NCBI GenBank assembly: GCA_021158055.1
Contig: JAGGVJ010000038.1
Span: 1 to 43,809, forward strand
Length of the DNA stretch: 43,809 nt
Direction: 5' to 3'
From: Candidatus Iainarchaeum sp.
Lineage (GTDB): Archaea; Iainarchaeota; Iainarchaeia; JAGGVJ01
Part shown: positions 1 to 43,809 of the stretch, one piece after another
Position numbering within the stretch: position 1 is the first letter of the stretch
Layout of the letters: the number at the start of each line of letters is the position of its first letter
Made by a program: the position numbers and the translations under genes
Notes under the pieces: generated by a model
Told to the model about the DNA's origin: nothing
The model's database searches: none
The model's input: the letters and a program-made list of their open reading frames with translations, nothing else

Positions 1-187
1 ATACAAAGGGGTTATATATAAATAATCTATTTATTGCCATTGAAGAAAAGAAGTATATTAAAACACCATTAAGACAAAGAAGTAATAAAAAATAAAAAAT
101 AATTATATCTAAAATTCTACCATATTTTTCAAATGGCATCTTAAAACTTGTTAAAACAACCTCTATTGCATTCATAATATCATCCAT
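1..187 (-). CDS. Putative membrane protein, N-terminal part, runs off the window edge
   Basis: Manual translation from ATG 187 gives MDDIMNAIEVVLTSFKMPFEKYGRILDIIIFYFLLLLCLNGVLIYFF..., open to position 1, with a hydrophobic stretch. Not in the ORF track. Confidence 0.4.
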   Translation of the reverse strand, partial: MDDIMNAIEVVLTSFKMPFEKYGRILDIIIFYFLLLLCLNGVLIYFFSSMAINRLFIYNPFV

Positions 188-268
188 TAATAATCTTTAG
201 TTTGACATGCAATACTATTATATCAACGCATTTAAAAACATAATCCCCTTGTTTCTAATCTAAACGAC

Positions 269-964
269 TTACAGCACTTCAATGGTTATCGAATCCTGTA
301 TTATCCAGCATTCGTAGGGGTAATGTGTTATTGTTGGCGCGTAAATTTCCCCTTTTATCTCCTTTGTTTTTCCCTGGTTTAAACTCAACTGAACTGCTTG
401 TGCTTTGTCCCAACCTGCTTTTGCGCTTTCAGAACTGTTTTGAGTTGAAAATATTATGTTGAGCTCAACAGCGGTTGAATTGTTGTTTTTAACCTTAAAT
501 GTCGGCGTGCAGGGGTGTGTTTCATCATTTTGTGTATCTGATTCAAATCCTGAAACAAGAATATTTTTTAGCTTTTCTTGTTTTTCATCCGTTATCGGCA
601 CAATTTCTCCTTCTATTGATGTGGTTGTGTCAGTTATTTCCGGTTTAATTTCCTGATCATTATCTAACGTTTTTTGTTCATTATCAGTTATTAAAGGCGC
701 CACCATCGAATTTGGTGGATTTACTGCTTGTGTTTCAGGAATTTTTGGCTCTTCGGGAGCATTAAGGCATTTGTGATACCCAAGACATTTTTGACCTGCA
801 CCACAATCACTATCTATATTGCATTTTCCCGGAGCAAGAAAACAAGTGCCTGTTGCATTATCATAAATTTCATATGTTTGACAGTGCCCAAAGAAAAATC
901 CCCACAGCATCCAAATCAAAACAAGCAAAAAGATCACAAATATTTTTGTAAGCGGGTGATCCAT
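269..964 (-). CDS. Hypothetical membrane-anchored/secreted protein with Cys-rich module
   Basis: Likely start at ATG 964 (MDHPLTK). N-terminal TM helix, small Cys-rich motif (CNIDSDCGAGQKCLGYHKC), P/E/T-rich linker and beta-rich C-terminal domain. Confidence 0.7.
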   Translation of the reverse strand: MDHPLTKIFVIFLLVLIWMLWGFFFGHCQTYEIYDNATGTCFLAPGKCNIDSDCGAGQKCLGYHKCLNAPEEPKIPETQAVNPPNSMVAPLITDNEQKTLDNDQEIKPEITDTTTSIEGEIVPITDEKQEKLKNILVSGFESDTQNDETHPCTPTFKVKNNNSTAVELNIIFSTQNSSESAKAGWDKAQAVQLSLNQGKTKEIKGEIYAPTITHYPYECWIIQDSITIEVL

Positions 965-1233
965 TAATTTATTTATATTACAATAATTGATCCAGATCAT
1001 AACCTAACAACTCAATAAACATTATTATGTTTTTCTAACTTAATTAAAGAAAAACTTTGTTTCTTTTAGAAATACTTTATTTCTATTAACCATTTTTGCA
1101 ATAAAAAAACCCAATATATTATAATCTAAAAAATCTTTATGTTAAAGTATATATAGTATACACCGTATATATCATATTTTTCTCAGGATTATTAAACTAA
1201 ACATAAGAATCCAGAACAATAAGAGGTGATTTG

Positions 1234-1482
1234 ATGGCGAAACCAATCAGGGCAACGCCTGTTTTGACTGGTGAGGCCGGAAACAGGTTTTTGGAGTCAA
1301 TGATTAAAAAACAGGATTCCAAGATAACAAAAAAGGAGATTGAGTTAAGTGAAAATGTTAAGAATTTTATTCAATTTTCAAGAGAAATAATGTCTTTTCA
1401 CAAACACCCTATTTTCAAAAATCTATTTAAGTTTTCCCTTTATATTAATAAATATGAAATCAAAAACCCTTGCAATACATAA
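1234..1482 (+). CDS. Small hypothetical protein, possibly antitoxin-like
   Basis: Strong SD (GAGGTGAT) before ATG 1234. The N-terminus MAKPIRATPVLTGE..RFL resembles small proteins I recall from TA-like pairs. The C-terminal ~35 aa look like read-through into AT-rich DNA. Confidence 0.5.
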   Translation: MAKPIRATPVLTGEAGNRFLESMIKKQDSKITKKEIELSENVKNFIQFSREIMSFHKHPIFKNLFKFSLYINKYEIKNPCNT

Positions 1483-1782
1483 AAAATTCAATGTAGACAC
1501 ACTTAGAAACAGGTCTACGGCCAGAAGCATCGTGAAAGCATCGATAATTTGGATCAATCAGGTCCAATTGAACTTGATTTTAAAGGCATATCGTTTATTT
1601 CCCGTTCTTTTTGTCATGAATTATTAAGCAACATTAAAACCAAAAAAAACATTAAATTCAAAAACACCAATACAGAGATAGAAAACATGATTAACGCTGT
1701 GACTAATCAAAAAAATAAAGACAAAATCAAAATAAAACACATTAAAGAAGTTGATTTAAGCAAAGTTGTTTTGAAAGCCTAA
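1454..1782 (+). pseudogene. STAS-like (DUF4325-type) protein, frameshifted
   Basis: The ATG 1454 frame gives MKSKTLAIHKKFNVDTLRNRSTARSIVK. After a 1-nt shift near 1535-1540 it continues IDNLDQSGPIELDFKGISFISRSFCHELL (lDFxgvxFisxSF motif). Confidence 0.65.
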
Positions 1783-1835
1783 TCAAGGGTATTTTGAAGG
1801 ACCTGTGTTTTTTAGTTCAAATCTCAATCCGATAA

Positions 1836-2010
1836 ACAGAAAGTGTTAATCCTCTGATTATTTGAAAAAACTGCGTAAAAGAGATGCAGTACTTGGAAGT
1901 TACCTGGGGACAAATTGTCCCCTGGTGGAAATGCTGACTGAAACAAAGACAACGGGAACTGTTTTGCAGGGAATACAAATGGTGTTTTTCGGATTATTCA
2001 ATCAATTACA
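1836..2010 (+). pseudogene. Bro-N/phage antirepressor-like gene remnant
   Basis: Manual translation across frameshifts gives TESVNP / DYLKKLRKRDAVLGSYLGTNCPLVEMLTE / AGNTNGVFRIIQSI, matching Bro-N-type motifs (GTNCP, FRIIQSI). Start and C-terminus are missing. Confidence 0.7.
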
Positions 2011-2100
2011 AATATTTATATAGTAATATCATTTTATATTATAATATAAATAAGTATTATAATAACATTGTAATATAAATATGTATTAATAAGTGATTTT

Positions 2101-3417
2101 ATGGCAAATGATTTTGTTTCTGTTTGGGAGATATATGGCTTAAATTTGGATCCTTTTTCCACGGCTCCGATTCTTGTAAAGGGGAATTTAATTCCGCCTG
2201 AAGTTTTCACGGGCAGAATAAACGAATTAAAGCGCTTGGAGAAGCTTTTTGGGTCTTCTGGTGGTTCAAGGTCCATTGTGTTCGGAACGCAGGGTGTCGG
2301 GAAAACAACTCTTGTAAATATTGCCCGCATAAATGCATTGGAGCATAATTTTTTTACTCCTTATCAGGAGATAAAGGTTGACATAAATTGGAGTGTTGAT
2401 GATTTTATTGTCAACACTCTTTCCGCAATATATTCAACTTTAATAAAAAAGCCAAAGCAAAATGAAGAGTATTCAAAAATAATTAGCAAATTAAAGCTCT
2501 TGTTTGACTTATATGAAAAACGTGAACAAGGCGGTTCTTTTGAAGTCGGGGTCTTGGGCACTTCAATTGGCGCGGGGCTGACAAAAAATACCCTCATAAA
2601 TAAACCATTGATTAGCACCACGTATTTAGAGGAGTTGTTTAAAGAAACTGTGGATTCAATTCTTAACCTTGGTTTTAGGGAGATTATCATCCATTACAAC
2701 AATTTGGATAATTTTGATGAGGAAGAAGAGAAAATTAAAATTTTGTTTAACGGTGTCCGGGATTTTACTCAGACGCCTTTTGTTCATTTTGTTTTTATCG
2801 GAAGTCCGACCACTGCGTCAATAATAACTTCCATCCCGCGGGTTTCAAATATTTTCAATGACACGCCAATGCAACTTGAACCTCTTTCATTGCCTGAGAT
2901 AAAAAAAACTATTTGTTCAAGAGTAAAGGTTTCGGCAATTGAGGGCCTCAAATATTTCAATCCGGTAACAGATGAATCAATTGAAACACTGTACAGCTTG
3001 CATAATGGAAACATCCGCGCAATATTCAATGCTCTTTCAATTGCAATTAGAGAGGTTACGGAAGAAAAGCCGGTTTCGCTAACAAATGAATTGTTAAAAT
3101 CTGTTCTTTATAAGATTGCTAAAAAAAGATTTATTGATAAAACCACTCACACGTTAAAGGAAGTGTTGATAGAGATGCTCCATCAGGAAGAAAGTTCAAA
3201 CAAGACCATTTCAAGAAGTTTAGATAAGCAGCCTCAAAATGTTTCCAAGTATCTTAAAGATTTGAAGGAATTGCAGTGTATTTATTTAACAAGAATCGAA
3301 TCAAAAGAGAAATACTACGCTGTATCAGAAGGGGTTAAATGGTTATTATTAACTGACGGGGAAATCGACGAAGAACAAGATATTAATGCTAAACAGACCA
3401 CACTTAAACAACATTAA
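2101..3417 (+). CDS. AAA+/P-loop ATPase with C-terminal winged helix-turn-helix
   Basis: FTGRxxEL, Walker A GTQGVGKT, atypical Walker B IIIHYNNLD, GNIR sensor-II-like motif, and C-terminal wHTH (ISRSLDKQPQNVSKYLKDL). Confidence 0.85.
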   Translation: MANDFVSVWEIYGLNLDPFSTAPILVKGNLIPPEVFTGRINELKRLEKLFGSSGGSRSIVFGTQGVGKTTLVNIARINALEHNFFTPYQEIKVDINWSVDDFIVNTLSAIYSTLIKKPKQNEEYSKIISKLKLLFDLYEKREQGGSFEVGVLGTSIGAGLTKNTLINKPLISTTYLEELFKETVDSILNLGFREIIIHYNNLDNFDEEEEKIKILFNGVRDFTQTPFVHFVFIGSPTTASIITSIPRVSNIFNDTPMQLEPLSLPEIKKTICSRVKVSAIEGLKYFNPVTDESIETLYSLHNGNIRAIFNALSIAIREVTEEKPVSLTNELLKSVLYKIAKKRFIDKTTHTLKEVLIEMLHQEESSNKTISRSLDKQPQNVSKYLKDLKELQCIYLTRIESKEKYYAVSEGVKWLLLTDGEIDEEQDINAKQTTLKQH

Positions 3418-3530
3418 AATAAGAACGCTTTACCTTCTGTCATTAAACAACACAAGCCCAACCATGACCCTTAAAACAATAAAGATATCACTCGATCTGA
3501 AAGTCTGGCTAAATCTTCAGGTCCTTTTCT

Positions 3531-4619
3531 TCATATCAATTCGTTTTCAATGTTGATTTCGCCGTGCAGGTCTTCCAGCATTTTGTTTTTTATCTGTTCG
3601 TAGCTGAAGTTTTGCGCGAGCAGCCAGGCAAGTTTTGTTGTTATTGATTCGATGCTCATGTCAAAGGCGGGAATGGCCAGGTCTTTGTCTTTTAGCATCT
3701 TGCCTGAGTCGTTTACCTGGAAACTGGCTATGCCGTTGGGGGCTTGGGTGGTGACGACAATCGGGATGTTGTTTTTTTTCAGGTATTCAAAACCTTCTAT
3801 TAAGTGCGTGCTTGCGTCTCCTGCGCCGAATGCCCTGAAGATGAATGCTTTTGTGTTGTTGTTTTCAACCAGTATCCGGAAGATATCCGCGGACATGCCT
3901 GGAAATTCCGTAAGGGATGCAATGCTTGCGGTATCAAAATCTTTTGACGCTGAGCACCCGGGACTGGATGGCGAGGGGCTTGACTTTCGAGAGGTAGGCT
4001 ATGTGTTTGTTCAATGCATCTTCGTCTATCCGGATGAACCGCCCGATCTGGCCCAGCGAGCCGGTGATGAAAGATTGGAAGGGGTCATAGTCAAAATCTG
4101 TGCCTTTTTTGATTCTTGCGCCTGATATGATCTTGCTTCCGAAAACACAGACGACTCCTTTGATTGGGTGATATCCCCAGACAGCAAGCCTCAATGAGTT
4201 TACCAGGTTGGTGACGGCGTCAGTCCCTAAGTATCCCGGGGGGACTTGCGCGCCTGTCAGAATAACCGGCTTGTTGATGTTTTCCAGGGCAAAAGAAAGC
4301 GCGGCTCCCGTGTACCCCATTGTGTTTGTTCCGTGCAGTATGATAAACGCATCAAATTTGTCATAGGATTCGGTTATTTTTTCTGCAAGAATCGCCCAAT
4401 TTTGCGGCAGCATGTCTGAGCTGTCAACGTCAAAAAGTTCTTCGACCACGGGCTCGATTTCAATCCCCCAGTTTTTTTTCACGATGTTCACTGAATCATT
4501 GACTATCGGCATAAAGCTGCTGGAGTCGGAATCAATGCATTCCGAGACATCGTTTTTAGCGACTTTTCCGGCGATTGTTCCGCCTGTCAGAAGAAGCAAT
4601 ACCCGTTTTTTTTTTGCAT
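3531..4619 (-). pseudogene. ansA: L-asparaginase (type I-like) interrupted by two frameshifts
   Basis: TGGTIAG, DSSDM, HGTNTM and TGAQ motifs in 3934-4728, with the C-terminal domain in 3531-3896. The frames join at an A4 run (3942-3945): VK-DFDTASIASLTEFPGMS. The probable ATG at 4619 is out of frame because of an A10 run (4606-4615). Confidence 0.85.
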
Positions 4620-4650
4620 AGGTGTCCGTACTATTTACTGACAAGGATAA

Positions 4651-4660
4651 TTTATAAATA
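4651..4660 (-). promoter_or_regulatory. TATA-box candidate for the asparaginase gene
   Basis: TATTTATAAA on the minus strand about 32-40 nt upstream of ATG 4619. Confidence 0.45.
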
Positions 4661-4951
4661 ATACTATTTCGCGCCTGTGTCGACGGGTTAAAGAAGTCTG
4701 GATGGGTAATAAATGCGACTTCACCCACACATCAAAAGAATAACACTTTACTTCCTGCCATCAGACACCACAAGCCCGACGTTGGCTTCAAATGCATTGA
4801 TTGGCGGATGCGCTAATCCTTCGTGGCAGCACCTGCCTTCTTCAGGCAAAGAACAGGGTTTTTCAGGGTGCAAATTGGCCCGCACACCCTTCCTTCGTCC
4901 CCTGCCGAAGCATTCGCAAACTTTATAACTTTCCCGCCATTAATTTAAATC

Positions 4952-5575
4952 ATGGGAGAAGAGGATATAACCACAACCATAGACAGCTATGATAAAACAG
5001 TGGGTGATTACATAAAGAATGCTGATGGTTTGCATCCTGTTAAGGAGGCAAAAAGATTCCTTTCCTATTTAGATAAACACGCCTTGATTCTTGACTTGGG
5101 GTGCGGTCCGGGAAGGGATGCAATAATATTCACTCAAAAAGGGTTTCGGGTTGTCGGAATTGACCTTTCAAAGAAAATGATTGAAAGGGCAAAAACCAGG
5201 TTTAAGTCTGCTGAATTCAAGGTAATGGATGTCAGAAAACTGAAGTTCAGTGACGGGCATTTTGACGGTGTCTGGGCAAGCGCCATTTTTTTGCATGTCC
5301 CGAAAAAGGATGTTCCTGCGACGTTAAAGGAAGCGCATCGGGTCTTGAAAAAGAACGGGGTTTTTTATGTTTCTGCCAAGGAAGGCAGTGGCGAAATCCT
5401 GAAGCCTGACAAAAGGTATCCTGGAGATATCAAAAAGTTCTGGTCATTTTTTCAGGAAGAAGAACTGGTAAACGAATTGAAGAAAGCCGGTTTTGATGTT
5501 CTGGATTCATATACTGAAAAGCAGGACAATCCTTATGCAAAAACCCGTTTCATAAACATCCTTTGCAGAAAATAA
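4952..5575 (+). CDS. Class I SAM-dependent methyltransferase
   Basis: Motif I ILDLGCGPG, VVGIDLS, FDGVWA and LLH-like FLHVP. Confidence 0.9.
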   Translation: MGEEDITTTIDSYDKTVGDYIKNADGLHPVKEAKRFLSYLDKHALILDLGCGPGRDAIIFTQKGFRVVGIDLSKKMIERAKTRFKSAEFKVMDVRKLKFSDGHFDGVWASAIFLHVPKKDVPATLKEAHRVLKKNGVFYVSAKEGSGEILKPDKRYPGDIKKFWSFFQEEELVNELKKAGFDVLDSYTEKQDNPYAKTRFINILCRK

Positions 5576-5596
5576 CTTCAGACCTTATTACAAAAC

Positions 5597-6433
5597 TCAT
5601 TCAGTAAGCCGTGTGGCTTCCAGTATTGGGAGGTTTGCTTCGGTGGGCACGTATATCACTTCGGAGGTTTCGTTTTGCAGGCCCTGGACCCACAGGTACA
5701 GGATGTAATCTTTGTCTATTGAATCAGCGATTATTTTGTTTGCTTCTGCAACTCCTTTTGCCCTTTCGACTTCTATTTCCGCGTCTTTTGTGGCTGCAAG
5801 CAGTTCAAATTCTTTTCTTTGCGCTTCTTGTTCTTTCTGCAGTTTGAGTTCGATTGCGTCGGTTAATTTTTGCGGTAAAGTGATTCCGCGAAGCAGGATG
5901 TCTTCGATTATTATGCCTCTGCTTTGCAGTTTTTGAATCAGGTTGTCTTTTATTTTGTTTGAGATTTCTTTTCTTCCGGATTGGGAGTAAATTGTTTTTG
6001 CTTCGTAGCCGGAGATCGTGTCCCTGAATTCGTTTCGGATATACGGCACGATTAATGTGTCCTTAAAATTCGCATTGACGTTTTTTCGCAGTTCTGCAAC
6101 CATTGTTGGCTCAAGGTGATAGAGCACGCTTGCATCGAGTGTAATGATTAGCCCTTCTGATGACGGGACCGATGAACTTTCCCCTATTTCCTGTGTTTTT
6201 ACATCGTAGACTTCAATTGATTCTACAAACGGGATTATTATTGCAACCCCTGTTCCGATTTCCTCATCACTTATGTGCCCGAATGTTTTTTTCACTCCGA
6301 CTTGTCCGTCTTCAATAATGTAAATCATGATTGGGGCAAGCAATATGACAATGCCTACCAGAATAATCAGTGTAATTAAGACACCGGAAAAAGCTTTGTT
6401 TTCTTTAACAAATTTAATTGTAACATCTTCCAT
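5597..6433 (-). CDS. SPFH/band-7 (prohibitin-like) membrane protein
   Basis: N-terminal TM helix, GQVGVKKTFG, SSEGL..LDASVLY, coiled-coil AEIEVERAKGVAEAN. Start uncertain (6433 or 6457). Confidence 0.9.
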   Translation of the reverse strand: MEDVTIKFVKENKAFSGVLITLIILVGIVILLAPIMIYIIEDGQVGVKKTFGHISDEEIGTGVAIIIPFVESIEVYDVKTQEIGESSSVPSSEGLIITLDASVLYHLEPTMVAELRKNVNANFKDTLIVPYIRNEFRDTISGYEAKTIYSQSGRKEISNKIKDNLIQKLQSRGIIIEDILLRGITLPQKLTDAIELKLQKEQEAQRKEFELLAATKDAEIEVERAKGVAEANKIIADSIDKDYILYLWVQGLQNETSEVIYVPTEANLPILEATRLTE

Positions 6434-6554
6434 AATAATCACTTTTTTTCTGGACAAAAATACTTAATTGAAGACCATTATCCCAATAAATCTAAAAGGC
6501 TAATAAAACTGACGCGCTGTTTTTATTTAAACCTGTTGGCAGTGAACCTTCAAA

Positions 6555-6867
6555 TCACTTCTTTTTTTCTTTGAGCTTCCTGTGCATTTCAATTGCCACG
6601 ATTCCCAAAAGCAAAAGCAGGAACGGGATATAAAACACAGGGGAAAACATGAAGAACGATTCATGCACTTGCTTTTGCGTCTCTTCAAGGTAACCGGAAT
6701 CACTGAAACCGCTGCCGAAACCGTTTGACATCAGCTCAAGGTTTTTGTCTGCCGAGTCAAAGGCCAGCAGCAGGATGAATGCAACCATCACGGCAAGAAT
6801 CAGGCCCATCGAAAAACCTTTCCTGCTGGTGGAAAACAATTCCTTGTGCCTGTCAAAAAACCCCATG
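6555..6867 (-). CDS. Small hypothetical membrane protein (2 TM)
   Basis: Two hydrophobic segments and a basic C-terminus. Probable ATG start at MGFFDRHK. Confidence 0.6.
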
Positions 6868-7055
6868 GTAACAATTGAAACAAACACTAAAATAAGGTTT
6901 TTGGGTGCAGCAAGAACTATTAAGGAAAAACTTTATGTCTTAAGGAAGAAGATTATTTCTTAAAGAAAAAAACCCAGCAACCACCCCTCCTTTTTAGGTG
7001 GATTATTTTTTCCCTTTTATCAAGTCAAACCAAAAATAGATTTTTTCAATTAAAA

Positions 7056-7092
7056 TGTTGTGTTCACCGCATCAAAAACAGTGAACACAACA
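7056..7092. repeat. Perfect 12-bp inverted repeat with 13-nt spacer
   Basis: TGTTGTGTTCAC-cgcatcaaaaaca-GTGAACACAACA. Confidence 0.85.
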
Positions 7093-7142
7093 ATCAATTA
7101 AGTCAGGGGTTTATCGGTTCTTCTATTTTTTCAGTGAATGTA

Positions 7143-7268
7143 ATTAGGGCGGGAACTGTCCGAATCCAAGCCTGTTGGAGACAATGCCTTTACTGTTTGT
7201 TGTACAAGCAAACAGCAAGTGTTATCTATGAATCAGGAAGCCCCATCCGTGAGGGTGGGGTGGTTCAC
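7143..7268 (+). ncRNA. TnpB omega-RNA (reRNA) scaffold / IS200-IS605 right end without tnpB ORF
   Basis: AGGGCGGGAACTGTCCGAATCCAAGCCTG...ATGAATCAGGAAGCCCCATCCGTGAGGGTGGGGTGGTTCAC. This is the typical tnpB 3' tail (RAGTVRIQAC...SMNQEAP) with nested stems, subterminal hairpin and TCAC cleavage site. It is 62/70 nt identical to 34067-34136. Confidence 0.8.
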
Positions 7269-7572
7269 GCACTCTTTTGTATGGGTTGTCTGTGGTTTCA
7301 AAAAGTATTGTTTTTCCTGTTAAGTTTGAGGGAATGACTCTCCCGGCTTTTTTTACAGTGAAAAAAACGTGTTGAGATGTCTGTTTTTGTGTCTGTTTTT
7401 TGCTTTGTTTTGTTTTTGTTTCAAGGCGTTCCACGCGGTCGACTATCACTTGCGAGTCGTTTACTGTTGCGCGCATTCCTGATCCAAGGAAGCCGTTTTT
7501 TACTGTACCCACGAATACGAAGCCGATTCCCTGAATTTTTGAGCTTCCCTTGACGAGAACCATTGCACCCAT
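7222..7572 (-). CDS. Small EF-Tu domain II-like beta-barrel protein; C-terminus runs into the IS right end
   Basis: KIQGIGFVFVGTVKNGFLGSGM resembles the translation-factor domain II pattern (I.G.GTV.vG.V..G.l..G). Probable ATG at 7572. The last ~15 codons come from the IS end. Confidence 0.6.
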   Translation of the reverse strand: MGAMVLVKGSSKIQGIGFVFVGTVKNGFLGSGMRATVNDSQVIVDRVERLETKTKQSKKQTQKQTSQHVFFTVKKAGRVIPSNLTGKTILFETTDNPYKRVREPPHPHGWGFLIHR

Positions 7573-7644
7573 GAATTTATTTGATTTGGTGTTGTTTAAA
7601 TATCTTCTGAATTTTTTCAGATGCCACATGCTGTACTGCATGTT

Positions 7645-8433
7645 TCACATGTTTCCGAATACTATTTTTCCCACAAAAAGAACTGTCAAAAACGTTGCTG
7701 CTGCGAGTTCTTTTGTTCTCCAGGTCTTTTCTTTTTTGATGATTTTTGCAGCGGTTAAAAATATCCACAGCGCAAAGAGATATGCCGCCATGAGCGATGT
7801 TGAAAAGAATATCGGGTGACTCCAGGCCCCAATCATTTCCCCCGCAAGCTCATCAAACAAGGTCATGGCTCCTGTTGCAACTGCAAGGTGTCTTTCTTTT
7901 CCGCGTTGGAAAAGGGAAAATGCCGCCAGATATGAGGGGATCGCAATGAATATTGAAGGGGAGTTCAGCAGGTTGAGTACAAATAGATCAAAAGTAATAA
8001 GCACTGCGGTTCCGATGATGAATGTTTTTGAGAAAAGTTTTTCTTTCAGGTGGTGGTGTTCTTCAAAGTGCGTCCACAAGTTGTATGACGCCCAGAATAT
8101 CACCCCGTATCCGGGCATTATCCATGTTGGCGCTCCAAATGCCATTCCTGTAGTGTAAGTGAACCACCCGAGGTTTGCCCCGAGTATCTCGTGGAATATT
8201 CCGATAAGTGATGCACCGACAAGCATTGTTTTTTCTTCAGTTGTTGTTGAGTTTTTCCAAAATACAAACCAAAGCATCGAAAGATAAAAAACCGGCAATA
8301 GCTCGTCTTTTGTAAAGGAGTAGTAAACAAGTATTGCAACTATGTTTATAATGCAAAACACGGTGAATTGTTTTGTGTTGTTTAAAACGTTTTCTTCAAT
8401 TGTTTTCAGTTTGCCTGCCATATTCTGAAGCAT
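7645..8433 (-). CDS. Multi-pass membrane protein with internal duplication (DUF2878/CruF-like motif)
   Basis: About 8 hydrophobic segments. Repeats HEILGANLGWFTY and FDELAGEMIGAWSH, plus GAPTWIMPGYG. Probable start at MLQNMAGK. Confidence 0.7.
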   Translation of the reverse strand: MLQNMAGKLKTIEENVLNNTKQFTVFCIINIVAILVYYSFTKDELLPVFYLSMLWFVFWKNSTTTEEKTMLVGASLIGIFHEILGANLGWFTYTTGMAFGAPTWIMPGYGVIFWASYNLWTHFEEHHHLKEKLFSKTFIIGTAVLITFDLFVLNLLNSPSIFIAIPSYLAAFSLFQRGKERHLAVATGAMTLFDELAGEMIGAWSHPIFFSTSLMAAYLFALWIFLTAAKIIKKEKTWRTKELAAATFLTVLFVGKIVFGNM

Positions 8434-8570
8434 GTTTTTCCCTTGCGTTTTGTGTATTCTTTTTTTGTTTTGAAATTCTTGCCCTGCAACCTGTTGAAGT
8501 TGCCTGTTTAATTTTTCCTGTTTTGCTGAGAATAAGCTGTTGTTGCCTGTTATTATTTTCAGTTGGCAGT

Positions 8571-8606
8571 AATTTATAATTGTGTTGGAATTTATAATTG
8601 TGTTGG
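8571..8606. repeat. 18-bp tandem duplication in a divergent promoter region
   Basis: AATTTATAATTGTGTTGG x2. Confidence 0.8.
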
Positions 8607-8781
8607 ATTTGAGATTTGCATGTGTTTTGATGCGGACGCTAAAAGCTTGATTCCGGATATTGCGTGCAGGCAAAAAGAACCATTTTATATCCGAACAATC
8701 TTATCAATCTGATATACTTACCGTTTGATTTGCTGTTGGTTGTGCAGGTAATGTTTATTTTTTGTTGTGTGGTGGTCTGAG

Positions 8782-9336
8782 ATGAAGCCTGGGAGAAAAG
8801 GTCTTGATGACGTTGAAAGAAGAAAACTTGCTTCGTATGCTTCTTCTGGTGTAAAGTCGCAGGAGGCTTTGTTTTGGCCAAGTGTTGACAGGCTGGGCAA
8901 GCTTGGCATAACAAGTGACGCAAGGCTTGAAATGCGCGACATTGTCGGCTTGATTTTCCCTTCTGAAGTGTCTCCGAAATACAATGAGATTGCCGTTTCT
9001 TTCATGGATCTGGTCCTGAAGACCCCTTATAACCTGACCCACGATGACATGGGGCGGTGGCTAAGGGAAAACGGGTTTTCAGAGTCGACTTTTTACAATG
9101 TCGTAAGGTTGCGTTTGAGGCGCGCCGGTTTAATCAAAATTTCAAGGCTTGGCCAGACAGTGAAGACTTCCAAGACAAAATACAGTAAAAGCGTGGTAAG
9201 CTTGAGCGAGAGTTTCGGGCGCATTGCTGAGAGAGTCGGAAGCGAGTATACAAGCATCGTGGCAAAGGCCCGCAAGGACTACACAGGAAGAAACCCCAAG
9301 TTGTTTTCTGATGAAAACAAAGTGGAAGATAATTAA
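8782..9336 (+). CDS. Hypothetical protein with probable winged-HTH
   Basis: GFSESTFYNVVRLRLRRAGLIKI helix-wing pattern. Probable ATG at 8782. Confidence 0.65.
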   Translation: MKPGRKGLDDVERRKLASYASSGVKSQEALFWPSVDRLGKLGITSDARLEMRDIVGLIFPSEVSPKYNEIAVSFMDLVLKTPYNLTHDDMGRWLRENGFSESTFYNVVRLRLRRAGLIKISRLGQTVKTSKTKYSKSVVSLSESFGRIAERVGSEYTSIVAKARKDYTGRNPKLFSDENKVEDN

Positions 9337-9395
9337 AAAAGAGTTATAATTTATAATCTAAGGTTATACAAAGCGCAAAGGGAGAAATTGATGCA

Positions 9396-9740
9396 ATGGT
9401 GTTTGACAGCAAGGGTCTGAACCACATAAGAAAAAGGCGAAACGGTTACATAGATTACGAAAAGTACCCGCATCCTAACAAGTGGATGAAAATCATTGAC
9501 AAAATTGTGATTTTTAGTGGTTTTGCGGGTTTTTTGATTACCCTGCCGCAAATAACACGCATCTGGATTGACAATGTAACCGCGGGTGTGTCGCTTGTTT
9601 CCTGGATGGGTTATTTTGTGATTGCGGTTACCTGGATAATTTACGGGCTGGTGCACAAGGAAAAGTCAATTATAATCACAAATGTGTTGTGGGTTTTGGC
9701 CCACACCATGATAATTGTGGGACTTTTGATTTACGGGTAA
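9396..9740 (+). CDS. SemiSWEET/PQ-loop family transporter
   Basis: Three TM helices with TLPQITRIW and AGVSLVSW motifs, and IIITN. Confidence 0.8.
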   Translation: MVFDSKGLNHIRKRRNGYIDYEKYPHPNKWMKIIDKIVIFSGFAGFLITLPQITRIWIDNVTAGVSLVSWMGYFVIAVTWIIYGLVHKEKSIIITNVLWVLAHTMIIVGLLIYG

Positions 9741-12636
9741 GGTTGCAGGCGCCTATTTCTTTCATGTGCTCTATTCTTTTCTGCAGCAGCTTTGGTGTGC
9801 CGATGTCGCTTCTGTAACGCACGTTTCCCTTGACTTTCATGCATGCTTTTTCTGCTTTTTCCTGCGCCTCGTCTATGGTGTCTGCAACTGCGACGATTCC
9901 AAGCGCTCTTGAAGAGCTCATGAACAGTTTTCCCTGTTGTTGGTTTACTGACGCAAAGTAAATATTGACTCCTTCCTGCGCCTCGTCCTCTATGCTTCTT
10001 ATGTCAACTTCGTCACCGCTTGACGGGTTGTCCGGATATCCTTTCGGAACAAGGTATTTGCATACTGTTGCCTTGTCGGAGAATTTTACGTCAATGTCTT
10101 TCAGTTTTGTTGCGGTTATTGCGCGGCAGATTTCAACAAGGTCTGTTTCAAGCAGTGTTAGCGCGTTTATTGCTTCGGGGTCGCCGAGCCGCGCGTTGTA
10201 TTCAATGAGCTTGACTCCGTTTTTTGTTGCTATGAACCCGCCGTACATTATTCCTTTGTATTTTTGCTTTGTTTCAGCCAGTATTGCCTTGTTGACTTCA
10301 ATGGTGATGTCGTGTGCCTGCCTGATGTGGCTTTTGGTTATGAACGGAAGGCCTTTGCATGCTCCGTTGTATGACCCCATACCTCCGGTATTCGGTCCTG
10401 TGTCGTCTTCAAATGCTCTTTTGTGATCCTGTATTGGCGGCATGTCAATCACTGTTTCACCGTCAACAAAGGACTGCAGGCTGAATTCTTCCCCTGCAAG
10501 CTTTTCTTCAATTACTGCCTTGTTTCCCTGCGCAAATATTTCTTTGCAGTAATCAATCCCGTCCTGAACGGTCTGCAGGTGTTCTCCCTGCACTTTTACT
10601 CCTTTGCCTCCTGTAAGGCCGTCTGGCTTGACAACAAATCCTGTGTCCTGAAGTGATTCCAGGAATTCTTCAAGTCCTTGCGTTGAGGAGAATATTTCAA
10701 ATTTGGGGTTTCCGAAGATGTTGTGTTTTTTCAAAAGCAGTCTTGTAAACGATTTGCTTGTTTCAAGTTTTCCGAGTTCTTTTTTCGGCCCTACTGACGG
10801 GATCCCCATTTTTTCAAGCTCGTCTGCAACACCTGCTGAAATGGGCAGCTCTGGTCCGATGAACGCAAATTCGGGTTTTGTTTGTTTTGCAAATTCAACT
10901 ATCGCGGAAACGTCATCCAATGCGCCGATTTTTATCTGCTCGGACAATCCTGCAATTCCCGGGTTCATTGCGTTCATGAATGCGTAGATTTTGGGTTTTG
11001 ACACGCTTTTTTTCAGGGTTTCTGCTATGATGTGTTCTCTCGCGCTGTTTCCGATGACAAGGATTTTGGGGTGTTTTCCCGCATTTTGCGCTTGTGTCGC
11101 GTGGTCTGCAGCGGTTTCACCTTCAGTTGCGGTGGTTTTACCTTCAAGGCCTTCGGTTATTGCTGTGTGGGGGCTGTTGTTTGAGTTGATTTCTTCTGTT
11201 CTTTTTTTTGCTATCTCTTCAAGGGTTGTTTGTTTCATTTTTATCGGGTAGTTGCCGTCCAAACACGCGGTGCACAGGTTTTCACAGCCGATTGCTTTTT
11301 TCAGCCCCTCGATTGTCTGGTAGGTTACGGTGTCTGCACCGATTTCCTGTGCTATTTCGGCTTCGGTTTTGTTGTTTGCTATGAGCTCGTCTTTTGTGGG
11401 CATGTCTATCCCGTAAATGCACGGGTACATGATCTTGGGGCATGTTGAGATCATGTGAACGCTTTTCGCGTCGGATTTTTTGAGTTTTGCAATGAGTTTT
11501 GCGCTTGTTGTGCCGCGCACTATGCTGTCATCAATTATGGCTATTTTTTTCCCTGTCACTTCGTGTTTTAAGGTGTTTATCTTGAGGTTTGCCGCGTCTT
11601 CTCTTTCGCTTTGGGTGGGCATTATGAATGTTCTTCCGATATACCTGTTTTTTATTAATCCTTCCCTGTAAGGCACTTTTATCTTTTCCGAGAATGCAAG
11701 GGCTGCGGTCCGCGAGGTGTCCGGGGCGGCTATGACCACGTCAACTTCTATGTTTTTTTTGTCTTGTTTTTTTGCCCATTCATGCACAATTTCTTCACCG
11801 AGTCTTTGCCTTGTTTTGTAAACGCTTTTTCCGTTGAGGTCTGAGTCAGGGCGGGCAAAGTATACATATTCAAACATGCAGTGAGAGTAAGTGTCTTCAA
11901 CAAGTTTTTTTCTGCAGATCCCTGTCTCGCGGTCTATAATGACAATTTCTCCTGGCTGCACGTCATCAACAAGCTCAAAATCCAATGCATCGCAGGCAAC
12001 TGTTTCTGAGGCGATCAGATAACTTTTCCCTGTTGGCTCTTTTTTTTCTCCTATTACAAGGGGTTTGATTCCTTTGGGGTCGCGGAATGCAATGAGTCCT
12101 ATTCCTTTGATTATCCCCACTATTGAGTAACTTCCAATCGCTTTTTCCATGAATTTCCGGGTTGCGGCAATAACATCTTGTTTTGTGGGCTTTTCCCTGT
12201 TGTTGACATGCATCTCATGCTTTAAAAGGAGTGAAAAGACCTGCATCAGGCCTTCAAGGTCGCACTGTGAACTGAGTGAAATGTTTTTGTCCCACAGCCA
12301 TTTTTTAAGTTCTTCGTAGTTTATGGTGTTTCCGTTGCTTGCCATTGCAATTTCTATTGGAAGAGATGTAAAAAACGGTTGCGCGTTTTTGCGTGTGCAT
12401 GCCCCGGCTGTTGTGTATCTTACATGCCCTATGCCGATGTTGCCCTGAAGTTTCGAAAGATTGTGGTCTTTGAAAGTTTGGGTCACAAGACCTTTCTTTT
12501 TTCTTATTCTGATTTTCCCGTCAAAAAGAGTCGCGATCCCAACTGAATCCTGGCCGCGGTGCTGCAGAGAAAGCAGTGACTGATAAATTTTTTTAGATGT
12601 GTTTTCATTAGAAAGTATTCCAACTATCCCACACAT
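9676..12636 (-). CDS. purF-purD: Fused amidophosphoribosyltransferase / phosphoribosylamine-glycine ligase
   Basis: PurF part: MCGIVG, LQHRGQD, GHVRYTT, CMFEYVYFARPDS, DDSIVRGTT, CTAC. After a ~40-aa linker, PurD part: GNSAREH, IGPELP, LETSKSF, KPDGLTGGKGV, QDHKR, GPNTGGMG, EYNARLGDPE. One uninterrupted 986-aa ORF. Confidence 0.95.
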   Translation of the reverse strand: MCGIVGILSNENTSKKIYQSLLSLQHRGQDSVGIATLFDGKIRIRKKKGLVTQTFKDHNLSKLQGNIGIGHVRYTTAGACTRKNAQPFFTSLPIEIAMASNGNTINYEELKKWLWDKNISLSSQCDLEGLMQVFSLLLKHEMHVNNREKPTKQDVIAATRKFMEKAIGSYSIVGIIKGIGLIAFRDPKGIKPLVIGEKKEPTGKSYLIASETVACDALDFELVDDVQPGEIVIIDRETGICRKKLVEDTYSHCMFEYVYFARPDSDLNGKSVYKTRQRLGEEIVHEWAKKQDKKNIEVDVVIAAPDTSRTAALAFSEKIKVPYREGLIKNRYIGRTFIMPTQSEREDAANLKINTLKHEVTGKKIAIIDDSIVRGTTSAKLIAKLKKSDAKSVHMISTCPKIMYPCIYGIDMPTKDELIANNKTEAEIAQEIGADTVTYQTIEGLKKAIGCENLCTACLDGNYPIKMKQTTLEEIAKKRTEEINSNNSPHTAITEGLEGKTTATEGETAADHATQAQNAGKHPKILVIGNSAREHIIAETLKKSVSKPKIYAFMNAMNPGIAGLSEQIKIGALDDVSAIVEFAKQTKPEFAFIGPELPISAGVADELEKMGIPSVGPKKELGKLETSKSFTRLLLKKHNIFGNPKFEIFSSTQGLEEFLESLQDTGFVVKPDGLTGGKGVKVQGEHLQTVQDGIDYCKEIFAQGNKAVIEEKLAGEEFSLQSFVDGETVIDMPPIQDHKRAFEDDTGPNTGGMGSYNGACKGLPFITKSHIRQAHDITIEVNKAILAETKQKYKGIMYGGFIATKNGVKLIEYNARLGDPEAINALTLLETDLVEICRAITATKLKDIDVKFSDKATVCKYLVPKGYPDNPSSGDEVDIRSIEDEAQEGVNIYFASVNQQQGKLFMSSSRALGIVAVADTIDEAQEKAEKACMKVKGNVRYRSDIGTPKLLQKRIEHMKEIGACNLTRKSKVPQLSWCGPKPTTHL

Positions 12637-12944
12637 ACAAAACCCCCAAAAGCAATCTTACACGTTGTTGCCGCTGTTTTTTGGAACAGTAGCGTTTATT
12701 TTCAATTCAAATACTTCTTGTCTGTTCTTGATTATATTACTGGATTCCAGATTTATATTGGTTTGTTTATTGTGTCCAAACACTCAGACCCCCCGAACTT
12801 CCTGTATTCTCTGCTTGTTTTTTCACTGAATTTTGCAGCTTTTTCAATTCAAAGAACAACGTTTATTTAAAGGTTTTTCCTGTAAAAAACAAAAACCGCA
12901 AACCCAAAGTATGTGCAAAAAAGATGCAATATATGTATATATAA

Positions 12945-13024
12945 ATATGTATAATAATATATATGTATAATAATATATATGTATAATAATATATATGTAT
13001 AATAATATATATGTATAATAATAT
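12945..13024. repeat. AT-rich tandem repeat, 5 x 16 bp
   Basis: ATATGTATAATAATAT in five perfect copies, with a degenerate copy just to the left. No spacers. Confidence 0.95.
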
Positions 13025-13144
13025 AATAAATAAAGTATATATTTTATCATTTTGTATTGATGGCTGTGAAGGATTTTTGTGTTTGCGTGCTGGAATGGAT
13101 ATGGCTGCAAGTAGCTTGTTGATTGAAAAAAGCTTAAAAAGTAG

Positions 13145-13456
13145 TTATTTGCCTATCCTGTGTCTTTTCGGTGGCAGATAAGGGTTTTTTTCTTTGGGCT
13201 TTTCGGCGGGTTCGTTGTTTCCTTTTTCCTGGACTATTATGATGTCTCCTGAGGAGATGACGTTATTGTATAAGATGCTTTTTTCCTTAAGCAGTTTTTC
13301 TGCGTGGGATTTGTTTGTTATCCTTAGCGGTTCAAGGGTTATTCTCTCGATTGTCCCTTCTTCCATGTTCATTATGATATCATGGACTTTGCCGAGGTAT
13401 TTTGCTTGGTCATTGTATATGTCAATGCCCCACAGTTGGGATAGCTTTATGCTCAT
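13145..13456 (-). CDS. PRC-barrel domain protein (archaeal, CdpB-like family)
   Basis: LSQLWGIDIYNDQAKYLGKVHDIIMN..GTI and VISSGDIIIV. Confidence 0.85.
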   Translation of the reverse strand: MSIKLSQLWGIDIYNDQAKYLGKVHDIIMNMEEGTIERITLEPLRITNKSHAEKLLKEKSILYNNVISSGDIIIVQEKGNNEPAEKPKEKNPYLPPKRHRIGK

Positions 13457-13940
13457 TGTATCTTTTCCTTTTTGTTGTTTGTTGTATAATTGAATAATGT
13501 ATAAATCTTGTAATTTATGCTATAAATATCCTTTGTTTTTTGGGGCTCTGTAGAAATTCTTTTAAAACCCAAAATTGTGGGAGAAATGCTGGTTGGGAAG
13601 CTATCGTTTTTGGTTTTTTGAAACATGTTTTCTGTAGATAAAAAAACGCAAACCAGTGTCACTTTAATTTTCATTTATAAAGGATTTTTACAGAGCAGTT
13701 TTTTGGTGTTTATTAACAGTTGTGGGTTGTTTTATAAATTGTTATTGTTTTTATTTATTGGACTTGTTATATGTCTTACTGGTTTGTTTTTGTGCTTTTG
13801 TTGCAATCAGTTGTGATTAATCTGAAATATCTGAAATGGATTAGGGCCCGTGATCTAATAATAGGGGAAGTGAGGGGTGTTGGAGTGGGTGTTTTTAAAA
13901 GAGAATATTTTTTGAGGAATTTTTGAGGAGTGGGTGTTAG

Positions 13941-14645
13941 ATGAAGGAAGTGTCTGTTTCATTGCCTGAGAAAAAAGTGATAATTGTGGGTACGGCGCAC
14001 GTTCTTCCCGAAAGCGTTGAGCTTGTGAAGAAAGTGATAAGGGAGGAAAAGCCGGATGTTGTTGCAGTGGAGCTTGACGAAGTAAGATATGCTTCGATGA
14101 TGTCTGAGAAAAAACCTAAGATTGACAAAAAGCAGCTTTTGAACCCGAAAAATTTTGTTTTTATTTCAGTGCAGTATTTGTTGTCTCTTGTTCAGAAAAA
14201 GCTTGGGGATTCTTTTGGGGTGGAGCCGGGAAGCGAGCTCAAGCAGGCAATAGAGGAAGCGAGGGGGGTTGGAGCAAGGGTGGAGCTGGTTGACCGCGAC
14301 ATCAGGATCACAATGTCAAGGATGATCCAAAAAATGAGCTTTCGTGAAAAGATGCGGTTTGTGTCACAGCTTTTTCTTGGGTTTTTCGGTGTAGGGGGGA
14401 AGGTTGATTTGACAAATCTTTCAGATGAAAAGATTGAGGATGAGCTAATGCCGATATTTAAGAATGATTTTCCAAGCGTTTACACTGTTTTGGTTGAGGA
14501 AAGGGATGAGTACATGGCGCAGGTGATTTTTTCCCTGCTTCCTTCCTGTGAAAAAATGGTTGTGGTTGTGGGGGCAGGGCACAAGAAAGGCCTTGCAAAA
14601 AAACTTTCAGGCCTTGCAGGGTCAGGCAATGCAATTGCAATGTAA
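13941..14645 (+). CDS. TraB/PrgY/GumN family protein
   Basis: VGTAHV, PDVVAVELD, PGSEL, LVDRDIRIT, ERDEYMA and VVGAGH motifs. Confidence 0.93.
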   Translation: MKEVSVSLPEKKVIIVGTAHVLPESVELVKKVIREEKPDVVAVELDEVRYASMMSEKKPKIDKKQLLNPKNFVFISVQYLLSLVQKKLGDSFGVEPGSELKQAIEEARGVGARVELVDRDIRITMSRMIQKMSFREKMRFVSQLFLGFFGVGGKVDLTNLSDEKIEDELMPIFKNDFPSVYTVLVEERDEYMAQVIFSLLPSCEKMVVVVGAGHKKGLAKKLSGLAGSGNAIAM

Positions 14646-14794
14646 TACTTGCAATGCATTCTTGTGCGTTTGCGAACATTTTTTATTTGGGCTTTGATTT
14701 ATAAGTATATAGTAAGTTGTGTATGTAATAATTTGTATTGGCTGTTAACAGTGCCTTTGCAGCAGTTTGATAATGTTTATTGGGGGATATATTG

Positions 14795-15064
14795 ATGGGG
14801 GTTGAAGTGGTGGAGGTCCTGTTTAAAAAAAAACCGGCGATGTCGCTTATTTTTTTAAAGGATAAAAAGCAGGAGTGGTACGCTTCAAAACTTGCAAAGA
14901 GAGTTGACTGCACTTATCCCCACATGGTGAATGTGCTGAAAAGGTTTGAAAAGAGCGGTTTTGTTAATTTTAACCAGGACGGCCGAAAGAAGTTGATTGT
15001 CCTGACCGAGAAAGGCCATGAAATAGCTGGATTGCTGCAGCGTATCTCTGGAAAAATGAATTGA
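14795..15064 (+). CDS. MarR-like winged-HTH regulator
   Basis: YASKLAKRVDCTYPHMVNVL...GRKKLIVLTEKG. Confidence 0.85.
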   Translation: MGVEVVEVLFKKKPAMSLIFLKDKKQEWYASKLAKRVDCTYPHMVNVLKRFEKSGFVNFNQDGRKKLIVLTEKGHEIAGLLQRISGKMN

Positions 15065-15185
15065 TTTCTGAAAAAACCGTTATCATGCATTTGGAAATAC
15101 TTTTTTTCTGCAAAGAAACTTATTTAAACTCCCCGTGACAATATTTCTTTGGGGAAATAAGTTATCAAATTCAGGGGGGAATCAA

Positions 15186-15362
15186 ATGTTGTTTTGTCCG
15201 CAGTGCGCAAGCAAGGCTATTAAAAAATCTTCGTATCCTTATCACAGGAATAGCAAAAGTGAAAGTCATTTTTATTGCAGCAAGTGCGGTTATTTTGGTT
15301 CTGTTGCTATTGAGAGCCACAAAACCGCGTTTCAGGCCAGGTGTGCGGGTGGGGGAATTTGA
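15186..15362 (+). CDS. Small zinc-ribbon protein
   Basis: CPQC...CSKCGY, with a G-rich SD before ATG 15186. Confidence 0.7.
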   Translation: MLFCPQCASKAIKKSSYPYHRNSKSESHFYCSKCGYFGSVAIESHKTAFQARCAGGGI

Positions 15363-15589
15363 AGACTTACCTGATTGTCTGGTTCAGCAGCGAGGGCGTA
15401 ATCCCGTCAGAGGTTAATTCCCGTTTGCTTTCTATGGGGTTTGAGGCTGTCCGCGGGAATTATGATTTTGTCTATAATTGGGGGCGCCGTGCGGATTTGA
15501 ATCAGGTTTTGGCTATCGGAGACAAGGTCAACGCAACGTTGAAGGGCACCAAGGTGCTTTATAAGATTGAGACAATTCCCAGCGATTAG
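15359..15589 (+). CDS. Conserved archaeal hypothetical protein
   Basis: The TTG start overlaps the upstream TGA. KTYLIVWFSSEG..PSEV...GNYDFVYNW is a pattern I recall from small euryarchaeal proteins. Confidence 0.7.
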   Translation: MKTYLIVWFSSEGVIPSEVNSRLLSMGFEAVRGNYDFVYNWGRRADLNQVLAIGDKVNATLKGTKVLYKIETIPSD

Positions 15590-15654
15590 TTTTTGGATTG
15601 TGTTGATTGATTTTTTTAGTCAGGGCTTTTTTTGATATTTATTTGTCGCAGGTG

Positions 15655-16308
15655 ATGTGTTTGAAAAGATTTTTTTTTGCAATGGCAGCCGTTGTCTTTG
15701 TATTCTCTTTTGCGTTTTCAGCAGCAGAAATCTCAGATAAAAACGGTGACCTGATAAAAGGGGGGGACCTGAAGTCAAAAACCATTGAAGAGGTTGCAGA
15801 TATTTACGGAATTGATGCAGGGGGGTATTCTGACCAGTTATCCCGATATGTGGGACTTAGTCTGAACCCAAAGGATTCCTTTCAGCTTTTGCATGATAAT
15901 TACGGGCTGGAGCCAAGTGTTGCAAAAGATATTGCCTTGTCGCTCAAACTGGACAGTTCACTGATTTTGCCTGAAAGCAATGATGTTTCAAAAGGCAGGC
16001 CGTATTATCTTTTGCCTGTTTCGTTGTTTTTGGTTTTTTTGTATGCGGCAGGATATGCTCTTTCTAAAAAAGGAGTTATAAGTGTTGTTGCTCACCGAAA
16101 AGTGTGGAATTTTGTGTTGCTTGTCACGTTTTTGGTTTCCGGGGTGCTGGGGATTTTACTGATTTTAAGAATCAGTTTTGGTTTTGTCATTCCTTTGCCG
16201 TTTAATATTCTGTTTTGGCATGTGGAGGCAGGAATAGCAATGTTTGTGATTTCAGTGTTTCACGTGTTGTGGCATTTGAGTTATTTCAGGAACATGCTTA
16301 AGTTTTAG
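15655..16308 (+). CDS. Membrane protein with DUF4405/cytochrome b-like His-containing domain
   Basis: Signal-like N-terminus, soluble helical domain and three TM helices with HRKVWN, LFWHVEAG and FHVLWH. Confidence 0.75.
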   Translation: MCLKRFFFAMAAVVFVFSFAFSAAEISDKNGDLIKGGDLKSKTIEEVADIYGIDAGGYSDQLSRYVGLSLNPKDSFQLLHDNYGLEPSVAKDIALSLKLDSSLILPESNDVSKGRPYYLLPVSLFLVFLYAAGYALSKKGVISVVAHRKVWNFVLLVTFLVSGVLGILLILRISFGFVIPLPFNILFWHVEAGIAMFVISVFHVLWHLSYFRNMLKF

Positions 16309-16340
16309 CAGATATAAGTTTGATCTTTTAGTCAGTAAAT

Positions 16341-16781
16341 TTAATATATGTAAAAATAGTATGATTCCTGGTCTGTTGCCACAAACAGCACATCTCTTGT
16401 TTTTAGTTTTCCGGTCCCCATGAAACTTGTTTCCTGGTTTTTCCTGAGTATGTTCAGTTCGGGTCCGCCGTTGATATTGTTTAACTGGACGATCTGGCCT
16501 GATTTTTTTGCCAGGAAGATCTTCAGGGCCGTGAGGTCAACCCTGCCTGTGTTTTCCACGGTTATTCTTACGTTGTCTCCTGATTCTACGTTTCCGCCGA
16601 ATTCGTCTGAGAGCTTCAGGTTTGCGTCGAGTTTTTCTTCAAGTTTTGTCATGCTTGTTTTGGTTTGTTCAAAGTCGGTTATTGTCTGGTTTACTGTGTA
16701 GTTTGTTATCATGGTGATCATCATTCCGAATATCATGACTGAGAATACGAGTGTGAACGCCTGATGTATCCCTCTTTTCAT
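16341..16781 (-). CDS. Archaeal type IV pilin-like protein
   Basis: Class III signal-like MKRG|IHQAF plus a hydrophobic helix, and the VENTGRVDL motif. Confidence 0.7.
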   Translation of the reverse strand: MKRGIHQAFTLVFSVMIFGMMITMITNYTVNQTITDFEQTKTSMTKLEEKLDANLKLSDEFGGNVESGDNVRITVENTGRVDLTALKIFLAKKSGQIVQLNNINGGPELNILRKNQETSFMGTGKLKTRDVLFVATDQESYYFYIY

Positions 16782-17218
16782 TGTGTCACCGTGGTTATGT
16801 ATAGTCCTTGCTTGCTGGTTATTATAATCTTGTCCCCTTCGTTTGTCGCTCCAAGGACCATTGTGGTGTTTTGGTCCGGGGGCAGGCTGGTTCTTTGAAG
16901 GGCCAGTTCTTCTATGGTGCCGTTTTCATCCATGTGGTGGGCGGTTATGTTTGTTGCGTCTTTTGATCCCTGGTTTGATATGAACGCGATTGAGTCGCCT
17001 TGATTTATTTCGCTTCCGTTTTCATCCATTACCGCGAGCATGGAGTCGTTTAACACATTTTTTCTTTCCAGATTTTTGATTGCTTCGTTTTCAAACCCGC
17101 TTATTGATTTTTTTTTGATCTGTGTCATGCTTGAGGCTGTGAACAGGAGAATTGACGTGATGCATATTATGAAGAGTATGTTTGAAAATCCTCTTGAGAT
17201 TTGTTTCATGTGGCTCAC
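16778..17218 (-). CDS. Archaeal type IV pilin-like protein
   Basis: ISRG|FSNILF plus a hydrophobic helix, ISNQGSKDA and LPPDQ...GDKIIITS. 4-bp overlaps with both neighbours. Confidence 0.7.
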   Translation of the reverse strand: MSHMKQISRGFSNILFIICITSILLFTASSMTQIKKKSISGFENEAIKNLERKNVLNDSMLAVMDENGSEINQGDSIAFISNQGSKDATNITAHHMDENGTIEELALQRTSLPPDQNTTMVLGATNEGDKIIITSKQGLYITTVTQ

Positions 17219-20115
17219 ATTATTTTTTCAGTTGATATTTCGGCTGAAGTGATTTTTATCCTGTCTCCGGGCGATGCGCTTCCAATGTCTGCGATGCACA
17301 TTTCCCCGGGCGCGAGTCTGCTTAGTGTCTGGCTTGAGACGTCAAACCGCTGGTTTTCAATCACGTATACAATTGTCCATCTGTCAAGCATTGCTGTGCT
17401 GAACTGGTCAGTCGACTGCATGTTTGCCCTTAGTTTTATGACTGAGGCGTTTTGGTCAAGCAGCCCTCCGTTTGAAAGGTTTGTCTGAATCGGGTTTCCG
17501 GATTCGTTTAAGAGGTCCACGGTCAGCGTTGTGTTGTTTGAGTCCTGGGTTGCTGGCAGCCAGGAAACAGAGGTCCATGAGACAAGGTTATTTGGGGCAA
17601 TTGAAAAGGAGATGATTGTTCCGTTTGAGTCATATTTTTTCGTGTATTTGTATATGAGGTAGTCGTTTTCACATGAAATGTATACTGACGGGTGGTCGAC
17701 TGCAAGTGACCTTGTTTTGTTCCCAAGGCACACGTTCAGAACGTCAAACAGGTTGTAATCGTTTTTTGTGTAGATTTTTACTTGTCCTCCGCTGTTTCCC
17801 GCGTAGATGAAGTCGTCATCAACAGCCACGGGGTTGATGGTGGATGGCACCAGAGCAGTTTTGTTGAGGTCTACTGTGACCATGTCTGTGCCGGTGTTGT
17901 TGTCGCTGTTTGTGACGCTTACTACGATCGTGTTTAGGCCGGGATCCAAAAAGATTTGTTTTTGAAATACCCCGTAGGTGATCGGAAGGTAATAGTCGTC
18001 TCCGTTCAGTGTTAGTGTTCCGTTGGGTGTTGTGGTGTCGTCGACTAATCCGGTGACGGTTATTGTGTCGTCACCAACAACTGTTCCGTTTTTTGGGGAG
18101 ATGATGTTTACGAGTACACTGTTGGTGGTCAGGAATACGCTTATTTCTTTTGAGGAGGTTTTTCCCTGCGGGCTTGTTGCAGTGATTTTTATTGTGTTTC
18201 CACCTTCTTCGAGCGTGATGTTTTCAACGAAGACGCCGTTGGTTACAGGTATTGTGGTGTCTGTTCCGTTTAGAGTGAGGGTCACGTCAGTGATTCCGGT
18301 GTTGTTTACTGCACCTGCAAGGGTTTGCTGCGAGTTTGAGTAGGTTTCGCCATGAATCGGGGAGTTTATAGTTATTATGGGGATGCTTGCGTCGTACAGG
18401 ACGTTTATGAGTGCGCTTGAACCGGTGTTTGTTGCTTTGTCTGTTGCGCTTACGAAGATTAAATTGTTTCCTTCTTCAAGCACCGCGGAACCGCCGAAAG
18501 TCATGCTGCTTACTGAAATTTGTTTGGGGTTTCCGTTCAGTGTCAGTGTTGCCTGGCTCATTTCCTGATCTTCGTCTGAGATTGTCCCGGTCACTATCAG
18601 GGTCTGTTCTCCTGTGCTGTACCCGTCTGCGGGAAAGTTGATTGTTATGTCAGGGGGAGCCATGTCAACATAGACATTTATTATCGGGCTTGTTCCGGTT
18701 TTTCCGCTGAGGTTTGTGCCGACTGCTTTTATTTCGTTGTTTCCGAGAGAAAGCGTGAGGTCTTTTGTGAATACTCCTGAAGTTACATTGGCTGTTCCGG
18801 CGCTGATTTCGTTTATAAACAGGTCCACTGAGCTGACGTCTGTGTCATTGACTGTTCCGTTTATCGTCTGGCTGTTGTTGTTTGTCCAGGTGTTGTTTGG
18901 AGGAGAGGTGATGGTCAATTCAGGCAGTTCAGGGTCAAGTGTCACTGTGATTTCATCGAACCCGGTGTTGTTTGCCTTGTCTGTCAAGGACACTCTTATG
19001 GTGTTTGAACCGCTTTCAAGTGCAATGGGCTCGCTGAAGTTTCCGTTTGTTATAGGGATTGTGCTTTCTGAGCCGTTGATCAGCACTGTCGCCTCTGTGA
19101 TTGTCAGGTCGTCTGATGTTCCGGCAAGCGTCTGGTTTGGGTCCGGAACAATTGTCCCGTCAAGTGGGCTTGTTATGTTTACCGCGGGGTTTGTTATGTC
19201 AAGCACTATGGCGATTGTCTGGCTTGTCCCGGTGTTTCCAAAAGTGTCTGTTGCTGTGACTGAGATTGTGTTTGTGCCGACAAGAAGGGTTACCGGTTGG
19301 TTGAAGGCGAGGTTTGTCACGCTTATTTGAGTGGGAACCCCGTTTAACCTGAGGACTGCCTGCGATATTGTTGTGTCGGAATCGTCAATTGTCCCTGTTA
19401 CGTTTCTTGCGAAGTTGTTTGTGTAGGTTCCGTTTGTCGGATTTGTTATGGTGATTATCGGGGCGTCTGTGTCAGTGTAGTCTCCGGTCAGGGTCAGGTC
19501 GTCTATTGCAAAGCCGTTGTAGACTTTTTTGTTATCTGAACCCATATGGAATCTTATTTTTGTATTGCTTTGCCCGTTCAGTGCTGAGAGAAGGAATGTT
19601 TTTTGTTCCCATGCCGTGCTGTCGTCACACCATCCCTGGACATATCCAAGTGGGTTTGTGTCGCTTGTTATTGTTTCTGTGTAGCCTCCTTCAGGGAATA
19701 CTTGTGTCCATGTGCTTCCTCCGTTTACTGATATCTCAACTATCGCTCCGTCGTTGCAGTCTTTGAACTGGCGGTATTGCCAGTATGTCAAGACAATGTT
19801 GTTGTAGTTTTTCAGGTCAAGCGGGGGGGTTTCTGCCCAGGAGTTTTCATAGAAGTTGTATTCTCCGGTCGGGTTTGTCTGCATTACAAATGAGTCTGTG
19901 TGTGCGGCACCCGGTTCTATTGTGGGGGTCCCTCTTGCCCATGAGTTGTTTGGTCCCCCGACAGTCCACCCGCTTTCGAATTCAAAACCCTCCTGAAAGA
20001 TCACTGCTCCGGATCCGGTTTGGAGTTGAAGGATCGCGATAGTCAGGATTAGGGTCGCTAATGAAATGAGTTTGGTTTTTGCCTTGATTTTTTCTCTTTT
20101 GTTTGCGTGTTTCAT
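17215..20115 (-). CDS. Large secreted adhesin-like protein: jelly-roll (InhA/MAM-like) domain, six Ig-like repeats, two propeller blades, pilin-like C-terminus
   Basis: Sec-type signal, IFQEGFE...TPPLDL...VEISVNGGSTW...IDDL, six ~90-aa D..P.itItsP.nG...GxNtI.v.atD repeats, and C-terminal LAPGEMC...PGDRIKITS. Confidence 0.85.
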   Translation of the reverse strand: MKHANKREKIKAKTKLISLATLILTIAILQLQTGSGAVIFQEGFEFESGWTVGGPNNSWARGTPTIEPGAAHTDSFVMQTNPTGEYNFYENSWAETPPLDLKNYNNIVLTYWQYRQFKDCNDGAIVEISVNGGSTWTQVFPEGGYTETITSDTNPLGYVQGWCDDSTAWEQKTFLLSALNGQSNTKIRFHMGSDNKKVYNGFAIDDLTLTGDYTDTDAPIITITNPTNGTYTNNFARNVTGTIDDSDTTISQAVLRLNGVPTQISVTNLAFNQPVTLLVGTNTISVTATDTFGNTGTSQTIAIVLDITNPAVNITSPLDGTIVPDPNQTLAGTSDDLTITEATVLINGSESTIPITNGNFSEPIALESGSNTIRVSLTDKANNTGFDEITVTLDPELPELTITSPPNNTWTNNNSQTINGTVNDTDVSSVDLFINEISAGTANVTSGVFTKDLTLSLGNNEIKAVGTNLSGKTGTSPIINVYVDMAPPDITINFPADGYSTGEQTLIVTGTISDEDQEMSQATLTLNGNPKQISVSSMTFGGSAVLEEGNNLIFVSATDKATNTGSSALINVLYDASIPIITINSPIHGETYSNSQQTLAGAVNNTGITDVTLTLNGTDTTIPVTNGVFVENITLEEGGNTIKITATSPQGKTSSKEISVFLTTNSVLVNIISPKNGTVVGDDTITVTGLVDDTTTPNGTLTLNGDDYYLPITYGVFQKQIFLDPGLNTIVVSVTNSDNNTGTDMVTVDLNKTALVPSTINPVAVDDDFIYAGNSGGQVKIYTKNDYNLFDVLNVCLGNKTRSLAVDHPSVYISCENDYLIYKYTKKYDSNGTIISFSIAPNNLVSWTSVSWLPATQDSNNTTLTVDLLNESGNPIQTNLSNGGLLDQNASVIKLRANMQSTDQFSTAMLDRWTIVYVIENQRFDVSSQTLSRLAPGEMCIADIGSASPGDRIKITSAEISTEKIM

Positions 20116-20167
20116 TTGATTCCCTTTGATTTTTTTGTCTGCCTGTATTTTTTATAAGATGTCAAGT

Positions 20168-21283
20168 TTATGAGTTATCCAGTGTGGCAAGCAGGTCCCA
20201 TGTGTCTTTTTCAAACACGTGTACCTTGTTGTCTTCGGTCGCCGCGTAGATTCTTGATACGTCGCTTTTTACTGAAGTCACTTGCGCTGTCCCGGTGATT
20301 ATTGAGGTTGTCTGTTCCCAGTTGCTTTTGCTTACCACTGCAATTGACCCGTCCTGGAGCCCTGCGTAAAGGTATTTTGTGTCAGCGTAAATGGAGTTTA
20401 TTCCTACTTCCCCTAGATCTATTTTCCTGACGCGGTTCCATTCCTTGTCTGTGAGCGTGATTATTGTGTATGCGTTGTCTCCCGCGTACACGAAGTTTAT
20501 GTCGGAAAAAACAGCATCAACAGTGTTTTCCGTTGGTTCGGTGGCGGTGAAGGTTGTTGTCAGGTTCAGGTCGATCTTGTCATACACGAGCACTTCATCG
20601 TCTTCTCCAACCACGTAAATGTAATTTTCATCCCCGTGGATTGATTTGAGCTGGTCTGTCGGCTCTGCCGCCGCATTCAGGATGTAAACTGCCCCTGCAG
20701 AAGGGTTTGATCTGTCGTAGATGTTGATTATTGATCCGTTTGCCGCACTGTATTCTACGGCGTATATTTTTTCATTGTCTGTGTAAACGGAGTTGATTTG
20801 GGCATTTATATTGTATGCGTCTGACAGTGGGTTTTCGGACTGGAAGTCTGGAGGATATGTCAGGTTCAGTGTAGCTTTTCCCCCGCCTATTGTTGTGTTT
20901 GTAAGTATTTCTTCTTTGGTCTGGTCATTGAAGTGGTCTTCCCAGGTAAGCGAAGCCAACTCGGTGTTTCCTTCAACAGAGTAGCACGGCACAAGATTAT
21001 TGTTTACATAGACAGCTATTTTTGTGATGTCCTGCAGGCCTTCGTTGAATACGATTGCTTTGTTGCCCTGCAGCCCAAGGGTGATGTTTATTCCGCTTTT
21101 TTCAATTTGGGTGTCCAGCCTGGTTTTCACTGAACCTGTAATCCTGTTTACTTCGTCCTGGCTCCACACCCACAACAGGATAAAGGTGGAGACGGATATC
21201 CCTACGAGAAGCACGCTTGCTATTGTGGAGCTCAATGCTTTTTTGTCTTTGAACCGGTTGAGTTTGAGTCTGCTAATAGTCAT
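20168..21283 (-). CDS. Type IV pilin-anchored protein with five beta-propeller blades
   Basis: KDKKA|LSSTIASVLLV class III signal, IVFNEGLQDI, and five INSvxxD..YIYag repeats. Probable ATG at 21283. Confidence 0.8.
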   Translation of the reverse strand: MTISRLKLNRFKDKKALSSTIASVLLVGISVSTFILLWVWSQDEVNRITGSVKTRLDTQIEKSGINITLGLQGNKAIVFNEGLQDITKIAVYVNNNLVPCYSVEGNTELASLTWEDHFNDQTKEEILTNTTIGGGKATLNLTYPPDFQSENPLSDAYNINAQINSVYTDNEKIYAVEYSAANGSIINIYDRSNPSAGAVYILNAAAEPTDQLKSIHGDENYIYVVGEDDEVLVYDKIDLNLTTTFTATEPTENTVDAVFSDINFVYAGDNAYTIITLTDKEWNRVRKIDLGEVGINSIYADTKYLYAGLQDGSIAVVSKSNWEQTTSIITGTAQVTSVKSDVSRIYAATEDNKVHVFEKDTWDLLATLDNS

Positions 21284-21776
21284 ATTTTGCAGACCTCTCA
21301 AGGGTGCTGATGAATATTGTTTTCCCGTCAAGGGTTTCATTGTCTGTGGCTCCGTTGCAGTCTATGTTGAAGTAGCATGCGGTGCCTGATTCTATTGAGT
21401 TGCAGGCACTGCCGTCAAGTTCCATGATTGCGGTCGGCACTCCGGACCCGGGAGAGTATTGGGTGCCGTCAAAAAACGCCTTGGGTTCTGTTCCGGTTGC
21501 GGTCCCTGCATTGTATACAAATACGGGCGCGCTGTTTGCACTGCAGTCTATTGGTGGTGGTTTTATGTCAAGGTCTATTCGCAGTTTGCTTATCTGCGTG
21601 TTGAGGTTTAAGTCCATGTCTGACTGGAGTCCTGCAAGGGAAGCGTTTGCCCAGTAATAAGTGGTTACCATAAGTGATGCGGCAGCGCTTACCAGAAGAA
21701 CTGTTGATATTATTTGGTTTACTGCGCGCCTGTCGTTTTTTAGTCCTTTTTTGCGCGTTTGTTTTTGAAAAAGCAT
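21273..21776 (-). CDS. Archaeal type IV pilin
   Basis: NDRRA|VNQIISTVLLV class III signal, VYNAGT, and SD GAGGTGA upstream. Confidence 0.8.
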   Translation of the reverse strand: MLFQKQTRKKGLKNDRRAVNQIISTVLLVSAAASLMVTTYYWANASLAGLQSDMDLNLNTQISKLRIDLDIKPPPIDCSANSAPVFVYNAGTATGTEPKAFFDGTQYSPGSGVPTAIMELDGSACNSIESGTACYFNIDCNGATDNETLDGKTIFISTLERSAKYDY

Positions 21777-21954
21777 GGTTTCACCTCATAAGGTAAGATT
21801 CAAGAAGTTCTTTTTGTTATTAATTACTTTCTTTTTTGCGAAACGATAGTGTAATTTTTTGGCTTTTATCACGCCAGGCGTTTTTCAGGATTTTTTGCAT
21901 TGGCTGGGCAATTTCCGAAGTGTTAAATACTTTTTAAGCCGTATTTATCAGTGT

Positions 21955-22899
21955 ATGGGGAATTCAGGTATTTTTTTCAAAGCGGTTGCACTGGTCGCAT
22001 TTTTTTTGTTGGTCATGTTTTTGTTGAATGTGCAGTTTTCTTTTCCTTCTCAGGAGGAAGACGGGATCTCAAAGGCTGAGGCGCTTGAAAGGGCAAGGGG
22101 TGTCTTGAGGGATTCTAATTTTTCAGGTGAGATAAAGGATTATATTGTGACTCCTGTCAAGGGCGGCTTTGACGCGCGGTTTTTTTTCTTCCCAAGAGAT
22201 TGGGTTGTGTTGCCGGGTTTTGTTGTGACCGGAAAGCAGGTGATTGTTTCTTCGCAGGGAACGGTTCTTGAGGTAAGGGATTTTGTTTCGGAAAACGATG
22301 TTGTCTTGGTTTCCAGTGTAAAAGGTGTTTTGGAGCATTCGGAGAGCAATTTGGAGCACTCGACCGGCAATGGCAATTTTCAGGAGAGTATTTTTTCAGA
22401 CAGGCGGGTTTCTTTTATCGGAAAGTTTGTTTCAGAAGACCTGTTTACTGATTTGACGTCTGAGATCAAGGTGATTGATTCAAAAGACTGTGTTTCAAAG
22501 GATGTCGGTTTTGAGCTGGGCAGGGTGTATCAGGTTTTTGGACGGGTTTCAGAAAATGTGTTTTTGCTTGAAAAGATTTCTCCATCTGTTTTTTCCATGC
22601 CTTCAGCCGTTGAGACTGAAAGGAGTTTTGATTTCAACACCACTGTTTTTGAAACCGGAAAAGTTTTTTCTTCCTTGCACCCGGGCAGGAAACCGGTGTG
22701 TGTCTTGGCTTACAGGAATGTGGGGGTGTGCCCGGCGGAAGTCCCGGACTGTGTTTTCACAGAAGAGCATCTTTATGAGTGGGTTGGCGTTGCAGAGTAT
22801 GTTGATTTGGATTCAGATTCATCCCGCCTGAGTGCAGTGGTGTTTTCCATTAACGGGACCCCGAGACAGACAGCTGATGTTAGCGGAAGTATCTGTTAG
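21955..22899 (+). CDS. Hypothetical membrane-anchored protein
   Basis: Probable ATG at 21955 (MGNSG), a single N-terminal TM helix, and a PepSY-like ISKAEALERA stretch. Confidence 0.65.
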   Translation: MGNSGIFFKAVALVAFFLLVMFLLNVQFSFPSQEEDGISKAEALERARGVLRDSNFSGEIKDYIVTPVKGGFDARFFFFPRDWVVLPGFVVTGKQVIVSSQGTVLEVRDFVSENDVVLVSSVKGVLEHSESNLEHSTGNGNFQESIFSDRRVSFIGKFVSEDLFTDLTSEIKVIDSKDCVSKDVGFELGRVYQVFGRVSENVFLLEKISPSVFSMPSAVETERSFDFNTTVFETGKVFSSLHPGRKPVCVLAYRNVGVCPAEVPDCVFTEEHLYEWVGVAEYVDLDSDSSRLSAVVFSINGTPRQTADVSGSIC

Positions 22900-22988
22900 T
22901 ACTTGTTTTGTTGCAGCACCTCATCATTTTTGCAAAAAGCGGGAATGCAAGACAACGCTTTAATAAGAGATTGTTCTTTTTTTCTCTT

Positions 22989-23786
22989 ATGGCTGGTGTC
23001 AGGCAGGAAAAGTATCACGATGATTTTGTAAAATCCGGGATAGAGGGTTTTGATGACCTTTTTACCAGGAAAGGAATCCCTGTCGGGCTCCCAAGGGGTT
23101 CTGTTGTTCTTTTATCCGGTTCTTGCGGTGCTGGAAAAAGCATTTTTTCTGCGCAGTTTCTTTACAAGGGGATTATTAATTGCAGGGAGCCCGGGCTTTA
23201 TGTGTCAGTTGACGAGACCACTGACAACCTCTGGAAAGTCATCTATATGTTTAATTGGGCTAAAGAGCACCCTGATGCTCTTCGCAGGAAAGGGTTGCTT
23301 CACAATATGCAGATGATCGGATCCCGCACCCATTCAAGAAAAGACACTCAGGTCAATTATGAAACTTATCTTCGGAAGCTTGAGTTTGCAGAGTTTTTGA
23401 AGAAGCTGAAACAAATTGTTGCCACATATAAAATAAAACGCCTTGTGATTGATTCTTCTTCACAGCTTTCCATGCATTTTAAGACAGAGCTTGAGAGGAG
23501 GTCCGGCCTGATAAGGCTGATCAACCTGCTTAAAAGACTTGACTGCACGTCAATTTTTACTTCCGAAATTTTTGAGAGGGGGCCGATTACTTATTCCCGC
23601 CTTGGCATGGAAGAGTTTTTGGCTGACGGGGTTATTGTTTTGCGCCACACTGAAGCGAGAACAGGGCTTCGAAGGCACATCCTTGTCAAGAAAATGAGGG
23701 GCTTGCGTCACGATGAGGATTTTCACCCGTTTGTGATTGATGAAGAGGAAGGGGTCAGGATTTTCCCGCAGGAAAAGGTTTTCTGA
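22989..23786 (+). CDS. KaiC/RAD55-like RecA-superfamily ATPase
   Basis: SGIEGFDDL, Walker A GSCGAGKS, RLVIDS, EEFLADGVI and KMRG. Confidence 0.92.
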   Translation: MAGVRQEKYHDDFVKSGIEGFDDLFTRKGIPVGLPRGSVVLLSGSCGAGKSIFSAQFLYKGIINCREPGLYVSVDETTDNLWKVIYMFNWAKEHPDALRRKGLLHNMQMIGSRTHSRKDTQVNYETYLRKLEFAEFLKKLKQIVATYKIKRLVIDSSSQLSMHFKTELERRSGLIRLINLLKRLDCTSIFTSEIFERGPITYSRLGMEEFLADGVIVLRHTEARTGLRRHILVKKMRGLRHDEDFHPFVIDEEEGVRIFPQEKVF

Positions 23787-23787
23787 T

Positions 23788-24546
23788 TTAGGAAGGGATT
23801 TCTTTTTTTGGAGTTATTTCCTCAAAGTTTTTTTCAATGTATTTGAGTTTGAGGGCCAGGCCCGAGTCTATTAAGTCGAAGGGCAGCCATTCGTCTTCAA
23901 GCCTTACGGCGTGTCTTCTTACCCTGATGTAGTTTTTGGTTTCTTCTCTCCGGAATTCCAGTGTAAAGTCTGTCAGGTGTTCGGCTGTGATTTCTATGTT
24001 TTTGTCAAACATGTTTTTGCTGAGCAGCGCAAATAAAACCATGCTGTGTTTTTTTATCATGGCGCGCAGAGCGTGAATGAACCGGAATACTGCGTCTGGC
24101 GGGTTGTAGAGCAAAAGGGTTGAAAGCGAGTCAATTACTAGAAAGCAGGTGTTTTTTGTTGCCGCGAACTTTTCGCATTCTTCTTTTATTTTCACGCTAA
24201 GCATGTTCAGGTTTGATAGGTCTTCAGTGTTGTGTTTTTGTTCGAATGTCCATGAGTAGGCGTCTATTATTGAAGTTTTTTTTGGGTCCAGTTTCCACCC
24301 GAATCTTTTGATGGTTTTTTTTGTGGTTTCCAAAGAGTTGTCTGTTGTAATTATGATTGTGTTTGTTTTTTCGTTTTTGCCGTTGAAAAGAATTTGTTCC
24401 ACAAATATTTCTTTTTCTTTTCTTGGCGGCCCCAAGACAAGTATGGTTGACCCGGCAGTTATTCCTCCGTTTAGCAGCTCGTCAAATTCTTTTATCCCGG
24501 TTTTGATTTGCTTCCCGGAAGTTTCTTTGTTTGTTGCAGCGTTCAT
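23788..24546 (-). CDS. KaiC/RAD55-like protein with degenerate Walker A
   Basis: TGIKEFDELLNGGI, P-loop GPPRKEKE, IIDAYS and VIDSLSTLL. Confidence 0.85.
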   Translation of the reverse strand: MNAATNKETSGKQIKTGIKEFDELLNGGITAGSTILVLGPPRKEKEIFVEQILFNGKNEKTNTIIITTDNSLETTKKTIKRFGWKLDPKKTSIIDAYSWTFEQKHNTEDLSNLNMLSVKIKEECEKFAATKNTCFLVIDSLSTLLLYNPPDAVFRFIHALRAMIKKHSMVLFALLSKNMFDKNIEITAEHLTDFTLEFRREETKNYIRVRRHAVRLEDEWLPFDLIDSGLALKLKYIEKNFEEITPKKEIPS

Positions 24547-24789
24547 TAAATAGAATTAGCTGAAAGGGGTTTTTAATCGTTTTGAGGGGTTGACAGTTGC
24601 CGGAGTTATGTTGGCAATTTCAGGTGCTGAAAGATAAAAAGAGATTTGGCAGGTTTTGGAAATGTAATAACAATATAAATAAATAGATAGAGAGGTATAA
24701 AATATTAACTAAGAATGCTTATAATATGGATTTTAACAAGCAATGACCACTTAAAGTGTTGCGGTCTTGTTTTTGCAGGGGTGGGTTGA

Positions 24790-26076
24790 ATGAGTTTGTC
24801 AGGAAGGTTTTTTGGGTTGATTGCAATTGGTGTAATGTTGTTTGCGGTGTCGGGTGGGGTTTCAGCAGAGGCCTCAAGCGAGCCGAGTTCTGCGTTTATT
24901 GTGTTCCCGTTGAGCATGGAGGAAACAGCAGTATTTCCGGAAGTGATTGAGCCCGGGGAAAAAGGGGTGATTATAACTGCAAATATCCGGCACAATGACT
25001 TTAAGGACACTGTAGAAAACCTGAAGGGCATAATGCATTTTTCAAGCCCGTTGAAGTCGGTCGGTTTAAATACGGTGGAGGTTGGTGACCTCAAGCCCAA
25101 TGTCACAACCACGCTTGGTTTTGGCGCGGATGTGTCAGCGGTTGCAAAACGCGGCACTTACAAGCTTACTCTTGAACTGATTTACGATTACCTTGGCAAT
25201 GTCGGGATAAGCCAGAAGTTCCCGGTAACCGTTGTTGTTACGGGCTCGCCGGTACTTGATTTGACTGATATAAACATTTTCCCAAAGACCGCTAATCCCG
25301 GAGACTCTGTTAAGATAGAGGCGGTTGTCAGAAACACGGGAACGTATTCTTCAAAAAACACTTTTGTGTCGCTTGAACCCATAGAGCTCGCGTTTGGTTT
25401 AACTTCTGCTGCTGCAATGCCTGCGATGTCTTCGCAGGTGTTTATAATCCCGAGAAGCGAGCTTAAGGTGTTTGTGGGCAACTTGGGTGTCGGGGAGTCA
25501 AAGACTGTGTCGTTCATGCTTGATATTGACCCGTCAGCTGTTCCTTCAGTTTATCCCTTGAGTCTGAAGGTCGAGTCTGAAGGGATAAGTGAATTGGAGT
25601 TGATTGCGCTTGACGTGCAGGGCGAACCAGAGCTCACACTGGCAACCGCTGAAACAGATATTGACAAGATTGTTGCAGGGGGGGATTTTTCTCTTTCGAT
25701 ACAGCTTGACAACATCGGTTCGGACGGTGCGCTTGCAACAGAGGTTTCTGTGGAAAATGATGTCGGGTTCCTTGGACGGGCCACTGCGTATGTCGGAACA
25801 ATTGATGTGGATGACTCGGGTTCGGCAATATTTGATTTTTCAGTTCCAGTAGATATGGAAGCCGGCAAAAAGGTTTTGGAAGTAAAAGTGACTTACCTGG
25901 ATGAAAACAGGGAGCCGCATTCAATGATAAAACGGGTTGAGCTGTTTGTTTTTGAGGCTCCGCAGGCAGCGGACATGACTCCGATCCTGTTGGTCGTCGC
26001 GGCGCTTGTTGCGGGTTTTTTTGCTTTTAAGTTTCTGCAGAGAAGAAGAAAACTCAGGCAAATCGGGGTTAAGTGA
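24790..26076 (+). CDS. COG1361-type S-layer-domain/CARDB repeat protein
   Basis: Signal peptide, three Ig-like repeats (VGDLKP, VGNLGVGE, YVGTIDVDD) and a C-terminal TM helix with basic tail. Lies upstream of a MacB-type ABC system. Confidence 0.85.
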   Translation: MSLSGRFFGLIAIGVMLFAVSGGVSAEASSEPSSAFIVFPLSMEETAVFPEVIEPGEKGVIITANIRHNDFKDTVENLKGIMHFSSPLKSVGLNTVEVGDLKPNVTTTLGFGADVSAVAKRGTYKLTLELIYDYLGNVGISQKFPVTVVVTGSPVLDLTDINIFPKTANPGDSVKIEAVVRNTGTYSSKNTFVSLEPIELAFGLTSAAAMPAMSSQVFIIPRSELKVFVGNLGVGESKTVSFMLDIDPSAVPSVYPLSLKVESEGISELELIALDVQGEPELTLATAETDIDKIVAGGDFSLSIQLDNIGSDGALATEVSVENDVGFLGRATAYVGTIDVDDSGSAIFDFSVPVDMEAGKKVLEVKVTYLDENREPHSMIKRVELFVFEAPQAADMTPILLVVAALVAGFFAFKFLQRRRKLRQIGVK

Positions 26077-26108
26077 TGGCCTGCTTTGCAGGTTGAGGGG
26101 GTTCTTCT

Positions 26109-27290
26109 GTGTTTAAAGAAGCCTTGTTGAATCTTTCCCGGCGCAAGAGCCGCACTGTTCTTGCGTTGGTAGGGATAATTCTCGGCGTTGCGGCAATCAT
26201 AACTTTGGTTTCCGTTGTTGACGGCGTTGCTTCAAATGCCGAGGATTATCTGAGCGAGTTCAAGGGAATCAGCGTCACGCAAAAAGACGTTGTAACTCCG
26301 TTGTATAGCAGCTTTGACAGTGAATTTTTGAACAAGGTAGAAAGTATTCCGGGAGTGAATATTGTTGTTTCTGCAGTTGTCGGCCTGTCAAACGTTACCG
26401 AGCAAAAGAGGGGCGTTCGTTTTTCAAAAGAGAGGACAATGATGCAAATGACCTCGGAGATTGTTTCTTTGCTTGGTGTTGATCTGAAGAATTATTCAAG
26501 GGTGCACGGAACCGTCACCCCGTTAATCGGTGAACTTGAGGAAGGGCGCAACCTTAAAATGGGGGATGTGGGAAAGACAGTTATCTCAAGGGAGTTGGCA
26601 GACAACTACCGCAAGAGAATTGGCAATTCAATTGAACTGGCTGATAAAAAGTTTGATATTGTGGGAATTTCCAAGTCCGGGGTTTCGTTTGGCGGAATGA
26701 TGTCTGGTACTGCCGTTGTTTCAATTGATGACGCACGGGAAATGCTTGATTTGGAAAAAGACAAGGTGGGGCTATTGTATGTTGAGCCCATTGATTTTTC
26801 TAACACGAAACAGGTTGCAAACAGGATTAATTTTGTGTACGGGGATGATCTGGAGGCAAATATCCAGGGTGATTTTTTAGGGCAGGCAATGGGTATTTTT
26901 TCAAGCCTTCGTTCCCTTGTGTATGTTGTCGGCGCGATTTCTGCAATAGTTGCGGGAATCGGCATCCTTAACGTGATGCTTATGAGTGTTCTTGAACGGA
27001 CCAGGGAGTTTGGCACTTTGAGGGCTGTCGGCTGGTTGAGTTCGGATGTCATGAAGATGGTTTTGTTTGAGTCGGTTCTGCTTGGGGTGATCGGGGGTTT
27101 GCTTGGGTTGCTTTTCGGGGTTTTTATCTCGTTCCAGATTACTGCGTTGAGCGGTCTGAATACATTGGTGTCTTTTGAAGTGTTGTTTTTCAGTTTTATG
27201 TTTGCGTTGGCGGTGTCTGTTTTGGCAGGGATTTACCCTGCTTTCAGGGCGTCTAAAATGAGTGTTATGGAGGCGCTTAGAAATGAATGA
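26109..27290 (+). CDS. ABC transporter permease (MacB/FtsX family)
   Basis: RRKSRTVLALVGIILGV, GILNVMLMSVLERTREFGTLRAVG and YPAFRAS. Confidence 0.93.
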   Translation: MFKEALLNLSRRKSRTVLALVGIILGVAAIITLVSVVDGVASNAEDYLSEFKGISVTQKDVVTPLYSSFDSEFLNKVESIPGVNIVVSAVVGLSNVTEQKRGVRFSKERTMMQMTSEIVSLLGVDLKNYSRVHGTVTPLIGELEEGRNLKMGDVGKTVISRELADNYRKRIGNSIELADKKFDIVGISKSGVSFGGMMSGTAVVSIDDAREMLDLEKDKVGLLYVEPIDFSNTKQVANRINFVYGDDLEANIQGDFLGQAMGIFSSLRSLVYVVGAISAIVAGIGILNVMLMSVLERTREFGTLRAVGWLSSDVMKMVLFESVLLGVIGGLLGLLFGVFISFQITALSGLNTLVSFEVLFFSFMFALAVSVLAGIYPAFRASKMSVMEALRNE

Positions 27291-28023
27291 GAAGCCGGGT
27301 GAAAAGATTCTTGAAGCAGTGAATGTAACCAAGCATTACAGGATGGGGAATGTGACAGTCAAGGCTTTGGACGGCGTGTCTATCGAAATTAAGCACGGGG
27401 AGTTTTTGGTGATAATGGGTCCGAGCGGAAGCGGCAAGAGCACTTTGCTGCATCTTTTGGGGGCCCTTGATTTGCCCAGTTCAGGCACTTTGCTGATTAA
27501 CGGCAAGGACATTTCGCAGTTTGATGATTTTCAGCTTTCGATGTTCAGAAGGAATTACCTGGGATTTATTTTTCAGACGTTTAACCTTGTTCCCACTTTG
27601 AATTGCCTTGAAAACGTTTTGGTTTCCCTGCTTCCAAGCGGTGTGAAGTTTGAGGATGAAAAGCATGCGGTTGAGTTGCTGAAACTGGTGGAGCTTGGCC
27701 ACAGGATAAACCACCGCCCGAACATGCTTTCAGGGGGGGAAAGGCAGAGGGTTTCTATTGCACGCGCTTTGATGAACGACCCTCCTCTTTTGCTTGCCGA
27801 TGAGCCCACCGGAAACCTTGATTCTGTCAGCGGGGGAAAGATCATGTCTTTTTTGAAGGATTTGAATCGCAAGGAAGGAGTTACGATTTTGATTGTTACG
27901 CACGACAGGGACATGGCACTGTATGCTGACAAGATAATTAATATTCGCGACGGCAAGCTTTTGGATGTTGAGGTCTTAAAAGACAGGAAGATTCACAAGA
28001 AGCACAAGAAGGTGATGGTTTAA
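27283..28023 (+). CDS. ABC transporter ATP-binding protein (LolD/MacB-type)
   Basis: GPSGSGKST, LSGGERQRV, LLADEPTGNLD and VTHD. ATG at 27283. Confidence 0.95.
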   Translation: MNEKPGEKILEAVNVTKHYRMGNVTVKALDGVSIEIKHGEFLVIMGPSGSGKSTLLHLLGALDLPSSGTLLINGKDISQFDDFQLSMFRRNYLGFIFQTFNLVPTLNCLENVLVSLLPSGVKFEDEKHAVELLKLVELGHRINHRPNMLSGGERQRVSIARALMNDPPLLLADEPTGNLDSVSGGKIMSFLKDLNRKEGVTILIVTHDRDMALYADKIINIRDGKLLDVEVLKDRKIHKKHKKVMV

Positions 28024-29181
28024 GTGCACAATGTTGCTTTGCGTAATCTTTTGCGCAGAAAGAGCAGGACTGTTCTTTCTCTTGCTGCACTGATGATTGG
28101 TGTGGCGGCGATAATTGTCCTGGTTTCGCTTGTTGAAGGGATAGAGGGGGATGCTCAAAATCTTTTCGGTTCCCTGAAAACCATTGATGTCATGGAGAAG
28201 GGTGCCGGGGACCAGACCCTTTCAAGGATTGATATTTCTTATGTGAACAAGCTGGAAAATGTTTCAGGAGTAAACGCTGTTGTTCCGGAAATCTATACTG
28301 TCGTGTTTTCCATTGACGGGAAAAGCATAATGGAATCAGGCAGCGGCATGCCGTTTCTTACAGTTCTTGGGGTGGATCTGCATAAGCGCGCTTTGATGAG
28401 GTCAGACAAACTTCCTTTTATTCCTGATGTTGAAAAAGGCCGTGATCTGCGTCCCGGCGACAAGTCAAAAATAATCATTACAGAAGAGATTGCCAAAACT
28501 TACAAGAAAGTTCTCGGAAGCAGGATAAAGCTGGGTGAAAAGGGTTTTGAGGTAGTGGGTGTTTTTGGCCCTTCTTCTTCAATGATGGCTCTTGCGGGCG
28601 GGATAGTCATGGTTCCGATTGATGACGCGCGGCAGTGCGCGGGCCTTCCCGCAGGCAAGGTCGGGATGTTTGTGATTGAGCCGAGCAATCCTGAAAAAAT
28701 TGACAAGTTGGCCACAGCGCTGAAATTTAAGTTTTCTGACGAGTTTGATTTTTTCATGGCTTCTGATTACACGTCAATGATGGGTGATATGCTTGGCGAG
28801 TTGAGGTTGCTGTTGTTTTTTGTCGGCGCGATTTCCGGGTTTATTGCAGGTGTGGGGATAATGAATACGATGCTGATGAGTGTGATGGAGAGGACAAAAG
28901 AAATCGGCGCGCTTCGTGCAATGGGCTGGACCGGCGGTGACGTTGTGAGGATGATTTTGTTTGAGTCTTTGTTTCTCGGAATTTTCGGCGGTATTTTCGG
29001 CGGTATTTTCGGCTGGTTAATTTCAAGCTTGATTGGAAGCAGTTTTGGGATACTCACCCGCGTTTCACCCGGCCTTTTTGCCTTGGGCTTTGTGTTTGCT
29101 GTGTTTGTCTCGGTTCTTGGGGGTCTTTACCCTGCTTTCAGGGCGTCCAGGATGAACCCGATTGAAGCGTTGAGAGAGTGA
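28024..29181 (+). CDS. ABC transporter permease (MacB/FtsX family), paralog
   Basis: RRKSRTVLS, GIMNTMLMSVMERTKEIGALRAMGW and YPAFRASRMNPIEALR. Confidence 0.93.
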   Translation: MHNVALRNLLRRKSRTVLSLAALMIGVAAIIVLVSLVEGIEGDAQNLFGSLKTIDVMEKGAGDQTLSRIDISYVNKLENVSGVNAVVPEIYTVVFSIDGKSIMESGSGMPFLTVLGVDLHKRALMRSDKLPFIPDVEKGRDLRPGDKSKIIITEEIAKTYKKVLGSRIKLGEKGFEVVGVFGPSSSMMALAGGIVMVPIDDARQCAGLPAGKVGMFVIEPSNPEKIDKLATALKFKFSDEFDFFMASDYTSMMGDMLGELRLLLFFVGAISGFIAGVGIMNTMLMSVMERTKEIGALRAMGWTGGDVVRMILFESLFLGIFGGIFGGIFGWLISSLIGSSFGILTRVSPGLFALGFVFAVFVSVLGGLYPAFRASRMNPIEALRE

Positions 29182-29241
29182 AGCCGGTTGTGTGGAAGAA
29201 CAAGTAAGTTAAGCTGTTGAGGAAACAAAGCTAAAAACAGT

Positions 29242-29886
29242 TTATGCAAGTTTTGTACCTGTTTGCTTTTCTTTTTGTGTTATTATCGTTTCTTCGGAAT
29301 TTATTGGTTCTGCGGTTTCTGAGGGAACAGGAATTTTTTCTTCAGGTTTTAGGTGTTTGAATTTGGAGATTTCTTCTATTTGTTTTCTCGTGTCTTTTAT
29401 GGTGTTTTTAAGGTCTTTTATGAGTTGGGTGTTGTCTGTTGTCTGCATGTCTGAGTTGCATTCTGGGCATTTGAAGTTGTATTCGGAAGCTATTTCAAAA
29501 GGCATTCTTTCGCAGTTGTTCGGGCACTGGAAATAAATGTAGTTTTGTTCGTTTTCAAGTCTTTTTTCAAAATCTTCAATTGACTCGTTGTGTATTTGGG
29601 TGATCAGCTCAACGATTCTTTCCGGTTTTATGTTCCAGGTGTAAGTGTACCAGCCGGAGTTTTTGTCGCGGGTCCGCTCGTAAGTTGCTATCCCTTTGTA
29701 GTGGAGCTTGTTTAAAACAGACCTTATTTTTGTGAGTTTTGTGTCGTTTTCAAGAACGTTGAATATTTCTTCGTCTGTAAAAGACCCGTTACAAAGTGAA
29801 ATGAGTTTTGGGCATGTCTCGCCGCCAATTTCGATTAAAAAATTGTGGACAATTGGTATTTTTAATAAATTGGAAAGGTCTGCCAT
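29242..29886 (-). CDS. tfe: Transcription factor E (TFE alpha)
   Basis: wHTH TDEEI...IRSVLNKLH, RDKNSGWYTYTW, and zinc ribbon CPNNC...FKCPEC. Confidence 0.93.
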   Translation of the reverse strand: MADLSNLLKIPIVHNFLIEIGGETCPKLISLCNGSFTDEEIFNVLENDTKLTKIRSVLNKLHYKGIATYERTRDKNSGWYTYTWNIKPERIVELITQIHNESIEDFEKRLENEQNYIYFQCPNNCERMPFEIASEYNFKCPECNSDMQTTDNTQLIKDLKNTIKDTRKQIEEISKFKHLKPEEKIPVPSETAEPINSEETIITQKEKQTGTKLA

Positions 29887-29978
29887 TTAATTCAAAGTAT
29901 ATGTGTTGCTTGTTATTTATATGGTTGTTGTAAGGTATTTTTTTGTCATACTTTTTCTTATTTTTTGTTTCGGGAATT

Positions 29979-30593
29979 TTAACAGTTGTTTGTTTTTCTT
30001 TTCAGGGACTGTGTTCTCTTTTTTACTGTTTTTATGGCTTTTCCACGGGGATTCGGGCTTATTACTATTTTTGAGCCCTCAAATTTTCTTTTCAGCTCTT
30101 TTCCTTTGAAGTAGTCGTGGAGGAATATTGCAAGCGCGGATATTTCACTGTGCGGCTGGATTCCGATTGAAATGTTGTAGTCGCTTTCTTTGTATATTTC
30201 TATCGGTACTTTTTGCCCCCCGACAATTATCAGCAGATTGTTTTTTTTGTTTATTTTTTTTACGGCGCTGGAGTGGGCTTCGCCGTACATTGTCAAGTGC
30301 ACGGTTTTTCCTTTGTTTTTTTTGAATTCTTTTATTGTTTTCAGGGGATTTTCACAGTATTCTGCACTAAAGTTTCCTCCCCATGAGTCTGCGACTTTTT
30401 TTATGCTTGAAACAAGTTTTTCGTCTTTTTCCCCGCAGTAAAGTATTGCGTCTGCTCCGAATGCCCTTGCAACAAGCCCCAGGTGGGTGCTTACTCGTTT
30501 GTCGCGGGATGTTCTGTGCCCGAGCCGCAATATTGTGATGGTGGTCTCCTCCACCTCTTTCTCTTTTTCTTTTGTTTCTTTTTCATCTTTCAT
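29979..30593 (-). CDS. trm56: tRNA (cytidine(56)-2'-O)-methyltransferase
   Basis: LRLGHR..RDKRVSTHLGLVARAFGA, VHLTMYG, VGGQKVP and QPHSEISALA. Confidence 0.95.
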   Translation of the reverse strand: MKDEKETKEKEKEVEETTITILRLGHRTSRDKRVSTHLGLVARAFGADAILYCGEKDEKLVSSIKKVADSWGGNFSAEYCENPLKTIKEFKKNKGKTVHLTMYGEAHSSAVKKINKKNNLLIIVGGQKVPIEIYKESDYNISIGIQPHSEISALAIFLHDYFKGKELKRKFEGSKIVISPNPRGKAIKTVKKRTQSLKRKTNNC

Positions 30594-30643
30594 TAAATCA
30601 CGTGTTTTTGTTTGTTGAGTTGTGTTTTGTATTATATGTCAGG

Positions 30644-31891
30644 TTATAATTTTTTTATTATAATCACTGCCATTAAGAATAATGCAGCGCATAATGCAAA
30701 GGGGGCGTTTAGGCCGGCGGATGTTTTGAAGGTGTCTGAGAGTATCCCGGCGGTTACTGGTCCTGCGAGTTTCCCGGCAGATTCAACTGAACTGTATATT
30801 CCTGTGATTTCCCCGTCTTTTCCTTTTCCAAAGTCTGTGATGTATGCTTCAAGTACGGGTGCCATCATTGCGATTCCAAGCGCGACAAACAATGAGAATA
30901 CAAACAGGTAAATTATGTTGCTGCTTAAAAACAGCATTGAAAAGAAAAATGCGGTTGTTATTGCGCCTGCGTAGAGCATTTTCTTTTTCCCTATGTGGTC
31001 TGCCAAGTCGCCGAAGATGAATTGCATTGTGAATGGTATGTGAAATACTGCGTATATTATTCCTATTTGCATGAATGATGCATTGTAGTTGCTGGCTGTC
31101 AGCGCGAGGTTCATCAGGAGCATACCTATTGAAAAGCTGAGGATGAAGCGAAGCGCAGTTATGTAAATTCCTTTCCTGCCTTCTGAAACGTAGTCAATTA
31201 TTTCTTTTTCAAACAGTTTGTCTTTTATTACCACTTCGTTTATTGCTGCTGAAAGCGGTTCTGTTTTTGTCTGTTTTTCAGGAATGTTTTTCAGCAGGAG
31301 TATTGTGATTACTGCGCCTATCGGGGGAAGGTAGAACAGGTAATTTATTGGGTTTTTTTCTGCAGGAAAGGCAATTATGATGAGTGTCAGCAGTCCTGCT
31401 CCAAGTATTGACCCGGCAATGGTTGAAAGCGCATTGGATGCGGAGAATAACCCCGTGGATTCTGCTTCAAGGTGTTTCGGGCTGTTTTCGCGCACGAATG
31501 CCCTTGCAGGTATCCAGACTCCGACCGATATTATCCCGTGATATGCCCTTGCAATTATCAGGGTCTGAACGGTGGTTGTCACAGCGTAAAATGGCCCTAT
31601 GATAAGGTAGTTTAAAAGAGAGAAGATCATCACTTTTTCTTTGCTTATCTTGTCTACCAGGTCACCGACCGGGATTTTCACAAGCAGGGTCATGAGTGGG
31701 ACTAACCCCACAAGGAACCCTATTTCGGTATAGCTGTTTGCGTGATTTTTTATAAACAATGGAAAGAACGGAGTTATCACCCCCCATGAGATGCTGTATA
31801 AAAAGAACGCCAGGGAAATTCTTTTCAGGGAACTTGGAAGGCTTGATAAGTCCCTGTGTATTTTTCTGAAAAAAGAAATGTGTGCCGGCAT
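30644..31891 (-). CDS. MFS transporter
   Basis: About 12 TM helices, with motif A-like GDLVDKISK and GDLADHIGKK. Confidence 0.92.
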   Translation of the reverse strand: MPAHISFFRKIHRDLSSLPSSLKRISLAFFLYSISWGVITPFFPLFIKNHANSYTEIGFLVGLVPLMTLLVKIPVGDLVDKISKEKVMIFSLLNYLIIGPFYAVTTTVQTLIIARAYHGIISVGVWIPARAFVRENSPKHLEAESTGLFSASNALSTIAGSILGAGLLTLIIIAFPAEKNPINYLFYLPPIGAVITILLLKNIPEKQTKTEPLSAAINEVVIKDKLFEKEIIDYVSEGRKGIYITALRFILSFSIGMLLMNLALTASNYNASFMQIGIIYAVFHIPFTMQFIFGDLADHIGKKKMLYAGAITTAFFFSMLFLSSNIIYLFVFSLFVALGIAMMAPVLEAYITDFGKGKDGEITGIYSSVESAGKLAGPVTAGILSDTFKTSAGLNAPFALCAALFLMAVIIIKKL

Positions 31892-32058
31892 TTTTCTCCC
31901 CGTTTGTTGCTTGTTTTGATTTTGTTTGATCCTGTTTATTTTTGATTTTTTAGCGGTTTTGCGGATTGGGTTTTTGTTATTTGTTGTATTTCGTTAATTA
32001 AAATGTGTGTGGGAGTTTAAAATATATAGTTGGAGTATAAGTTTTTATTGTTGTTTTG

Positions 32059-32076
32059 CTGACAATATATTGTCAG
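32059..32076. promoter_or_regulatory. Perfect 18-bp palindrome upstream of tRNA-Lys(CTT)
   Basis: CTGACAATATATTGTCAG is its own reverse complement and ends 33 nt before the tRNA. Confidence 0.55.
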
Positions 32077-32108
32077 AAGATCGTTCATTCTTTTTCTGTT
32101 ATTCGCGT

Positions 32109-32207
32109 GGGCCCGTAGCTCAGTCTGGCTAGAGGAATTTTTTTTCCGGCTAAAGCACCTGACTCTTAATCAGGGAGTCGCGGGTTCAAATCCCGTCGGG
32201 CCCGCCA
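32109..32207 (+). tRNA. tRNA-Lys(CTT) with 21-nt intron at position 22/23 (32133-32153)
   Basis: Acceptor GGGCCCG/CGGGCCC, G73, encoded CCA, anticodon arm CCTGA-CT-CTT-AA-TCAGG, TTCAAAT T-loop. Intron removal restores the D-stem GCTC/GAGC. Confidence 0.93.
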
Positions 32208-32658
32208 GTTTTTTCATTGCGCTAATCAGTTTTTTTGGGTTTTGGCAGTAAAAATTTGTGTTTTTGATTTGTCCGCAGTCAGTCTGCAATATTTTGATGT
32301 TTGGCTGTTTGTCAAAGCTGCTTATCAAAACCAGTTGTTCTTTTAGGGTGGGGTGATTTTTTCCAGGGAGTTCGTGCACTTCTGTTATGTCTTTTAGTTT
32401 TATTGCTGTTATAACCGGACCGCATTGGATTACAAGTTCGTCGCTTCGCAGTTTTATTTTTCTTGCAGTAAAAAATAGGACCACGGCAGCCGTTATGGTT
32501 GCCAGGAATGCAAACACGGTTGCCTTGAAATAAAAAAGTGTGCTTGTTGACTGGAATAATGTGATTGCCATTATTGCGGATGGAAAAATCAGGAGTGCTG
32601 TTGCGCCGACCCATATCAGATCTATTCTGCCTGTTTCTTCAAAAAGAATTTCTCTCAT
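32170..32658 (-). CDS. Membrane protein with bacterial PH-like domain; 3' end overlaps the tRNA antisense
   Basis: Two TM helices followed by LVIQCG...IKLKDITEV...NPKKLISAM. The last 12 codons (LAGPTGFEPATP) are tRNA antisense. Confidence 0.65.
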   Translation of the reverse strand: MREILFEETGRIDLIWVGATALLIFPSAIMAITLFQSTSTLFYFKATVFAFLATITAAVVLFFTARKIKLRSDELVIQCGPVITAIKLKDITEVHELPGKNHPTLKEQLVLISSFDKQPNIKILQTDCGQIKNTNFYCQNPKKLISAMKKLAGPTGFEPATP

Positions 32659-32810
32659 GGTTGTTCCCTTTGTGTGAGCTGCGCAAATTTCAAATATGTT
32701 CTATTTTAGATGTATTCTATAATAATCTATATGATATATAATTTATATGACAGATTACTGTAAATTGTTTGCCTGCTATCTGCCCGGGGCAGGGGTTGTT
32801 TGGTGTTGAA

Positions 32811-33641
32811 ATGGTTTCTTTGAGTAATATTGTGGTTCCTTTGAAGGAGTCTTTTGAGTTCATGCGCAGTGAGCCGAAGGTTTTTTTGCCAAGGGTTTTT
32901 ACAACGGTTCTTTGGAGCTTTTTCATGCTTTATTATGTCAAGGTGCTGACAAGGTTTACTGTGGAGTTCATGGTTTCTCTTGACCCGCTGGCAATATTGA
33001 ATTACGCTCAGGATTTCCAGGTATTGCTTGTTTTGATTTTGCTTCTTGAATTGCTTGACGTGATTGTTTCGGGAATTTATCCTGCTTTGGTTGAACAGCT
33101 CAAGAGAAAAGAGCAGGTGAGTTTTTCAAGGGCTTTGAGTTCAATGAAAAACGCGATCCCGACGCTTTTGCTGGTCAGCGTGTTTATGATTGCCCTCTCG
33201 TTTTTGTTGATTTTTGCAGTGTTTGCATTGATTTTGTATTCGTTTTCATTTTCTGATCTTTTGTTTGGAATTTCACTGAGTTTTGCGGTGTTGCTGGCCG
33301 CAATGGTTTTGTTGGTTGTTCTTTACGTGATTTTTTATTTCAGTTTTCCGATAGCTGTTCTTGAAAGAAAAGGGTTTTTTTCAACTGTCGGGTCAAGCTG
33401 GTCTGTTGGAAAGCAAAATTTTGCACTGGTTCTTGCGATGTTTGCTGTTTCCATGGTTTCCGCGTCAATTGTTTCTTTTTCAGAGATTACTGTCCAGACA
33501 AACCCTGATGTCGCCGTGGCTGCGCAGGTAATTGGGGTAGTGGGGTTTTTGTTTTCAAGACTTGTAAATTTGCTTTCAGTCACTTACAATTCAGTGCTGA
33601 ATACAGACGTTTACCTGAATATTCCAGGTCCGTCAAGCTAA
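32811..33641 (+). CDS. Integral membrane protein (GDPD membrane-anchor-like family)
   Basis: About 6 TM helices with PIAVLERKGFFSTVGSSW. Probable ATG at 32811. Confidence 0.75.
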   Translation: MVSLSNIVVPLKESFEFMRSEPKVFLPRVFTTVLWSFFMLYYVKVLTRFTVEFMVSLDPLAILNYAQDFQVLLVLILLLELLDVIVSGIYPALVEQLKRKEQVSFSRALSSMKNAIPTLLLVSVFMIALSFLLIFAVFALILYSFSFSDLLFGISLSFAVLLAAMVLLVVLYVIFYFSFPIAVLERKGFFSTVGSSWSVGKQNFALVLAMFAVSMVSASIVSFSEITVQTNPDVAVAAQVIGVVGFLFSRLVNLLSVTYNSVLNTDVYLNIPGPSS

Positions 33642-33765
33642 CTGTTTGTTGTTTGTGAAATATATTAAAAAGGCAGTGAATATGTATTAACCTTTCCGTA
33701 AGTCCCATTCCGGAAGGGAGGAGGTAAAGCAAAAGCATATAAGTTACTTTGCTTATAAGTAATGT

Positions 33766-33897
33766 ATGGTTGATGTAAAGAATGTAAAAATTGACAAAGA
33801 GGTATGGAAAAAACTATACCTCCTGCGGATACAAAATAACAAGAAAAGCATAAGTGAAATGATAAAGGAAATTGTTGAAAAATATGAAAGCATATAA
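33766..33897 (+). CDS. 43-aa ribbon-helix-helix (CopG/TnpC-like) protein
   Basis: Manual translation: MVDVKNVKIDKEVWKKLYLLRIQNNKKSISEMIKEIVEKYESI, a strand-helix-helix pattern. Overlaps the tnpB start. Confidence 0.7.
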   Translation: MVDVKNVKIDKEVWKKLYLLRIQNNKKSISEMIKEIVEKYESI

Positions 33898-34099
33898 GTA
33901 TAGGGTTTATCCTTCAAAGGCACAAGCCATAGAAATTGACAATCAGATTGAGTTTTGCAGGAAAACTTTCAATGAATTGCTTTCGCTGAAAAAACTCGCC
34001 TACAATCAATATAGGGCAAGTCTTGGAAGAAAACACCTGTATTCAGAAGTAAAAGGCACTAAAGAAGTTGTACAAGCAAACAGCAAGCATTGTCAATGA
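33884..34099 (+). pseudogene. tnpB: TnpB N-terminal fragment
   Basis: MKAYKYRVYPSKAQ...CRKTFNELL is the OrfB_IS605 N-terminal motif. It joins right-end sequence near 34067; RuvC and the zinc finger are absent. Confidence 0.9.
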
Positions 34100-34200
34100 A
34101 TCAGGAAGCCCCACCCGTCAGGGTGGAGTAGTTCACATAAGAATTATGCATTATTATTATTATCCGGAGACAGTTGTTTGTTATTGCAAGGGGTGGGTTT

Positions 34201-35124
34201 TTGAAGTCGTTTGATTCAGCAGTAAGGTTGTTTAAGATCCCGACAAGGTTTGCGGATGCTTATTACCCGTACATTGTTCATGTTGCGGTGTCGTCAATAC
34301 TGTTTATGTTTTTGGTGAATGTTTTTTTTCTGTCTTTTAGCAGTTTAATGACCGGCTTGTTCGCAAACCCGGCGTTGATTTCAGCACTGGAAGAAAGTTC
34401 TTCGCCGGAACAAGTGTTTGAATCAATGCTGTTTTTTCTTTCAACAATAATCCCAAACCTGATAACTGTTTTCATTTTGTTTGTTGTTGCGGTGTTTGTG
34501 GCTTATTCCTGGATTGATGCCATGTATGTGTATTTTGTCAGCGGTGTTTATTCAAAGAAAAAAAGTTTAATAGAAGATTCGGCAAGAAAAGCGGCTTCAG
34601 CGGCGCCCACGGTGTTTTTTGCAAATATGGTTGTTACCGGGTTGGTTTTTTTGATTACTTTGTTTTTGACGCTTTTGTTTTTCTTCCATCTTTTTTTGAA
34701 TCCGATCGGTTTTGCGGGCTATCTTTCAACTGCCCCGGGAGTTGTTTCTATGGCGGTTAGTCTGCTGGCGTGGATATTCACCCTGGCAGTTGTCTTGTTT
34801 TTGATGTCGCCGTTTTTTATGCTTGTTGTGCCGGTGGTTGTTTTTGAGAAAAAAGGTGTTTTTGAATCCGTTAAAAGGTCGTTTTCTCACGGCCGCAAAA
34901 ACTATTTTTCTTTTCTTGCATTCAATGTGATTTACATGCTGGCAGTGATGCTTGTCGGGATAGCGATGTCTGTTTTGTATTATATTATCCTTATTCCCTT
35001 GGTTGGCCCTATTTTGTTTGCTGTTTTCACGATAGTTTTTGAAGCGTATTTGTTTGCAGTTGCAGGCTCAATGCCAACAGTGCTATACCTGGATTACGTT
35101 AAAAGATCAAAGCCTCCGCTTTGA
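34201..35124 (+). CDS. Integral membrane protein, probable paralog of 32811-33641
   Basis: About 6-7 TM helices with PVVVFEKKGVFESVKRSF. Start uncertain (34174 or TTG 34201). Confidence 0.75.
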   Translation: MKSFDSAVRLFKIPTRFADAYYPYIVHVAVSSILFMFLVNVFFLSFSSLMTGLFANPALISALEESSSPEQVFESMLFFLSTIIPNLITVFILFVVAVFVAYSWIDAMYVYFVSGVYSKKKSLIEDSARKAASAAPTVFFANMVVTGLVFLITLFLTLLFFFHLFLNPIGFAGYLSTAPGVVSMAVSLLAWIFTLAVVLFLMSPFFMLVVPVVVFEKKGVFESVKRSFSHGRKNYFSFLAFNVIYMLAVMLVGIAMSVLYYIILIPLVGPILFAVFTIVFEAYLFAVAGSMPTVLYLDYVKRSKPPL

Positions 35125-35131
35125 TTTTGGT

Positions 35132-35160
35132 AGCCACTGCGTTTATTTCAGCAGTGGTTT
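35132..35160 (+). terminator. Stem-loop downstream of the membrane protein gene
   Basis: AGCCACTGC-N10-GCAGTGGTT just after the stop codon. Confidence 0.35.
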
Positions 35161-35361
35161 GCAGACGGATGAAGCGGGGTTTTAAAGTAAAAAAGGATTG
35201 CATGCAAACAAAAACTTATGCACGCATAGAATAGTTTATATAATCAGAAAAAGATATATTGAAATATGTATTTTAAATGATATATTTTTAAGAATATGCT
35301 ATCTATTTTATATTATTTTTTAGGTGTTTAGTTTATATCTGACAATTCACTTAAATCTATT

Positions 35362-36303
35362 ATGGAATCCGAAGTTGGATTTGACCCTAAATTGCTTGTG
35401 TTTGGAAGCACTTCTTTTGACAATCTCACCACTCCGATGGACAGGCAGCAGGTGGCTGGAGGGGCGGGGTATTATTCGGCTTGCGCGGCATCTTTTTTTA
35501 CTAAAGTGAAATTTCTTTCAAATATCGGACTTGATTTTCCTTCGCAGTATGTCGGTCTGATTGAGCGCCTGGGTGTTGATGTCAGCGATGTTTCGTTTGG
35601 AGGCAATTGCGCGCGTTTTCACATAACTTATGAGGATTTTCAGGATGCTAATTATGACTTTATAGATTTTGGGGTGTGCAAGGAACCGGTTGTTATCCCG
35701 GAGTCTGCAAAACAGATAAAAAATGTTCATTTTGCAACTTTGAACAGTGACATTTTGCTTGATTCGATTGATGTTCTCGGAAAAAGAAAGATTTATTCAA
35801 TGGATTCTCATTCAAGTGTTTTTAAACTGTTTCCTGACCAGTTTGTAGAAAGTATTTCCCGCGTTAAGGTCTTGTTTCTGAATCACGAGGAGGCAAGGAT
35901 GATTTCCTGCAGGAACAATGTGTCGGACACGATTGATGAGCTCCTTTCAGTCGGTCCGGAAATTGTTGTAATAAAGCAGGGAAAACACGGGGCTGTTGTC
36001 GGTTCAAAGAAGTTCAGCTTCAAGGTGCCGACTCTAAACGCATTGCAGGTTGTTGATCCGACGGGTGCGGGGGACTGTTTCAGTGCTTCTTTTGCAGGTT
36101 ATCTTGCGCAGTCAAAAAAGCGCATGACTTTGAATTCTGTGTTTGAGGGATTAATGCATGCAAGCGCGGTTTCTGCATTGGTTATTCAGGATTTCGGCCC
36201 GAATAAGTTGTTTTCGGTAAGCCGCAAGGACATATCCAATGTCATGGATACTGCAAGCTGCGGCGTGGACCTGGATCTGGAAAAGGCGGTTGCAAATTAT
36301 TGA
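35362..36303 (+). CDS. PfkB/ribokinase family kinase
   Basis: GGAGYYSA, FLNHEEA, IKQGKHGA and DPTGAGDCF. Confidence 0.93.
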   Translation: MESEVGFDPKLLVFGSTSFDNLTTPMDRQQVAGGAGYYSACAASFFTKVKFLSNIGLDFPSQYVGLIERLGVDVSDVSFGGNCARFHITYEDFQDANYDFIDFGVCKEPVVIPESAKQIKNVHFATLNSDILLDSIDVLGKRKIYSMDSHSSVFKLFPDQFVESISRVKVLFLNHEEARMISCRNNVSDTIDELLSVGPEIVVIKQGKHGAVVGSKKFSFKVPTLNALQVVDPTGAGDCFSASFAGYLAQSKKRMTLNSVFEGLMHASAVSALVIQDFGPNKLFSVSRKDISNVMDTASCGVDLDLEKAVANY

Positions 36304-36450
36304 ATTTAATCAATTGCAGGTATTTTTCCAAAGGCCAATAAAAAGATAATCAAATACTAATAAAAACAGTTTCATACATAATATATTATACTTTTTTGCC
36401 AAAAAACATATTTTTAGTAAATTTAACTCATGCAGCTGATTTTTATTTGC

Positions 36451-36548
36451 GGGCCCGTAGCTCAGTCTGGCTAGAGGAATTTTTTTCCGGCTAAAGCACC
36501 TGGCTTTTAACCAGGGAGTCGCGGGTTCAAATCCCGTCGGGCCCGCCA
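36451..36548 (+). tRNA. tRNA-Lys(TTT) with 20-nt intron at position 22/23 (36475-36494)
   Basis: Same body as 32109-32207, with anticodon arm CCTGG-CT-TTT-AA-CCAGG and encoded CCA. Confidence 0.93.
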
Positions 36549-36640
36549 TAACTGGTTTTTTGTTTGTTAAACACTGATTGTTCGTCAATTATCGAAGTGA
36601 ACATATTTATTTGTGGAAAGTCTTAATTTTGTTGAGTTTT

Positions 36641-37651
36641 ATGGGTGAAAATATGTATGATGACCTTTTTTCGATTTTAAAACAAAACTCTTCCTTGATA
36701 GAAGAAGAGTTTTTGAAGTTTTTTAGTGCGGGTTTTAAACCAAAGCTTTTGTACAAGCCAATCAGGGAGTTTCTGGTTGACGGCGGCAAGAAAGCAAGGC
36801 CAACAATGTGTATGCTTGCCTGTGAGGGATTCTGCAGTCCGCCGAAGGATCTGGTTAAGATTGCATCGGCAGTTGAATTGTTGCATAATTTTACCCTTGT
36901 TCACGATGACATCATTGATAATTCTGATGTGAGGCGAACCAACCCGACCATGCACAAGAAGTATGGTGTTCCGATTGCGATTCTTTCAGGGGACGTGATG
37001 TTTGCCTATGTTTTCAAGATAATTTCAGGCACAAGCTTTTCAGATGGGATTAAAGTTCGTCTTGTGAAGCTTTTTTCCGAAAAAAGTATTGAGCTTGGCC
37101 AGGGGGAAGTGCATCAGATTGAAGCAGTTCATTCAAACACTCTTGACGAGAATGTTTATGCAAGGGTCGCTCAAAAAAAGACTTCCGCTCTTTTTGATGT
37201 CGCCATGCTCAGCGGGGCAATAGTCGGCGGGGCAACAGATGATGCTCTTGAAAAACTTCTTATTTATTCAAACAAGCTTGGGTTGGCTTTTCAGGTCCGC
37301 GATGACATCCTTGACCTGACCGGAGAAGAAAATATCATCGGAAAGAAAAGCGGGAACGACATAAAGGAAGGCAAAAGAACCCTTATTACAATTCACGCGC
37401 TGAATCATCTGCCAAGAGACAAAAGCAGGGTGCTTAGTGGCATTTTAAACATTCCGGCCAGGCGCACGACAGACAATGACGTGCGGGATGCAATGGCGTT
37501 GATTCACGAGGCTGATTCCATTAAGTTTGCACAGGAGTTTGCCGAGAACCTTGGAAAGGAAGGTATTGGGGCGTTGGGTGTTATTCCAAACGAGCGGGTC
37601 AGGACCGTGTTTGTGGATTTGATGAATTTTGCAATTCAAAGGGATAATTGA
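36641..37651 (+). CDS. idsA: Short-chain polyprenyl (GGPP-type) diphosphate synthase
   Basis: GGKKARP, HNFTLVHDDIID (Phe at -5 from FARM), KKT, FQVRDDILD and DIKEGKRT. Confidence 0.88.
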   Translation: MGENMYDDLFSILKQNSSLIEEEFLKFFSAGFKPKLLYKPIREFLVDGGKKARPTMCMLACEGFCSPPKDLVKIASAVELLHNFTLVHDDIIDNSDVRRTNPTMHKKYGVPIAILSGDVMFAYVFKIISGTSFSDGIKVRLVKLFSEKSIELGQGEVHQIEAVHSNTLDENVYARVAQKKTSALFDVAMLSGAIVGGATDDALEKLLIYSNKLGLAFQVRDDILDLTGEENIIGKKSGNDIKEGKRTLITIHALNHLPRDKSRVLSGILNIPARRTTDNDVRDAMALIHEADSIKFAQEFAENLGKEGIGALGVIPNERVRTVFVDLMNFAIQRDN

Positions 37652-37719
37652 TTGTTGGTTGTTTTGAGTTGGTAAGTAATTTCAGAGGTCTTTTACTGGA
37701 TTTATTGGGGGTTGGTAGT

Positions 37720-38799
37720 GTGGAGGAAATAAAAGCGTATCTGAAGGAAAAAAAGCCGTTTATTGATTCAAAGATAGAAAAGTATATTCCAAGGGAATAT
37801 ACTCAGGAGAGCCTTGATTTTTCACTTGGTCCTGCCCGTTACAGTTATGATCTTGAGGCTCCGAACGAAGCGCTCGCAAAAGTCATCTGGGAGTTTTTGG
37901 ACAGGGGCGGGAAGCGCTGGAGGCCGGCTATGTTTTTGCTTTTGGCAGATGCCTTGGGCGGAGATGTTGATGAGTTGGGTGATTTTGTACTGGTACCTGA
38001 AGTTGTTCACAATGGTACTCTTTTGGTGGATGATATTGAAGACAGGGGTGAGTTGAGAAGAGGCAAACCTTGCAGTCACTTGGTTTTTGGGGTGGATGTT
38101 GCGGTGAATGCGGGAAACGCGATGTATTTCCTGCCTATTTTGGCGTTTATGAAAAACCGCGGCAGGTTTCCTGCTGAAACAATGCTTGATGCGTATGAGA
38201 TTTATTCGCAGGAAATGGTCAATCTTCACTTTGGCCAGGCAATGGATATCTGGTGGCACGGTGGCAAGGGTTCTTCTGATTTGATAGCTGAAAATGAATA
38301 CCTTCAGATGTGCGCTTACAAGACCGGGACTTTGGCGAGGATGAGTGCCAAGCTTGCGGGTGTTTTTGCCGGCGCTTCAAAGGAAGTGATTGAGTCTCTC
38401 GGAAAGTTCGCTGAGTCAGTTGGCGTGGCTTTTCAGATACAGGATGACCTGCTGGACATTTCCCTTAAGGAAAGCGAACGCGGTGAGTTTGGAAAAACTT
38501 TCGGAAATGACATAAAGGAAGGCAAACGCACTTTGATGATCATTCACACCCTGAAAAACGCGTCGCAGGAAGACAGGAAAAGGCTTATTGAAATACTGCG
38601 CGCCCATACAAGTGATAAAGACCTTTTCTGTGAGGCTTTGGCATTGCTTGAAAAGTATGGCTCTGCAGGGTATGCAAGGGAAAAGGCAAAAAGCCTTGTG
38701 AAGGAATCCTGGGCAGAAGTGGAAAAAGTGCTTGAGCCGGGCGAAGCAAAAGAAAAACTGCAGAGTTTTGTTGAATTTTTGATAAACAGGAAAATTTAG
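37720..38799 (+). CDS. Second polyprenyl diphosphate synthase, predicted longer-chain
   Basis: GGKRWRP, HNGTLLVDDIED (Gly at -5), RRGKP, GQAMD, YKT and FQIQDDLLD. Probable GTG start at 37720. Confidence 0.88.
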   Translation: MEEIKAYLKEKKPFIDSKIEKYIPREYTQESLDFSLGPARYSYDLEAPNEALAKVIWEFLDRGGKRWRPAMFLLLADALGGDVDELGDFVLVPEVVHNGTLLVDDIEDRGELRRGKPCSHLVFGVDVAVNAGNAMYFLPILAFMKNRGRFPAETMLDAYEIYSQEMVNLHFGQAMDIWWHGGKGSSDLIAENEYLQMCAYKTGTLARMSAKLAGVFAGASKEVIESLGKFAESVGVAFQIQDDLLDISLKESERGEFGKTFGNDIKEGKRTLMIIHTLKNASQEDRKRLIEILRAHTSDKDLFCEALALLEKYGSAGYAREKAKSLVKESWAEVEKVLEPGEAKEKLQSFVEFLINRKI

Positions 38800-38857
38800 G
38801 CTGGTTCGGCAAGCCACCTGCAAAAACTTTTTATCTTACCGGGCGCTTTTTCTCTTC

Positions 38858-40036
38858 ATGGAAAAATACGATGTTATTGTAGTGGGTGCGGGTCCGGCCG
38901 GTTCTACTTGTGCTTCAGTCACTGCGATTGGTGGTTTAAGTACTCTGGTGCTTGAAAGAGACAGTTATCCTGGGGAAAACAAAGTGTGCGGGGGTGGTCT
39001 TCGCGCAGGCCTTTTGGATGCTTTTTTTGTGGATAAGTGTGTCATTGAACATGAAGTAAGACACATTACTTTTTTTGGCTCTGACGGGGATTATGCAAAA
39101 ATTGATTTGCTTACTTCTCTTGGAGCAACTGTTGACAGGAAAAAGTTTGATAACTGGCTTGCCGAACGCGCTGTCAAGGAAGGGGCAGAGCTTCGCACAA
39201 AAACTCAGGTTGAATCCATTATAATGGAGGGTGGTAAAGCCAGAGGTGTTGTTGCAAAAGACCTTTCAACCGGAAAGGTTTACAAGGCTTTTGGGGATGT
39301 TATTGTCGGTGCAGATGGCATTGGTTCTTTGGTTTCCGGTCAGGCAGGGTTTAACCACACGTTAAATGAAAAAAATACTGCTCTTTGTTTTGAACGCGAT
39401 TTTGTTCTGCCTTCTTCTGATATAAATTTGCTTGTCGGGGATTCTTTTGAAATGTATTTTGACGCATCGCGCGTTCCTGAAGGCTTTGGCTGGGTTTTCC
39501 CTAAAAAGAACGTGCTTACTGTTGGAGTGGGCTCTTTGATGTCAAAAATGAACCTGAACATCAAAGATCATTTTAATCTTTTTTTGCAGGATGAAAGGGT
39601 AAAGAAAAAAATTGCGGGAGCCAAACCTCTTGAGCCAAAGTCTCACACCATTTATTTTGGAAAGCCTTTTGACAGGATTGTAAAAAATAACATTATTTTA
39701 ACCGGTTCTGCGGCAGGTCTGGTCGGGCCGTTTTTAGGGGAAGGGATTTATTATGCAATGAGGTCCGGCGAGCTTGCCGGAAAACAGATAGTTGAAGCAA
39801 ATTTTTCCGATACGACTTTAAGGCCGTATGAGGAAAAAATAAAAAATGAATTTTACCCTTTTTTGAACTATGCTTTGACTTTGAGAAAACTTCTTTTCAA
39901 AAACGAGAATTACAACAAATTTATCAAGGTTTTGAACATGTCTGGCACAGTCAGAAAAAGTTTCATATCACACATATTAAAAACATCCACTCCGAATCTT
40001 TTTGAGAGGCTGATTTTGAGAATTTGGCTTATTTGA
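38858..40036 (+). CDS. Geranylgeranyl reductase family flavoprotein
   Basis: VVGAGPAG, KVCGGG, DRKKFD, GADG, PEGFGWVFPK and GSAAGLVGPFLGEGI. Confidence 0.9.
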   Translation: MEKYDVIVVGAGPAGSTCASVTAIGGLSTLVLERDSYPGENKVCGGGLRAGLLDAFFVDKCVIEHEVRHITFFGSDGDYAKIDLLTSLGATVDRKKFDNWLAERAVKEGAELRTKTQVESIIMEGGKARGVVAKDLSTGKVYKAFGDVIVGADGIGSLVSGQAGFNHTLNEKNTALCFERDFVLPSSDINLLVGDSFEMYFDASRVPEGFGWVFPKKNVLTVGVGSLMSKMNLNIKDHFNLFLQDERVKKKIAGAKPLEPKSHTIYFGKPFDRIVKNNIILTGSAAGLVGPFLGEGIYYAMRSGELAGKQIVEANFSDTTLRPYEEKIKNEFYPFLNYALTLRKLLFKNENYNKFIKVLNMSGTVRKSFISHILKTSTPNLFERLILRIWLI

Positions 40037-40218
40037 CTTGTTGATATGTTGATAATTACTTGATTTTTTTGAAGTTTCCAAAAAATAAATTAGTTTACAA
40101 ATAGTTTTAAAAAAGAGCTTTCACTATGGTTTTTAAAAGCCCTGTATCTTATATTTGGTTGTTAGTTATTGTAAAATTTACTGGATTAAAACAAGGTATC
40201 GGTGATTCTTTTTTGGAA

Positions 40219-40503
40219 ATGTCCAAAATGTTTAATACTGGTGACAAAAAGTTGTCGAAAAAAACTTCGGAAGTTTATTCAATAATTGCTTCCGAGTGGC
40301 CTGTTAATCCGTGTTTTGTAGCTAAAAAACTGGGGGAACACGTTTCCGAAAAAACACGAAAAAGAATATCTTCAAAGTACCTTTATCACTTTAAAAAACT
40401 TTACGATCAAGGACACATAATGATGAAAACAGTAGGAAATACAAAAATAGCCTGGGCAATGCAAGTTGAAAAATACAGGGTTATTGATGAGTTATTAGGG
40501 TGA
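40219..40503 (+). CDS. Small winged-HTH-like protein
   Basis: SD GGTGAT, VYSIIASEWPVNPCFVAKKL...YHFKKLYDQGHI. Its stop directly abuts the V4R gene start. Confidence 0.65.
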   Translation: MSKMFNTGDKKLSKKTSEVYSIIASEWPVNPCFVAKKLGEHVSEKTRKRISSKYLYHFKKLYDQGHIMMKTVGNTKIAWAMQVEKYRVIDELLG

Positions 40504-41088
40504 TTGCGGTTGTTTGACCTATTTAAGAAATTGATGGTTGCCAGACAGATTCGTTTTGATGAGGGGTGTTTAGTTTTGCTGGGTCAAGCAGTAGTGATGA
40601 CTCCAAATTCTACTCTTGTTAAAATACAAGAATCTCTTTCAAAATATGGTTTAGAAAATATTATTTATTATTCTGCTAAAGAAACTGGTTTAGACTGGTT
40701 TATAAAAATGAATCAGTCATATGGAATTAGTATTAAAAATATGCCTAAGTGGGGTATTGATACTGTTTCTTTGGCGGGGTTTGGTAGACCAAAGGTTTTA
40801 AAATTAGATATTAAAAATAAACAGTCAATTATTAATTTAGAAAATTCTATAATGAGTGAGTATATTGGCAGGAATGATAAATATGTTGATCATCTTTTTA
40901 GGGGTTTTATTGCTGGTACAGCAACAATGATATTTGGTGAACCATCTGATGCAATAGAAGTGAAGTGTAAATCTAAAGGTGATGCTTATTGTCAATTTGT
41001 TCTTAAACCAACTAATCAATTTGACTTAAGAAATAAAGAAGTTAAAGAACAATTATCTTTGCCGCAAGGTAATAAAAAAGGTGTTTGA
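40504..41088 (+). CDS. V4R (4-vinyl reductase) domain protein
   Basis: LAGFG, DHLFRGFIAG and EVKCKSKGDAYCQF (E..C...G...C.F motif). Confidence 0.9.
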   Translation: MRLFDLFKKLMVARQIRFDEGCLVLLGQAVVMTPNSTLVKIQESLSKYGLENIIYYSAKETGLDWFIKMNQSYGISIKNMPKWGIDTVSLAGFGRPKVLKLDIKNKQSIINLENSIMSEYIGRNDKYVDHLFRGFIAGTATMIFGEPSDAIEVKCKSKGDAYCQFVLKPTNQFDLRNKEVKEQLSLPQGNKKGV

Positions 41089-42166
41089 AGTAGAGATTAA
41101 TATTCAAGGAGCGGGTTTAGCCGGATTGTCTTCAGCGATTTTTCTTTCTAATGTTGGTATAAATGTCTCTGTTGCAGAAAAATATAGTCACATTGGCATT
41201 GCACATAATGAAAATACGCAAGCTATGCGAAATTATGGCCAAGGGGAAGATTTGTTAAGTGAATTTAAAAATATGGGTTTAAAACTAAAAAATTTAAAAC
41301 CGATTTATAGAATAAATAAATATGCTCCTTCTCTTAGGAAATCAATAATATATTCAAAAGATAAACCATTATTTTATGTTTTTAAAAGAGGACCAAGAGA
41401 AGATTCCATAGATCATCAATTATATGATCAAGCAATTTCTAACGGCACAAATTTTAATTTTTCTTATTCGTTTAAAAATTCTGAAATAGATGTTGTGGCT
41501 AGAGGGTCAACTTATAATACTGGATTTGGTTATGGTAAGGTATTTCAAGATGTTGACATCGATGATGATTTGATTCATTTTTTGTTAGATAATAAGTATG
41601 CACCTGACGGTTATATTTATGCATTACCCTTTGGTAAACATGAAATAACAATTGCCAGTACTTCGTTTAGAAAGAATGTTTTTGAATTGAAAAAGCTTTT
41701 TGATAAATTTATGGTAGAAAACAAAGTATTTAGTGAATTGGTTGAGGGGGGCAGTATTAAACATGATTTTAGTGGCACTGGATTTTATTCACTGCCAAAA
41801 ACAGCGGTTATTGGAAGAAAATATTATGTTGGGGGTGCTGCAGGATTTGTTGAAGCTTCACGTGGTTTTGGTGATTATTATGCTGTAAAATCTGGTTTTC
41901 ATGTTTCTCGGGCTATTAACGAAAAGTTGGATTATGATAAATTATGGAGAGATGATTTTGGAAAGGAGTTATTTGAAGGATTTTCTAAAAGGATGTTCTT
42001 ACGGGGACTGGACAATTCAGGTTATGAAAAATTAATACCTAAAAAGGAAAAGGTAGAGATTAGTGAGTATGCAAAATTATCAAAAAGAATTTTAAAATTT
42101 TTTTTAGAGTTGTATTCTGTTAAAAAGTTGAATAATTGGAGGCAAGAGTATCCGTTGATACCTTAA
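41081..42166 (+). CDS. FAD-dependent oxidoreductase, GGR-like divergent
   Basis: GAGLAG, RGPREDSID, YAPDGYIY and VGGAAGF...GFG. Lacks the CG motif after the Rossmann fold. Confidence 0.85.
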   Translation: MFEVEINIQGAGLAGLSSAIFLSNVGINVSVAEKYSHIGIAHNENTQAMRNYGQGEDLLSEFKNMGLKLKNLKPIYRINKYAPSLRKSIIYSKDKPLFYVFKRGPREDSIDHQLYDQAISNGTNFNFSYSFKNSEIDVVARGSTYNTGFGYGKVFQDVDIDDDLIHFLLDNKYAPDGYIYALPFGKHEITIASTSFRKNVFELKKLFDKFMVENKVFSELVEGGSIKHDFSGTGFYSLPKTAVIGRKYYVGGAAGFVEASRGFGDYYAVKSGFHVSRAINEKLDYDKLWRDDFGKELFEGFSKRMFLRGLDNSGYEKLIPKKEKVEISEYAKLSKRILKFFLELYSVKKLNNWRQEYPLIP

Positions 42167-43041
42167 ATTAGTAAAGTTGCTATTCCAAAGAGCAGTTCTA
42201 TTATTAATATTAAACCCATTCCAAAGTTGACAATTGGTGCTTGAGTTTTAACATTTTCAAAATTAGTTATATTGTAATTTTTTGAAAGTTTATAAGCTAT
42301 TAATGAAATAAAAATTGCCAAGGTTGATGGGAATATAAATTTATTATCAACTAAATTGATTAAAGAAGAAATTGCAATAATTAAAAGTGTTATTATTAGA
42401 ATGAAGAATATTAACTTTACGGAATTTTCATTTCCAATTAAAACAGGGATTGTTTTTATATTCATTTGTTTTTCAGTTTCCATATCTTCTAAATCTTTTA
42501 TAGTTGCGATATTTATTGCTAATACATAAAAGAAAAGGAAAAATAAAATTGGGAAATGGTCAACTGGGCTAATTAACCAAACACAAATGAAAGGAATTGC
42601 ACCATATAAAGTTCCACCAACTAAATTAGATAATCCCAGTTTTGTTTTTAATCTGATTGGAGGTAAAGAATATACAATTGAAATTAGAATAAATAACAGC
42701 ATTAAGCTGGTTGTTAGGATATTCGTGGGTAAGGTAAATATTATTGAGATTATAAAGAACAGAATACTTATGTAAAACGCTGTTTCTTTTTTTATTTTGC
42801 TGCTTGGTATTGGTCTGTTTGGTTTACTAATTTTGTCAATATTAATATCATAAACTTGATTAAAGGCATTTAACCCAAGTATAGCTAGTGAAAGAGAGAG
42901 TATAACTAATAACAAATTTGTATTGACATTTAAGTTTTGATTTATAATAATCCAAAACAAAATTGAATTGAATATAGTTATTGCAACATATTGAGGAACT
43001 GTTAAGTCAATAAATATTTTTATTTTTTTTATTAAGTTCAT
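42163..43041 (-). CDS. UbiA family prenyltransferase
   Basis: NQVYDINIDKISKPNRPIPS, YSLPPIRLK and KDLEDMETE, with about 9 TM helices. Confidence 0.92.
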   Translation of the reverse strand: MNLIKKIKIFIDLTVPQYVAITIFNSILFWIIINQNLNVNTNLLLVILSLSLAILGLNAFNQVYDINIDKISKPNRPIPSSKIKKETAFYISILFFIISIIFTLPTNILTTSLMLLFILISIVYSLPPIRLKTKLGLSNLVGGTLYGAIPFICVWLISPVDHFPILFFLFFYVLAINIATIKDLEDMETEKQMNIKTIPVLIGNENSVKLIFFILIITLLIIAISSLINLVDNKFIFPSTLAIFISLIAYKLSKNYNITNFENVKTQAPIVNFGMGLILIIELLFGIATLLI

Positions 43042-43050
43042 ATTATCGCT

Positions 43051-43809
43051 TTATTTTTTTAACAATGAATAAAAGTTGATTTTTCTTGAGTTTTCCCATA
43101 CTTCATTAAAGTCATTTTCTAATTTTTGAGCAAATTCACATTTTTTTCCAGAAGGTGAAAAAATGTGGATGATTATATCTGGGCGGGTATTGTTTAACAT
43201 ATCAAATATTGTTATTATGGCTTCTTTTTTTGATCTGATAAATGTATTGATATGTGCTTCTTTTTCCCGTAATTCAAACTGATTTTTAGCGAGATAAGTC
43301 ACTGTTTCGTTTACCCGATTTAATTCAAAAATATTCTCGATTAATTTAGGTAATAAAAAATGAAGTTTTCCTACTATTTTGATGGTGTTTCCTCTTTTTA
43401 GACAGTCTAAAAACACTTCTTCTGTTTTTTTATCAGAGAAATATTTTGTTTCAACCCCCCCACAGGCTAAAATAGTGTCTGATTCTGCTCTCTCTAACAT
43501 TTTTAAGTAATAATCAGTTAATTGTTCAACGGAATTTATTTTAATCAATTTAAAAATATCTTTTACTTCGTTGTCTTGGTGTTGTTCATGTATGCTGATT
43601 TTTTCAAGTAGTTCGTTTTTTGTGTTGTTGATTTCTTTTTGTTTTGTTTGGAATGCTTTTTCTATGTTTTTGTTTGTGTTTATTATGAAGAATTGTTTTG
43701 GGTTGCTTTCTTGTGATTCAATTAGTTTTTTTCGTTCGAGTTCGGTTAGTGTGTCGTATATTCTTCCTCTTGGAACCCCTGATTCCTTGCTTATTTCAAA
43801 GGCGCTCAT
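43051..43809 (-). CDS. TrmB family transcriptional regulator (5' end probably beyond the window)
   Basis: SAFEISKESGVPRGRIYDTL..L...LIE, followed by a PLD-like effector domain ending FNEVWENS. Confidence 0.9.
   Translation of the reverse strand: MSAFEISKESGVPRGRIYDTLTELERKKLIESQESNPKQFFIINTNKNIEKAFQTKQKEINNTKNELLEKISIHEQHQDNEVKDIFKLIKINSVEQLTDYYLKMLERAESDTILACGGVETKYFSDKKTEEVFLDCLKRGNTIKIVGKLHFLLPKLIENIFELNRVNETVTYLAKNQFELREKEAHINTFIRSKKEAIITIFDMLNNTRPDIIIHIFSPSGKKCEFAQKLENDFNEVWENSRKINFYSLLKK

Follow-up and report, generated by a model that had tools for sequence, protein, structure and literature searches.

A seven-bladed propeller and a pilin head that appear to be divided between a pilin-like protein and a neighboring adhesin in an archaeal gene cluster

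The window analyzed here (the whole stretch of DNA, 43,809 nucleotides) contains a cluster of five genes, all on the minus strand and overlapping at their starts and stops. Four of them are pilin-like and the other codes for a large adhesin that is flanked by pilin-like genes. The genes and their parts, read along the minus strand, are the following.

21273–21776, minus strand: pilin-like gene of 167 aa that opens the cluster, upstream of gene A (ORF list).
20168–21283, minus strand: gene A, an ORF of 371 aa, with its stop codon at 20168–20170.
21098–21283, minus strand: gene A residues 1–62, prepilin-type class III signal (..KDKKA/LSSTIASVLLVG.., read from the sequence), then a long N-terminal helix.
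20930–21097, minus strand: gene A residues 63–118, putative N-terminal part of a pilin head with four short strands (AF2 strands, complex model).
20801–20929, minus strand: gene A residues 119–161, linker with a helix and a hairpin (models).
20171–20800, minus strand: gene A residues 162–371, five complete four-strand propeller blades (blade profile, AF2, Pfam).
20116–20167, minus strand: spacer between genes A and B, 52 nt, out of frame.
17215–20115, minus strand: gene B, an ORF of 966 aa, with its stop codon at 17215–17217.
20008–20115, minus strand: gene B residues 1–36, putative Sec-type signal peptide (sequence reading).
17872–20007, minus strand: gene B residues 37–748, MAM-like jelly-roll tip domain and six Ig-like repeats (Pfam).
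17635–17871, minus strand: gene B residues 749–827, blade 6 with four strands and blade 7 with just three (profile, AF2 strand counts).
17362–17634, minus strand: gene B residues 828–918, autonomous beta-sandwich of no Pfam family (homologue spans).
17218–17361, minus strand: gene B residues 919–966, putative pilin-like C-terminal strands (..LAPGEMCIADIGSASPGDRIKITS..; complex model, alignment to a neighbor).
16778–17218, minus strand: downstream small pilin-like gene, 146 aa (ORF list).
16341–16781, minus strand: another small pilin-like gene of 146 aa, which closes the cluster downstream (ORF list).

The upstream gene overlaps the start of gene A by 11 nt and its product gave a weak match to the UpsB pilin model of NCBIfam (E 0.0023, under the cut-off); residues 1–160 of gene A were similar to it by phmmer (E 7e-4). 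At the other end of the cluster, the protein encoded at 16778–17218 has the N-terminus ..SRG/FSNILFIICITSILLF (read from the sequence) and matched no family above cut-off in the Pfam and NCBIfam scans. The product of the last gene is related to it (0 of 2000 shuffles as good) and matched ArlF weakly (E 0.016, again under cut-off). The stop of gene B and the GTG start of the gene at 16778–17218 overlap by 4 nt, as the sequence-only reading of this locus had it, although an alternative ATG start lies 9 nt downstream of the GTG. The spacer between A and B contains a TTATAAAA box at 20150–20157, 35–42 nt upstream of the ATG of gene B, that may be a promoter. In a contig from another study (run X3) the spacer carries two 1-nt insertions, at 20133 and 20150, and therefore tolerates frame-breaking indels. 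Read-through of the stop codon, fusing A to B, was considered and rejected because the spacer is out of frame over its 52 nt and holds an extra in-frame TGA; the 1-nt indels of the relative also speak against it.

Both ORFs and the motifs quoted for them by the sequence-only reading were located where it had put them, and gene A does carry a prepilin-type N-terminus and, beyond a short stretch of head, five complete blades. A longer frame is available for gene A from 21340; both full-length orthologues, P0003 and P0062, begin at the same MTIS.. position as gene A. The N-terminus (..KDKKA/LSSTIASVLLVGISVSTFILLWVW) has the charged leader, the small residue at −1 and the hydrophobic helix of about 20 residues of a class III signal, and residues 8–62 form a helix, at low confidence, in the AF2 model. 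When gene A was compared by hhalign with 25 small pilins from its own class, it matched with 97% probability (E 7e-11), the head part being aligned at low confidence and much of the match coming from the N-terminal helix. The alignment placed residues 10–118 on columns 2–110 of the 156 columns of the profile, and columns 111–156 were left without counterpart, i.e., by this coverage gene A does not contain a complete beta-sandwich head. No pilin model of Pfam or NCBIfam fires on it. The blades are anchored at residues 162, 211, 254, 294 and 334; Pfam WD40_2 reached 27.8 bits (cut-off 22.5), and the AF2 model has four strands in each of the five blades, with a blade pLDDT of 53–88 without B. Residues ~148–156, within the linker, are predicted to close blade 7 as its fourth (“velcro”) strand.

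Gene B starts with a K/R-rich n-region, a hydrophobic stretch (LISLATLILTIAILQL) and ..GSG/A, a layout that is repeated in its orthologue P0064. The signal is probably cleaved by the Sec route, but the hydrophobic stretch could instead be an uncleaved anchor. Pfam identified InhA-like_MAM at residues 95–212 (E 6e-7), Big_13 within 37–748 (E 9e-8) and six stretches of Glucodextran_B (E 1e-59), which agrees with the jelly-roll domain and six Ig repeats already read from the sequence. Residues 37–748 would be the cargo and stalk of the adhesin, with a presumably adhesive role. A weak WD40 match followed at 766–852. The beta-sandwich next to it had been proposed to be the rest of a domain begun in gene A, one of three nested domains split between the two genes, and here our results differ. 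Of the 57 homologues found with gene B 750–966, 27 match ~809–935 alone, as one stretch, and six further copies of the domain are present in the same genome. Judged by these spans it is a complete and widespread domain rather than half of one, and with the sandwich autonomous, and gene A 119–142 outside the confident interface of the complex model described below, the third split domain has to be dropped. No Pfam model covers the sandwich region in the 10 relatives scanned, and a sequence search of the PDB found no solved relative for it (best E 0.34).

The blades of both genes are tandem WD40-like units of ~40 residues and four strands that belong to a single repeat type. A profile built from the five blades of gene A alone matched gene B at 759–789, i.e., blade 6, with an E of 2.3e-7 (one target), which indicates that the blades are of one type. 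Blade 7 was missed by this profile and was matched only by a profile that included blade 7 itself, which is circular. A seven-blade ring closed within one chain is not found, as gene A ends after blade 5 and blades 6 and 7 follow in gene B, after 748 residues that form other domains. The strands of both chains add up to such a ring: five times four in A, four plus three in B and one strand from A make 28, or seven blades. Seven is also the commonest number among single-propeller relatives of the same blade type (seven proteins with 7 blades, five with 6). In Foldseek the modelled arc of gene A had as best matches 7- or 8-bladed WD40 rings (~210–230 columns, rmsd 2.5–3.5 Å), and among the top 50 matches there was presumably no five-bladed entry, since we recognized none. 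Blade 6 is the best-conserved segment of gene B, with 78% identity to the orthologue vs. 53% for the Ig stalk. By sequence, gene A reached WD40 proteins in the PDB at E 0.0046 or weaker; with no closer solved relative, the score of the complex given below is not the memory of a homologous complex. The ESM Atlas gave no usable match for gene A and, for the C-terminus of gene B, propeller-like clusters at 0.89 or lower that serve as leads only.

A pilin-like protein from a genome in the same class, P0066 (L024:406–2394, 663 aa), has a class III-type hydrophobic N-terminus (..KGQ/ASVEFLVIV..) and an Ig-like domain, after which come seven blades of this repeat type; unlike those of A and B, they are all in a single chain. 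Its match to the Class_IIIsignal model of Pfam was under the cut-off (E 0.12). In BLASTP only the blades align (E 6e-12 to gene A and 5e-8 to the blades of gene B), and P0066 is not an orthologue. Other long pilin-like proteins of this genome are single chains with appended domains.

We modelled residues 40–371 of gene A together with residues 745–966 of gene B in ESMFold2, with two-row alignments of our own. The ipSAE was 0.93, 0.92 and 0.92 in three runs, vs. 0.00 for the best of three controls; in the calibration that belongs to this test, the mark was reached by 58 of 80 solved complexes and by 2 of 110 mismatched pairs, a guide that is only rough with own alignments. At least 80% of the contacts agreed across runs, with a partner pLDDT of 79, and of ~450 contacts ~350 were under 8 Å of expected error. 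Both chains were modelled better together: gene A had a pLDDT of 79–80 with B vs. 66 with unrelated partners, and the C-terminus of gene B 79 with A vs. 64 with an unrelated chain. The predicted contacts fall where the sequence-only reading had anticipated them. Blade 5 (A 346/348) meets blade 6 (B 763/770), blade 1 (A 163) meets blade 7 (B 814/821), and A 150–153 pairs with B 820–823 at 0.6–0.7 Å of expected error, while B 910–962 (the tail being 927–962) packs on the head segment 65–118 of A. The interface comprises residues 65–67, 69, 71, 73–95, 98–103 and 108–118 in the head of gene A, and in gene B 752–793 and 802–829 in the blades and 927–947, 951–960 and 962 in the tail.

A divided fold is prone to pass a test of this kind because its halves resemble solved single-chain propellers, and for this reason the score speaks for compatibility with a closed ring of seven blades rather than for binding. 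Interface residues were not significantly more conserved than the rest in either protein when one orthologue pair was compared (69% vs. 63% in A, p 0.39; 70% vs. 57% in B, p 0.052). The AF2 monomers, with mean pLDDT of 54 and 57 from alignments of two and three rows, are uninformative on independent folding. Taken at the level of prediction, the in silico evidence supports that gene A and the last ~220 aa of gene B complete each other's folds, and two folds, a seven-bladed propeller and a pilin head, appear to be split between them.

For the tail of gene B, predicted by the model to complete the head of gene A, likeness to the C-terminal ends of the neighboring small pilins had been claimed. 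This held weakly for one of them, the product of 16778–17218, in a local alignment with its C-terminal end (4 of 2000 shuffles as good), and not for the other two (62 of 2000, aligned elsewhere, and 1745 of 2000). The comparison of the tail with the small-pilin profile in hhalign was not significant (probability 0.4%), and phmmer with gene B 916–966 against the ORFs of this genome did not retrieve the neighboring pilins, nor did it find a second split pair or another adhesin with a pilin-like tail. Residues 919–966 are 67% identical to the orthologue. From the sequence, a pilin nature of the tail is thus faintly suggested.

The split itself is found in a relative. One contig of 5239 nt carries a 371-aa orthologue of A, with the same end, and a 979-aa orthologue of B, and in a MAG named Ca. 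Diapherotrites the two orthologues are under adjacent locus tags at ~65% identity. Over this lineage the identity is 56–67%, with both frames intact and their ends unchanged, and a contig of another study spans the A–B spacer at ~91% identity; run X4 covered parts of this stretch, and its gaps were given no weight. A misassembly at the junctions or a fresh break is therefore unlikely. Only one other lineage appeared in the protein searches, the family being very narrow. Gene A found only the 371-aa orthologue and no single-chain homologue among proteins of 204–650 aa, and none among those of 651–2000 aa, which is weak evidence. Among 1.84 billion representatives of all lengths gene B 750–966 had 57 matches, of which only P0004 spans the whole query, and residues 745–966 searched against proteins of 531–1691 aa retrieved P0004 alone. 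Four locus scans of metagenome and genome contigs with A1 and A3 yielded no relative. Across 215 genomes of the class the profile of gene A had a full-length match in this genome alone, the other 22 genomes with a match containing small pilins or blade-only proteins (a first pass of 41 genomes had given two with a match). Thus none of the searches turned up A and the C-terminus of B as one chain, and because of this the insertion of an adhesin gene into a single ancestral gene, as had been suggested, is an unproven history.

The closest known mechanism is bacterial. The C-terminal strand of PilC/PilY1 completes the beta-sheet of a minor pilin, according to the accounts available of this mechanism (PMC12918778, PMC13711793), in which the PilK/PilX family of minor pilins is the partner. 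As far as these accounts go, PilC/PilY1 has in common with gene B the large size of the adhesin, export through Sec, a gene position amid minor pilins, propeller blades near the C-terminus and, by our prediction for gene B, an extreme C-terminus that completes the sheet of the pilin head and holds the adhesin on the filament. Gene B does have a Sec-like signal and a place among minor-pilin genes, which is the PilC/PilY1 layout. However, PilC/PilY1 is described as donating one strand of ~10 residues and as having the propeller wholly within the adhesin, whereas gene B is predicted to donate about 40 residues and the propeller is split 5+2 over pilin and adhesin. The host also differs, being an archaeon with class III-signal pilins, and no PilY1/PilC family was among the Pfam matches of gene B at E up to 0.1.

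Propellers completed in trans are known from eukaryotes, in Sec13 with Nup145C or Sec31 and in Seh1 with Nup85. Like A and B in our model, these are open propellers closed by a blade of the other chain, in obligate and very stable pairs, but they are built of six plus one blades, are intracellular and have nothing to do with filaments, whereas A and B would contribute five and two blades, respectively, with A giving back a strand to close the ring. Unlike in Sec13/Seh1, a second fold, the pilin head, is also split. In archaeal type IV filament loci, a survey reports PilY-like proteins (arCOG03511) and multi-Ig “hook-like” proteins with a presumed role in attachment (PMC13705601); they are, like gene B, large, Ig-rich or PilY-like and located beside archaeal pilin genes, but in the portion of that survey available no docking mechanism or split fold is described for them, unlike what is predicted for A and B. 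The literature searched gave no described archaeal example of such pilin–adhesin docking, but a close mechanism is already in print for bacterial PilC/PilY1. The A/B pair would be, on in silico support, a new archaeal variant of PilC/PilY1-like docking.

Our preferred reading, to which we give a probability of about 0.6, is that A and B are two halves of one extracellular assembly in which the adhesin is mounted on a pilin subunit. The product of gene A would be made as a prepilin whose class III signal and hydrophobic helix are followed by an incomplete head and by five blades; that of gene B would be exported separately via Sec. Outside the membrane, blades 6 and 7 of gene B would close the five-blade arc of gene A into a seven-bladed ring, the strand ~148–156 of A would finish blade 7 and the last ~40 residues of B would finish the head of A. 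The resulting interlocked interface would be very large and would fix the adhesin to the pilin subunit. This subunit, with the three other small pilin-like products, would sit in a type IV filament, most likely at the tip, so the adhesin would probably be located on the pilus, an archaeal counterpart of bacterial PilY1 on minor pilins. More tentatively, and at somewhat less than even odds, the pilin might fold and prime the filament only after arrival of the adhesin, by whole-domain complementation over two folds that is independent of PilY1–PilX.

It is unlikely, but worth serious consideration, that the complex forms as modelled and A never enters a filament, its helix being a membrane anchor or part of a short pseudopilus. 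Class III signals also occur on non-filament proteins, and the adhesin would then be on the cell surface, in a manner resembling the class III-signal binding proteins of the archaeal “bindosomes.” The absence of assembly ATPase, platform protein and peptidase genes from the window favors this; elsewhere in the genome there are 7 T2SSE assembly-ATPase matches and 4 Peptidase_A24 prepilin-peptidase matches above cut-off. An insertion in the head as large as a propeller plus an adhesin would also hinder packing in a filament shaft, a problem that a tip position removes. Many accessory pilin-like proteins with unknown role are mentioned in the survey of archaeal type IV filaments, in the part at hand (PMC13705601), but four pilin-like genes with an adhesin is the layout of the bacterial tip-complex operons as outlined in PMC12918778.

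We consider it rather improbable that A and B are independent neighbors, with A as a pilin that bears a complete lectin-like ring of five blades and B as an adhesin, free or bound to the S-layer, that ends in a C-terminal module, and that the complex is an artifact of a model that closes propellers. Five-bladed propellers exist, the blades of gene A are modelled at moderate confidence without B (the 53–88 given above), the pilin-like tail of gene B has weak sequence support, and the interface shows no significant excess of conservation. On the other hand, the two blades of gene B cannot form a ring alone, blade 7 being three-stranded; seven is the commonest count in the relatives, the arc of A fits 7- or 8-blade rings and none recognized as five-bladed among the matches listed, and blade 6 is the top-conserved segment of B. 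Moreover, the three controls were all 0.00 and the model also joins the pieces of the head, which is not propeller memory. That the pair is the wreck of one gene broken by an insertion, with one or both products non-functional and kept only briefly, is very improbable indeed. The order of the parts along the DNA does read as a nested protein interrupted by foreign sequence, and the family is narrow. However, the start and the signal peptide of gene B are in order, and the two frames, of 371 and 966 aa, are unbroken here and in the related lineage alike, at a divergence far too great for untouched pseudogenes.

Only very recently was it established in bacteria how a non-pilin adhesin is fixed to type IV filaments, and the A/B locus offers a directly testable archaeal case in which two folds would be common to the pilin and its cargo. 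If the adhesin-dependent folding of the pilin is true, it would be a built-in assembly checkpoint between partners that reach the outside by different membrane routes, A via prepilin insertion and B via Sec. Two chains able to fold only as a pair would, if this is true, also offer a natural model for protein fission and extracellular partner finding. Attachment to other cells is the way of life of small-genome DPANN archaea, which makes any contact molecule of theirs of interest, and the adhesin could be, if our reading is true, the host-attachment organ of a host-dependent DPANN archaeon.

Genes A and B lie in a cluster of five minus-strand genes delimited by ORF calling and arranged head to tail from 21776 to 16341. 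The window is contig C33 of an archaeal genome of 1.15 Mb, 95% complete and assembled in 45 contigs. The cluster comprises, in order:

first of the cluster, minus strand: pilin-like gene, 167 aa
20168-21283, minus strand: gene A, pilin-like, 371 aa
17215-20115, minus strand: gene B, adhesin, 966 aa
last two of the cluster, minus strand: two pilin-like genes, 146 aa each

Bacterial minor-pilin/PilY1 operons have the same layout, with four pilin-like genes and one adhesin. The first gene overlaps A by 11 nt and the stop of B overlaps the start of the next gene by 4 nt, provided that its GTG start is used. A and B are in different frames and are separated by a spacer of 52 nt, in which a TTATAAAA box (20150-20157, minus strand, 35-42 nt 5' of the B ATG) might act as an archaeal TATA box, so that B would have a promoter of its own. 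The window was found to lack an assembly ATPase, a platform protein and a prepilin peptidase. Over the whole genome seven matches to T2SSE and four to Peptidase_A24 exceeded the cut-off, spread over contigs C12, C28, C32, C36, C38 and others, and type IV filament machinery takes a large share of this small genome.

Adjoining the pilin cluster are two convergent genes for KaiC-family ATPases, at 22908-23786 (plus strand) and 23788-24546 (minus strand), with a 346-aa membrane protein that matched no family between them and the cluster (21859-22899). A CARDB-like surface protein and a MacB-type ABC transporter, one ATPase flanked by two FtsX/MacB_PCD permeases, follow at 24790-29181 (plus strand). 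On the other side, a 986-aa ORF (9676-12636, minus strand) fuses a PurF-like glutamine amidotransferase and phosphoribosyltransferase part to a complete GARS (PurD), one chain for two steps of purine synthesis. The G+C content is ca. 31% at 1-2000 and 40001-42000, against 39-48% over the central part, 4-40 kb.

The sequence-only reading had proposed that A and B encode complementary halves of three nested domains (pilin, sandwich and propeller), and all the motifs that it quoted are present. The product of A starts with a prepilin-type leader and a hydrophobic helix, and in hhalign its residues 10-118 matched a small-pilin profile built from 25 sequences of genomes in its class (97% probability, E 7e-11), although the match spans only columns 2-110 of the 156 and the helix gives most of the signal. 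From residue 162 on there are five blades of ca. 40 residues, which AF2 models with four strands apiece, and A exceeds the cut-off for Pfam WD40_2. The AF2 model has a mean pLDDT of only 54 (53-88 in the blades); its blades superpose in Foldseek on WD40 rings of seven or eight blades (ca. 210-230 columns, rmsd 2.5-3.5 Å), and no five-bladed entry was recognised among the top 50 matches. B consists of a Sec-like signal, as read from the sequence, an InhA-like MAM domain, six Ig repeats of the Glucodextran_B type (Pfam) and a C-terminal part, residues 749-966. A profile made from the A blades alone matches B at 759-789 (E 2.3e-7), and AF2, run on B 745-966, gives four strands for blade 6 and three for blade 7. 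Among single propellers with this type of blade, counted with a profile that included the blades of A and B themselves, seven is the commonest number (seven proteins, versus five with six blades). The AF2 monomer models of A and B have low confidence and shallow alignments, and as models are uninformative on whether either protein folds alone.

A 40-371 was modelled together with B 745-966, with an alignment of one orthologue for each chain. The pair gave ipSAE values, i.e., the model's own confidence, of 0.93, 0.92 and 0.92, with 0.00 for the best of three controls; in the calibration 58 of 80 complexes of solved structure reached the mark, as did 2 of 110 mismatched pairs, counts that hold only approximately with custom alignments. 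At least 80% of the contacts agree between runs, the partner pLDDT is 79 and the interface is very large (ca. 450 contacts, ca. 350 of them at less than 8 Å expected error). Each chain is better modelled beside the other, A with a pLDDT of 79-80 versus 66 beside an unrelated chain, and B with 79 versus 64. Blade 5 (A 337-356) packs on blade 6 (B 761-772) and blade 1 (A 163) on blade 7 (B 814-821), and A 150-153 lies on B 820-823, where this pre-blade strand of A may be read as adding a fourth strand to blade 7, in the way that propellers usually close. The pilin head is formed by A 65-118 on B 910-962. The parts of a divided fold tend to pass such a test through resemblance to solved single-chain propellers, so that this result indicates compatibility rather than binding; by sequence there was no close solved relative (best E 0.0046). 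That the model also unites both parts of the head is beyond what likeness to propellers would yield. As far as computation goes, the central proposal that A and the C-terminus of B complete each other is supported.

Sequence says less about the tail of B as part of a pilin. Residues 919-958 align to the C-terminal end (residues 98-137) of the next gene product at a score that 4 of 2000 shuffles reached, and no alignment was found at the equivalent place in the other two neighbours. With phmmer B 916-966 retrieved none of the neighbours, and with hhalign the tail had no significant match to the small-pilin profile of the class, so that completion of the head rests mainly on the complex model.

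The third of the proposed split domains did not hold. A search with B 750-966 against 1.84 billion representatives gave 57 matches, one of which (P0004, 63% identity) spans the whole query; 27 are restricted to B ca. 809-935, a single stretch of ca. 100 residues in otherwise unrelated surface proteins, and most of the others are to the blades only. This sandwich, with the consensus ..Y.S.G....W..L.......T.L.VD.L...G.......L.LRA.L.....P.L..W.V.Y, occurs in numerous large surface proteins whose sources are unrelated. The genome has seven copies, the one in B and six in other large ORFs:

17362-17634 of the window, minus strand: sandwich domain of B
C31:24407-24706, C18:5530-5796 and C18:21222-21488: matches to the B domain
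C13:686-964, C34:212-529 and C36:99856-100140: matches to the B domain

It has no Pfam model, and a search of solved structures by sequence found no relative. Judged from these matches the sandwich in B is a whole domain and not a half, and A 119-142, taken for its first half in the sequence-only reading, lies outside the confident interface. The split folds therefore appear to be two, the propeller and the pilin head, and the earlier observation was largely right.

A split of this kind could also arise from misassembly or from recent decay of a single gene. The exact sequences of A and of B are each on record in four contigs (sources include NCBI, JGI/IMG, Logan and ENA), and the whole stretch of 4.8 kb is unbroken in Logan contigs of two runs, which may be the source sample. 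In a run from another study we found a relative at ca. 91% identity, with one contig bridging the spacer (19444-21051), where it has two 1-nt insertions, and a second covering 17215-18984. A compensated indel in the Ig stalk of B (18650-18655) was also seen in this run: one nucleotide is lost and, 5 nt away, one is gained, which restores the frame. In a distant lineage the A orthologue has 371 aa (67% identical) with the same start and end, and the B orthologue 979 aa (56% identical) with the same domain order; both are taken to share a single contig of 5239 nt. A MAG named by its source Candidatus Diapherotrites archaeon has partial copies of A and B with adjacent locus tags. As the split is kept in other contigs and in a distant lineage, both misassembly and recent decay are unlikely. 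The more conserved segments are blade 4 (82%), blade 6 (78%), the A head and blade 5 (71% each) and the tail (67%), compared with 53% for the Ig stalk. Per residue, in this one orthologue pair, the excess of conservation at interface positions over the remainder was not significant (69 vs. 63% in A, p 0.39; 70 vs. 57% in B, p 0.052).

Insertion of an adhesin gene between blades 5 and 6, the origin proposed in the sequence-only reading, is a reasonable scenario, because it would supply the signal peptide of B in one step, but it is not supported: protein searches, a profile search of the class genomes and locus scans found no single-chain form of A plus B. A single-chain protein with blades of this type is encoded in two genomes of the same class:

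G197, L024:406-2394, plus strand: P0066, 663 aa, single chain, class III-like N-terminus (..KGQ/ASVEFLVIV..)
G198, L023:502-2296: P0066-like gene with masked letters

Behind this N-terminus P0066 carries an Ig-like domain and then seven blades with the repeat type of A and B, and it ends in a short segment of strands. By eye its propeller seems nested in a second Ig-like domain, and the next gene encodes another pilin-like protein of similar build. It aligns to A and B in the blades only, which indicates that pilin-linked propellers of this type occur in one chain and does not imply ancestry.

We found nothing relevant on split propellers in the literature. Propellers closed in trans are known from pairs such as Sec13-Nup145C. 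The closest parallel is the adhesin PilC/PilY1 of bacteria, which, according to two recent articles, stays on type IV pili through its last ca. 10 residues, as these fill in the sheet of a minor pilin from the PilK/PilX family (PMC12918778, PMC13711793; both 2026). The A-B pair would work like this, although B is outside the family (no PilY1 match in Pfam), a segment of ca. 40 residues and not one strand would complete the head, and the propeller itself is split 5+2 between the two proteins. In a survey of type IV filaments across archaea, proteins resembling adhesins or PilY are recorded at loci of this sort, and its accessible text describes no docking mechanism for them (PMC13705601, 2026); nor did we find in the literature an archaeal example of pilin-adhesin docking of this kind. 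The predicted mechanism would be of interest for archaeal surface filaments and for attachment in DPANN archaea.
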